A stretch of 47,993 bases of DNA, from positions 1-47,993 of the forward strand of contig JBBDTI010000003.1 in the NCBI GenBank assembly GCA_040904565.1, given 5' to 3'. Under the pieces are notes generated by a model. The model ran no database searches. It was not told the DNA's origin and saw nothing but the letters and a program-made list of their open reading frames with translations. The DNA is from Rhodothermales bacterium. GTDB taxonomy: Bacteria; Bacteroidota; Rhodothermia; Rhodothermales; VXPQ01. Position 1 is the first letter of the stretch. Every line of letters begins with the position of its first letter. Made by a program: the position numbers and the translations under genes. Positions 1-47,993 of the stretch are shown here, piece by piece.

Positions 1-1
1 T

Positions 2-76
<75 letters not shown>

Positions 77-90
77 ATATTTGTGGTAGG

Positions 91-120
91 ATAGTACCGG
101 TGTTCGCACGTTCCCGTGAA
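91..120 (-). promoter_or_regulatory. Putative sigma70-type promoter for tRNA-Asn
   Basis: On the minus strand TTCACG (120-115), an 18-nt spacer and TACTAT (96-91) end 14 nt upstream of the tRNA 5' end. Confidence 0.5.
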
Positions 121-283
121 CGGCCAAGACCCCACCATCGAAATCGTCGCTTCAAACCCGACCGCATGGAGCGGGTTCCTTGAAGCAGGCCCCAAGATAG
201 GCGCGCCGGCCGCCGTGAGTCAAGATCTTGATCCGCTTTTCAAGGTCGTGGATCGACGTCGGATCGGGACGCAGAAGTGGAGG

Positions 284-2218
284 CTAATCGGACGGAGCAT
301 CCTGCTGTGCGTTCCACACGTTGTTGCTGCGAAGGACATCCGGTAGACGCATCTCCGGATCGATCTCCACCCGCTCCGGCGTGCCGCGCCGAAAATGCAG
401 CTGCACGGAACGCTTGCCTGCGAGCCATTCATCCACGGGCACGGTTTGCTTCTCGGTCGAGCCGTCGTCGTAGGTGAGCGTCACGGGCGCGGGCATGGGC
501 GTGAGGCCTTCGTCTCGGACGGTCACCACGACGCCTTCGTCGGTTGCCGAGACATCGGCGATCGACTGGTCCAGCGTCCATGTCTCGTAGAACAGGCTCG
601 TCCAGAACCAGTCCAGGTCCATCCCCGCAACATCCTCGACCGTGTTGAAAAGGTCGTAGGGGTACGGATGCTTGAAGGCCCACCGGTCCATGTATGTCCT
701 GTACGCATCAGAGAACGTCTCCTTTCCGAGGATACTCTCGAGCGCGTAAAGTGCTACGGCGGGCTTGTTGTACGAGGCGATCGTGCGGGCGCTCGTCCCG
801 ACGGGATATCGATCGGCGTGGCGCATCGGCTCGACTTCGTGTCCCGATCCGGCAATGGAGTAGTAGCTCTGGAGATCGGGATGCCACGCATCCGTGTCCC
901 AGAACGCCGCCGTCCCTTCGCGGGTGTTGTACGTGGTGAGGCCCTCGTCCATCCACGCATAATGTTTTTCGTTGTGGGCTGCGGTCAACGGAATCCACAT
1001 ATGGCTGATTTCGTGGAACGTGGTGCCGAAGAGGGACTGCTCCGTTCTCGAGCCGCCGATAAGCGTGATCATCGGGTACTCCATCCCGCCGCCGATAATG
1101 CCTTCCACGACGGTCATCTGCGGGTAGGGATACGGCACGAGCATTTCCGAGAGGTTTCCGACGGAGAAACGACCGAACTCCGCCGATCGATGCCAGGGCT
1201 GCTCTTCCGGTCGGTACATCGTGTGGATGGTGGCGTGGTCCTCCGCGCCATCTCCTTTCCGGTCGCCCACGGCGGCACGCGTAGCATCCCAGACGTACCG
1301 GTTTGAGGTGACGAACGCGAAGTCGCGTACCTGCTCCGCCGTGAAGCGCCACGTCAGCGTCCCGGTGGGAGAGCGGGCGGTGGACGTGCCGGCGGTGCGC
1401 TCGTGATCCTGTACGATCGAAACCACGTCGTCGGTCGAAGCGACGGATCGGTATCGGTCCAGCGCGCGCTTCGAGAGGACCTCTCCCGGATTCTCCAGCA
1501 TTCCCGTCGCCCCAACCAGATATCCTTCCGGGACCGTGATGGACACCTCGTAATCAGCGAAGCCCATGTAGAACTCGCCGTCGCCCATGTATTGCTCGGC
1601 GACCCAGCCGTGTACGTCGTCGAAGACCGCGAACTGCGGATACCAGTACCCCAGGTAGTAAACCTCGCCGTCCTGTCCCATCCGGGGTGCACCCTGTTCC
1701 GGGATGTCGAACGACCAGGCAAACGAGAAGGACATCTCACCGCCCGCCGGAATCTGATCCGCCAGACGCATCTCCATGACGGTCCCGTCTATGCTGTATC
1801 CGACCCCTCGTGCTCGTCCGACCAGCGGCGTATCCGCTGCCCGAACGGAGGCGATAGAGACGCCTCCGGTAATCTGCTGCGGCCGATTCCGGATCGCCCC
1901 CGGTGCGTTCAGATTCTGGCGGAGATGGACGTACACACGGTCCAGCGCATGCGGAGACCGGTTGAAATACGTGGCGGTAAGACGACCCTGCAGTTGGGAC
2001 GACTCCGGAGAGACGATTGCTTCGATCGAATACGCGGCCCCATTTATCCAATAATTCGGTCCGGGCGCTCCGTTCGGCAGGCGGGTTCCCGCATCCAGGG
2101 CTCGCTCGAACTGCGGAATAGGGAAGACGGGATAGGGTTTGGGACGTTCTGACTGTGCGACGGCGAGAGTCGGCAACAGGCAGATCCCAATCAACAGAGA
2201 CAGGAGCCGAGTGGACAT
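284..2218 (-). CDS. Secreted M1 family zinc aminopeptidase
   Basis: Sec signal (MSTRLLSLLIGICLLPTLAVAQ), GGMEYP exopeptidase motif, HEISH zinc motif with downstream WMDEG, and SYNKP tyrosine motif. Confidence 0.92.
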   Translation of the reverse strand: MSTRLLSLLIGICLLPTLAVAQSERPKPYPVFPIPQFERALDAGTRLPNGAPGPNYWINGAAYSIEAIVSPESSQLQGRLTATYFNRSPHALDRVYVHLRQNLNAPGAIRNRPQQITGGVSIASVRAADTPLVGRARGVGYSIDGTVMEMRLADQIPAGGEMSFSFAWSFDIPEQGAPRMGQDGEVYYLGYWYPQFAVFDDVHGWVAEQYMGDGEFYMGFADYEVSITVPEGYLVGATGMLENPGEVLSKRALDRYRSVASTDDVVSIVQDHERTAGTSTARSPTGTLTWRFTAEQVRDFAFVTSNRYVWDATRAAVGDRKGDGAEDHATIHTMYRPEEQPWHRSAEFGRFSVGNLSEMLVPYPYPQMTVVEGIIGGGMEYPMITLIGGSRTEQSLFGTTFHEISHMWIPLTAAHNEKHYAWMDEGLTTYNTREGTAAFWDTDAWHPDLQSYYSIAGSGHEVEPMRHADRYPVGTSARTIASYNKPAVALYALESILGKETFSDAYRTYMDRWAFKHPYPYDLFNTVEDVAGMDLDWFWTSLFYETWTLDQSIADVSATDEGVVVTVRDEGLTPMPAPVTLTYDDGSTEKQTVPVDEWLAGKRSVQLHFRRGTPERVEIDPEMRLPDVLRSNNVWNAQQDAPSD

Positions 2219-2649
2219 GTATAAGCGCGGAACGTTGGAGGTGGCGACGCAGCCTGGCGAGGCCGTCTAACGAGGTTGCTGCATACAAAATGCGGCTGAT
2301 TCTATCGGGTGAAGCACGAGGGGTTTCCTAAATTTGATCGGTATGCTTTGCTAGTCTCGGCTGGGATTCGAAACGTCTAAAACATTTCGTCGACGTTTCC
2401 TGGGTGTTTTAATCCGATTGCCGGCGCCATGGTAACCGTCTTACGAGAAAATTGATGGATCCAAAGCGTCTCGCGATTGTGGAATGGTTCGCAAGTCTGG
2501 TGCCGTATGTAGTTTCGGAGTCGATGCGGCCGGTACGGTGTATCATCAGTGACACTGGAACTTGCGTGAAGCGGCAGCTATTTCTAGACGTGCATCCGCT
2601 CATCCGGGCGATGCCGACTCGGTACGCGCACTTCGGATGAGCGGGATCG

Positions 2650-2734
2650 GCCCAAGTGGCGGAATTGGTAGACGCGCATGGTTCAGGACCATGTGCCCGT
2701 TAAGGGCGTGGAGGTTCGAGTCCTCTCTTGGGCA
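2650..2734 (+). tRNA. tRNA-Leu (CAG), CCA not encoded
   Basis: GCCCAAG/CTTGGGC acceptor stem, GGCGGAATTGGTAGACGC D-arm, CATGG-TT-CAG-GA-CCATG anticodon arm, long variable arm GCCC-GTTAA-GGGC and GGTTCGAGTCC T-arm. Confidence 0.96.
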
Positions 2735-2764
2735 CGTTGAGAGCGTTAGTCATGAGCGCACAGG

Positions 2765-2795
2765 AAGCCTCGCAGCAAGCTGCGGGGCTTTTTTT
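2765..2795 (+). terminator. Rho-independent terminator after tRNA-Leu
   Basis: AAGCCTCGCAGC-AA-GCTGCGGGGC hairpin followed by a run of 7 T. Confidence 0.85.
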
Positions 2796-3041
2796 GCTTA
2801 TGCGATTCTGCGTCTATTCAACCAGTCCGGCAAAATGGGGCCCTTTTCACCTCTCGGCCCGGAAAAGTCTTTCGGCCATTTTGTGATGCGGCCGCGTAGG
2901 CAAAGTGCTCACGATCGAATCGGCGCAGTGCGCAGACCTCAATCAGCGGGATGCTTCTGTCCGCCAGGCTTCGCGGGCGCTATTTTTCAGGTTGTAAAGA
3001 AGAACCACCGAATCCCATTCGATCTCAACGGGAGCACGACG

Positions 3042-3476
3042 ATGTTTACAGGAAAAGTTATCGGAACCATCGCACTGATGTTCGTCCTTGCGCAAGCGAG
3101 CTATGCGCAAGGGATAGGCGACATCCAGGAATACTTCAACGATACCGCCATCAGCGTGAAGGCAACGGACGACCCGGCGCAAAAGCGCGACCTGGTCGAC
3201 AACTCGCTGCGGAGAATGTCCGAGGCGCTGGACAGGATCGATCGAGCCGGCCTGGTTTCGGCGGACAATCGCGCCGGCGTGGATCGCCTCGCCACATCCG
3301 TCCAGGACAAACGGGACGAGCTTGCGGGTCGCAACGGCTATAATGGCGTTCCGGACGCGCAGCTCAACGCCTTTGCCGACTACGTCGTCCAGGATATGGA
3401 GCAGGCCGATCGGACCATCACCATCAGCCTTGTCACGGCGCTCCTACTTGTCATCATCCTGATCCTTGTCACGTAG
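3042..3476 (+). CDS. Hypothetical exported helical protein with a hydrophobic C-terminal tail
   Basis: Start moved to ATG 3042 (GGAG upstream) because the longer ORF runs through the tRNA. Signal peptide ends ASYA-Q and the C-terminus is TITISLVTALLLVIILILVT. Confidence 0.75.
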   Translation: MFTGKVIGTIALMFVLAQASYAQGIGDIQEYFNDTAISVKATDDPAQKRDLVDNSLRRMSEALDRIDRAGLVSADNRAGVDRLATSVQDKRDELAGRNGYNGVPDAQLNAFADYVVQDMEQADRTITISLVTALLLVIILILVT

Positions 3477-3534
3477 TCGATTCGGCACCGATCAGACGAC
3501 GACCTGCTTTCAGCCTTCGTGGAAGCGAAATATC

Positions 3535-4635
3535 ATGACGATCGCCAGGCCCCATGCAACGCTCGTCGCGCGCATGGGCTGCGTGGCGCTCGTGCTTGTT
3601 CTGAGTGCGTGCGGCTCCGTCCCGCTTACTCAGCGGGGAATCCCCGCGCTGGAAGAGGGGGCGGGGACGCGTCCCCCAAGCTACTCGCTCGTATTCTTCA
3701 TCCACGGCGATGGCGACTACCGCTTTCACGACGCCGACGGCACCGCGCATCGAGCAGACGAGGAAGCGCTCGCCGGTGCAAAAAGGGTGGCGGAACGAAA
3801 CCCGCGGGCCGAGGTGTTCATCTTCCACGCAAAGCCCCGGCGGCATGCTTTGTTTTTCATTCCCCGCCCCGACGGCGAATTTTATTATTACCGGCAGGGG
3901 CGCCTGCTCGTTCACGAATCCTACCGGCGCGGCCGCGGACGATCCCGTTTCAATCCCGAAATAAGCCGCTATCACGAATTCAGCGCGGAGGGAGCGTCCC
4001 AGCCCAAACGGTTCTTCCTGTACTTCGGGCACGAAATCCCTGAATATGATGGGGTGGGCTATGATAGGTCGTACCCGCGTCAGGCGTTCACGATGCCTGA
4101 TCTTGCCGACGGGTTGAAGAAGATGACCCGTGATTCTACCCGGTTCGATCTGGTCGTGCTCTCCACGTGTTTCAGCGGCACCCCGCACACCGTTTCCACG
4201 CTCGCTCCGTACGCACGCACCATCGTCGCTTCACCCGAGAACCTCCACCTCTCCTACTTCGATCTCCATCCCTTTGAATGGTTGGATGTCGGTTTGCTGG
4301 ACGGAGGCACTGGCGCGTTCGCGGAAGATTTCGCCCGCCAGACATTCGACCGGCTGTCGGCAGACATCCAGACGGCCGTCACGGTTGCCGTGTATGACGT
4401 GGACCGGGTGCAGGGATACGTGCACTCCGTCGCCGGGGCATACGATAAGGCACTGACGACGTTGAAAGGGGCGTCCCAAGGATTCGCTGAGCACTTCGAT
4501 TGCGCCGAAGATCCCGCCTATGCGCTTCCGGAAAGGAGCGAGGGGGTCATTGTGTTCTACCGGCCGCCGAGCTTCGGGCGCTCGAAGCATAAGCTCAGCC
4601 ACTCCGGATGGGAATGCTGGAAGCTCCCGGAGTAA
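3535..4635 (+). CDS. Clostripain-like (clan CD, C11-type) cysteine peptidase lipoprotein
   Basis: Lipobox VLSAC. The segments FFLYFGH ... FDLVVLSTC ... YARTIVASPE follow the clostripain His/Cys pattern (LILWNHG ... FDLIGFDAC ... ADYLIASEE). Confidence 0.65.
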   Translation: MTIARPHATLVARMGCVALVLVLSACGSVPLTQRGIPALEEGAGTRPPSYSLVFFIHGDGDYRFHDADGTAHRADEEALAGAKRVAERNPRAEVFIFHAKPRRHALFFIPRPDGEFYYYRQGRLLVHESYRRGRGRSRFNPEISRYHEFSAEGASQPKRFFLYFGHEIPEYDGVGYDRSYPRQAFTMPDLADGLKKMTRDSTRFDLVVLSTCFSGTPHTVSTLAPYARTIVASPENLHLSYFDLHPFEWLDVGLLDGGTGAFAEDFARQTFDRLSADIQTAVTVAVYDVDRVQGYVHSVAGAYDKALTTLKGASQGFAEHFDCAEDPAYALPERSEGVIVFYRPPSFGRSKHKLSHSGWECWKLPE

Positions 4636-4662
4636 TACGTCCGATTGGAGCGCGCATCTGCC

Positions 4663-5919
4663 TCACGCCCACCTGTTCCGGCGCGCATCCCAGTTGAGCA
4701 TTTTCTTTTCGAACCACGATTCCACGGCACCGGCGACGGCCACCACGCCGTAGAGGCCAAGTTCGGCGTCGCAGCGCAGCGGCGCATCGTCGCGGATGGC
4801 GGATTGCAGATTCTGATGGTGGGGGAAGACGCTTTCGGCCCCTGTCTTCTCATGCCGCTCGAGAACCTCGCCCGTCGACTCGTCGACGATCTCCCAGCCT
4901 TCGCCCGTGAAGACGAGCGAACGGCCGTGCCCGCGGATGACGTGCTCGATGCGGCGGCCGTTCCCCATGGTGCCGAGTACGTGGACCGTCATGCCCGGCG
5001 TGACGCCCTCCACGGCGGGATACTCGAGAAGCATCTCCATGTTGTCCGGCAATTCGCGTCCGTCATCCCACAGGTAAATGCCGCCCATGCCGACGACGCG
5101 GTCCGGGATCCCCAACTCGCACGCTTTCAAAAGGCGCGTCAGCCGGTGGATGAAGAGGTCGGTCGCCACGCCGCCCGAGTAATCCCGGAAGATCCGCCAT
5201 TCGAAATAGCGTCGCGGACTCCAGGGCCGATCGGGAGCCGGTCCCAGCCAGGCCTCCCAGTCCAGGTCGTCCGGCTTGGGTAGCTCCGGATCGACGCCGG
5301 TACGCCACGGCCCCACGTCGTCGTAGTTGCGCACGTATTCGATCTGGGCGGCGATGACGGGTCCGATCCGACCGTCTCGGATTGCGGCGTGCGCGCTCTC
5401 GTAGCTGTCGTCGCTCATGCCCTGAACGCCGACCTGCATCTTGAGTCCGGAGGATCGCACCTTCTCCAACACCTCAAAGGATTCTTCCACCGTATGCGTC
5501 ATCGGCTTCTCGCAGTAGACGTGAAGGCCCGCGTCGAGGGCGTCGATTGTCTGGCGCGCGTGCCAGTGCTCCGGCGAAGCGATCAAAACGTAGTCCAGAT
5601 CGTCGCGGTCCAGAAGCCCGCGGTAATCGCTCTCCCTTATCGCTCGACCGCCTTCCTCAAATATGATATCTTGAAAATGGCGGGCACGAGTTTCATACAC
5701 GTCGTTTACGGCGACGACCTCGACGGCTTCCGGCATATTCAGCAGCGCGTTGAGGTGGTTGGCTGCCATCCCGCCGCAGCCGATGATGCCGACATTCATG
5801 CGCTCGTTCGCGCCGATAATGCGTGCATAGCTTTGCGCGGAGACGAGGGGCAGGCCGGCCGCAACCGCCCCCGCCGCCTTAAGAAACGTCCGTCGTGAAG
5901 TCCTGGTTTTCTGATTCAT
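4663..5919 (-). CDS. Tat-exported Gfo/Idh/MocA family oxidoreductase
   Basis: Start at MNQKTR with Tat motif SRRTFLK; GIIGCGG Rossmann fold, SPEHWH, YCEKP and WxxWLGPAP motifs. Confidence 0.92.
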   Translation of the reverse strand: MNQKTRTSRRTFLKAAGAVAAGLPLVSAQSYARIIGANERMNVGIIGCGGMAANHLNALLNMPEAVEVVAVNDVYETRARHFQDIIFEEGGRAIRESDYRGLLDRDDLDYVLIASPEHWHARQTIDALDAGLHVYCEKPMTHTVEESFEVLEKVRSSGLKMQVGVQGMSDDSYESAHAAIRDGRIGPVIAAQIEYVRNYDDVGPWRTGVDPELPKPDDLDWEAWLGPAPDRPWSPRRYFEWRIFRDYSGGVATDLFIHRLTRLLKACELGIPDRVVGMGGIYLWDDGRELPDNMEMLLEYPAVEGVTPGMTVHVLGTMGNGRRIEHVIRGHGRSLVFTGEGWEIVDESTGEVLERHEKTGAESVFPHHQNLQSAIRDDAPLRCDAELGLYGVVAVAGAVESWFEKKMLNWDARRNRWA

Positions 5920-6214
5920 CGGGCATCCGGAAGGCGCGTGGAGATCGAAAGGTTCGCGAGGTTCAGGCGGCGACTTGGGTGTCGGGTTCGGCCCGAATCT
6001 CACTGGATTCTACCCAATCGAACGGCTCTATGCAAAGAGAGGGACACCGGTGATAGTGTATTCCGGCGAGTCAGGCAGCGCACCTGTACCGCCCGCGCCT
6101 CGATAAATCTAATGTGTATCTCGTACTTTCCTATTTTGCCCGGGTCACGTAGTGCACGTTTCCCAATGCCGGCATGCCCTGCACCCGCGCGAGATGAACC
6201 CACGACACGATACG

Positions 6215-6964
6215 ATGCAATTATTCGATCTGACGGGAAAAACAGCCCTGGTTACCGGCTCCAGCCGTGGACTTGGATTCGCGATGTCCAGAGGCCTCGC
6301 CGAGGCGGGCGCATCGATCGTACTGAACGGGCGAAGCGCCGAACGCCTCGAGTCCTCCGTCGCGTCGCTGCGTGAGGAAGGTTATGACGTGCGGATGAGC
6401 GTCTTTGACGTAACGGACGAAACAGCCGTTTCGAGGGGCATATCGGAGATCGGTCAGGTCGACGTCCTGGTGAACAATGCCGGAACGACCAGGAGGGGAT
6501 CCCTCGAAACGATGGATGCCGACGACCTCGAACAGGTTCATCGGGTGCACGTAACGGGGCCGTTCCTTACGAGTAAGGCGGTCGTCCCGGGGATGATCGA
6601 GCGCGGCGGAGGCAAAATCGTAAACATCTGCTCGGTCACCAGCGAAATCGGCCGGCCGGGCAACGGCGTGTATATGGCCGCGAAAGGAGGCCTGCGTAAC
6701 CTCACCAGGGCCATGGCGGTGGATTGGGCCCGGCACAACATTCAGGTCAACGGCATCGGGCCCGGCTATTTCAAGACGGAACTGACCCGGCCCCTCGCCG
6801 ACGATCCGAACTTCAATGAATGGATCTGCCGTCGAACCCCGGCCGGTCGGTGGGGAGATCCGACCGAACTTATGGGCGCCGCCGTTTTCCTGGCTTCCGA
6901 CGCATCGAATTACGTAAACGGGCACATACTGTATGTTGACGGCGGCATGCTGGCGTCGATGTGA
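6215..6964 (+). CDS. SDR oxidoreductase, gluconate 5-dehydrogenase (IdnO/KduD)-like
   Basis: MQLFDLTGKTALVTGSSRGLG, NNAG, YxxxK (YMAAK), GIGPGYFKTE, RTPAGRWG and GHILYVDGG. Confidence 0.88.
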   Translation: MQLFDLTGKTALVTGSSRGLGFAMSRGLAEAGASIVLNGRSAERLESSVASLREEGYDVRMSVFDVTDETAVSRGISEIGQVDVLVNNAGTTRRGSLETMDADDLEQVHRVHVTGPFLTSKAVVPGMIERGGGKIVNICSVTSEIGRPGNGVYMAAKGGLRNLTRAMAVDWARHNIQVNGIGPGYFKTELTRPLADDPNFNEWICRRTPAGRWGDPTELMGAAVFLASDASNYVNGHILYVDGGMLASM

Positions 6965-6965
6965 A

Positions 6966-7073
6966 GTTCGCGCGGGCGCACCCGCCACCGCTACACTTCC
7001 GAGCGGCGTCTATTTTGTCCGCATGGACGCCGGCACGTTCACGGTTTCCAGGCCGCTAACGATCCTCAAATAA
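6966..7073 (+). pseudogene. Orphan T9SS (Por) type-A C-terminal sorting tail fragment
   Basis: The intergenic frame reads VRAGAPATATLPSGVYFVRMDAGTFTVSRPLTILK*, matching the LPSGVYFxR...K* tail of T9SS cargo, with no protein body upstream. Confidence 0.6.
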
Positions 7074-7097
7074 CTGGTGATGACCTGTACATCCGTC

Positions 7098-8234
7098 ATG
7101 GTACGTTCCGCGTCTTATATTCTCCGTACGCTCTGTGTCGTGCTGCTCGTCTGCATGCCCACCGGCTCGCCGGCCGCACAGGACCACGATTTCGTCGATC
7201 TGTTCGCCGACGGGCTCTCCGGCTGGGTGGAGATGGGGGAGCCGGGCGCATTTGCGGTGCACGACGGTGTACTGGTGCTGGAAAACCCTAACAATTATCC
7301 AAACTGGCTTCGCAGCGAACGCGAGTACGAGAATTTCGTACTCGAGCTCGAATATCGGACCCATGGCTGGGCCGAGGGCGGCATCTACCTCCACGCGCCC
7401 CTTCACGGAGATCCGGTCAGGTCCGGGATCAAGATCCACTTACGGCACGACGCCGCGGACGATGGGGCGCGGTCTACGGGGGCGATCTACGACGTGAGCG
7501 CGCCGCATACGATGGCGAATGAAACCGGCGACGCGTGGAACCGGCTTCGGGTCGAGATGGACTGGCCGCGCTTGCAGGTGTGGATGAACGGGACGCTGAT
7601 ACAGGACGTCGACTTGATGCGCGACGGGGATCTGCGTCACCGGCTTCGTTCGGGGTACCTGGGATTCGAAGATTGCAATACGCGCTTCAGCTTCCGCAAC
7701 GTACGGATCCGAGAGCTGCCCGGAACAGAGGGTGAGTGGACGGACCTGTTCGATGGCCGCGATCTGGCGGGGTGGGAGCCTTCCGGACAGGCGCAGTGGA
7801 GCGCTCGCGGCGGCGTACTCGAGGCCGCCGGTGGCGACGGCGTGTTCCGGGCGGAGGGTACGTATGGCCGCTTTGAATTTCGGACGTATTTCCGCACCAG
7901 TGCGCACGCCAACGGTGGCATCTTCTTCAGGATGGCGGAACGGACAAACGCGGCGAGTCACTATGAGGTACAGATCTACAATGTGCCGACGGCCACGAAC
8001 CCCACCGGCAGTATATACGGCGTCGTACCTGCATCCGATGGCGGGTGCCGAAGTGGTTCGTGGTGCCTGCTGCAGCTCATATCGAACGGCCCCTCGTCCT
8101 ACGTGCTGATTAACGGTCGACTCGTCGCTGCGAGCCGTGATCTTACGCTGCCGGACGAAGGTCGGATCGCCATCCAACATCACAGCCAGGGTACGATCGA
8201 GTACAAAGGCATCCGGATCAAGCCCCTGCGGTGA
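7098..8234 (+). CDS. Secreted protein with two DUF1080 (3-keto-disaccharide hydrolase/lyase) domains
   Basis: Signal peptide, then two repeats of LFxG..L.GW / F.L.LE / N(E)GGI / TG.IY / WN / G.I..QHH / F(Y)RN(K)IRI. Start could be 7077-7098. Confidence 0.88.
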   Translation: MVRSASYILRTLCVVLLVCMPTGSPAAQDHDFVDLFADGLSGWVEMGEPGAFAVHDGVLVLENPNNYPNWLRSEREYENFVLELEYRTHGWAEGGIYLHAPLHGDPVRSGIKIHLRHDAADDGARSTGAIYDVSAPHTMANETGDAWNRLRVEMDWPRLQVWMNGTLIQDVDLMRDGDLRHRLRSGYLGFEDCNTRFSFRNVRIRELPGTEGEWTDLFDGRDLAGWEPSGQAQWSARGGVLEAAGGDGVFRAEGTYGRFEFRTYFRTSAHANGGIFFRMAERTNAASHYEVQIYNVPTATNPTGSIYGVVPASDGGCRSGSWCLLQLISNGPSSYVLINGRLVAASRDLTLPDEGRIAIQHHSQGTIEYKGIRIKPLR

Positions 8235-8303
8235 TGGCGGCCATTTGCGGGGATCCCTCCTCTCGATCGCACTCTTCGGTGCTACCATAGATTACGCCGA
8301 TCG

Positions 8304-9950
8304 ATGCTCCTGTCAATCATCTCGTATCTGCTCGGAGGGACGGGTCTGTTCCTTGTCGGGATGATCCTCATGTCGGATGGACTCAGGTCTGCTGCAGGAG
8401 GAGCGCTTCAGCGCATCCTCGAACGGTCCACCCGCACACCCTTCTCCGGGTTTCTGACCGGAATAGGGATGACCGCGGTCGTCCAGTCGTCAAGTGCTAC
8501 GACGGTGGCCACGATCGGGTTTGTGAGCGCGGGGCTGCTCTCATTTACGTCGACCATCGGGGTAATCATCGGCGCGAATGTGGGGACGACGAGCACGGGA
8601 TGGATTGTCTCGATGCTCGGGTTCAAAGTGGATGTAGCACTGATGGCCTTGCCGCTCATCGGTATCGGCGCGCTGATGCGGCTGCTGGCCGGAGGTCGCC
8701 GGGCTCAGTTCGGGATGGCGCTCGTCGGCTTCGGACTCATCTTCGTCGGTATCGAATTCTTGCAGGAGGGCATGGGCGGACTGGCCGAGCGGATCGACCT
8801 GTCGAGGTTCTCGGCCGAAGCTACTGGTGGCAGAGTGGCCCTCGTCATCTTGGGTATCATGATGACGGTGCTGCTACAATCGTCGAGTGCCGCCGTGGCG
8901 GTGACGCTTACGGCGCTCTACAGTGGGGCTGTCGACCTCGAGCAGTCGGCCTATCTGGTCATCGGCCAGAATCTGGGCACGACTGTAACGGCCGTGCTTG
9001 CTTCCGCCGGTGCTTCTATCCCCGCGAGGCGGACAGCGGCCGTGCACATAATGTTCAATGTCGCGTCGGCACTGCTGGCCTTCGTGTTCGCCCGATATCT
9101 TCTGGATCTGGCGCAACTCATTGCCGGCGAACGCAGCGATTCGGCGGTGCAGATAGCCCTCTTTCATACGATATTCAACGTTTCAGGAGCCGTGCTGGTG
9201 CTCCCGTTCACCAGTCCGTTCGCGCGACTGGTCACGCGGATCGTACCCGAAAGCGGTCCGCATCTTACACGCCATCTCGACAGGTCGCTGCTTGCAATCC
9301 CCGACGTGGCCGTCGAGGCAGCGTACCGGGCCATGAAGGAGACTGCGGCCGTGACGCTCTCGGAAGCCCGGCTGCTACTGGTAGGCGACGACCGTGACCG
9401 GATGCAGGCGGAGCGGGTGCGGAACGTGCAGTCAGCTTTACAGACGACGGTCGATTTTCTGTCGAGCGTTGAACCCGGTAATACGGAAGGCACGCTGCAG
9501 GAACGACGGCTTTCGCTTTTTCACGTGAGCGATCACCTGGCGCGGCTCATCGAGGCCTACCTGGAAGCAGACGTATCGATCTACGGCGACGACGCCCGGG
9601 ATGCCGCCGGTCGCGTGATTCCGGCGTTCGAGACAGCGTTGGAATGGCTGCGAGGCGCGGACCGAGATCCTCTGGATGTCGCGCGGCGTGCCGAAGAGGT
9701 GTCGAAGGAGCAGGCGGAAGTGCGTAGGGAGCACCGCGCCGAGCTCTTGAAGAAAACGGCGGCGGGCACGCTTCCACCCGGGGAAGCCCATCGCCAGCTC
9801 GAGTCCATGCGCTGGATCGACCGCGTGGTCTACCACGCCTGGCGCGCGCTGCACCATCTGGCCGGTGCGACAGACGCTTCCGAGCCGGGTAACGAGGTAT
9901 ACGTCGGGGCTGAAACGGAGAAATCGGAATCGGTGCGAAACGGTCGGTAG
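8304..9950 (+). CDS. Na+/phosphate cotransporter (NptA/YjbB family) with C-terminal PhoU-like helices
   Basis: GGxGLFLxGM, two QSSSA motifs, GANVGTT and GQNLGTT, HTIFN, and many transmembrane segments. Confidence 0.92.
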   Translation: MLLSIISYLLGGTGLFLVGMILMSDGLRSAAGGALQRILERSTRTPFSGFLTGIGMTAVVQSSSATTVATIGFVSAGLLSFTSTIGVIIGANVGTTSTGWIVSMLGFKVDVALMALPLIGIGALMRLLAGGRRAQFGMALVGFGLIFVGIEFLQEGMGGLAERIDLSRFSAEATGGRVALVILGIMMTVLLQSSSAAVAVTLTALYSGAVDLEQSAYLVIGQNLGTTVTAVLASAGASIPARRTAAVHIMFNVASALLAFVFARYLLDLAQLIAGERSDSAVQIALFHTIFNVSGAVLVLPFTSPFARLVTRIVPESGPHLTRHLDRSLLAIPDVAVEAAYRAMKETAAVTLSEARLLLVGDDRDRMQAERVRNVQSALQTTVDFLSSVEPGNTEGTLQERRLSLFHVSDHLARLIEAYLEADVSIYGDDARDAAGRVIPAFETALEWLRGADRDPLDVARRAEEVSKEQAEVRREHRAELLKKTAAGTLPPGEAHRQLESMRWIDRVVYHAWRALHHLAGATDASEPGNEVYVGAETEKSESVRNGR

Positions 9951-10057
9951 AAGCCAACTTGCCAGGGTGGGTCCAAGTAGTCGATATTGCTGGTTGCGAC
10001 CGGCCCGTATTGGCGATCGTAACCAGATTTGCCGCACGGATTGAAAGGAGGCGCGCC

Positions 10058-12223
10058 ATGCCCATCACCAGGTCACCGTTACTATTCCTTCTCATAGCAG
10101 GATTGTTCTCATTTACGTCCGGCTGTACGGGCGACGCGCCGACGGACGAAGGAAGTTTGATCGTCGATGCGGATGACGTCGGAGGCGTGGTCTCGGGTCC
10201 AAACGGACCGGAAGCGGGCGTCTGGGTTATAGCGGAGACATCCGAGCTCCCCACTCCGTATGCGAAAATTGTGGTGACGGACGAGGAAGGACGGTATCTC
10301 GTCCCAGACCTCCCCGACGCCGAGTACGACGTCTGGGTACGCGGCTATGGACTGGTAGACTCTCCCGCGCAGCAGGTGCGGCCGGGTCAGATGGCCGATT
10401 TCGAGGCTACGGAAGCGCCGTCCGAGGCTGCCGCGGCGGAGATCTATCCTTCGGGCCACTGGTTCTCGCTGATCAACGTTCCGCCGGAGGATGCCTTTCC
10501 GGGAACCGGGCCGAACGGCAACGGCATCTCCGAGTCCATGCAGAATCAGGGTGAATATCTTCGCATGCTCAAATCGGGCACGTGCATGGCCTGTCACGGT
10601 CTCGGCGCGCCCGGCACGCGGCACATTCCCGAGAGTCTGGGAGAGTTCGAATCGTCCGAGGCGGCCTGGGAGCGGCGCCTGCAGTCCGGCCAGGCGGGCG
10701 GTAGCATGATATCGAGCCTGAATCGAATGGGGCGTGAGGCCACGCTGGAGATGTTCGCGGAGTGGACGGACCGCATCGAGGAAGGCGCCGTACCCCCGGC
10801 GCCGCCGCGTCCGGAAGGTCTCGAACGCAATCTTGTGATCACGCTGTGGGACTGGGCTGATCCTACGGCGTATCTCCACGACCTCGTCACGACGGATCGT
10901 CGCGATCCTACCTTGAATGCCTATGGAAAGATTTACGGGGCGCTGGAGGCCAGCGCAGACTACGTGCCCGTACTCGATCCGACAACGCATACGGTAAGCC
11001 GCGTGCAGGTGTATCCACGGGATCCGGAGACGCCGGAAGCCGGCGGGCCGAATATGGCGCCGTCTCCCTACTGGGGTGATGAAGCGATCTGGGACAGCCA
11101 GGCGAACGTCCACAATCCCATGTTCGACGGGGAGGGGCGCGTGTGGCTTACCTCCCGCGTTCGGCCCGCGGACAACCCCGGTTATTGCAAGGAAGGCTCC
11201 GATCACCCGTCCGCCCAGCTTTTTCCGCTCGAACGGTCTTATCGTCACCTTGCTTTCTACGATCCGGAAGCCGACGAGCTCACCAATATCGGCACGTGCT
11301 TCAGCACGCACCATCTGATGTTCGCGCTGGACGAGAACAACACGCTGTGGACGAGCGGGGGCGGTCAGGTCGTCGGGTGGCTTGACGTGGAGCAGTATCT
11401 CGCAACTGGGGATGAAGAAGCGTCGCAGGGGTGGACCGCCCTCGTGATGGATACGAATGGCAACGGTCAGCGAGACGACTACGTGGAACCGAATGAGCCC
11501 GTGGATCCGTCGATGGACAAGCGCTATGGGGGCGCCTTCTATGCGGTCTCACCGCACCCGGACGGTTCGGTCTGGGGGACGTCGCTGGGCTTTCCGGGCG
11601 CCGTGATCCGTCTCGATCCGGGCGACAATCCGCCCGCGACGGCGCTGGCCGAGGTCTACGAGCTGCCGTACGGTAACGAGGATGCGGACGTCTGGGGCTT
11701 CTCGCCGCGGGGCGGTGACGTCGACCGCAACGGCGTGTACTGGACGCCGCTGGCGAGCGGTCACCTGGCCGGCTTCGATCGCAGCCAGTGCGAGGGGCCG
11801 TTGAACGGTCCGGAAGCGACCGGACAGCACTGTCCGGAAGGCTGGACCTTCTACGAAGAGCCCGTTCCGCAGCTCGGCGGCGTCGACGACGCGGCGGGCG
11901 GCGGGGGCGCCAGCTATTATGCGTGGGCGGACTGGTACAACACGTCCGGGCTCGGAGAGAACGTGCCGATCAGCACGGGCAATCAGTCGGACGGCCCGCT
12001 CGCGCTGGTGGACGGCGAGTGGATCCAGATGCGCGTTCCGTATCCGACCGGATTCTACACGAAGTGGATCGACGGTCGCATCGACGATCCGGACGCCGGA
12101 TGGAAAGGCCGCGGGCTCTGGGCAACCGTTAGCACCCGTGCGCCGTTTCACATGGAAACCGGGGCCGGCACGACGAGCAAGGTCGCGCAGTTTCAGTTTC
12201 GACCTGATCCGCTGGCCAGGTAA
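10058..12223 (+). CDS. Lipoprotein with a carboxypeptidase-regulatory-like N-domain, a CxxCH haem motif and a predicted beta-propeller
   Basis: AAAGGAGG RBS before ATG 10058, lipobox FTSGC, GVVSGPNGPEAGVWVIAET...VVTDEEGRY..PDLP, CMACH, and Trp/Gly-rich blade repeats. Confidence 0.8.
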   Translation: MPITRSPLLFLLIAGLFSFTSGCTGDAPTDEGSLIVDADDVGGVVSGPNGPEAGVWVIAETSELPTPYAKIVVTDEEGRYLVPDLPDAEYDVWVRGYGLVDSPAQQVRPGQMADFEATEAPSEAAAAEIYPSGHWFSLINVPPEDAFPGTGPNGNGISESMQNQGEYLRMLKSGTCMACHGLGAPGTRHIPESLGEFESSEAAWERRLQSGQAGGSMISSLNRMGREATLEMFAEWTDRIEEGAVPPAPPRPEGLERNLVITLWDWADPTAYLHDLVTTDRRDPTLNAYGKIYGALEASADYVPVLDPTTHTVSRVQVYPRDPETPEAGGPNMAPSPYWGDEAIWDSQANVHNPMFDGEGRVWLTSRVRPADNPGYCKEGSDHPSAQLFPLERSYRHLAFYDPEADELTNIGTCFSTHHLMFALDENNTLWTSGGGQVVGWLDVEQYLATGDEEASQGWTALVMDTNGNGQRDDYVEPNEPVDPSMDKRYGGAFYAVSPHPDGSVWGTSLGFPGAVIRLDPGDNPPATALAEVYELPYGNEDADVWGFSPRGGDVDRNGVYWTPLASGHLAGFDRSQCEGPLNGPEATGQHCPEGWTFYEEPVPQLGGVDDAAGGGGASYYAWADWYNTSGLGENVPISTGNQSDGPLALVDGEWIQMRVPYPTGFYTKWIDGRIDDPDAGWKGRGLWATVSTRAPFHMETGAGTTSKVAQFQFRPDPLAR

Positions 12224-12258
12224 TCCGGCGTACGATTCGGGCAGTAGGGAGATACGAC

Positions 12259-13362
12259 GTGCATCGATTTCATGAGGACGCTGTTTCGGCGACCGCACTT
12301 GCTGCCGTCCTCATCGGCATGCTGTGGCCGGTAGCCGGATGCGATCGGTCAGCCGACCGGGCACGTGAAGAAGGATCGACCGAACGGTCCGAGGTCGTCG
12401 AGACGGTCGGCGTCGACAGCATCCGCATCGCGCGGGCCTTCGAGCGGGCTCGTGAGATACCCAGACTTCGAACGCTTCTCGTCGCGCGGCACGGCGATAT
12501 CCAGGCGGAACTCCACGCGAGCGGACCTCCGCCCACCGTTCCTACGAACGTCAAGTCCGTCTCGAAGAGCGTGCTCTCCGCCCTGGTCGGTATCGCCATC
12601 GAAGAAGGCTATCTCTCCGGAGCCGGCCAGCCCGTCTATCGATACTTCGACGAGTACCTCGGGTCCGACGTCGAGCGAAGAAAGCGCAGCATCACGATAG
12701 CAGATCTTCTCTCGATGCAGTCCGGCCTGGAACGCACCTCCGGCGGCAATTACGGGGCGTGGGTCACGAGCCCGAACTGGGTCCGCTACGCGATCACGCG
12801 TCCCATGGTGGCGGAGCCCGGCGGCCGGCGCATGTACAGCACCGGTAACTCGCATCTGCTCTCCGCCGTTCTTACGGAGGCTACGGGACAGAGCACGTGG
12901 CAGTACGCACGCGATCGGTTGGCGGAACCGATGGGCATACGTCTACCGCCATGGATGGCCGACCCGCAGGGCGTCTATTTTGGGGGCAACGAGATGCTGA
13001 TGTCCCCTCGCGGCATGGTTCGTTTTGGGGAGTTGTTTCGGAACGAGGGCCGGCTCGACGGCAAGCAGATCGTACCGGCCTGGTGGGTTCGCGAGTCGCT
13101 AACGCCGCGTACGGCCGCACGCCGACCCGGAGAGGGGTACGGCTATAGCTGGTTCCTGTCGGAAGTCTCCGGGTATTTCATGTTCTACGCGTGGGGGTAC
13201 GGCGGTCAGTTTATCTTCGTGATACCGGATCTCGAGCTGACGGTCGTCAGCACGGCCGACGTCAATGTCTCGCGCGGTGGCAGTCACCTGCGAACCGTTC
13301 GGCAGATCCTGGCGGATTTCATCGTGCCCGCCGCCGAGGCGGGTGCGCGGACGGTCGGCTAG
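12259..13362 (+). CDS. Serine hydrolase, class C beta-lactamase/NylB-like family (probable lipoprotein)
   Basis: SxxK (SVSK), LLSMQSG, PGxxxxYST and YAWGYGGQ motifs; VAGC lipobox; GTG start with AGGGAG RBS. Confidence 0.88.
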   Translation: MHRFHEDAVSATALAAVLIGMLWPVAGCDRSADRAREEGSTERSEVVETVGVDSIRIARAFERAREIPRLRTLLVARHGDIQAELHASGPPPTVPTNVKSVSKSVLSALVGIAIEEGYLSGAGQPVYRYFDEYLGSDVERRKRSITIADLLSMQSGLERTSGGNYGAWVTSPNWVRYAITRPMVAEPGGRRMYSTGNSHLLSAVLTEATGQSTWQYARDRLAEPMGIRLPPWMADPQGVYFGGNEMLMSPRGMVRFGELFRNEGRLDGKQIVPAWWVRESLTPRTAARRPGEGYGYSWFLSEVSGYFMFYAWGYGGQFIFVIPDLELTVVSTADVNVSRGGSHLRTVRQILADFIVPAAEAGARTVG

Positions 13363-13460
13363 TTTATCTTACCGCAACCAAACGCTCGGACGTCTCGACC
13401 TACGAAAGCTCTTCTCTATACCACCGGCATGGGCTAACCGTAGGAGGTAGAGCAGAATTT

Positions 13461-13483
13461 AAACTATTGTGTTACAATAATTT
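13461..13483. promoter_or_regulatory. AT-rich palindrome, candidate operator
   Basis: AAAcTATTGT-GTT-ACAATAaTTT lies about 100 nt upstream of the DUF1080-PA14/cupredoxin gene pair. Confidence 0.5.
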
Positions 13484-13586
13484 GGCCGCTGGTAACTCGG
13501 GAAAATAAGCTGCGTGGTGGAAGATTCAACGATGAGGCATTAGATTGCAGGCCGCCTGGAAGCCCTATCGAAGCCGAAGCACGACT

Positions 13587-15437
13587 ATGCCATCTCTTCA
13601 TCGAGTGCGCGCCTGTTTCATGGCGAGCATTCTCGCCCTTTTCTTTTGGACGGGGCAGGCGGCGCCGGCGGCTTACGCGCAGGAGTCGCTGATGGACCTA
13701 CCACTTCACGACATGACCGCCTTTCGTCCGACTGGCGACAACTGGCAGATCGCCGGGGACGTTTTCGCCGATTTTAATCGGCGGCACCACCTGGACGTAG
13801 AGACCGGAACGGGCGTGCTCGTAAGTCTCCCTTCCGAAGACGCACGCGAGAACATCTTCACGACGTGGGAGCACGGAGACCTAACGCTCGCGCTCGACTT
13901 CATGATGCCCTCCGCCTCGAACTCGGGCATTTACCTGCAGGGACGCTACGAAGTGCAGCTCTTCGACAGCTGGGGCATGAAGGATCCTACGTTCGCCGAC
14001 GTGGGAGGTGTCTATCAGCGGTGGGATGAAACGCGTCGCGATAGCCGGAAGGGATTCGATGGCGTGCCTCCCCGCATGAACGCCGGACGCGCACCCGGAC
14101 TCTGGCAGCACCTCGAGATCGACTTCCGCGCGCCGCGCTTCGACCGGAACGGGCGCAAGGTGGAGAACGCCCGGTTCGAGCGCATCGAGCTAAACGGCGT
14201 CGTGATCCACGAAAACGTCGAGCTGACCGGCCCCACGCGTGCTGCCGGCTTCGACGCCGAGACGCCGGCCGGGCCGCTGATGATCCAGGGGGATCACGGA
14301 CCCGTCGCCCTTCGCGACATCCAGTATAAACGATATGGCCGGCAGTCGGTACGGCTCTCCGACGTGACGTACCGCACGTTCGAGGGCGAATTCGACAGCC
14401 TGCCGGATCTCGAGCCGCTCGTGCCCGTCCTCCAGGGCGCACTCGACGGCTTCCGGCACGACGTCGTGGGCGACCTCGACCGGTTTGCGATCGTCTTCGA
14501 GGGCGAGCTGGCAATACCCACGACTGGCCCGTACTTTTTCGACCTCGGTCTGGGATGGATCGATGATGATCCGCACTTCGAAGGAGATCCTCAGGGCGGA
14601 GGCCTCGTGCGCGTCGGCGACCACGACGCGGTCCGCCACGAGGGCACCTCACCGTCGGCGGAGGGCACGGTTCACCTTCAGGCGGGCCGCCATCCCTTCC
14701 GCGTCGCCTACTTCAAGAACCAAAGCGGCCGCGCACCCGTCGCCCTCCTCACGGTAGAGGGGCCGGACACGCGGCGGCGCCTTTTGAATGTCGACACGTC
14801 GCTCCCCTCGCCGCCGCTGGTTGGGCCCATCCACCTCGATTACGGGACCCATCCCCTGCTTCACCGGCATATGGTAGGCTACGATGAAGACCGCCGAACG
14901 CATGTGATGAGCGTCGGTGATCCCGGAGGCGTCCATTACACCGTCGATCTCCACCGGGGCGCCCTACTGCAGGTCTGGCGAGGGCCCTTCCTCGATGCCA
15001 CGCCGATGTGGCATTCGCGCGGCTACCACCAGCTCGCTCTTCCCCGCGGCAGCGTCGCGAGGATGGCCGGCGCACCGGAACTGATAGAGGCTCCGGAAGG
15101 CTCGGTCACGTTCGAGCGCTACGTGCTCGACGATGCCGGGCGGCCGGTCTTTCAGTATGCGGCGCAGGGTGTAGAGATTACCGATCGAATCGAACCCGAT
15201 GCCGAGAACCGTATCCTGCGTCGCACGCTTCGGGCGGATGGCGGCGAGCTCCGGCATGCCGTGGCTCGGACGGCTCAGATCGAGCGCCTGCCGGACGGCA
15301 GCTACGCCATCGACGACCGGAGCTATCTGATCCGATTTGACGGACCTGCCGCGCCCGTGATTCAGCCCTTGGGTGAAGGTTACGAACTGCTCGTACCGCT
15401 GTCCGACGGGCCGGTGACTTATTCGATAATCTGGTAA
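13587..15437 (+). CDS. Secreted DUF1080 + PA14-like domain protein
   Basis: Signal ends AYA-Q. DUF1080 motifs NSGIYLQGRYEVQLFDSW, APGLWQ and GPLMIQGDHGPVA; PA14-like FAIVFEGELAIPTTGPYFF...GTVHLQAGRHPFRVAYF. Confidence 0.85.
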   Translation: MPSLHRVRACFMASILALFFWTGQAAPAAYAQESLMDLPLHDMTAFRPTGDNWQIAGDVFADFNRRHHLDVETGTGVLVSLPSEDARENIFTTWEHGDLTLALDFMMPSASNSGIYLQGRYEVQLFDSWGMKDPTFADVGGVYQRWDETRRDSRKGFDGVPPRMNAGRAPGLWQHLEIDFRAPRFDRNGRKVENARFERIELNGVVIHENVELTGPTRAAGFDAETPAGPLMIQGDHGPVALRDIQYKRYGRQSVRLSDVTYRTFEGEFDSLPDLEPLVPVLQGALDGFRHDVVGDLDRFAIVFEGELAIPTTGPYFFDLGLGWIDDDPHFEGDPQGGGLVRVGDHDAVRHEGTSPSAEGTVHLQAGRHPFRVAYFKNQSGRAPVALLTVEGPDTRRRLLNVDTSLPSPPLVGPIHLDYGTHPLLHRHMVGYDEDRRTHVMSVGDPGGVHYTVDLHRGALLQVWRGPFLDATPMWHSRGYHQLALPRGSVARMAGAPELIEAPEGSVTFERYVLDDAGRPVFQYAAQGVEITDRIEPDAENRILRRTLRADGGELRHAVARTAQIERLPDGSYAIDDRSYLIRFDGPAAPVIQPLGEGYELLVPLSDGPVTYSIIW

Positions 15438-15443
15438 ACGATC

Positions 15444-17465
15444 GTGTACTTCTCCATCGATTCCTTTTTCGGGAGGACGGTCAGGGGCGCCGTCTATCTA
15501 TCCCTTCTGCTCTTCTGCGTGCCTATCGCGGCGGCACAAGATCCGCCGACGGAAGGCGACTACTATCGTATCGAGACGCTTCCCATTCCCGAAGACATCG
15601 TCCTGGAGGTCGGTGGGATGGCCCAGATGCCCGACGGACGTTTGGCGGTATCGAGCCGCCGCGGCGACGTGTGGCTGATTCAGAATCCTACGATGGAGGG
15701 CGGCCGCCCTCCGTATTATCACCGCTTTGCCCGCGGGCTGCATGAACCGCTCGGACTCGCCTACCGCGACGGGGCCCTTTACGCTGCTCAGCGCGGCGAG
15801 CTCACACGCATGCGCGACGAGGATGGTGACGGCCGGGCCGATGTCTATGAATCGGTATACTCGTGGCCGCTGGCCGGCAACTACCATGAGTATTCCTACG
15901 GACCGCTCTTCCGTGATGACGGCAGCATGCTCGTTACGCTCAACCTGGCGTGGATCGGCCACGGGGCCAGCCTGGCGAAGTGGAGGGGATGGATGCTGCA
16001 GATCACCCAAGACGGTGAAATGACCCCGGTGGCCACGGGCATGCGGTCGCCCGCCGGCTTCGGTCATGGTCCGGACGGCTCCGTCTTTTACGCGGAGAAC
16101 CAGGGCGACTGGATTGGATCGGGCTACATCACTCACGTCGAAATAGGCGACTTCCTCGGCAATCCGGAAGGGCTCAGGTGGACGAACGAACGGGACGTGC
16201 CCGCCCGCCTCTCGGGCCTCGCCTACGATGACGTTCCCGATAACGGGGAGCCGCTCTTCGAGGCGATCGAAGAGGTCCCGTCGCTCAAGCGACCCACCGT
16301 CTGGTTCCCGCATACGCTGCTCGGCATCTCGACCTCCGACATCCTCGTGGATTCTACCGGAGGTGCATTCGGACCGTTCGAGGGTCAGCTGCTCGTCGGC
16401 GACCAGGGACACAGCCGCATCAACCGAGTCGCCCTGGAGAAGGTGAACGGCGTCTACCAGGGCGTCGTCATCCCGTTTCGCGAAGGCTTTCAGTCCGGCG
16501 TGCTGCGCCTTACGTGGGGGGTCGACGGATCCCTTTTCGTCGGACAGACGAGCCGCGGGTGGTCGTCTACCGGAAGAGATCCGTACGGCATTCAGCGTGT
16601 GGTGTGGACAGGCGAAACGCCTTTCGAGGTCGCGACCGTCGAGGCGCGGCCGGACGGATTCGAACTGGGCTTCACCCTGCCCGTCGATTCGGCGACCGCG
16701 TCCGATCCGTCCTCCTACGACGTCACCTCCTTCATTTATAAATACCACCACAGCTACGGCAGTCCGCCCATTCAGCAGGAAAACTTGAACGTTCGGGCCG
16801 TCTCCGTCGCCGAGGACGGCCTGAGCGCGCGACTCGCCGTGGAGGGACTTCGGAAGAGCTTCATCCACGAGATCAAGATGGAGGGCGTGCGCTCGCGCGA
16901 AGATCTGCCGCTGCTGCACGACGTCGGGTATTATACGCTGAACGAGATTCCCGGCGGACCGCCCATGGATAGTGCCGCAGGCGCCGCGCCGTCCGCGCGG
17001 CCGACCATCGAACGGGAGCGGAGGGCCGAGATCGAGGCACGGCCGAAGCGGCTCACCGAGATGCCCGCATCGTGGACCGACGGGCCTGATGTCACGGTTA
17101 CGATCGGCACCGAACCCGGGCTGCGGTACGACGTCGGCTCATTCGACGTGCGCGCAGGAAGCCGCGTACGGCTCGACTTTGAAAACGACGATGATATGAT
17201 GCACAATCTCGTCGTCGTGATGCCCCGAACGGCCGATGCGATAGCGCAGGAGGCCATCGCACTAGGTCTCGACGGTCATGAGATGAACTACGTCCCCGAA
17301 TCCGACGACGTGTTATTCCATACGAGGCTGCTGGAACCGAACGCGAGCGAGCCCATCTATTTTGTAGCCCCTGTGGAGCCCGGCGAGTACACCTTTGTAT
17401 GCACCTTCCCCGGCCACGCCCGGACGATGCGCGGGATCATGCGGGTCGTGGGCGCCGGCGATTAA
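15444..17465 (+). CDS. Secreted GSDH-like beta-propeller fused to a C-terminal auracyanin/azurin-type cupredoxin
   Basis: FARGLHEPLGL, GNYHEY, ATGMRSPAG, ENQGDW and FGPFEGQLLVGD; type-1 Cu ligands MHN...YTFVCTFPGH..TM. Starts 6 nt after the previous stop. Confidence 0.85.
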   Translation: MYFSIDSFFGRTVRGAVYLSLLLFCVPIAAAQDPPTEGDYYRIETLPIPEDIVLEVGGMAQMPDGRLAVSSRRGDVWLIQNPTMEGGRPPYYHRFARGLHEPLGLAYRDGALYAAQRGELTRMRDEDGDGRADVYESVYSWPLAGNYHEYSYGPLFRDDGSMLVTLNLAWIGHGASLAKWRGWMLQITQDGEMTPVATGMRSPAGFGHGPDGSVFYAENQGDWIGSGYITHVEIGDFLGNPEGLRWTNERDVPARLSGLAYDDVPDNGEPLFEAIEEVPSLKRPTVWFPHTLLGISTSDILVDSTGGAFGPFEGQLLVGDQGHSRINRVALEKVNGVYQGVVIPFREGFQSGVLRLTWGVDGSLFVGQTSRGWSSTGRDPYGIQRVVWTGETPFEVATVEARPDGFELGFTLPVDSATASDPSSYDVTSFIYKYHHSYGSPPIQQENLNVRAVSVAEDGLSARLAVEGLRKSFIHEIKMEGVRSREDLPLLHDVGYYTLNEIPGGPPMDSAAGAAPSARPTIERERRAEIEARPKRLTEMPASWTDGPDVTVTIGTEPGLRYDVGSFDVRAGSRVRLDFENDDDMMHNLVVVMPRTADAIAQEAIALGLDGHEMNYVPESDDVLFHTRLLEPNASEPIYFVAPVEPGEYTFVCTFPGHARTMRGIMRVVGAGD

Positions 17466-17559
17466 GTCATAGACCGCCTGGTTTTATCACCGGCGGGCTT
17501 CGCCGTGCGGACATCGCGCATTGGATACGCCGGTTCAACGCCGGTTTTCCGAACGAGTT

Positions 17560-19701
17560 TTACTCCGGCAGGGCGAAGGCCACGATGGATCCGCCCACGG
17601 GGCGATTCGTTTTTCCACCGCCGGCGGAGATGACGACGTACTGCTTGCCGTCAACCATGTACGTGCTCGGCGTGGCATTGCCGCCGAACGGCAGGTCGGC
17701 TTCCCAGAGGATCTCCCCGGTATCCTTATCGAAGGCGCGAAAGGTCTCGTCGGCCGTCGCACCGATGAAAAGGACCCCGCCGGCCGTGACGACCGGTCCG
17801 CCGTAGTTCTCCGTGCCGGTGACCGGTATGCCGCGCTCGGTCAGCTCGTCGTATTCACCGAGGGGCACCTTCCATTTTATCTCCCCGGTGTTCAGGTCGA
17901 CGGCATTCAGGGTGCCCCATGGGGGCTCGATGGCCGGATAGCCTTCGTCGTCGAGCCATCGCTGAAAGCCCCTGAAGGCATATCTCGGCTCATCATTCAC
18001 GGCGTGCGGGTCGCCGTCGTCACCCCCGGCGGCGGGCGCGGCCGCCGCTTCTCGTCCAAAAAGGTAGTTCACGATGGCGTCGAAGCGATCGTCACGCAGC
18101 TGTCCGAAGGCGGGCATGCGTCCGCCGCCCTGCGTCATAACGGCCCGGACGGCATCCTCGGTGAGGCGCTCGTCGACGTCCGCCAGCGAAGGAAAGCCGC
18201 CTTCGGGGCTACCTGAAAGGTCGAGCCCGTGGCAGGCGGCACACTGGATGCGATACTGCCGTTCACCCAAAGAGAGCGGCGCGTCGTCTTCGCCCGACGT
18301 CGGGATGAGCTGGTAAAACCAGGGCATTTCGTTGATGTTGACGTACAGGATACCGTCCGGGTCGGCCGCCGATCCGCCCCACTCCATCCCGCCGTCGTAT
18401 CCGGGGAATTTGATCTTCTGCTCCAGGCTGGGGGAGGGAAAGTTAACGCCGGTGCCCGACTGCGAGATCACGTCCGTCGTCATCAACCGGGCCTTCTCGG
18501 AAATGGTGGAGACGTCGTCCAGCGTGTATTCCTGCCGCATCAGCGGCTCGGGCTTCGTAGGGAACGGCTGGGTCGGCCACGTGTCCATATCCGGCAGCTC
18601 CGACTCCGGCGCGGGCCGCTCCTCGATCGGCCAGAGCGGTTCGCCGGTTACGCGGTCGAATACGTACAGGAGACCCATCTTGGTACCCTGGGCGACGGCA
18701 TCTACCATCTCTCCCTCATGCTCGACGGTCAGCAGTGTGGGCGGCGTCGGGTTATCCATGTCCCAGAGATCGTGGTGGACGAGTTGGTAGTGCCAGATGT
18801 GCTCGCCCGTAAGCGCGTCGATCGCGATGATAGAGTTGGCGAAGAGGTTCTCGCCGTACCGGTCGGCACCGTAGAAGTCGGGCCCCGCCGTTTCGGTCGA
18901 CGAATACACGATGCCGCGTGCCGTATCGATGGCGATGCCGGACCAGTCGGACGCCCCACCGGTGTGATCCAGATAGCCTTCCGGCCACGTCTCTGATCCG
19001 AGCTCTCCGGGTCGCGGCAGCGTGTGAAAGATCCACTCCCGCTCGCCGGTTCGCACGTCGAAGGCGCGGACGGCGCCGGGAACGTCCTCCGGCACATTTG
19101 AACCGATGATGATCATATCGTCGTAGACGTACCCCGGTGTCGAGAGTCCTATGTTAGGTCGGCCCTCGACGTCCATCTGATCCCCGAGATGAATCCACCC
19201 GCCCTCGCCGAACGAGGTGACGGGTTCGCCCGTTTCGGCGTCGATCGCATATAGCCAGGGGCGGCTTGCCGCGATGATCCGACGGTCGTCGCCGTCTTGC
19301 CAGTACATCACGCCTCGCCCGCGCCGATCGGGACCGTCGTCATTGTGATCGGCGGGATCGAACGTCCAGAGATGCTCTCCCGTCGCCGCGTCGAGTGCTA
19401 TGAACTTGCGCGTCGGCGTGGTCGCATACAGCACGCCGTCGACGATGAGATTGTTGGACTGATACTCGGCGCTGTCGCCCGTTTCGTACGTCCAGGCGAC
19501 CTCGAGCTGGTCGACGTTGTTCTTGTTGATCTGGTCGAGCGTCGAATACTGATTGCTGGACGGATGTCCGAGGTAATTCGCCCAGTTGGAGCCGGCGCCT
19601 ACGCCTTCCGGGCGTTCGGGACTGCAGGAGGCGAGCAGCAGGGCGAGCACGGCGGCAGCCGCAGAGACGGCGTGAACTTTCGGCATGGGGATCAGGCGCA
19701 T
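17560..19701 (-). CDS. PQQ-dependent dehydrogenase (quinoprotein glucose DH family) with an inserted cytochrome c domain, lipoprotein
   Basis: NQYSTLDQIN..NV..L..AW, WHYQLVHHDLWD, PPWGTLNAVDL and GGPVVTAGG; internal CAACH...MPAF; lipobox LLASC. Start is 19701 or 19686. Confidence 0.9.
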   Translation of the reverse strand: MRLIPMPKVHAVSAAAAVLALLLASCSPERPEGVGAGSNWANYLGHPSSNQYSTLDQINKNNVDQLEVAWTYETGDSAEYQSNNLIVDGVLYATTPTRKFIALDAATGEHLWTFDPADHNDDGPDRRGRGVMYWQDGDDRRIIAASRPWLYAIDAETGEPVTSFGEGGWIHLGDQMDVEGRPNIGLSTPGYVYDDMIIIGSNVPEDVPGAVRAFDVRTGEREWIFHTLPRPGELGSETWPEGYLDHTGGASDWSGIAIDTARGIVYSSTETAGPDFYGADRYGENLFANSIIAIDALTGEHIWHYQLVHHDLWDMDNPTPPTLLTVEHEGEMVDAVAQGTKMGLLYVFDRVTGEPLWPIEERPAPESELPDMDTWPTQPFPTKPEPLMRQEYTLDDVSTISEKARLMTTDVISQSGTGVNFPSPSLEQKIKFPGYDGGMEWGGSAADPDGILYVNINEMPWFYQLIPTSGEDDAPLSLGERQYRIQCAACHGLDLSGSPEGGFPSLADVDERLTEDAVRAVMTQGGGRMPAFGQLRDDRFDAIVNYLFGREAAAAPAAGGDDGDPHAVNDEPRYAFRGFQRWLDDEGYPAIEPPWGTLNAVDLNTGEIKWKVPLGEYDELTERGIPVTGTENYGGPVVTAGGVLFIGATADETFRAFDKDTGEILWEADLPFGGNATPSTYMVDGKQYVVISAGGGKTNRPVGGSIVAFALPE

Positions 19702-19880
19702 CGTTATCAATCCATTGTGGAGTGTCGGTCGCGTGCCAATATAGGTGCTTCCGCGGGTTTGTATCCACTGTCGACGATAACCGGGTGGGGAGATCGAGAC
19801 CCGTCGGTGGATCAATGGCGTCCTCCGACGCATTATTGAGATTCTACCACGCCGTGCCCACCAGGCCGTATTCCCTATTG

Positions 19881-21800
19881 GTGTCCGAACACGTGACCGA
19901 CGACCTATCTGAAGCAGGACTCCAGGGCCGGACGACGAGGGAGGGAGCTGCGTACCGGGTGGTTTCGGTGCGGCTGCGCGCCCGCCTGCATCGCCGCGTT
20001 GACCGACTCGAGGGCCGGAGCCGGTCGATTTCGTACGCGCGGCTGGCCGTCGTAGTCGTAGGAGCCGTCGCCGCCTTCGCGCTCTTTCGATCCGGCGCGC
20101 TGAACGCGGGCACGCTCGCCGTGGTCGGATTCGGGGCGGCGTTCATGGTGCTCGTCAGGCTGCACGACCGGGTGGAGGGGGGCCTTCGCGAGACGCACCG
20201 GCTGCTGCGCATTAAGGAGCGCCACGCATGCCGCCGGAATCTGGACTGGAACGGTCTGCCGGAGGTTGACATCCACGCGCGCGATCTCGACGATCCGTTC
20301 GCCGTCGACCTCAATATCGTCGGACACCGGTCCATCCACCATCTCATCGATGCTTCAACGACGAGAGGTGGGAGTGCCGAATTGCTCCGCTGGCTCACCG
20401 ATCGGCGACCGACCCCCGAACGCGTCACGCGGCGCCAGGAGATCGTTCGCCAGCTCGTGCCGCTCGGACTCTTTCGCGACCACCTCGCCCGCGTGTCGAT
20501 GACCCATTCGGGCAGGGACGCCGGCCGATGGGACGACCGCGCCCTGCGCGCCTGGCTCGGCCGGGAGGAGGTCGCACCGCGGCTGAAGCCGTGGCTGGTC
20601 GGACTGACGACGTTCGCCGCGGTGAACGTGGGGCTCATCCTTGGACACGTCCTGGGATGGCTCCCGATGCTCTGGCCGGTGACCGTGCTGACCTACTTTG
20701 CCGTGTATTTCATGAAGCACAGATCGGTCGACGAGGTCTTTCACGAGGCGCAGGACCTCGACATGACGCTCGATCGGTTTCGGCCGGCCTTGCTGTACCT
20801 CGAGCACTTTCGATTTCGTGCAGGGTCGACGGCCGATGAGGTTACGGCACCGCTTCGCCGCTCGAGACCTTCCATCAAACTAACGTCGCTGCGGCGGATC
20901 GCTGCCTTCTCCGCCGTCACGAGAAACGAGCTCTTATGGCTCGTTTGCAATCTGTTGCTGCCGTGGGACATGCTCTTTACGTACCTGATGCATCGATTGA
21001 AGCGGGGGCTGAGGGAAGATCTGCCGGAGTGGCTCGACGTCTGGTATCGGATCGAGGCTGCCTCGTCGCTGGCCGGCTACGCCGATCACCATCCCCAACG
21101 TTCGTTTCCGGATATCGTATCCGGCGACGGCGGCGCAGTATTCGATGGACGCGGCCTCGGCCATCCGCTGCTGCACGAAGACGAAAAGGTTAGAAACGAT
21201 TTTGCGGTCGATCGGCTCGGTCAGGTCATCCTCATCACCGGCTCGAACATGTCGGGCAAGAGCACCTTCCTGCGCACCGTCGGCGCGAACCTGCGGCTCG
21301 CCTATGCCGGCGGTCCGGTAGACGCGGATGGGCTCAGAACCACGTGTTTTCGCGTCTACACGAGCATCAACGTCGTCGATTCCGTGCAGGAGGGTCTCTC
21401 GCACTTCTACGCGGAGGTGCGACGTCTGAAAGAACTGCTCGAAGCACTCGAGGAAGAGGGACCCCAGCTCAACCTCATCGATGAGATCTTCCGCGGTACG
21501 AACAATCGTGAACGTCTGATCGGTAGTCGATCGTTCGTTCAAGCGCTGGCCGGACGGCGGGCGGTCAGTTTCATTTCGACGCACGACCTGGAACTGACGC
21601 AGATGGAGGGCGAGGTGCCGGAGCTCTCCAATTTCCACTTTCGGGAGGATGTCAGTGGGGACCGGATGACGTTCGACTACACGGTACGTCCCGGGCCGTG
21701 CCCGACCACCAACGCGCTCAAGATCATGGCGCGGGCCGGACTGCCGGTGGATGCGTCATATGATGAGGCCATTGACGATCGAAATGATGGTACCGAATAG
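19881..21800 (+). CDS. Membrane-anchored MutS-related ATPase (MutS domain V)
   Basis: GHPLL, TGSNMSGKST Walker A, SHFYAEV, IDEIFRGTN and STHD; N-terminal transmembrane hairpins and no mismatch-binding domain. Start uncertain. Confidence 0.88.
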   Translation: MSEHVTDDLSEAGLQGRTTREGAAYRVVSVRLRARLHRRVDRLEGRSRSISYARLAVVVVGAVAAFALFRSGALNAGTLAVVGFGAAFMVLVRLHDRVEGGLRETHRLLRIKERHACRRNLDWNGLPEVDIHARDLDDPFAVDLNIVGHRSIHHLIDASTTRGGSAELLRWLTDRRPTPERVTRRQEIVRQLVPLGLFRDHLARVSMTHSGRDAGRWDDRALRAWLGREEVAPRLKPWLVGLTTFAAVNVGLILGHVLGWLPMLWPVTVLTYFAVYFMKHRSVDEVFHEAQDLDMTLDRFRPALLYLEHFRFRAGSTADEVTAPLRRSRPSIKLTSLRRIAAFSAVTRNELLWLVCNLLLPWDMLFTYLMHRLKRGLREDLPEWLDVWYRIEAASSLAGYADHHPQRSFPDIVSGDGGAVFDGRGLGHPLLHEDEKVRNDFAVDRLGQVILITGSNMSGKSTFLRTVGANLRLAYAGGPVDADGLRTTCFRVYTSINVVDSVQEGLSHFYAEVRRLKELLEALEEEGPQLNLIDEIFRGTNNRERLIGSRSFVQALAGRRAVSFISTHDLELTQMEGEVPELSNFHFREDVSGDRMTFDYTVRPGPCPTTNALKIMARAGLPVDASYDEAIDDRNDGTE

Positions 21801-21968
21801 CGTCACGATCGCCACCATCCGCCAGGTGAGGTCGGCCTTCATCTCCACCACATCCTGCTTCGTTGCGAGCCGGCTCTCCATGTCCGCCAGAATGTGGGAG
21901 AGGGTTTCTGATTGTGCCGCGTTCATCCCGGATCGACCCAGATAGTCCTTTATCAGTTCTCGATCCAT
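21756..21968 (-). CDS. Small DUF1640/CCDC90-like coiled-coil membrane protein
   Basis: L..SGM..AQSE.L...LATKQDV.EMKADLTWRM followed by a C-terminal hydrophobic helix. Confidence 0.65.
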   Translation of the reverse strand: MDRELIKDYLGRSGMNAAQSETLSHILADMESRLATKQDVVEMKADLTWRMVAIVTLFGTIISIVNGLII

Positions 21969-22069
21969 TGAACGACGGGGATAGAAGTCAGGTTCACGGT
22001 GCAGCTACCCTATAGACACCCTAAGGACGCAGACATAACCCAGGGATACGTCCGAGGCTATGGAATAGC

Positions 22070-23227
22070 CTATCCGTCCGGGAACAGCGACCGGTCGAGC
22101 CCCGGGATGATCTCCAGCGCATTTTCGTAGTAGATCTTCCGCAGCACCTCGTCGGGAAGGTCCATCCCGTACATCCGCCAGAAGGCGTGACGCAGTCGAT
22201 AGTAGGGGAAGTATTCGTCGGCCGTCTCGAAGATGCGAAAGTAGACGTGATACTCCTCTGGTGCGAAGGAGTCCTTCCCCATCAGGATGCGGTCCTGATA
22301 GTCGATGAAGAACCCGCGGCCCGTGCGGGGCTGCCGGCCGATCTCCCCGATGACGGCACCCAGCTCCGTATACATGTTCGGCAGCTCGTCGAGCAGGTCG
22401 CCGAGGCGCCCCAGGTCGTTGCCCAGCCAGCTCAGGTGTGCGCTGATGAAGGTCGTGTTGGGATGCTGCCGGATCAGGTTCCAGTGTTCACCCATAATGG
22501 TCTCCCAGGACGGTTCGGGCGGGCGCTTGCGGCCCGGGCGCTGCTTGAGCTCGAACCAGCGTTCGTTGAACCGGTCCCGCGGCTCCCAGAAGGGTGCCGG
22601 GTCGCCCGTATGGATGAGAACGGGGATACCCAGCTCACCGGCCTTCTCCCAGATCGGTGCCAGATGGGGATCGTCCGTCTCGACCCGCGAGCCGTCCTCA
22701 TAGAAGACGCTCATCCCCAGGTTCTTGAAGATCTTCAGTCCCTTTGCGCCGTTCTCCACGTCGCGCTCGAGCTGGGCGGCGGCCTTCTCACCGAAGTCCG
22801 GGTTGTCGACGGCGTCGAAGTCGACGTTCGCATAGTGCAAGAATCGGCCGGGTGCGTGCCGCGACGTGTTCTCGATCTTCTGACGCAGTTCGTCCCCGCT
22901 GCCCCCGCTGAGGTTGACCATCACGGCCATGTTCATGGCGTCCATCTCCGCCACGAGCGCGTCGACCTCCGCTTCGCTCGCGTCGCCGATTCTCCATTGA
23001 TGCGCGTGTGCATCCACAAAAGGATATTTGGCGCTGGTGACGGGATTTTCATCGACGACGAGCGTCGACCGAGGCTCGTAGTCTTCCCACTGCATTTCCT
23101 GGGCCGAGAGCGAGACCGGGACGAGCACGAACGTCGCGGCGAAGAGGAACCCGACGGCAAGGGCGCGTGCGAGAAAGGACGGGGCGCGAAATGCCCCGTC
23201 GTTTAACAGAGAAGACCAGTCAGACAT
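22070..23227 (-). CDS. Amidohydrolase_2 family metallohydrolase, probably exported
   Basis: DAHAH, GAKGLK, PVLIHTGD, ISAH, RILMGKD and KIYYENA; hydrophobic N-terminus ending LSA-Q. Confidence 0.88.
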   Translation of the reverse strand: MSDWSSLLNDGAFRAPSFLARALAVGFLFAATFVLVPVSLSAQEMQWEDYEPRSTLVVDENPVTSAKYPFVDAHAHQWRIGDASEAEVDALVAEMDAMNMAVMVNLSGGSGDELRQKIENTSRHAPGRFLHYANVDFDAVDNPDFGEKAAAQLERDVENGAKGLKIFKNLGMSVFYEDGSRVETDDPHLAPIWEKAGELGIPVLIHTGDPAPFWEPRDRFNERWFELKQRPGRKRPPEPSWETIMGEHWNLIRQHPNTTFISAHLSWLGNDLGRLGDLLDELPNMYTELGAVIGEIGRQPRTGRGFFIDYQDRILMGKDSFAPEEYHVYFRIFETADEYFPYYRLRHAFWRMYGMDLPDEVLRKIYYENALEIIPGLDRSLFPDG

Positions 23228-23481
23228 GGGATGTGCGATGCATCTAATCCAGGGACATCTGAAGATACTGGAGAGTTTACTCCCGCGCACGGTTCTTGGA
23301 CTCGCGGGAAGATTGCAATTGCGAAGGCCCGCCGAGGTCGGCCTGCACCTCGATCCGCATGGTTGGACGGAATCACGGACGGTCGCCGCGATCGCATGAC
23401 GTGAGCAAAAGGATTCCTTATCATGAGTCCGGAGCCGGTAAGCAGATCAGTAAGAGTGATGTCATGCAGACGGGACAGAGG

Positions 23482-25542
23482 ATGATGGACGAACGACGGC
23501 GTATTGTATCGCACAAGAGATCGAAGCAGTCAGCGGGCGGCGAACATGCGGCCGAGAGGGAGGGGATCCTCAGGCGCGGCCTGCCGGGTCGTTGGTTTCG
23601 CGTGCTGTCGGTCATTCTGACCACCCTCCTGGTACAGGGGTGCGACGTCCAGGACGACGCCGCTCCGCTGGAGGGCGAGCTTCCGAACATCGTGTGGATC
23701 ACGGGGGACGATCTGAGTCCGAATCTGGGGGCGTACGGCGACGAATTCGCCACGACACCGAATCTGGACCGGCTGGCTGAGGAGGGCGTCCGCTATACGA
23801 ATGCGTTCGCCACGGCGCCCGTTTGCTCGCCCGCGCGCTTCACCCTCATCACGGGCATCTACGCGACGTCCGCCGGCACGCAGGGGCTTCGCGCCCATGC
23901 GCCTATTCCGGACGACATCCACGGATTTCCGTCTTTCATGCGGGAGGTCGGCTACTACGCCACGAACAACGTAAAGACTGATTACAACACGGCCGACGAG
24001 CAGCGGCTGATCGATGAATCGTGGGACGAGAGCAGCGCCACGGCCCACTGGCGCGGTCGCGACGAGGGGCAGCCGTTCTTCAGCGTGTTCAACCTGATGC
24101 ACACGCACCAGAGCCGCATTTCCTTCCTGGACACGGAATTTGAGGAGCTCGAGGGCTTTCTCGGCCGGCACGACCCGGAGGAGGCACCCCTTCCGCCGTA
24201 TTACCCGGACGAATCGGAGATCCGGCAGACCGTCGCGCGCTATTACGACGCCGTCGAGGCCATGGACGCCCGCGCAGGCGAGATCCTGGCGCAACTGGAA
24301 GAGGACGGGGTCGCCGAGAATACGATCGTGATGTTCTACGGAGACCACGGCCGCGGACTCCCGCGCGGTAAGCGGGTCCTTTATGATTCGGGTCTGCGCG
24401 TGCCGTTTATCGCCTATTTCCCCGAACGATGGGAGCATCTGGCGCCGGCGGAGGCGGGATCCGTGACGGACCGGCTGGTCAGCTTCGTCGATTTCCCCTC
24501 CACGACGCTCAGTATGATCGGTCTCGACGTGCCGGACTACATGCAGGGGCAGGTCTTCCTCGGGCCGGATAGGGACGCACCTCGCGATCGCGTGTATGGC
24601 GCCCGCGATCGTGTCGACGAGGCGTACGACAAGGCGCGCTCCGTACGGGACGACCGATATCTGTATATTCGCAACTATAACCCGCATCGGTCCTGGAACC
24701 AGCCCGAGTATTTCTCGGATCAGGCGCCGATCCGCCAGGCCATCACTCAGCGGGCCGAAGCGGGCAATCTGAACGAAGACCAGCTGACCTACGCCGGCCC
24801 GTCGAAGCCGCACGAGGAGCTCTTCGACGTCGTCGCAGACCCGCATCAGCTCGATAATCTGGCCGGTTCGGAGGAGCATCAGGACGTACTGGCTCGGATG
24901 CGTGAGGCGCTCCACGACTGGCAGCTCGAGACGCACGACATCGGCTTCATGCCCGAAGGTCTGGCGATGCGGCTCAGCGAAGAACTCGGCCGGACGCCCC
25001 TCGAGTTTGCGGACGACGACGAGGTGTACCCGATCGAGCGCGTCCTGGAGACGGCCTCCCTGGTCGGCGAGTCCGGCACGGTGCCGGAGCTGACGGCGCG
25101 GATCGACGATCCGAACGCCGTCGTGCGGTACTGGGCCGCGGTCGGGCTCGACGCCGCCGATGCAACCTCGTCCGAGGCGATGTCCGCATTGCAGAACGCG
25201 CTCGCTGACGACGTACCGGAAGTTCGCATCGCTGCCGCGGGAGCGCTGGTCGACGTGAATGAGTCCGCGGAAGGACTCGACGTGCTGGCCGAGGCGCTGC
25301 GTTCCGACGACGCGAACGTCGTGCTCATGGCCTCTCGTACGCTGCAGCTGCTCGGTCCGAAGGCGGAGCCCGTGCATCCGGTAATGGAGGAGACACTGGC
25401 GCAGGCGCAGGACGATTCCGTTTACGGCATCAATGCCCTCTTCATCCGCTTTGCCCTCTCGCCCGTTCTGCGGCCCGAACGTGGTCCGACCGAGGTGATC
25501 GAGGGCCCGGGACGTGACATGGCTCCCGGAGACGAGGGATGA
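23482..25542 (+). CDS. Formylglycine-type sulfatase with C-terminal HEAT/PBS repeats (probable lipoprotein)
   Basis: PNIVWITGDD, CSPAR and GDHG..LPRGK; C-terminal VVRYWAAVGL / EVRIAAAGAL repeats; LVQGC lipobox. Start uncertain. Confidence 0.88.
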   Translation: MMDERRRIVSHKRSKQSAGGEHAAEREGILRRGLPGRWFRVLSVILTTLLVQGCDVQDDAAPLEGELPNIVWITGDDLSPNLGAYGDEFATTPNLDRLAEEGVRYTNAFATAPVCSPARFTLITGIYATSAGTQGLRAHAPIPDDIHGFPSFMREVGYYATNNVKTDYNTADEQRLIDESWDESSATAHWRGRDEGQPFFSVFNLMHTHQSRISFLDTEFEELEGFLGRHDPEEAPLPPYYPDESEIRQTVARYYDAVEAMDARAGEILAQLEEDGVAENTIVMFYGDHGRGLPRGKRVLYDSGLRVPFIAYFPERWEHLAPAEAGSVTDRLVSFVDFPSTTLSMIGLDVPDYMQGQVFLGPDRDAPRDRVYGARDRVDEAYDKARSVRDDRYLYIRNYNPHRSWNQPEYFSDQAPIRQAITQRAEAGNLNEDQLTYAGPSKPHEELFDVVADPHQLDNLAGSEEHQDVLARMREALHDWQLETHDIGFMPEGLAMRLSEELGRTPLEFADDDEVYPIERVLETASLVGESGTVPELTARIDDPNAVVRYWAAVGLDAADATSSEAMSALQNALADDVPEVRIAAAGALVDVNESAEGLDVLAEALRSDDANVVLMASRTLQLLGPKAEPVHPVMEETLAQAQDDSVYGINALFIRFALSPVLRPERGPTEVIEGPGRDMAPGDEG

Positions 25543-25574
25543 AAACGATGCTTACAACGGCCCTCGCTGCGGGG

Positions 25575-26717
25575 TCAATACAGGATCACGAATCCTCCGG
25601 CAGCATCCGCGTACGCCGTCGGCAGGCTCCACACCGGAACGTCCGGCGCGATCCCCGTCACGTCGGTGGGTCGTCCGTCGGCATCGATCAGGTGCCAGGC
25701 CAGCGAGCCGGCTTTATTCCACCCCATTCCCTCCGTCCACGCCACGAGCGTTTCGTTGCGACGATTACCCACGGCTACGGGGTGCTTACGCTGACCGGAC
25801 GCACCGGGCACGGCTTCAGAATTTACCGGAACGTCGAGGCGGGCGACGTAAATCTGTCCGTCGTTCTCCCACACTCCGAGCATGCGCTCTCCGGACTGTC
25901 GGATGGAGGCAGTGGACATGGGGCAGGCTTCGAGCTCCCATTCGTCGAGGCGCGCTCCGCGCGGCTTGACCTCGCCGGGCGGTACCGTCAAGAGCTGCAT
26001 GCCCCGGTGGATGCCGTCTTCGGCAGCGCGGTACAACAGGTATAACGTTCCGTCGCGATCCGCATACGCCCGCATGCCGCAGCATCCGCACGCGCCGGTG
26101 GGCTCTTCGAATGCCGGCGTCTCGCGTTCGAACGTGGCTCCATCGTCGTCCGACCGTGCAACCCAGACGCGTCGTCCAGCCTCACCTTCCGCGTCGCCAC
26201 GACCGTGCCAGGCGACGTATACGGTGCCCGACCGATCGGCCGCGACACTCCCGCCGCCGTCGAGTCCGTCTGCAAACGTCAAGACGTTTCTCTGCGGTTC
26301 AAATGCTACGCCCATTTCGTCACTCCGCGTATACAGCATCGGCGTCGCGCCGTCCGGGCCGCGCGGTATGGCTTTTTGCGAGCCCATCCAGGCGACGTGG
26401 ACGCGCCCTTCTCGTCCAATTGCTAGATGTGCGCCGCGCACCGTGCCCAGGGCGACCGCACTGCCGGGCTCGCTGTTGACGCGGAGAGGAGTCGACCACT
26501 CTTCGGAGCTCGTTTGGCGGCGTACGTAAAAGATGTCGCCTGCGGCCGGGTCCCCTTTGTAGTATACGAGATGCACTGTATCGTCGTCCACCAGGGCCTG
26601 TGGCTGGATGCCGCCGTGAGGGACGCGTTCGAGGACGACCTGCGTGTCGGTACGGTCTCCGCAGCCGATGAGTACGATCAGAAGGAGGACGCTTCGGAGG
26701 GACTTCAGTGTGTGCAT
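25575..26717 (-). CDS. BNR/Asp-box (sialidase-like) beta-propeller lipoprotein
   Basis: Lipobox LIGC, Asp-boxes YTRSDE.G.AF and ARSDDDGATF, and CGCC and W...ACP cysteine motifs. Confidence 0.8.
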   Translation of the reverse strand: MHTLKSLRSVLLLIVLIGCGDRTDTQVVLERVPHGGIQPQALVDDDTVHLVYYKGDPAAGDIFYVRRQTSSEEWSTPLRVNSEPGSAVALGTVRGAHLAIGREGRVHVAWMGSQKAIPRGPDGATPMLYTRSDEMGVAFEPQRNVLTFADGLDGGGSVAADRSGTVYVAWHGRGDAEGEAGRRVWVARSDDDGATFERETPAFEEPTGACGCCGMRAYADRDGTLYLLYRAAEDGIHRGMQLLTVPPGEVKPRGARLDEWELEACPMSTASIRQSGERMLGVWENDGQIYVARLDVPVNSEAVPGASGQRKHPVAVGNRRNETLVAWTEGMGWNKAGSLAWHLIDADGRPTDVTGIAPDVPVWSLPTAYADAAGGFVILY

Positions 26718-26826
26718 GGGGCGGTTCGAGTTGAAAGATGAGCGCCTGTGCGACCGGTCCGATACGAGAAATTCGTAATCAAGAAGCACGTACGGGTTAG
26801 ACATCGGATTCTCTCGTGAGCTCACG

Positions 26827-27972
26827 TCAGGCCGCCGGTAGAAAGCGCACGCATACGGGCGAGGGCACGTGCAGCACCTGGCCGGTACGCGTAAGCCGGC
26901 CGCTGCCGACATCGATCGAGAAGACGACGACGGTGTCCGAATTCTGGTTGGCGGCGAGGAGGTAGCGGCCGGTGGGGTCGAGGGCGAAGTTTCGCGGCGT
27001 CCGGCCGCCCGTACTCACGTGCTGCACGTACGAGAGCGTTCCGTTTTCCGGGTGGATGGAAAAAACCACGATACTGTCGTGCCCGCGGTTGGAGCCGTAG
27101 AGGAAGCGCCCGTCGGCGGACACGTGGATGTCGGCGGTGGTGTTGGCGCCGTCGAAACCATCCGGCAGCGTCCCGACGGTCTGCCCGGTCTGCAGCGTGC
27201 CGTCGGCATACGAAAATGTGGTGATGGTCGAGTCGAGCTCGTTGATGGCGTAGGCTCGGGTCCCGTCGGGATGGAACGCCAGATGACGCGGACCCGCGCC
27301 GGGGGCGACGGACGCCGTGCCGGCCGGCACGAGTTCGCCGGCGTCGATGCGATAGCCCACCACCCGATCGATGCCGAGATCGGCGGCAAAGGCTCGGTCG
27401 CCGGAGGGCCCGACGACGACGCAGTGGGCGTGCGGGCCTTCCTGGCGGCTTTCGTTGGGGCCGGACCCCTCGTGCTGCGCCACGTCTGATGCCTCGTCGA
27501 GTCGCCCGTCCGCCTCTACGGGGAAGAGGGCCACGTTGCCTCCGAGATAGTTGGCGACGAGCACGTAATTTCCGTCGGGCGTCACGGAGACGTAGCAGGG
27601 CGCGCCTCCCTGCGAAGGCTGCCGGTTGAGGGGCGCGAGCCGCCCCTCCCGGTTGACGGCGTACGCGTAGATGCCTCCGCCGGGCTGTCCCTCGAACTCC
27701 GTCGTCTCGCTGACGGCATAGAGATAGCGGCCGCTCGGATGCGCGGCCAGAAAGGATGGATTCTCGATGAGTCCGGTCACGCCTCGTACTTCGAGCGCAC
27801 CGGTCTCGTCATCGAAGACGCATCGGTAGATGCCTTCGCTTTCGTCGCGCGTATACGTGCCGATGTAGAGGGTATTCATAGTGCGGTGCTTGAGTGAAGG
27901 TGGTCGTCCTAGGGGTGCGAGCACGGCCACTCCGGCCATTCGAAGAAACCGGCGCCTGGTTGCGTCCGTCAT
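26827..27972 (-). CDS. Lactonase (6-phosphogluconolactonase Pgl/YkgB-type propeller) with a Tat-like leader
   Basis: LYIGTYT, NPSFL, ANYLGG, RQEGPHAH, GAGPRH, SNRGHDS and PRNF; leader TRRRFLR. Confidence 0.9.
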   Translation of the reverse strand: MTDATRRRFLRMAGVAVLAPLGRPPSLKHRTMNTLYIGTYTRDESEGIYRCVFDDETGALEVRGVTGLIENPSFLAAHPSGRYLYAVSETTEFEGQPGGGIYAYAVNREGRLAPLNRQPSQGGAPCYVSVTPDGNYVLVANYLGGNVALFPVEADGRLDEASDVAQHEGSGPNESRQEGPHAHCVVVGPSGDRAFAADLGIDRVVGYRIDAGELVPAGTASVAPGAGPRHLAFHPDGTRAYAINELDSTITTFSYADGTLQTGQTVGTLPDGFDGANTTADIHVSADGRFLYGSNRGHDSIVVFSIHPENGTLSYVQHVSTGGRTPRNFALDPTGRYLLAANQNSDTVVVFSIDVGSGRLTRTGQVLHVPSPVCVRFLPAA

Positions 27973-28060
27973 GACGGTGCCTTGTTGGAGAATGGGATGG
28001 AGAATACGTTGGAGGTCAAGTCGGAGCACATGCTGAAATTAGGCTGGAACCGGGCTGGGA

Positions 28061-29098
28061 TCAGGTCATGATCTGGAGGCGGGATTCGTGATCCACCTGC
28101 AGGAGCGCTCCGTGTCCGGAGACGGGCAAGGTAGCCGTCCATCCGTCCAGCTGCACGTGCAGGTCGGCCTGCTCCGGCACACGCACGTCGAGCTCCGAGA
28201 GATCGTCCGCCCAGCGCCCGTGGTGCTGCTTGTAGGCCTTCTGTGCATAATATACGGCCATCAGCGTATCGCGGGCACGCAGGGTTGGATCGGTCCGAAA
28301 CGACGCCTCGCCCGGCTGTGACCGGGAGAACTGGACGTAGCCCCAGCGCTCCGGCCGGTGCATGTCGACGACGCCCTGCGGCGACCAGACCCAGTTATGC
28401 TCGGGAACGCCGGACTGCTTCCGGTAGGCGTTATCGACGATCTCGTGCTCCCAGTGGACGCGGGAGAAATTGATGCGCCACCGATCGCCGTCCGCGGGCG
28501 GTGCGTAGCCGTGCCGGGACAGTCCGTCCCAGGGTAGTGCCAGCTCGACGGACCAACCGATGTCTGTGTCGTGGGGCGCATTGAGCGTTCCCTCGACGTG
28601 CACGGCCGTTCGGAGACCGGGAAGGTGGGTCGGCGAGTAGACCGGCCCGCCATCCCGATACGGTTTTTCCAGGGTCAGCTCCCAGATCGTGTTCAGTGCG
28701 TTGATTTCCAGCTCGTAGTAATTGTGGTTGTCGCCGTCCGGATCGATGAAGACCTCGAAGTCCTTGTCGAGGTAGATGACGCTGTTCGGCTCGGTGATGG
28801 TGCCCCATACGTGGGGGTCATCCATCCGGGCGGCGACGTACAGAAAGTCGTCGTCCCACCGCATGGCCACGCGCGTGTCGAAGCGAGGTTCGGGGCCGCG
28901 TTCGCCTTCGATGTCGACGAACGGCTCGGTCCACGTTGCGTCGGACCAGGCCGGATCGTCGAGTCTGCCGTCGATGATCGGCGGGTTCGGCGTGAAGTGG
29001 CAGACGTAGTGCCTCGGCGTGACCGACGCCATGCGCTCCCAGTCCGTCGAATCGACATCAGCCGGAAGACCCCAGGTCGGCTCCGTTATTCGTTCCAT
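28061..29098 (-). CDS. Carbohydrate-binding family 9-like (DOMON-like) protein
   Basis: IDGRLDDPAW, WDDDFLYV, DFEVFIDPDGD..NYYELEIN, WSVELALPW, WRINFSR and NWVWSPQG..DMHRPERWG. Confidence 0.82.
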   Translation of the reverse strand: MERITEPTWGLPADVDSTDWERMASVTPRHYVCHFTPNPPIIDGRLDDPAWSDATWTEPFVDIEGERGPEPRFDTRVAMRWDDDFLYVAARMDDPHVWGTITEPNSVIYLDKDFEVFIDPDGDNHNYYELEINALNTIWELTLEKPYRDGGPVYSPTHLPGLRTAVHVEGTLNAPHDTDIGWSVELALPWDGLSRHGYAPPADGDRWRINFSRVHWEHEIVDNAYRKQSGVPEHNWVWSPQGVVDMHRPERWGYVQFSRSQPGEASFRTDPTLRARDTLMAVYYAQKAYKQHHGRWADDLSELDVRVPEQADLHVQLDGWTATLPVSGHGALLQVDHESRLQIMT

Positions 29099-30336
29099 GC
29101 CGGCATCGAAATTCCGTTCAGGTCCCACACGACCCGCCCCGCCCGCAGCGTCAGCTCCGCTTCGAGCTTCCGGTCGCCGTGCAGCACGACGTCGTCCACG
29201 TCGGCGTATCCGAATTCCCCTTCATGGAGGCGAAAAACGGCTACGTCGGCCTCCGCGCCGACGTCGAGATTTCCGAGCTCGGTCCGCTGAATGACCTGTG
29301 CGGGCGTCCAGGTTGATGCGCGGATCGCATCGGGCAACGACATCCCGAGGCTGAGAAATTTCGACATCACGTTGGCCATGTCTTTCATCCCCCCGTTCAT
29401 GCTTCCGGTATGCAGGTCCGTGCTGATGACGTCCGGCCAGAAGCCGGCCTGCGTGGCGGGGACGGCGGCCGAATAGAAGAAGCTCCCGCCGCCGTGTCCG
29501 ACGTCGAACACGATACCTCGCTCCTGGGCGTCAAGGACAAAAGGTTGGAAGCGACCTGCCGCGTCCACCACCGATTCGCGCGTATCCAGGTTGGCGTAGG
29601 CGTGCGTGAAGATGTCACCTGGACGCAGGTGATCGAAGAAGAGCTCGCGGATCGGTAGCTTCGGCTCGGCTCCCCCGAAATCGACCATGACCGGTACGCC
29701 GGCTTGCTCTCCGGCGGCGACCGCCCGGTCGGTCGGCGTCCAGTCGTGGCCCATGTAATGCGCGAGCTTGACGCCGACGACGATCTCCGGATACTTCTCG
29801 ACGGCCATCGCCGTCAGTTTCGGATCCATGTCCCGCAGGTTTTGCTCGACGGCACCGCCCTTCATGCCGGATCCTACGATGTTTACGAAAGCGAGCACGC
29901 GGGTGTCGGCATGGTTGACGGTCTGCTCGACGAACGTCCGCATGTTGCGCCATCCGGCGCTGCCGACGTCGACGGCCGTCGTCACGCCGGCGCGGAAGGT
30001 AAAGGCGTCAGGCGGAACGCTGGTAAACGAGTTGCTGATGTACGCGTCCGGTTCCGTACCGTGAAAGGCGTGCACGTGCAGGTCGATGATGCCGGGCGTG
30101 ACGTAGAGTCCGGATGCGTCGACGACGCGGTCGGCGCGCGCTGCGTCGATGTCCGGGGACACGTCCGCGATCCGTCCGTCGGCGATGCCGACGTCCATCA
30201 CCCCGTCGATCCCGTTCTTCGGGTCGATGACGTGGCCGTTCTCGATCAAGAGGTCGAGGTCCTGGGCCGCAGCCGGCATGGCGAGCAGAAGGAGTGTGAA
30301 GAGGAGTGTGAGGAGGCGTGTAGAGGATCGATTCAT
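29086..30336 (-). CDS. Amidohydrolase/deacetylase (COG3964, dihydroorotase-like) with a Sec signal
   Basis: Signal ends PAAA-Q; NGHVIDP, PGIIDLHVH, GVTTAVDVGSAG, GVKL, GDIFTH, FDVGHGGGSF and ISTDLH. Confidence 0.88.
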   Translation of the reverse strand: MNRSSTRLLTLLFTLLLLAMPAAAQDLDLLIENGHVIDPKNGIDGVMDVGIADGRIADVSPDIDAARADRVVDASGLYVTPGIIDLHVHAFHGTEPDAYISNSFTSVPPDAFTFRAGVTTAVDVGSAGWRNMRTFVEQTVNHADTRVLAFVNIVGSGMKGGAVEQNLRDMDPKLTAMAVEKYPEIVVGVKLAHYMGHDWTPTDRAVAAGEQAGVPVMVDFGGAEPKLPIRELFFDHLRPGDIFTHAYANLDTRESVVDAAGRFQPFVLDAQERGIVFDVGHGGGSFFYSAAVPATQAGFWPDVISTDLHTGSMNGGMKDMANVMSKFLSLGMSLPDAIRASTWTPAQVIQRTELGNLDVGAEADVAVFRLHEGEFGYADVDDVVLHGDRKLEAELTLRAGRVVWDLNGISMPAWNE

Positions 30337-30436
30337 TCGCTGTACGTCGTGTAAAGTCCGGTGATCGTGAGCACGTATGCAGCGCCGGCGGCATAACGAG
30401 CGGCAAGCCCGGCGCACGCCGTCCGTCATCGCGCGG

Positions 30437-31639
30437 TCAGACGGAGGCTTCTTCGAGGGCCTCGCGCAGCCGAGCCGCTACGGTTCGTTCTTCCCCGGGA
30501 CGCATCATCCAGACCGTGACGCCGATGCCCTCGTCACCTCCCGCCGTTTCGATGGACGGGTGGCCGCTGCGGAGGCGGTCGCGGATTTCGTCGGGAGATA
30601 CCGGGATGCGATCCCGGTCCCACGTAATATCGAGGGAGGGCGTATGGTTTGCGATCTCGGGGACGTGAATCTCGGGATGCGCGCCCTCTACTTCGGCGAC
30701 GGCATCCCGGATGTGCTCGATCTGCCGCTGCCACTGCCGCCATTCGGCGTCGAAGTCTTTTTCGAGATAGCGCTCGAGCGCGACCAGCATGCCGAGCACT
30801 TCTTCCTTGTTCACCTTCATGCCGCGCCCGATCGTGTTGCCGCGCGGCGGGGCGTGGAGGCGCGCCGCGGCGATGAGGTCCTCGCGGCCGAGGAGGAGTC
30901 CGGCGCTCTGCGGACCTCGGAGCGCCTTTCCGCCTGAAAACGCGACGAGGTCGTATCCCATGTCGGTGTACTTCCACAGGTTCTCGACCGGCGGGACGTC
31001 GGCCGCGCAATCGTTGAACGTCGGGATGCCGTGCCGGCGACCGGTGGCGACGACGTCCTCGTGCGTGATGTCGGTCCCGTTGTAGGCATTCAGGACGAAC
31101 AGCATCGCGGTTCGTTCGTTGACGGCCTCTTCCATCTCCTCGAGCGTCTCTACCTCTATGATCTCCGCGCCTGCGTTCGTGAGGGCGTGCACGTATCCCA
31201 CGAAGTGCTCCGGCTTGGGCATCACGACCTCATATTTGAGCCCGGTACGGTCGGGGAGCCGCGCGACCTTATCCTCATCCATCCCGCACATGACGCCGCC
31301 CATGCCGAGCGTCATGGCGCTGAAGGCGCCGGACGTGACGGTGGCCGACTCGCAGCCGAGCAGCTCGGCGATGCGGGCGCCGACCTTGTCCTGGATCTCA
31401 TCCAGGGCCACGTACCGGGAGCGGGCATAATCGATGGCCTCGACGACCTCGTCCGGCATGAGCGAGCCGCTGAGGGAGGTATACGTCCCGGCCGCGTTGA
31501 TGAAGGTTCGCAGTCCGAGTTCGTGGAAATAGTCGCGAGGAGGCGTGCGGAGTGCTGCGGATCCGGCGGCACCCCCGACCCATCCACCCAGAAAAGGAAG
31601 CGTTCCGAGATGCTTCAGTACCGTTCGACGAGACAGCAT
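30437..31639 (-). CDS. SelA/DgaE-like PLP-dependent enzyme with a Tat signal
   Basis: Tat SRRTVLK; INAAGTYTSLSGS, DCAAD, FSGGKALRGPQSAG (PLP Lys) and IGRGMKVNKEE. Confidence 0.88.
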   Translation of the reverse strand: MLSRRTVLKHLGTLPFLGGWVGGAAGSAALRTPPRDYFHELGLRTFINAAGTYTSLSGSLMPDEVVEAIDYARSRYVALDEIQDKVGARIAELLGCESATVTSGAFSAMTLGMGGVMCGMDEDKVARLPDRTGLKYEVVMPKPEHFVGYVHALTNAGAEIIEVETLEEMEEAVNERTAMLFVLNAYNGTDITHEDVVATGRRHGIPTFNDCAADVPPVENLWKYTDMGYDLVAFSGGKALRGPQSAGLLLGREDLIAAARLHAPPRGNTIGRGMKVNKEEVLGMLVALERYLEKDFDAEWRQWQRQIEHIRDAVAEVEGAHPEIHVPEIANHTPSLDITWDRDRIPVSPDEIRDRLRSGHPSIETAGGDEGIGVTVWMMRPGEERTVAARLREALEEASV

Positions 31640-31735
31640 GGTTGTAAAAAAACGATGAGCAGGATGGACGGACAATGAATCGTGCGCGCTAGGCGCGGAG
31701 TGCGACGCAGAGATGCGGGAATTATCAACGGCCTT

Positions 31736-32194
31736 TTAGAGAGCCGCGACGCAGTCGATCTCCACGAGCGAGTCACCCGGCACGCCGCCATAGGTGGCCA
31801 CCGTCGTTCGAACGGGAGGATGGTCGCCGAAACGGCCGCGGTAGACCTCGTTCATCCCGTCGTAGTCTTCCAGATCGTGCAGATAGACGTTGACCTTCAA
31901 GACCTTCTCCATGGACGACCCGGCTTCTTCGAGCTCCTTCTGCAGTTCGTTGAGCACGTGGTCGGTATGGGCCTTGATGTCGCCCTCGAAATGGGCGCCC
32001 TTGCCCGCGACGTACACTGTTCCATTGTGGATGGTATGGCCTGAGAAGAGCGGCACGTCGTCGTCCGTGACCACATTGCCGGAGGTTCGGGCGGGTCCGG
32101 CCTGGGCCGCCGCGGCCGATCCCGCCCCGAAGGACGCGAGAAAGGCGGCGGCTTTCTTGACGAACGAGCGGCGGTTTCTGTGCGTTTCTTTCAT
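31736..32194 (-). CDS. RidA/YjgF family imine deaminase with a Tat signal
   Basis: Tat NRRSFVK plus Ala-rich h-region; VLKVNVYL, MNEVY, PPVRTTV (catalytic Arg) and LVEIDC. Confidence 0.9.
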   Translation of the reverse strand: MKETHRNRRSFVKKAAAFLASFGAGSAAAAQAGPARTSGNVVTDDDVPLFSGHTIHNGTVYVAGKGAHFEGDIKAHTDHVLNELQKELEEAGSSMEKVLKVNVYLHDLEDYDGMNEVYRGRFGDHPPVRTTVATYGGVPGDSLVEIDCVAAL

Positions 32195-32220
32195 GGCGGC
32201 GAAGACGTTAGATGGATGGC

Positions 32221-33636
32221 TTATTCGGTGCGCGAGGTACGTCGTGGAGAGAGCGAGAGCTTCCAGATGGCGGCCTCGCTCCCACCATGTTCGAGTACGT
32301 ACAGATCGGAGCCGACGAGCTCGGCATCCACGGGACCGCGAAATCCTTCGGCGATACGCTGCGCCCGGACAATGTAATGGTCTGTATGCGGATTGTGGAA
32401 GAGCGTAAGATGAATGAGATCGGCGCCGAGGTTCGAGAGGCGTCCGAGGAGCACGGACTGCGTGCCGTCCGTCCAGCTCAGCACAAAACCGTCGCCGCGA
32501 TAAGGCAGTGCCAGCGTGGTGTCCGTGTCGAAGACGAGGCCGAGGGGAGAGCGGTGCGCCGTAAAGGTCCCCACGGCAACACCCGTCTCGTCGCCCTTCA
32601 CGACGCGACCGGTTTCACGATCTCGGTAATAGTTGGCATCGGGACCGATGTTGGCTACCGGCGGAGTGAACGTGACGTTCTCAGGCCGCGGGGGAAAGTC
32701 CGGGTCGTTGTAGAAGTATTCCTGTGTATAGGCGAGGCTATAAGGATTGATGAACGGATCGTTCTCCGGATCCGGGTGGAAGTCCGCGTACTGCTGGGGG
32801 TTGTCGACGCCGCCCATAACCCACGGGAAACCATAGTGGTGTCCTTCGCGCACCCAGAACATATCCTCCGGATGGTCATAGTCGCCCGAGTTCGAGACGG
32901 CGAACAGGTGTCCGGCCGAAGAAAACGCCATATCGTACGCGTTACGGATGCCGCGGGCATACAGATAGCCCGCCGCCGTCAGCTCGTCGAGGTCGTTCGG
33001 CAGGTGCAGGTTCTCGGCATCGATGGGAACGCGGAGAACGGATGCCGTGAGCGGCTCTTCGCGCGCATCCGGATAGGCTCCCCCGTTGTCCTGTACCTCC
33101 CCGTGATCGGTCCGCGAGCCGCTCGTGACGTAGAGATGCCGTTCGTCGGGGCTGACGACCACCGCGTTGAAGCCGTGGTCGAAGGCGATCTGCACCGTGC
33201 CGAAGGAATCGGTTTCAAAAACGGTCGTCCACCTGCGGCTGCCGTCGGGTTGCAGACGGCCTCGGACGAGCCTCCCTTTCGTGCCCTTCCCTCCGTTCAC
33301 GGCCACGTTTCCGCAGAGGTAGATGGACGCTCCGTGTATGGCGAGGCCCTGCAGGCGCGTGATGCCGTGATCGACGGCCGTGGCCACGCGCTGCGGCGAC
33401 GCTCCCCGCGTGGCGGGAATGGAATAGAGGTCACCGTCGATCGTGATGGCCAGGAACGTACCGGACGTGGGATCCAGCTGCAGCCGGACGCTTCGCGGCG
33501 GTGCGTCCGTAAAACGTACTATCGTGATGCCGTCGACGAGTACGTGTGGTTGACCCACGGCCTGCCTGGCTGCCGATGCGCAGAACAACGTGCACACGAG
33601 CAGCGCGAGCATCTGCAATATGGTCGCTTCCCGCAT
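32221..33636 (-). CDS. Secreted glucose/sorbosone dehydrogenase (PQQ-dependent sugar DH)-like beta-propeller
   Basis: Start at MREAT (TGATG overlap with the upstream gene); signal peptide; SGSRTDHGE, YARGIRNAYD, GHHYGFPW and HRSPLGL. Confidence 0.8.
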   Translation of the reverse strand: MREATILQMLALLVCTLFCASAARQAVGQPHVLVDGITIVRFTDAPPRSVRLQLDPTSGTFLAITIDGDLYSIPATRGASPQRVATAVDHGITRLQGLAIHGASIYLCGNVAVNGGKGTKGRLVRGRLQPDGSRRWTTVFETDSFGTVQIAFDHGFNAVVVSPDERHLYVTSGSRTDHGEVQDNGGAYPDAREEPLTASVLRVPIDAENLHLPNDLDELTAAGYLYARGIRNAYDMAFSSAGHLFAVSNSGDYDHPEDMFWVREGHHYGFPWVMGGVDNPQQYADFHPDPENDPFINPYSLAYTQEYFYNDPDFPPRPENVTFTPPVANIGPDANYYRDRETGRVVKGDETGVAVGTFTAHRSPLGLVFDTDTTLALPYRGDGFVLSWTDGTQSVLLGRLSNLGADLIHLTLFHNPHTDHYIVRAQRIAEGFRGPVDAELVGSDLYVLEHGGSEAAIWKLSLSPRRTSRTE

Positions 33637-34979
33637 CAAACGGCGTCCGGGTGCGGATGCACCCAGGGGTCGCGGTAGGGTCTGGCGAGCAGTGCATTGG
33701 CTTCTTCGTCGCCGACGACGCGGCCGGACTCGGCGTCCCACTCGAGCGTGCGGCCGAGCTGGAGAGCGATGTTCGCCAGGATGCAGCTTGCTGCCGAGAT
33801 GTGCCCCTCTTCGATGTCCGCGACGGGACGGGAGCGGTCGTCGACGGCCTGCAGCCAGTCGAGCATGTGCCTGCGTATGGCCGGCGCCACGTGGCGTTCC
33901 AGATCCTCCTCGGTCCGATCCTCCGGATACTCGTCGAGCTCGTAGACCACGTCGCCGTGCTCGGGCTCCCCGTCGCCCACCGGGATGAAGTCGTACTGGT
34001 GTACGCTGAGCTTGAGCGTACCGTTCTCGCCGTACAGGGTAGCGCCCCAGGGATATTCGGGATCCGCGGGCGTGCCCCAGGCGCGGTGCTGCCAGAGGAC
34101 CGGGAACTCCTCGAATTCGAACGTAGCGGTCTGCGTGTCGGGCGTATTGGCGATGCTGTCGGGGTGCATCAGGATGCCGCCGGAGGAGGAAATTCGGTTC
34201 GGCCAACCCAGGCCGAGCATCCATCGCACCATATCGAGCATGTGCACGCACATGTCGCCGATGATCCCGTTGCTGTATTCCATGAAGGCTCGCCAGCCTC
34301 GAGGGTGGACGACCTCGTTGTATGGAATTTTCGGTGCCGGGCCGGCCCACATCTCGTAATCCAGGTAGGAGGGCGGCTGGATGTGCGGCGGATTGCTGCG
34401 CGTCCGCATGTGGTAGTAGCAGTACGTCTCGACCATCCGTATTTTCCCCAGGCGTCCCGTGCGGATGTACCGGTCGCGGGCGTCGATGAGGTGGGGCGTG
34501 CTGCGGCGCTGCATGCCGACCTGCACGACGCGGCCGTACTTGCGCGCGGCGGCCACCATGGCCTGTCCCTCGACGACATCGACACCGATCGGCTTCTGCA
34601 CCCACACGTCGATGCCCGCCTGGCAGGCTTCGATCATCGGGAGGGCGTGCCAGTGATCGGGCGTCACGATCAGCACCAGATCGAGGTCGTTCTGGTCGAG
34701 CATCGCCCGGTAATCCGTGAAGGTAGCCGGGCGGTTTCCCGATGCCTGTCGTTCCGCGACGATCGCCGCCGCACCGTCGAGCATCTCACGGTCGACGTCG
34801 CATAGAGATACCACCTCTACGGGCGCGACCTGGATGAGGCGGAGAAGGTCCGTCTTTCCATACCAGCCGGATCCTATGAGTCCGACGCGCGGTCCCTGAC
34901 GTGCGAAGTAGCTCAGGTCCGGCAACGAGCCGGCGGCAGCGAGCGCGGCGCTCGCCTTTAAGAAGTCCCTACGTTTCAT
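33636..34979 (-). CDS. Tat-exported Gfo/Idh/MocA family oxidoreductase
   Basis: Tat MKRRDFLK; GLIGSGWYG, TPDHWH, VQKP, QVGMQRRS and DMCVH. Confidence 0.92.
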   Translation of the reverse strand: MKRRDFLKASAALAAAGSLPDLSYFARQGPRVGLIGSGWYGKTDLLRLIQVAPVEVVSLCDVDREMLDGAAAIVAERQASGNRPATFTDYRAMLDQNDLDLVLIVTPDHWHALPMIEACQAGIDVWVQKPIGVDVVEGQAMVAAARKYGRVVQVGMQRRSTPHLIDARDRYIRTGRLGKIRMVETYCYYHMRTRSNPPHIQPPSYLDYEMWAGPAPKIPYNEVVHPRGWRAFMEYSNGIIGDMCVHMLDMVRWMLGLGWPNRISSSGGILMHPDSIANTPDTQTATFEFEEFPVLWQHRAWGTPADPEYPWGATLYGENGTLKLSVHQYDFIPVGDGEPEHGDVVYELDEYPEDRTEEDLERHVAPAIRRHMLDWLQAVDDRSRPVADIEEGHISAASCILANIALQLGRTLEWDAESGRVVGDEEANALLARPYRDPWVHPHPDAV

Positions 34980-35137
34980 GGCATCATTGTGGATTGATCG
35001 TTCGGTGTCTCGGACAGAGGACGCTCTCTCCGGCATATCGGAAAAACGCGGGCGCGGATTCCCCGTGCCTCTTGCTTTAGAGAGCCGGACTGCCTAGATA
35101 CATTCGAGGTTTCTATTCACAACTATATTATACGGAT

Positions 35138-36067
35138 ATGCGAATCCGATACCTCGCCGTTTTGACGGCTCTCCTCACGTGTCTGACGGCGTCCCCTCTT
35201 TCCGCGCAGCTTATTTCGGAAGACGAAATGCTCTTTCTGACCCAGGAATGGGAGGGGGAGCGGTATCCCGACGGGCGTCCGATGGTGTCGGCCGATATCC
35301 TCGAGCGTATGGAGATCGTCTCGATCGAGGAAGCCTGGGCGGTGCTTCGCCGGCACGGCTACCACAGCCAGTTCGCGGGGGAATGGATGATGATCCACGA
35401 GGACGAGCCTATCGTAGGGCGCGCGCTTACCGCGCTTTACATGCCTAACCGTCCGGAGCTGCAGGAACGCATGCTGGAACGAGGGCATGCGGCCGGACAG
35501 GTAGGTCCCATGAACTCCTGGCCGATCGACGCGCTCGAGCAGGGCGACGTGTATGTGGCCGATGGATACGGAAAGATCGCCGACGGGACGCTGATCGGCG
35601 ATAATCTCGGCAATGCGATCTATGCGAACTCGGGCAACGGCGTCGTCTTCGACGGGTCGCTCCGTGATCTGGAGGGTCTGGAGGAGATCGAGGGCTTCAA
35701 CGCGTTCGTTCGGGGCTGGCATCCGTCGTACATCCAGGAGATGATGCTGGGTGGACTCAACGTGCCGATCCGTATCGGTGAAGCGCACGTGCTGCCGGGC
35801 GACGTCGTACTCGCCAAGAGGGAAGGCGTGATCTTCATTCCCCCTCACCTCGCGGAAGAGGTCGTCGAAACGGCCGAGATCGTAACGCTCCGCGACCGGT
35901 TCGGACATCAGCGGTTGCGTGAGGGTACCTACACGCCCGGACAGATCGATACGCGGTGGACCGAGGAGATCGAGCGAGACTTCTACGGATGGCTGGAGGC
36001 GAACATCGACGAACTCCCGGTGCCGAGTTCGAGGATTCAGGAAATCCTCGAAGAGCGTAACTGGTAG
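35138..36067 (+). CDS. RraA/HMG-aldolase-like protein with a Sec signal
   Basis: Signal ends LSA-Q; GRALT, GDVYVAD, IGDNL, GVVFDGSLRD and VLPGDVV...EGVIFIP. Confidence 0.85.
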   Translation: MRIRYLAVLTALLTCLTASPLSAQLISEDEMLFLTQEWEGERYPDGRPMVSADILERMEIVSIEEAWAVLRRHGYHSQFAGEWMMIHEDEPIVGRALTALYMPNRPELQERMLERGHAAGQVGPMNSWPIDALEQGDVYVADGYGKIADGTLIGDNLGNAIYANSGNGVVFDGSLRDLEGLEEIEGFNAFVRGWHPSYIQEMMLGGLNVPIRIGEAHVLPGDVVLAKREGVIFIPPHLAEEVVETAEIVTLRDRFGHQRLREGTYTPGQIDTRWTEEIERDFYGWLEANIDELPVPSSRIQEILEERNW

Positions 36068-36204
36068 GAACCATACCTTTCGCCCCCTTCACCACCCGGG
36101 CACGTCAACCACCGTTTCGAGCATCCGTGCGGCCTATCAGGAAACCCTGCGGGTGTCCATCCCATGTAACGTGTATCGATTAGTTAGTTACAGAGAGCGT
36201 AAAC

Positions 36205-36528
36205 ATGAGATTGGAAGTATTCGTCGACAATCTGCGTACCTCGCAGGATCAGTCCGATCCGACCATTATGGAGTTCAACGCGAAGCCGGCGCAGGGAGAT
36301 TTCGTTGCGATAGACCTGGGCGAGGAAGAGGTTCGAACGTTTCGCGTTCGCAAGGTATGGCATCATTTCTTCCGTCCGGAAGATTCGGAGTATGCCGTAT
36401 CTGCCGGACTCTCGGAAGGTCAGATCATTATCGAACTTGAAGAGGTCCATAGCATGACGGAAGCTCCTTCAACCTACGAGGTGCTACCGCTGAACGGATC
36501 GTCGAGTGCATCGGATGGCGATGCGTAG
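36205..36528 (+). CDS. Hypothetical protein
   Basis: 107-aa ORF with normal composition that fills the gap between RraA and Dabb; GAGAG upstream; no recognised motif. Confidence 0.6.
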   Translation: MRLEVFVDNLRTSQDQSDPTIMEFNAKPAQGDFVAIDLGEEEVRTFRVRKVWHHFFRPEDSEYAVSAGLSEGQIIIELEEVHSMTEAPSTYEVLPLNGSSSASDGDA

Positions 36529-36561
36529 GATTACCCCATAAGCTTCATACGCAGGATATCT

Positions 36562-36864
36562 ATGTTTGTACACTCCGTATATTTCTGGCTTCGCGACGAT
36601 CTGAGCCGTGAAGAACGGGCTCGGTTCGTGGTCGGTGTTAACAGCCTTACCGAGATCGAGTCGGTTGCCCACGGACACGTAGGCACCCCTGCGTCGACAG
36701 ACCGCCCGATCATCGACCGAAGCTACTCCTATGGACTCGTTGTGGCGTTCGAAGATGAAGCAGCGCACGACGCCTACCAGGTCGATCCGATCCACGATCG
36801 ATTCCGCGATGCGTGCGGCGATCTCTGGAGGGACGTAAAGATTTTCGACATGGAAACCGCGTGA
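36562..36864 (+). CDS. Dabb family (stress-responsive A/B barrel) protein
   Basis: MFVHSVYFWL, R..IDRSYSYGL...F....HDAYQ..P.H..F and W..VKIFD. Confidence 0.88.
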   Translation: MFVHSVYFWLRDDLSREERARFVVGVNSLTEIESVAHGHVGTPASTDRPIIDRSYSYGLVVAFEDEAAHDAYQVDPIHDRFRDACGDLWRDVKIFDMETA

Positions 36865-36895
36865 CCGTACCGTCTCGCGCCGTGTTATGCCGGGC

Positions 36896-37444
36896 CTACG
36901 GGCCCAGCAGCGAGTCCGGGATGACGACGCTGTAGACGCCGCGCAGGTCGCCCGGTTCGAAGCCAAAGGCGCGGTCGCTCGGATACCGCTCCGGCACGAA
37001 ATCGGGCAATTCGCTTTCGGCACCGTGACATGCGAGGCAAGACTCCTCGACGGTAATCCGGTGGAAATAACGAAGCCCCCCATTTACGTCGAGCCAGAGA
37101 CTGTCCAGCGTCGGATCATCCTCGAAGCGGTCGATGACCGGCAGGGCGTCGTCGTCAGGATAATTGGCCGGATTTCGGTTTCTCGTTGCGAGCTGCCTGA
37201 ATTCCCATCCGTGCTGCTGAGCGAGTTCCGCGGCGCGCCGACCGACGGGCGGACATACGTCCGCGAACGTTGCGAAGTCCACCTCACCCCCGTCCATCGA
37301 GGCGGCTCGCGCCGAGCGCATGGAGTCGACCTCGTGAACGGCCTGGACGACGAGCCGCTGCTGCTCGTTCAGGGTATCAGTAGCAGGGGGTGAGCCGTCG
37401 CATGCGGCGGCAATGACTAACAGAAAAGGAAGCAGATATTTCAT
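36896..37444 (-). CDS. DUF3365/Tll0287-like c-type haem lipoprotein
   Basis: Lipobox AAAC; RNRNPAN.PD, RYF..I....CLACHG and YPSDRA.GF..GDLRG..SV. Confidence 0.85.
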   Translation of the reverse strand: MKYLLPFLLVIAAACDGSPPATDTLNEQQRLVVQAVHEVDSMRSARAASMDGGEVDFATFADVCPPVGRRAAELAQQHGWEFRQLATRNRNPANYPDDDALPVIDRFEDDPTLDSLWLDVNGGLRYFHRITVEESCLACHGAESELPDFVPERYPSDRAFGFEPGDLRGVYSVVIPDSLLGP

Positions 37445-37481
37445 GATAGGCCTCGTGCCTGGTTTGTCATAAACGTGCGGG

Positions 37482-39890
37482 TTACAGGGTAAAATCATGC
37501 GTCTCGCCCTGGTGCAGTTCTACGACCGTATCCCGAAAGCCGATCTCTGCGGCGGGTGAGGGGCCGCGGTCGAACGTCACGGAGAGTTTATCGTCGGTCA
37601 GACGGACGGACAGCCAGTGGCCGCGGTACCGAAGGCGAAGGCGAACGTCCGACAGTTCATACGGAAGGAGAGGATTAAACCAGAGCACCTCGTCGCGCAT
37701 TTCGAGGCCCGTATGCACGCGCTGGATAAGGTCGACGGTTCCGGCCATGGCACCCAGGTGGATGCCCTCGTGGGTGGTTCCCCCCTGGATGTCGTCGACA
37801 TCGCTGCGCAAGGCGTCCCGAAAAAGCTGCCAGGCTCCGCCTCGATCGGCCCGGGCGAGGACCCACGAGTGGACGACCCGGCTGAGCGTGGATCCGTGCG
37901 ACGTGCGACGGATGTAGTACTCGATATTTTTCGGAATGACGGCGGGGTCGAATACGTAGCCCATGTGGTCGAAAAGGCTCACTAGCTGCTCGGATGAGAA
38001 GAGATAGAACAGCATGAGCACGTCGGCCTGCTTGCTGGCCTTATAACGATTGACGTCGTCGTCCTCCGCTTCGAGAATCCTATCGAGGCGCTGAATGTCG
38101 CCGTATTCTTCGCGGTAGCCGTCCCAGTCAAACTCTTCCAGCTTCTCGTATCCCTCGAACTGACTGATGATGTCGTCCGCATGGAATGGGACGAACATTT
38201 TGCTCGAGATCTGCCGCCAGCGGACGAGCTCTTCGTCGGCCAGGTCGATGCCGGCACGGAGATGCTCCCGACGCGTTTCGTCGAGAAGGTCGATTACGCT
38301 GCAGGCCGTCCGGAGAAGCCAGACGGCCATCACGTTGGTGTACGCATTGTTGTTCAATCCCGGCTCGTCCGCCCACGGATACCCCGTGTGAAACTCATCC
38401 GGGCCCATCACGCCGCGAATTTCATAGCGGTCCCTATCGGCGTCGTAGGTTGCAATGCTAGCCCAGAACCGGGCCAGCTCCAGCAGCATCTCGGCACCGT
38501 AGTGGGAGAGGAACTCCATGTCTCCCGTCGCCTGGTAATACTGCCATACGTTATAGGCGATGGCGACGTTTACGTGGCGCTGAATGTTGGTCTCGTCTTC
38601 GACCCAGCGCCCCGATCGGGGATTCAGGTGAAGCACCTGACTCTCCTCGCTGCCGTCGCTTCCGCTCTGCCACGGATACATCGCGCCGTCGAAGCCCTCC
38701 TCGGCGGCCAGAACCCGGGCTTCCGGCATGCGGCGGTACCGGTACATCAGCAGTGAACGGGTGAGCTCCGGGAGGCGGAGCGTGAGAAAAGGAAAGATGA
38801 AGAGCTCATCCCAGAACACGTGTCCCCGATATGCTTCTCCGTGCCAGCCCCGTGCGGGCACGCCTACGTCGCGATCGATCGTGTTGGGAGACGCCGTCTG
38901 AAGCAGGTGGAAAATGTGGAGCCGCAGCATGAACTGGGTTTCCACGTCGCCGTCGGAGAGCACGATGTCTGCATGGCTCCAGAGCTGTTCCCATTCCTCC
39001 ATATGGTCCTCGAGCAGCGACGTGAAGGTGGCGGCGCGCCGGATCCCCTTGCAGGCCTGTTTCCGCGATTCGCTGATGGCGAAATCTTTCGACGTATGGA
39101 TTGCGGCAATCTTTTCGACGCGAAGCGGCTTGTTGCGACGGCATGCAACGGTGAGGATCTGGCCCGCGGAGGCGTCTGTCCGATCGCGCGTGCGGTCTAC
39201 GGCTATGGGATCTTGGCCATCGAAGACGCGCGTCCGCGCTGCCTGCGTCATTCGTATGCGTGACTGGTTCGTACGCACGGTAAGATAGAAGGCGTCGTCA
39301 CCTTCGAAGCCGCATTCGAGGACCTCGAGGTGTTCGTTGTTCAGGTCGCTGTAACGGTCGACGTTCGCGTTCACGACGCCGCCGTCTATCGATGACCGCA
39401 GTTCTATCTCCCCGGTCCAGTCATGCGAGGTCAGCGTCCACTCGATACCGGTGAGGTGAGGGCTTCTCATGTGCACGAACCGGCGCGTAGCCAGGGTAAA
39501 CCTTCGCTCCTCCGCGTCCGCGAAACGGACGTGCCGGTGCAGTACCCCCCGGTAGACGTCCAGGCGCTGCGAGAATTCGTCGATCCGGACGTCGTCGATG
39601 TGAAACCAGTCTCCGCCCACCGGTCGGAACGTAAGCGGAAGCCAGTTGGGGAAGTTTACGAGGTCCTCGTTTCCCAGAACGTGACCTTCGACGGGCGTCT
39701 CGAGCCGGTTGTAACCGCCGGCGAGATACGTTCCGGGGTAATGGGATGCGCCGGCACCGGCCTCCTCGAATGCACCGCGCGTCGCGATCTGCCCGTTGCC
39801 GAGCGTGCACAGGGCCTCCCGCAGCGGTTGCTGCTCGGGATCCCAATCGGTATAGACCAGCTCCCATTCTTTGATCTCGCGTTTCGCCAT
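37482..39890 (-). CDS. Glycoside hydrolase family 65 (trehalose/maltose-type phosphorylase)
   Basis: REALCTLGNG, ARGWHGEAYRGHVFWDE, GAMYPWQS, GPDEFH, KQADVLM, HGSTLS and GIHLGAMAG. Confidence 0.93.
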   Translation of the reverse strand: MAKREIKEWELVYTDWDPEQQPLREALCTLGNGQIATRGAFEEAGAGASHYPGTYLAGGYNRLETPVEGHVLGNEDLVNFPNWLPLTFRPVGGDWFHIDDVRIDEFSQRLDVYRGVLHRHVRFADAEERRFTLATRRFVHMRSPHLTGIEWTLTSHDWTGEIELRSSIDGGVVNANVDRYSDLNNEHLEVLECGFEGDDAFYLTVRTNQSRIRMTQAARTRVFDGQDPIAVDRTRDRTDASAGQILTVACRRNKPLRVEKIAAIHTSKDFAISESRKQACKGIRRAATFTSLLEDHMEEWEQLWSHADIVLSDGDVETQFMLRLHIFHLLQTASPNTIDRDVGVPARGWHGEAYRGHVFWDELFIFPFLTLRLPELTRSLLMYRYRRMPEARVLAAEEGFDGAMYPWQSGSDGSEESQVLHLNPRSGRWVEDETNIQRHVNVAIAYNVWQYYQATGDMEFLSHYGAEMLLELARFWASIATYDADRDRYEIRGVMGPDEFHTGYPWADEPGLNNNAYTNVMAVWLLRTACSVIDLLDETRREHLRAGIDLADEELVRWRQISSKMFVPFHADDIISQFEGYEKLEEFDWDGYREEYGDIQRLDRILEAEDDDVNRYKASKQADVLMLFYLFSSEQLVSLFDHMGYVFDPAVIPKNIEYYIRRTSHGSTLSRVVHSWVLARADRGGAWQLFRDALRSDVDDIQGGTTHEGIHLGAMAGTVDLIQRVHTGLEMRDEVLWFNPLLPYELSDVRLRLRYRGHWLSVRLTDDKLSVTFDRGPSPAAEIGFRDTVVELHQGETHDFTL

Positions 39891-39954
39891 TATCCAGGGT
39901 CGATCTAATCAGGCCTGCTGCACGTTCGTTTCGGGAACGAGCCGATCGCGTTCG

Positions 39955-40716
39955 TTAACGGCCCTCCAGCTCCCGTACGTCATACACGACGACGTCGGCA
40001 CCATGTTCGGCGAGATCCTGCTGCCGGTCTCGGGCCACGCCGACCACGAGACCGAATCCGCCGGCGCGCCCGGCCTTCACGCCCGAGACGGCATCTTCGA
40101 GTACGATCGCGTCTCGCGGCCTGACCTCGAGCCTGCGAGCGGCTTCGAGAAAGATATCCGCGTCGGGCTTGCCCTGAAGCCCGATCTCCGCCGCGTCGAC
40201 ACCGTCGACCTTTGCGTCGAACAGCTCGGACAATCCGGCCGCCTCGAGAACGGGAACGCAGTTTCGGCTCGAAGACACCACCGCCGTTTTCAGTCCCGCC
40301 GCTCGCCATCGTCGGAGTTGCTCGACGGCATCGTCAAAGGTGTCAACTCCCTTTTCCTTCAGCAGGTGCTGGAAGTGCTCGTTCTTCCGGTTGCCGATCC
40401 CGTAGATGGTTTCTTCCTCCGGTCGATCGTCGGGGTCGCCTTCCGGCACTTCGATGCCGCGTGAGGCGAGGAAGCTGCGGACGCCGTCGAAGCGGGGCAT
40501 CCCGTCGACGTACCGGCGGTAATCCGATTCGACGTCGAAAGGGGCCTGGTCCTCGCCGCGTCGATTCAGAACGTCGTCGAAGGTAGACTTCCAGGCGGCG
40601 GCGTGGACGGCGGCCGTCCGTGTCAGCACACCATCCAGATCGAAAATCGCCGCTTTAAAGCGCGACCTCGGTGATTCCGTGGCTGCGTCGCCTGATTGAG
40701 ACACCGTCTTGCTCAT
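39955..40716 (-). CDS. Beta-phosphoglucomutase-like HAD hydrolase
   Basis: FDLDGVLT, HAAAWK..FD, VSSSRN, GKP..DIF and EDAVSGV.AG; directly upstream of GH65. Confidence 0.9.
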   Translation of the reverse strand: MSKTVSQSGDAATESPRSRFKAAIFDLDGVLTRTAAVHAAAWKSTFDDVLNRRGEDQAPFDVESDYRRYVDGMPRFDGVRSFLASRGIEVPEGDPDDRPEEETIYGIGNRKNEHFQHLLKEKGVDTFDDAVEQLRRWRAAGLKTAVVSSSRNCVPVLEAAGLSELFDAKVDGVDAAEIGLQGKPDADIFLEAARRLEVRPRDAIVLEDAVSGVKAGRAGGFGLVVGVARDRQQDLAEHGADVVVYDVRELEGR

Positions 40717-40792
40717 CGCGATGCTGCCTACATATTTCGCGTGATCTCACGTGCCCATCGCGCCTCGTGCTAGCGCCTCGTACTCGCACCGA

Positions 40793-41584
40793 TTATCTCG
40801 CCGTATAGCCGCCGTCGATGACGAGCTCGCTTCCGGTGACGAATTTCGATTCGTCGGACGCCAGATAGACGATGCCGTAGGCGATGTCGTCCGGTTCGCC
40901 TACGTGTCCGATGGGATGGAGGCTGTCGAGGTTCGCACGGAAGGCTTCCACCCCTTCCTCCGATTCTCTGCCAAGGTCCTCAACCAGAGGCGTCCATATG
41001 TACCCGGGGTGTACCGAGTTGACGCGGATGTTCTCTTCAGCATACAGGAGCGCATCCGTCTTGCTCATCAGCCGAACGGCGCCCTTGGACGCGTGGTACG
41101 GGGGAATGTCGGGTGCGCCGATGATGCCGTAGATCGACGATAGGTTGATAATGCTTCCGCCGCCCGCCACGCGCATGTAAGGTATGGCGTACTTCGTGCA
41201 GTAAAAGACGCCCTTCACATTCACGTCGAACACCTTATCCCAGTCGGCTTCCGTGAGCAGGTCCGTCGGCTTATTGGCTCCCGCGATGCCGGCGTTGTTG
41301 ACGAGCACGTCGATATGACCGCCTTCCTCGGGCGTGCTGTCCCAATGCATGGCGATCTCGTCGAAAGCACGGCTGACTTCCTGGCTGTCGGCGACGTTGA
41401 CCTTCCAGAAAGCGGCGTGGCCCCCGTTGGACGCAATCTCTTCGACGACCTCGCGGCCGGCGTCTTCGTCGAGATCGAGCACGGCCACCAGGGCGCCGGC
41501 TTCCGCCAGGCGGATGGCCGCCGCCCGGCCTATTCCCTTTCCTCCCCCGGTAACGATGGTAACTTTATCTTCTACGCGTTTCAT
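40793..41584 (-). CDS. SDR family oxidoreductase
   Basis: TGGGKGIG, NNAGI, NLSS, YHASKG, NSVHPG and TGSELVIDGG. Confidence 0.92.
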   Translation of the reverse strand: MKRVEDKVTIVTGGGKGIGRAAAIRLAEAGALVAVLDLDEDAGREVVEEIASNGGHAAFWKVNVADSQEVSRAFDEIAMHWDSTPEEGGHIDVLVNNAGIAGANKPTDLLTEADWDKVFDVNVKGVFYCTKYAIPYMRVAGGGSIINLSSIYGIIGAPDIPPYHASKGAVRLMSKTDALLYAEENIRVNSVHPGYIWTPLVEDLGRESEEGVEAFRANLDSLHPIGHVGEPDDIAYGIVYLASDESKFVTGSELVIDGGYTAR

Positions 41585-41692
41585 GGTGGAGAGCCTCGTC
41601 GTTCATGTGTTCGTCAGGGTGCAAACGCATATTACGTGTCAGCCCGCTCGGGCCGCGTCAGGTGGAGCCGCAATCCGACGTGGAGCATTCCC

Positions 41693-44356
41693 TTACTCGG
41701 ACCGCCGCCCGGAGATCGTGACGTAGAGCTGGCCGACGAGGAGGGGGAAGAGGCTTCCGGCTGCAATCAACGACCATCCCGTGGGCCCCGGGGGAGAAAT
41801 TCCGAGGATGTCGGCCAGCACGGGAACGAACACGGCGATCAGGAGCAGAGCCAGGCAGAGTATGATGGCGCCCCAGACGAAGGGATTGCGCGTGATCTCG
41901 TTTACGAACAGCCCGCTGCCCGGACGCCGCATATTGAAGGCGTGCACCAGACGCGTGATCGAGAGCGTGAGGAAGGAGATCGTAACGGCTTCCGTGTCGC
42001 TCATCTCCAGCCCCCACAGCGCATAGAAAAACACCCCCAGCACCGAGGCGGCGATCAGGATGCCGTATCCGCCGATATCGATCCATCCGCGGCGCGTGAC
42101 GACCGCCTCTTCGGGATCGCGTGGCGGTTCGCTCATCACTTCGGGAATGCCCCGTCCAACCCCGAGTGCAAGCGCCGGAAACACGTCGTTCAATAAATTG
42201 ATGTAGAGAATCTGCAGGGGAAGAAGAGGAAGCACGGTGCCGGCTGCCGCCCCCACGGCGACGGCCAGAATTTCTCCGACGTTTCCAGAGAGAAGATAGA
42301 TGACGAACTTGCGGATGTTTTCAAAGATGATCCGTCCCTGTTCGATGGCCACCGCCATCGTACCCAGTTCGTCGTCCTGGAGCACCATGTCCGCGGCTTC
42401 CTGAGCGACTTCCGTACCCCGGTCCCCCATCGCGACGCCGATGTCGGCCTTCCGGAGTGCCGGTGCGTCGTTCACCCCGTCGCCGGTCATCGCGACGATT
42501 TCGCCGTTCTTCTGGTAGAGATCGATCAGATCGAGCTTTTGCTGCGGTGTTACGCGGGCGACGACGTCGGCCTGGAGGATTCCGCTCGCCGAAGCGTCCG
42601 AATCGCCGCCGGCTTCAGGAAAGTCGCGGCCTTCCACGGCCCGGCCGTCTTCAGACAGTCCGATGGCCCGGCTGATATTGAGAGCGGTCTCGGGGTGGTC
42701 TCCCGTGACCATGACGAGACGTATTCCGGCGTCCCGGAATCGACGGATCACGTCACGTACTTCCTCTTTGGGAGGATCCAGCAAGCCTACGAAGCCGAGA
42801 AAACATAGATCGGAATAGGGGTCGGCATCTTCGTCGTCCACCGTTTTGCGGGCGAGACCGAGTACGCGCAGTCCGTCTCGTGCCATCTCGTCGTCGATCT
42901 CATGCCATCGGGCTTTCTCGTCCTCGCCGAACGGGCCTTCGGCACCGTCTTTCAATCGGTGCGTGGACGCCTCCAGCACCACTTCCGGAGCTCCCTTGAC
43001 GGCCACGAAAACGCCCTCTTCAGACTGGTGAAAGGTGGCCATCATATTCGTTTCGCGAGAGAATGCCTCCGTTCGCAGTTCGTCCATCCTGTCGACGAGG
43101 TCGTCGCGTTCGAGCCCTAGCTTGCGACCGAAATCAAGCAGCGCGATCTCCATCGGATCCCCCGTTTCGTCGTCCGCGCCGTTGCACAGCACGGCAACCC
43201 GGGCGGCTGCGCGCACGGCGTCCTCGCCGGCGTCACGATCTGCATCCTCAGTTGGATTCGCCGGGTCCGATTCCTCCGAAAAATCCGTCTGTCCATCGGG
43301 CTGATGGAGGCGACGAACGACCATCTCATTGCGCGTAAGCGTGCCCGTCTTGTCCGTGCAGATGAGCGTCGTGGCACCGAGGGTCTCCACGGACGAAAGG
43401 CGACGCACGAAGGCGTTTCGCCGCATCATCCGTCGCATGCCGTAGGCGAGTGCAACGGTGGCGACGATGGGGAGTCCCTCGGGGATGGCTGCCACGGCCA
43501 GCGCGATGCCGGTTTCGATCATCAGATACAGATCGCGGCCGGCAAGGAGGCCGGTGCCGGTGACCAGGAAGGCGATGCCGAGCGTCAGCCAGACGAGGTG
43601 CCGGCCGAGGTGGTCCAGTTTTCGCTCCAACGGCGTCTGGTTCTGACCGGCGGATTCTACCATCTCGGATATTTCGCCGAGTTCGGTACGCATTCCGGTC
43701 CCCGTTACGACACCCGCAGCCGTACCGCTGCTCACGGCCGTACCCCGATAGGCCATATCCAATCGGTCCGCCAGCGCGGCATCTTCCCCGACGGGTTCGA
43801 CGTGTTTGGAAACCGGGACGGATTCGCCCGTCAGGGCGGATTCATCGATTTGCAGCTGGTCCAGATCGATGAGGCGCAGGTCGGCCGGCACGATTTCTCC
43901 TTCCCGCAGCAACACGATGTCGCCCGGTACCAGGTTCGAAGCCGGGACCTCCGTCTCCGCGTCGGATCGCCGTACGCGTGCGGTCACCTCAGCCATCTTC
44001 TGAAGTGCTTCCATCGATCGAACGGCGCGCCATTCCGTAAAGAATCCGATGGCCGTGTTGATGGCGATGACGGCGGCAATCGCGACCGCCTCGGCCGTCT
44101 GTCCGGATACTACCGAAACGATCATCGCGGAAACCAGCAGGAGCATGATCAGGCTCTTGACCTGATCCCAGAGAATGGCCAGCGCGCTTCGCCGTTCGAT
44201 GCCGCGGAGTCGATTGGGGCCGTACCGTTCCAGTCGACGCTCGACGTCACGCTCCGAAAGACCCCTCGGCGACGTATCGAGACCGTCGAGCACCGCTTCG
44301 GCTTCGATCGACCACGGATGCGCCGGTGCGTCGGCGTACTCCTTCCGAGATTCCAT
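41693..44356 (-). CDS. P2-type (Ca2+/cation) transporting ATPase
   Basis: TGES, IPEGL, DKTGTLT, KGAPE, DPP, TGD and GDGVNDAPAL, with about 10 transmembrane segments. Confidence 0.95.
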   Translation of the reverse strand: MESRKEYADAPAHPWSIEAEAVLDGLDTSPRGLSERDVERRLERYGPNRLRGIERRSALAILWDQVKSLIMLLLVSAMIVSVVSGQTAEAVAIAAVIAINTAIGFFTEWRAVRSMEALQKMAEVTARVRRSDAETEVPASNLVPGDIVLLREGEIVPADLRLIDLDQLQIDESALTGESVPVSKHVEPVGEDAALADRLDMAYRGTAVSSGTAAGVVTGTGMRTELGEISEMVESAGQNQTPLERKLDHLGRHLVWLTLGIAFLVTGTGLLAGRDLYLMIETGIALAVAAIPEGLPIVATVALAYGMRRMMRRNAFVRRLSSVETLGATTLICTDKTGTLTRNEMVVRRLHQPDGQTDFSEESDPANPTEDADRDAGEDAVRAAARVAVLCNGADDETGDPMEIALLDFGRKLGLERDDLVDRMDELRTEAFSRETNMMATFHQSEEGVFVAVKGAPEVVLEASTHRLKDGAEGPFGEDEKARWHEIDDEMARDGLRVLGLARKTVDDEDADPYSDLCFLGFVGLLDPPKEEVRDVIRRFRDAGIRLVMVTGDHPETALNISRAIGLSEDGRAVEGRDFPEAGGDSDASASGILQADVVARVTPQQKLDLIDLYQKNGEIVAMTGDGVNDAPALRKADIGVAMGDRGTEVAQEAADMVLQDDELGTMAVAIEQGRIIFENIRKFVIYLLSGNVGEILAVAVGAAAGTVLPLLPLQILYINLLNDVFPALALGVGRGIPEVMSEPPRDPEEAVVTRRGWIDIGGYGILIAASVLGVFFYALWGLEMSDTEAVTISFLTLSITRLVHAFNMRRPGSGLFVNEITRNPFVWGAIILCLALLLIAVFVPVLADILGISPPGPTGWSLIAAGSLFPLLVGQLYVTISGRRSE

Positions 44357-44415
44357 GAATTACGCTGGGGGTGAACGGGGCTCCGGCCTCCACGAAGGCG
44401 TGACCTCCGGGAGGT

Positions 44416-44766
44416 TCATGACGGACGCACGGAGAGCGTTATCGTTTCCTCCGGACGGGGCGCGCCCTGACGGTTCTGACGAACGACAGGCTCCCGTCCT
44501 TCGATCCGCCGGAGCGTTTCGGCGGCATGATCGAGCTGACGTCGGAGGCCTTCTACGCGGGCGACGAAATGGAGGGCATCCCGATGCCCGTCCACACGTT
44601 TGCGGCTGGCCTGTGATTCGAGCACGACGCGGGCATGGCGAAGCGTAACATCGACGAGACGGGACAACAGGTCGACATCGTCCCGGAGCACGCATATCGG
44701 CGAGTCTTGTACGGCGGGTACCGTAGGAGCGCGGGCGGAGATGGGTGCGAGGGCAGGGTCGTTCAT
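44416..44766 (-). CDS. Hypothetical protein
   Basis: 116-aa ORF co-oriented with and upstream of the ATPase, with an amphipathic helical middle; no recognised motif. Confidence 0.4.
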   Translation of the reverse strand: MNDPALAPISARAPTVPAVQDSPICVLRDDVDLLSRLVDVTLRHARVVLESQASRKRVDGHRDALHFVARVEGLRRQLDHAAETLRRIEGREPVVRQNRQGAPRPEETITLSVRPS

Positions 44767-44950
44767 GGCGTCGTCCCGTAGGGTGAGAGCATATCGATAA
44801 CATAAAGATCACCGCTCCGGGGAAGAAGCAATGTAGTCGATACCAGCGCTTGCTCTACAGGTAATCCCCTACTTCCGTATAAGTAAGAAGACTACATTTC
44901 GCAGCATCCTTCGGACCTGCGAGACCGGTTCCGATGGTCGGTCCCGCCGG

Positions 44951-46105
44951 TCACAGACGGAGGAGGCGATTTGCGAGGCGTTCCAGGACGTGCGCCCAGG
45001 CCGGTCGATCCCTCCACTCGTCCACATAGATTTCCCGCCCTTGTGCGGTGCGCCGATCGAATTCCACTTCGAGTCGTCGCGCGAGCTCCGCGTCCGTTGA
45101 GGCGATGCCGATTTCGAGATTGTGCCGGCTGCCGTACACGTCTACGTTGTAGGACCCGACGATGCTGTAACGACCGTCGATGGTGAGGCTCTTGGCGTGA
45201 AGGTTCGGATGCTGCAACTCAAAGATGCGAACCCCGGCCCTCAGAAGCATTTCGTAGAGGTGGCGTCCAGCCATTCGGGCGAGCGGCACGTCGGTGCGGC
45301 CCGCCGTCATGAGGCGTACGTCCGCGCCGCGTCGTGATGCGGCGGTGAGGGCCGCAACGAACCAGTCGGGAGGAATGAGATAGGGCGTCATCACCAGACA
45401 CGTGTCAGCCGTCAGCTCGAGAGCGTTCTCAAGGGCCAGGTCGAGATCCCGCCGTCCGTCTTTCCCGCTGAGGGCAAGGACCTGGGCCACGGATCCATTC
45501 TTGATTTCGGAAGGGCGAGGCGGCACGGGGGGCGCGTCGCCCGTCACGGTAAGCAGGGTATCCAGGAAAGCGGCGGCCATGTCCTGGACGACGGGGCCCT
45601 CCGCCTGCAGGGTTAGATCGAAGAAGAGTTCCGGGCCCGGACCACCGTAGTCCAGGCTGACGTTCGCTCCGCCGCAGAATCCCACATCGTCGGTGATGAG
45701 GAGCTTGCGGTGGTCGCGGTGCCGCACGGACTCGAGCTTTCTTCCGATCTTCCGCCATGGCAGGATGGGATTGAATACCGCGGCCCGCCCGCCCGCCTCG
45801 AGAATAGGCTGAATGTATCGCCGGTCGATCTTGGGTGATCCCCAGCGGTCGATGAGGAGAATGACGCTACACCCTCTCCTCGCCGCATCGACGAGGGCCC
45901 CGCGCGCCATGTCCCCCACTTCGTCCGGCTCGAAGATGTAGGTTTCCAGCCAGACGCGTTCTTTCGCGCCCTGCATGGCCTGGAATGCCGCTTCGAATGC
46001 ATCATCCCCATCGGTATACAGGTGAAGTCTGTTGCCGCCGACCGATCGGTACTGCGTTTTCAGGCCGTCACCCGGTGTCCCTATCGATGTAGGGGAAGTC
46101 CCCAT
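44951..46105 (-). CDS. Cardiolipin synthase, ClsB-like phospholipase D
   Basis: Two HKD motifs (HRKLLITD, HAKSLTID), LETYIF, TPYLIP and GSYN; no N-terminal transmembrane anchor. Confidence 0.88.
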   Translation of the reverse strand: MGTSPTSIGTPGDGLKTQYRSVGGNRLHLYTDGDDAFEAAFQAMQGAKERVWLETYIFEPDEVGDMARGALVDAARRGCSVILLIDRWGSPKIDRRYIQPILEAGGRAAVFNPILPWRKIGRKLESVRHRDHRKLLITDDVGFCGGANVSLDYGGPGPELFFDLTLQAEGPVVQDMAAAFLDTLLTVTGDAPPVPPRPSEIKNGSVAQVLALSGKDGRRDLDLALENALELTADTCLVMTPYLIPPDWFVAALTAASRRGADVRLMTAGRTDVPLARMAGRHLYEMLLRAGVRIFELQHPNLHAKSLTIDGRYSIVGSYNVDVYGSRHNLEIGIASTDAELARRLEVEFDRRTAQGREIYVDEWRDRPAWAHVLERLANRLLRL

Positions 46106-46375
46106 ACTGAAGCGGTGGCTTTGGAGGGGTCGAATCCTCGTAATACGATGATCCGAACCGGATCAGGCGTCACTAAATTATATGATCTGATATTACATGA
46201 AGGGGCCGCACGTTCGTTTCAGCTATCGCTTTTAACCGTACGATTTAACCGTGCGCGGCGTTCGAGAATCTATAGCGTGAGGAACTCTTGTGCGAGCCGT
46301 TGAAGGCGTAGGAATGCGTCTGTGTGGGTGTGTTAGAAGAAGTAAGCTAAGTCAGTGACGAAAGGAGGGACTATC

Positions 46376-46762
46376 ATGAGTAGCTATTATCATTCGAAAA
46401 CGCTGAATCTGTCCATAGACGCGGCGGAGGAACGGGTGCGCGAGGAGCTTAAGAAGGAGGGCTTCGGCGTGTTGACCGAGATCGACGTGCGAGCTACGCT
46501 CAAGAAAAAACTAGACGTAGACGTTCCGCCGTACAAAATCCTCGGCGCCTGTAATCCCGCGTTTGCGCACAAAGCGCTCCAGACGGAGAACAAGATCGGT
46601 ACCATGCTTCCCTGCAACGTCGTCGTACAGGAGGTGGATGGTAAGGTCGAAGTTGCCGTTGTCGATCCGGTAGCATCGATGCAGGCGGTCGGCAATGAGT
46701 CGCTTGTGGGGATCGCCTCCGAAGTTCGCGACAAGCTCAAGACGGTTCTGGACCGTTTATAG
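46376..46762 (+). CDS. DUF302 domain protein
   Basis: AAAGGAGG RBS; GFGVLTEID...LKKKL...Y.ILGACNP...IGTMLPCNVVV. Confidence 0.92.
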   Translation: MSSYYHSKTLNLSIDAAEERVREELKKEGFGVLTEIDVRATLKKKLDVDVPPYKILGACNPAFAHKALQTENKIGTMLPCNVVVQEVDGKVEVAVVDPVASMQAVGNESLVGIASEVRDKLKTVLDRL

Positions 46763-46868
46763 CGGCACGCGGACAGTACGGGCTCGTATAACCTTTTCTT
46801 CGGCCGCGTGACGATCGAAGCGGCGTCGAACGGCCGCGATCTCGTGCAAGGAGTCCGATCGTGGATCC

Positions 46869-47885
46869 TCATGGGGCGAGGAGATCCTCGGGTGCAAGGA
46901 GCACGGCGACGACGAGGGCGGCAATCAGCACGAGCCAGCCGATGACGGCGATCCGGGTTTTCTTTCTGGCTTCTTCCTCTTCATACCACTTGGACGGTCG
47001 GATGCCGTGCAGGAAAAAGGTCACGACGGACGCGAGGTTGACCGACGCGACGTTGATCAGCAGCAGCAGCGAGGCGTTGTAGGCGAGCAGCCAGCGCCCG
47101 GCGCCGAGGAGCATCCCGAGAGCTACCAGCGGGGGGAGCAGGGCAACGGCGACCATGACGCCGATGAGCGCGGTGGACATGCCGCGCGTGACGGACAGGG
47201 CGCCCGCCACGCCGGCTGCAAGCGCAAGGACGATAGAGCCGAGGTCGACGTAAGCACGCGAGGCGACCTGGTCCGTCAGGGAAAAGTCCAGCACGAGTCC
47301 GATGCTGACCGACAGCGCCAGGGCCAGTATGAGTCCGATTACATTCACGCGCAGCGCCCGAACGAGAAGGCCGGTATCTCCGAGCGTCGTGGCGAGCGCA
47401 AGGGCCAGGTTCGGCCCGATGAGGGGTGCGATCACCATGGCACCTACGACGACGGCCACGTCGTCGCGGAGCATCCCTCCGGCTGCGACGACGGTAGAGA
47501 GCAGCACGAGGATGTAATAGATGGACGATCCTTTGACCGACTCGCTGACGTCCGCATAGACCTCCTCGCGGCTAATGCGCGGCGCCCGGTTGTTGTCTGC
47601 CTCGGATTCGTCCGCTCCGGGATCTTCCTTCGCGTTGTCATCCTCCCGGGGAAGCGTCGCCTCAACGGGCAGCAGTACGATGCGAAAAGCTTCGGAGCCG
47701 CCCCACCGGTCATCGACCGCGTCGATGAAGTCCTCCGTGTCTTCCGAATTGATGAGGGCTCGAATAAGACGGCCCTTATCTTCCAATCGGATGACCCGCT
47801 TGTCGAGCAAGGCGTGATCGTCAACCCACTCCTCCGAGGGCTCGCGGCCTTCTGGAAGGTATATTTCAACCAGGCGTAGCGCCAT
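46869..47885 (-). CDS. TIGR00341/DUF389 family membrane protein
   Basis: MALRLVEI, RISREE, VVVGAMVIAPLIGP and GVMVAVALLPP; about 7 transmembrane segments. Confidence 0.9.
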   Translation of the reverse strand: MALRLVEIYLPEGREPSEEWVDDHALLDKRVIRLEDKGRLIRALINSEDTEDFIDAVDDRWGGSEAFRIVLLPVEATLPREDDNAKEDPGADESEADNNRAPRISREEVYADVSESVKGSSIYYILVLLSTVVAAGGMLRDDVAVVVGAMVIAPLIGPNLALALATTLGDTGLLVRALRVNVIGLILALALSVSIGLVLDFSLTDQVASRAYVDLGSIVLALAAGVAGALSVTRGMSTALIGVMVAVALLPPLVALGMLLGAGRWLLAYNASLLLLINVASVNLASVVTFFLHGIRPSKWYEEEEARKKTRIAVIGWLVLIAALVVAVLLAPEDLLAP

Positions 47886-47911
47886 ATGCAGTCATCTGTC
47901 TCCGTTTAGGA

Positions 47912-47946
47912 CATGGCTAAGATAATCGCATGGCTAAGATAATCGC
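47912..47946. repeat. Perfect 17-bp tandem duplication
   Basis: CATGGCTAAGATAATCG occurs twice (47912-47928 and 47929-47945), followed by C. Confidence 0.9.
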
Positions 47947-47993
47947 TGCCATCGTACCCTTTGGAACCCTTTGCGGAACTCCCTGCGAACTTC

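What the first reader, a model, noticed from the sequence alone, without database searches (positions are those of the whole stretch)
25575..36067. Candidate periplasmic catabolic pathway built from normally cytoplasmic enzymes (Tat-RidA, Tat-SelA/DgaE-like, deacetylase, lactonase, RraA-like aldolase)
Seen: eight tightly packed minus-strand genes (Gfo/Idh/MocA, GSDH propeller, RidA, SelA-like, COG3964 amidohydrolase, CBM9-like, lactonase, BNR protein) plus a divergent RraA-like gene. Eight of the nine have export signals: Tat KRRDFLK, NRRSFVK, SRRTVLK and TRRRFLR, plus three Sec signals and one lipobox. No PTS or kinase is present. Established: DgaE-type SelA homologues are ammonia-lyases of amino-sugar acids, RidA hydrolyses enamine/imine products, and RraA-like proteins can be keto-acid aldolases; these normally act in the cytoplasm. 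Inference: a non-phosphorylative envelope route of N-acyl amino sugar oxidation, lactone opening, de-N-acetylation, PLP elimination, RidA quenching and aldol cleavage. N-acyl-D-amino-acid catabolism is an alternative.
Basis: partly seen in the sequence, partly recalled or inferred. Interest (0 to 1): 0.85.

Follow-up and report, generated by a model that had tools for sequence, protein, structure and literature searches.

The report
Periplasmic amino-sugar-acid breakdown gene cluster
A gene cluster conserved across Bacteroidota sends enzymes that normally work inside the cell (a deacetylase, a vitamin-B6 lyase, RidA and an aldolase-like protein) out to the periplasm, where they probably turn an oxidised amino sugar into pyruvate before uptake; no such exported route turned up in my paper searches.

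Summary
All nine genes, their domains and eight export signals are present at the stated coordinates.

Comparative genomics shows a conserved core. A Tat-signal SelA/DgaE-like PLP enzyme sits beside a Tat-signal RidA in 72 of 80 related loci. A Sec-signal COG3964 amidohydrolase is present in 70 of 80. Frequent partners are a PQQ-type GSDH sugar dehydrogenase (often fused to cytochrome c), a CBM9-like protein, a lactonase of either of two unrelated folds, a secreted RraA-like protein and an SBF/BASS inner-membrane symporter.

The signals are conserved in the homologues: RidA 70/70, SelA-like 81/86, amidohydrolase 69/69, RraA-like 27/27, lactonase 4/4.

The SelA-like protein keeps the PLP lysine and the carboxylate arginine of DgaE. 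It lacks DgaE's proton-donor histidine and its proposed 6-phosphate arginine cluster.

The same genome holds a second module: Tat-signal enolase-superfamily dehydratase, RraA-like protein and SBF symporter.

Most likely this is periplasmic, non-phosphorylative catabolism of an N-acyl amino sugar to pyruvate. It parallels the cytoplasmic ong (GlcNAc1A) pathway with different enzymes. Substrate and reactions are inferred, not shown. The Gfo/Idh/MocA and BNR genes are local additions.

The parts
33636..34979 (-). Tat-signal Gfo/Idh/MocA oxidoreductase (KRRDFLK). Probably a glycoside 3-dehydrogenase relative. In the same operon but not a conserved member of the module.
   Evidence: Pfam GFO_IDH_MocA domains plus TAT_signal. 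NCBIfam BT_2158 family, 142 bits, below its 750 cut-off. Best solved structures 8tdf/8tdh 'dehydrogenase', E 1.5e-28. Only 2 of 80 related loci have a hit, at 26-28% identity and several kb from the SelA-like gene.
32221..33636 (-). Sec-signal GSDH-like beta-propeller, a putative PQQ-type aldose dehydrogenase without a cytochrome c domain.
   Evidence: Pfam GSDH, 31.4 bits, cut-off 25. No sequence hit among solved structures. A low-confidence model (pLDDT 58.6) has soluble PQQ glucose and aldose dehydrogenases as its best Foldseek hits, E 2e-10. This type is present in 5 of 80 loci, next to the amidohydrolase or RidA.
31736..32194 (-). Tat-signal RidA (NRRSFVK), an enamine/imine deaminase.
   Evidence: PF01042, 71.6 bits. 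The active-site Arg position ('PVR', aligned to 'PAR' of YabJ) is kept. Found next to the SelA-like gene in 72 of 80 loci. RR motif in 70 of 70 homologues.
30437..31639 (-). Tat-signal SelA/DgaE-like fold-type I PLP enzyme (SRRTVLK), a putative ammonia-lyase acting on a non-phosphorylated 2-amino-3-hydroxy acid.
   Evidence: Pfam and NCBIfam. Best solved relative is DgaE 7lc0, E 1.2e-32. Foldseek best hits are 7lc0 and Cap15 8t7j. RR motif in 101 of 120 close homologues and 81 of 86 locus homologues.
29086..30336 (-). Sec-signal COG3964-type amidohydrolase/deacetylase.
   Evidence: NCBIfam PRK09237, 437.6 bits, cut-off 371. Solved relatives 8je0, 8wzy, 2ogj and 2ics; the HxH, GxK, GHG and STDLH motifs are conserved. 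Present in 70 of 80 loci. Hydrophobic N-terminal leader in 69 of 69 homologues.
28061..29098 (-). CBM9-like protein. It has no signal in this window, and its start overlaps the amidohydrolase stop by 13 nt.
   Evidence: Pfam CBM9_1, 45.1 bits. Homologous to the CBM9_2 protein of the flavobacterial clusters, E 2e-15. Relatives carry a hydrophobic N-terminal segment that is missing here. Some CBM9 family is present in 27 of 46 full-flank loci.
26827..27972 (-). Tat-signal 7-bladed beta-propeller lactonase (TRRRFLR).
   Evidence: PF10282, 419.9 bits. Homologues sit next to the module in L001, L065, L083 and L084, with the RR motif in 4 of 4. An unrelated SMP-30/gluconolactonase lipoprotein is present in 16 of 80 other loci.
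25575..26717 (-). Sialidase-fold BNR-like lipoprotein (lipobox LIGC). Last gene of the operon. Not conserved with the module; role unknown.
   Evidence: Weak BNR_4/BNR_2 hits below cut-off. ESM Atlas neighbours are BNR_2/sialidase-family clusters. 0 of 80 loci have a homologue.
35138..36067 (+). Sec-signal RraA-like protein with a conserved N-terminal extension. Putative metal-dependent 4-hydroxy-2-oxo-acid (2-keto-3-deoxy-aldonate) aldolase. Transcribed divergently.
   Evidence: PF03737, 73.4 bits. Solved relatives 5x15 and the HMG/CHA aldolase 3noj, with the RD and GD motifs aligned. In the module in 27 of 80 loci, all 27 with a hydrophobic leader. A paralogue sits beside a Tat-signal enolase-superfamily dehydratase elsewhere in this genome.

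Best explanation
The locus encodes a periplasmic, non-phosphorylative catabolic route for an N-acylated 2-amino-2-deoxy sugar. N-acetylhexosamine, or its C1-oxidised form such as GlcNAc1A, is the favoured substrate.

Proposed steps:
1. A PQQ-type GSDH dehydrogenase oxidises the aldose at C1 to the lactone. In other genomes this enzyme is fused to cytochrome c. Here there is also a Tat-signal Gfo oxidoreductase.
2. The Tat-signal lactonase opens the lactone to the N-acyl-aminoaldonate.
3. The Sec-signal COG3964 amidohydrolase removes the acyl group.
4. The Tat-signal SelA/DgaE-like PLP enzyme eliminates the 3-hydroxyl and releases an enamine/imine.
5. The Tat-signal RidA hydrolyses that to a 2-keto-3-deoxy-aldonate plus ammonia.
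6. The secreted RraA-like protein cleaves this to pyruvate plus a C3 aldehyde.
7. An SBF/BASS-type symporter imports the keto acid. It is encoded in the cluster in other genomes and on another contig here.

Shown here: gene content, conserved synteny, conserved export signals, and the active-site residue patterns. Inferred: every reaction, the substrate, and the order of steps. The Gfo and BNR genes are window-specific additions. They may free the sugar from a glycoside.
For: 1. Conserved core.
- tblastn of the window proteins on 80 loci that hold a SelA-like homologue found RidA in 72, the amidohydrolase in 70 and the RraA-like protein in 27. The loci come from Flavobacteriaceae, Cyclobacteriaceae, Saprospiraceae, Cytophagales, Bacteroidales and Rhodothermales records.
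- ORF clustering gave the recurrent order CBM9_2, GSDH+cytochrome c, amidohydrolase, SBF, RraA-like, RidA, SelA-like, YjgF-like.
- Among the 46 loci with full 10-kb flanks: amidohydrolase 44, RidA 39, a GSDH-type protein 33, a CBM9 protein 27, YjgF-like 26, SBF 21, RraA-like 20, SGL lactonase 13.

2. Export is conserved.
- RR motif: RidA 70/70, SelA-like 81/86.
- Hydrophobic leader: amidohydrolase 69/69, RraA-like 27/27, SGL lactonase 16/16, GSDH-cytochrome c 42/42, CBM9_2 29/29.
- RR motif in 101 of 120 closest SelA-like proteins and in 4 of 4 PF10282 lactonases.
- TatC is present in the genome.

3. Evidence for sugar oxidation.
- GSDH family hits. A canonical GSDH (E 4e-107) lies in relative G001's cluster.
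- The fold hits of the window propeller are PQQ glucose and aldose dehydrogenases (the model is low-confidence).
- Lactonases of two unrelated folds occupy the module.
- In eight loci without a GSDH-type gene a Tat-signal DUF362 protein is present, with a Tat-signal FAD_oxidored protein in five of them.

4. The PLP enzyme.
- The nearest characterised relative is DgaE.
- The SGxK lysine and the arginine placed at the alpha-carboxylate are kept.
- His162/His163 align to Tyr/Asn. The Arg301/332/346 cluster that the DgaE paper's docking places at the 6-phosphate aligns to Ser/Ala/Trp.
- In DgaE the H163A mutant releases the unprotonated enamine (passages of PMC9529869). That would explain the constant pairing with RidA; this link is my inference.

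5. RidA keeps its Arg position. The RraA-like protein keeps the RD and GD motifs of the HMG/CHA aldolase. The roles of these residues are recalled, not taken from a call.

6. An independent module.
- In the same genome: Tat-signal MR_MLE dehydratase, Sec-signal RraA-like protein and SBF symporter.
- In 7 loci from 6 other genomes the RraA-like gene is adjacent in 6, SBF is present in 3, and the RR motif is present in 7 of 7.
- So the RraA-like protein repeatedly follows an enzyme whose product is a 2-keto-3-deoxy acid.

7. The chemistry has a precedent. The cytoplasmic ong pathway runs deacetylase, then PLP deaminase, with an essential RidA, from GlcNAc1A to KDG (passages of PMC9537276).
Against: - No activity, localisation or expression data exist. 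No RNA run holds the locus.
- The SelA-like protein is below the NCBIfam cut-offs for DgaE (145.8 vs 600) and for the wider TIGR01437 family (167 vs 385.3).
- Its other close solved relative is Cap15, an O2- and PLP-dependent enzyme with different chemistry.
- The DgaE phosphate cluster comes from manual docking in the paper. It lies in the less certain C-terminal part of the alignment. These residues vary across the wider family, in exported and non-exported members alike.
- Several proposed steps are optional across loci: RraA-like 27/80, SBF 30/80, lactonase 16/80 plus 4 Rhodothermales loci, and no GSDH-type gene in 13 of 46 full-flank loci.
- No amino-sugar-specific marker recurs. No GH20, NagB-like or chitin-related gene is among the 25 commonest neighbour families.
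- The Gfo and BNR genes are not conserved with the module.
- The CBM9-like protein of this window has no signal.
- pqqC was not found in this 95%-complete genome. The control genomes gave no hit either, so this is uninformative.
- The fate of the C3 aldehyde is unexplained.
- Signal calls rest on motifs and hydrophobicity, not on SignalP or TatP.
Confidence: 0.5

Rival explanations
1. The module degrades N-acyl-D-amino acids or free beta-hydroxy amino acids in the periplasm, for example N-acetyl-D-Ser/Thr, beta-hydroxyaspartate or cell-wall-derived D-amino acids. The steps would be deacylase, PLP dehydratase, RidA, then 2-oxo acid. The RraA-like protein would act as an oxaloacetate decarboxylase or aldolase, and SBF would import pyruvate.
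For: - The invariant core is only amidohydrolase, PLP enzyme and RidA.
- COG3964 enzymes were reported to act on acyl-(R)-carboxylates. This is recalled from Ornelas et al. 2013; the paper was not held.
- The ong enzymes themselves descend from D-aminoacylase and D-amino-acid deaminase types.
- RraA-like aldolases also decarboxylate oxaloacetate, as the NCBIfam names say.
- 13 of 46 full-flank loci lack a GSDH-type gene.
Against: - GSDH-type sugar dehydrogenases (33/46), CBM9-like proteins (27/46) and lactonases of two unrelated folds recur inside the same-strand gene block. They would have no role with amino acids.
- SusC/SusD pairs flank the module in 10 of 46 loci.
Confidence: 0.17
2. The exported SelA-like enzyme is not a beta-eliminating lyase. 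It would be an O2- and PLP-dependent oxidase or decarboxylase like Cap15, making an imine or amide product from a sugar-linked alpha-amino acid. RidA would hydrolyse the imine. The end product would then not be a 2-keto-3-deoxy acid.
For: - Cap15 (8t7j) is as close in fold as DgaE: TM 0.73 vs 0.70, E 1e-24 vs 9.5e-25. By sequence it is close as well, 1.9e-26 vs 1.2e-32.
- The periplasm of an aerobe has O2.
- DgaE's His163 is absent.
- RidA also partners amino-acid oxidases (passage of PMC5053998).
Against: - The secreted RraA-like protein and the parallel dehydratase/RraA-like/SBF module point to a 2-keto-3-deoxy acid intermediate.
- I did not test whether the residues that define Cap15's oxygenase chemistry are present.
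Confidence: 0.12
3. The genes do not form one pathway, or the leaders are not export signals. The cluster would be a chance grouping of envelope enzymes in a genome region rich in exported oxidoreductases, or the proteins would act in the cytoplasm.
For: - The window as a whole is rich in exported enzymes: another Tat-signal Gfo protein, DUF1080 proteins, a PQQ dehydrogenase and a sulfatase.
- Gfo and BNR are not conserved with the rest.
- Only the Gfo leader reaches the curated Tat HMMs.
Against: - Synteny of the core across 70-72 of 80 loci from several families.
- Near-universal conservation of the leaders.
- In a quick tree, 29 of the 34 RR-motif sequences fall on one side of a deep split (SH-aLRT 95) from most forms without the motif.
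Confidence: 0.04
4. The module is not for carbon catabolism. It would scavenge nitrogen, or detoxify or recycle an envelope component, for example releasing ammonia from amino-sugar acids or remodelling an N-acylated cell-surface sugar.
For: - Ammonia is a product of the proposed chemistry.
- A periplasmic L-amino-acid oxidase with a RidA-like subunit that scavenges ammonium is described for Chlamydomonas (passage).
- The module is patchy: 7 of 121 genomes of the order and 10 of 401 of the phylum sample.
Against: - The RraA-like protein plus SBF symporter and the SusC/SusD neighbours suggest carbon uptake.
- A GntR/FCD regulator lies near the cluster in G001.
Confidence: 0.1

Closest known systems
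ong pathway for oxidised chitin (GlcNAc1A) in Pseudoalteromonas prydzensis (OngB deacetylase, OngC PLP deaminase, OngD RidA, KdgK). PMC9537276 read as passages; PMC12017989 read as abstract and outline.
   Same: The same logic: an amidohydrolase-superfamily de-N-acetylase, then a PLP deaminase, with a RidA protein, converting an N-acetyl-aminoaldonate to a 2-keto-3-deoxy acid plus acetate and ammonia.
   Different: - OngB, OngC and OngD are predicted to be cytoplasmic, and the substrate is first imported by an SSS transporter.
- The product is phosphorylated by KdgK.
- OngB is D-aminoacylase-like and OngC is described as a putative D-amino-acid deaminase. Here the enzymes are COG3964-type and SelA/DgaE-type, and all carry export signals.
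- Here there is no kinase. An RraA-like protein and an SBF symporter follow instead.
- I did not compare sequences with the Ong proteins directly. The ong paper's supplementary tables (localisation, taxonomic spread) could not be seen.
[quoted passage not shown] PMC9529869 read as passages.
   Same: Closest characterised homologue of the PLP enzyme (E 1.2e-32, 26% identity). The PLP lysine and the carboxylate arginine are kept. In both, elimination is followed by aldol cleavage to pyruvate.
   Different: - DgaE is cytoplasmic and acts on a 6-phosphate delivered by a PTS.
- His162/163 and Arg301/332/346 are replaced here.
- The scores are below the family cut-offs.
- The aldolase here is RraA-like, not a KDPG aldolase.
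COG3964 amidohydrolases (Atu3266 2ogj, EF_0837 2ics) and their pairing with SelA-related genes in PTS-linked clusters.
   Same: The same amidohydrolase family (PRK09237 above cut-off), and the same pairing with a SelA-related PLP enzyme.
   Different: The known examples have no signal peptide and sit with PTS or cytoplasmic aldolase genes. That context is recalled from the TIGR03583 description and from Ornelas et al. 2013, which were not readable here.
Periplasmic aldose oxidation by soluble PQQ glucose/aldose dehydrogenases (sGDH, Asd/YliI) with lactonases.
   Same: A GSDH-family propeller with a signal peptide plus a lactonase.
   Different: As far as I recall, the known systems stop at the aldonate or ketoaldonate, which is then imported. 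Here deacylation, deamination and probably C-C cleavage would also be periplasmic.
HMG/CHA aldolase and RraA-like pyruvate aldolases/oxaloacetate decarboxylases (3noj).
   Same: RraA fold and aligned RD and GD motifs.
   Different: - The known enzymes are cytoplasmic and act in aromatic (protocatechuate) degradation.
- Scores are below the equivalog cut-offs (60.5 vs 304.5).
- This protein has a signal peptide and a conserved N-terminal extension of about 70 residues.
Cap15, an O2- and PLP-dependent enzyme of capuramycin biosynthesis (8t7j).
   Same: Equally close in fold. It acts on a sugar-linked beta-hydroxy-alpha-amino acid (recalled).
   Different: It is a cytoplasmic biosynthetic enzyme with monooxygenase-decarboxylase chemistry. 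It has no RidA, amidohydrolase or export context.

Membership tests
[quoted passage not shown] | Score above the curated equivalog cut-off (600 bits). | tested here: not met
   145.8 bits.
DgaE | His162/His163 pair, stated to be strictly conserved in DGL sequences. | tested here: not met
   Aligned to Tyr186/Asn187 (paper passages).
DgaE | Arg301/Arg332/Arg346 cluster, placed at the 6-phosphate by docking. | tested here: not met
   Aligned to Ser335/Ala366/Trp377. The C-terminal alignment is less certain.
DgaE | PLP-binding lysine and alpha-carboxylate arginine. | tested here: met
   Lys238 of the SGGK motif and Arg252 align to the SGAK lysine and to Arg226. The lysine is kept in all 50 residue patterns printed (25 commonest per group, of 102 representatives).
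SelA-related / DgaE family subfamily (TIGR01437) | Score above the cut-off (385.3 bits). | tested here: not met
   167 bits, E 5.4e-49. In a quick tree the exported forms lie mostly on one side of a split with SH-aLRT 95.
RidA / Rid family (PF01042; TIGR00004) | Pfam domain above its gathering score; active-site Arg position. | tested here: met
   71.6 bits vs 27.3. 'PVR' aligns to 'PAR' of YabJ. TIGR00004 is below its cut-off (65.1 vs 106.25).
COG3964 amidohydrolase/deacetylase (PRK09237) | Equivalog cut-off; metal-ligand motifs of the amidohydrolase superfamily. | tested here: met
   437.6 vs 371 bits. The HxH, GxK, GHG and STDLH motifs are conserved with 8je0, 8wzy and 2ogj. The ligand roles are recalled.
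HMG/CHA aldolase / oxaloacetate decarboxylase (TIGR02798) | Equivalog cut-off (304.5 bits). | tested here: not met
   60.5 bits. The RraA-like Pfam domain is met (73.4 vs 24.5). The RD and GD motifs align with 3noj.
6-phosphogluconolactonase (PRK11028 / NF050136) | Equivalog cut-offs (370 / 500 bits). | tested here: not met
   178.2 and 235.1 bits. The broader Lactonase PF10282 domain is met (419.9 vs 21.7).
GSDH (PQQ glucose/sorbosone dehydrogenase, PF07995) | Pfam gathering score; PQQ- and Ca-binding residues. | tested here: inconclusive
   31.4 vs 25 bits. The fold hits are PQQ sugar dehydrogenases, but the model has pLDDT 58.6. Cofactor residues were not examined. pqqC was not found, with an uninformative control.
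Tat substrates | Twin-arginine motif (S/T-R-R-x-F-L-K), then a moderately hydrophobic stretch, at the true N-terminus; a Tat system in the genome. | tested here: met
   Motifs in 4 window proteins. They are conserved in homologues. TatC is present. The curated Tat HMMs hit only the Gfo protein. Export itself cannot be tested here.
ong GlcNAc1A pathway | Orthologues of OngB (D-aminoacylase-like), OngC, KdgK and the SSS transporter OngIT. | not tested
No D-aminoacylase-named chain appeared among the solved structures matched at E <= 1e-10. No kinase or SSS transporter is in the window.

The most novel reading that the evidence does not exclude
Some Bacteroidota, including Rhodothermales, may run complete sugar-acid catabolism down to pyruvate outside the cytoplasm.

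Two parallel exported front ends would exist. One is a de-N-acylase, a Tat-exported DgaE-like lyase and a Tat-exported RidA, for amino-sugar acids. The other is a Tat-exported enolase-superfamily dehydratase, for ordinary aldonates.

Both would converge on a secreted RraA-like aldolase and a BASS-family keto-acid importer. The electrons of the first oxidation would pass from PQQ/cytochrome c dehydrogenases straight to the respiratory chain.

This would be a periplasmic, kinase-free analogue of the non-phosphorylative Entner-Doudoroff route. It would also be the first physiological role for an exported bacterial RidA.
Probability: 0.35. Interest if true: 0.85.

Novelty: new variant of a known kind. 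Interest (0 to 1): 0.72.

Why it matters
- PLP lyases, RidA and RraA-like aldolases are textbook cytoplasmic enzymes. A conserved operon that exports all of them would move several central catabolic steps into the periplasm. These include C-N and C-C bond cleavage.
- It would give RidA a role in protecting or speeding extracytoplasmic metabolism.
- It would assign a function to a large protein family. More than 8000 close homologues were scored. Databases now label them 'selenocysteine synthase' or 'aminotransferase class V-fold'.
- It would add a route by which marine and sediment Bacteroidota could use amino sugars or LPMO-oxidised chitin products, with consequences for carbon and nitrogen cycling.
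- Cultured carriers exist: Flagellimonas, Arenibacter, Saonia, Ohtaekwangia and Ulvibacterium strains. The hypothesis is therefore directly testable.

Tried and rejected
- GH109 idea: I tested whether the Tat-signal Gfo protein is a GH109 alpha-N-acetylgalactosaminidase, which would have pointed to GalNAc. Its best solved relatives are dehydrogenases 8tdf/8tdh and the NCBIfam match is the glycoside 3-dehydrogenase family, so I dropped the idea.
- Promoter and terminator scans gave counts no higher than the shuffles.
- No RNA holder was listed for the locus.
- pqqC was not found in the genome. The control genomes did not ring either, so nothing follows.
- The window GSDH-like protein has no sequence hit among solved structures. 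Its model is low-confidence, so its fold hits are only a weak confirmation.
- The DgaE-specific residues are not conserved across the wider SelA-related family. They therefore cannot separate exported from cytoplasmic members in general.
- The tree is the quick tree. The careful search did not finish. Only 102 of 151 sequences were used (those 355-470 aa long), and the RR regex mislabels a few rows in both directions.
- Literature: ten searches found no paper on an exported DgaE-like, RidA or RraA-like pathway.
- The main text of the Rid-family genomics paper has no 'signal peptide', 'periplasm', 'twin-arginine' or 'SelA'.
- The Maribacter proteomics paper proved irrelevant.
- The COG3964 paper (Ornelas et al. 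2013) is not held. What I say of it is recalled.
Those of PMC9537276 (localisation table, taxonomic distribution of ong clusters) and of PMC4433059 (Rid gene-neighbourhood tables) might bear on the novelty claim.
- Complex prediction, the metagenome scan and the two remaining homologous-protein searches were not used.

Full report
**What is there.**
The region 25575-36067 holds eight tightly packed minus-strand genes and one divergent plus-strand gene. From the upstream end the minus-strand genes are:
- a Tat-signal Gfo/Idh/MocA oxidoreductase (33636-34979);
- a Sec-signal GSDH-like propeller (32221-33636; its start overlaps the previous stop by 1 nt);
- a Tat-signal RidA (31736-32194);
- a Tat-signal SelA/DgaE-like PLP enzyme (30437-31639);
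- a Sec-signal COG3964 amidohydrolase (29086-30336);
- a CBM9-like protein (28061-29098; 13-nt overlap);
- a Tat-signal 7-bladed lactonase (26827-27972);
- a BNR-like lipoprotein (25575-26717).

A Sec-signal RraA-like gene (35138-36067) is transcribed divergently. The amidohydrolase passes the curated PRK09237 'amidohydrolase/deacetylase' cut-off. The SelA-like, RidA (TIGR00004), RraA-like and lactonase proteins match their specific NCBIfam models below the cut-offs. They are therefore relatives, not orthologues, of the named enzymes.

The four twin-arginine motifs, three Sec-type leaders and one lipobox are in the sequence as quoted. Only the CBM9-like protein lacks a leader. The genome has TatC. 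It is a 4.0-Mb, 95-contig assembly, about 95% complete. Its closest named relatives in the loci are Rhodothermales MAGs. The DNA is held by sediment metagenomes.

**Is it more than chance?**
The SelA-like protein has more than 8000 close homologues. Of the 120 best, 101 carry an RR motif at the N-terminus. Most of the other 19 are gene calls that begin inside or after the leader.

A scan of one genome per species found at least 587 places that encode a relative. The 80 best were fetched with 10-kb flanks. tblastn of the window proteins on these 80 loci found:
- RidA in 72, the amidohydrolase in 70, the RraA-like protein in 27;
- the window-type GSDH in 5, the window-type CBM9 in 3, the PF10282 lactonase in 2;
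- Gfo in 2, at 26-28% identity and not adjacent;
- the BNR protein in none.

An all-against-all clustering of the loci's ORFs, with Pfam annotation of the families, gave a recurrent same-strand order. It runs CBM9_2 protein, GSDH fused to cytochrome c, amidohydrolase, SBF (bile-acid/Na+ symporter family) transporter, RraA-like, RidA, SelA-like, and a second YjgF-like (PF14588) lipoprotein.

Among the 46 loci with full flanks the counts are: amidohydrolase 44, RidA 39, a GSDH-type protein 33, a CBM9 protein 27, YjgF-like 26, SBF 21, RraA-like 20, an SMP-30/gluconolactonase lipoprotein 13, and SusC/SusD 10 each. The loci are related to one another, so these are not independent counts. They do span several families of Bacteroidota.

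**Export is a conserved property.**
In the locus homologues the counts are as follows:
- RR motif followed by a hydrophobic stretch: RidA 70/70, SelA-like 81/86.
- Hydrophobic N-terminal leader: amidohydrolases 69/69, RraA-like proteins 27/27, GSDH-cytochrome c proteins 42/42, CBM9_2 proteins 29/29, SGL lactonases 16/16, YjgF-like proteins 37/38. Several of the leaders printed for the last three families end in a lipobox-like cysteine.

The PF10282 lactonases of four Rhodothermales relatives all keep the RR motif.

At the level of 50%-identity clusters the SelA-related family has 759 clusters at E <= 1e-30. Of the 150 best, 51 show an RR motif. In a quick tree of 102 of them, one side of a split with SH-aLRT 95 holds 29 RR-motif rows and 11 others, some of which are truncated or carry Sec-type leaders. 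The other side holds 57 rows without the motif and 5 with it, at least two of which are regex false positives. The exported forms are thus an old, diverse subfamily. They are not a local oddity or a start-codon artefact.

**What the parts say about chemistry.**
The closest characterised relative of the PLP enzyme is Salmonella DgaE (7lc0; E 1.2e-32; Foldseek E 9.5e-25, TM 0.70). The alignment was read against the DgaE paper (passages):
- The lysine of the SGxK motif is kept.
- The arginine placed at the substrate carboxylate is kept.
- His162/His163 are Tyr/Asn here.
- The three arginines that the authors' docking placed around the 6-phosphate are Ser, Ala and Trp here.

That fits a non-phosphorylated substrate, as expected where there is no ATP or PTS. 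The paper reports that H163A DgaE releases an unprotonated enamine. My inference is that a family without this histidine needs RidA, which would explain the near-constant pairing.

There are two caveats. The arginine cluster is a docking proposal in a less certain part of the alignment. These positions also vary across the wider family. Cap15, an O2- and PLP-dependent enzyme, is as close in fold, so the reaction type is not settled.

RidA keeps the arginine position of active RidA proteins. The RraA-like protein aligns its RD and GD motifs with the HMG/CHA pyruvate aldolase 3noj. The amidohydrolase keeps the HxH, GxK, GHG and STDLH motifs of solved COG3964 enzymes. The roles of these residues are recalled, not taken from a call.

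**Evidence for a sugar-oxidising front end.**
- GSDH-family proteins are the commonest partner after the core.
- Relative G001 has both a GSDH-cytochrome c fusion and a canonical GSDH (E 4e-107) in a supercluster. Its order is SBF, RraA-like, RidA, SelA-like, amidohydrolase, PF10282 lactonase, SusC, SusD, FG-GAP protein, GSDH-cytochrome c, GSDH, YjgF-like, CBM9, a second SelA-like gene, two further amidohydrolases and, further on, a GntR/FCD regulator.
- The lactonase position is filled by two unrelated folds. PF10282 is used in Rhodothermales and SMP-30/SGL in 16 other loci.
- In eight loci without a GSDH-type gene, mostly Bacteroidales and Cytophagales MAGs, a Tat-signal DUF362 protein sits next to the amidohydrolase. 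Five of them also carry a Tat-signal FAD_oxidored protein after the SelA-like gene.

Such non-orthologous replacement argues that an oxidation and a lactone-opening step belong to the pathway.

**A second, independent module.**
The own genome has an SBF homologue (60% identity to the flavobacterial one) on another contig. It sits beside a Sec-signal RraA-like paralogue and an enolase-superfamily (MR_MLE) protein with the leader 'TRRSFLAKSAAAG'.

In a 401-genome sample of the phylum, 7 genomes (own included) have this dehydratase at E <= 1e-90. In the 7 loci fetched from the 6 other genomes, the RraA-like gene is adjacent in 6, SBF is present in 3, and the RR motif is present in 7 of 7.

Many characterised enolase-superfamily enzymes are acid-sugar dehydratases that make 2-keto-3-deoxy acids (recalled). 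The secreted RraA-like protein therefore repeatedly follows an enzyme expected to make that kind of product. This supports its assignment as the aldolase, and SBF as the importer of the keto acid.

**Best explanation and its limits.**
The locus most likely encodes a periplasmic route with these steps:
1. N-acyl amino sugar is oxidised to the lactone.
2. The lactone is opened to the N-acyl-aminoaldonate.
3. The acyl group is removed, giving the aminoaldonate.
4. The PLP enzyme and RidA give a 2-keto-3-deoxy-aldonate plus ammonia.
5. The RraA-like protein gives pyruvate plus an aldehyde.
6. The keto acid is taken up.

I put 0.5 on this, about 0.9 on 'a conserved exported pathway', and less on the substrate. 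The closest known system is the cytoplasmic ong pathway for GlcNAc1A. There a deacetylase, a PLP deaminase and an essential RidA give KDG. The enzymes here are of other types, all are exported, and no kinase is present.

Points against: no experimental data; optional presence of several steps; no recurrent amino-sugar marker gene; the unexplained aldehyde; the unexplained YjgF-like and CBM9-like proteins; and no pqqC found (uninformative control).

The module is patchy. It is in 7 of 121 genomes sampled in the order and 10 of 401 in the phylum, own genome included, at E <= 1e-60. Some genomes carry 3-4 paralogues. It is an accessory trait.

**Novelty.**
Ten full-text searches found no description of an exported DgaE-like enzyme, an exported bacterial RidA in such a cluster, or a secreted RraA-like aldolase. 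The main Rid-family genomics paper does not mention signal peptides. A periplasmic amino-acid oxidase with a RidA-like subunit in Chlamydomonas is the nearest precedent for an extracytoplasmic Rid protein. Sources name the PLP enzyme 'selenocysteine synthase' or 'aminotransferase class V-fold'.

I class the finding as a new variant of a known kind: known chemistry and folds, but a new compartment, enzyme set and end-game.

Noticed in passing
own genome contig C30, locus L082 5700-12500 (outside the window): A second exported module: a Sec-signal RraA-like paralogue, a Tat-signal enolase-superfamily (MR_MLE) dehydratase and an SBF symporter, next to a signal-bearing FAD_oxidored protein and a sulfatase. 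The dehydratase/RraA-like pair recurs in 6 of 7 loci from 6 other Bacteroidota genomes. I found no record of Tat-exported enolase-superfamily dehydratases in my searches.
   Followed up: partly
window 4663-6003, 6152-6964, 7077-8234, 13545-15437: Another Tat-signal Gfo/Idh/MocA oxidoreductase, an SDR and two DUF1080 '3-keto-disaccharide hydrolase' proteins. Together they look like a periplasmic 3-keto-glycoside (oxidative glycoside cleavage) system. The Gfo gene of the finding may belong functionally with these.
   Followed up: no
window 28061-29128: The CBM9-like gene of this window lacks the hydrophobic N-terminal segment that its homologues in L001, L083 and L085 carry. Its start overlaps the amidohydrolase stop by 13 nt. 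This could be loss of the leader, piggy-back export or a non-exported form.
   Followed up: partly
L024 11143-11820 and 37 other loci; own genome C54 (L090): A second Rid-superfamily protein (PF14588, YjgF-like) with a lipoprotein-type leader follows the SelA-like gene in 38 of 80 loci. In the four Arenibacter loci the RidA gene is absent and this protein is present. Its role is unknown.
   Followed up: partly
window 17560-19833: A PQQ-dependent alcohol/glucose dehydrogenase propeller with an inserted cytochrome c domain. pqqC was not found in the 95%-complete genome, but the control search was uninformative.
   Followed up: partly
window 15444-17465: A 673-aa protein that joins a DUF7133-like part to a C-terminal cupredoxin (SoxE/plastocyanin-like) domain. 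It may be another exported redox enzyme.
   Followed up: no
window 23296-25542: A sulfatase with an SGSH_C domain and C-terminal HEAT repeats. Sulfatases also neighbour the module in 11 of 80 loci.
   Followed up: no
L084/L085 (G001 contig C24) and genomes G481, G390: One relative has a supercluster of about 30 kb, with SusC/SusD, two GSDH types, two SelA-like genes and three amidohydrolases. Other genomes hold 3-4 SelA-like paralogues. This suggests diversification for several substrates.
   Followed up: partly
loci L004, L005, L007, L013, L018, L021, L041, L070: In these Bacteroidales and Cytophagales MAG loci a Tat-signal DUF362 protein sits next to the amidohydrolase. In five of them a Tat-signal FAD_oxidored protein follows the SelA-like gene. 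None of the eight has the GSDH-cytochrome c fusion.
   Followed up: no
window 37482-40716: A GH65 glycoside phosphorylase followed by a HAD hydrolase (beta-phosphoglucomutase-like). I saw no leader on the GH65 N-terminus. It is an ordinary cytoplasmic-type disaccharide phosphorylase pair next to the exported cluster.
   Followed up: no
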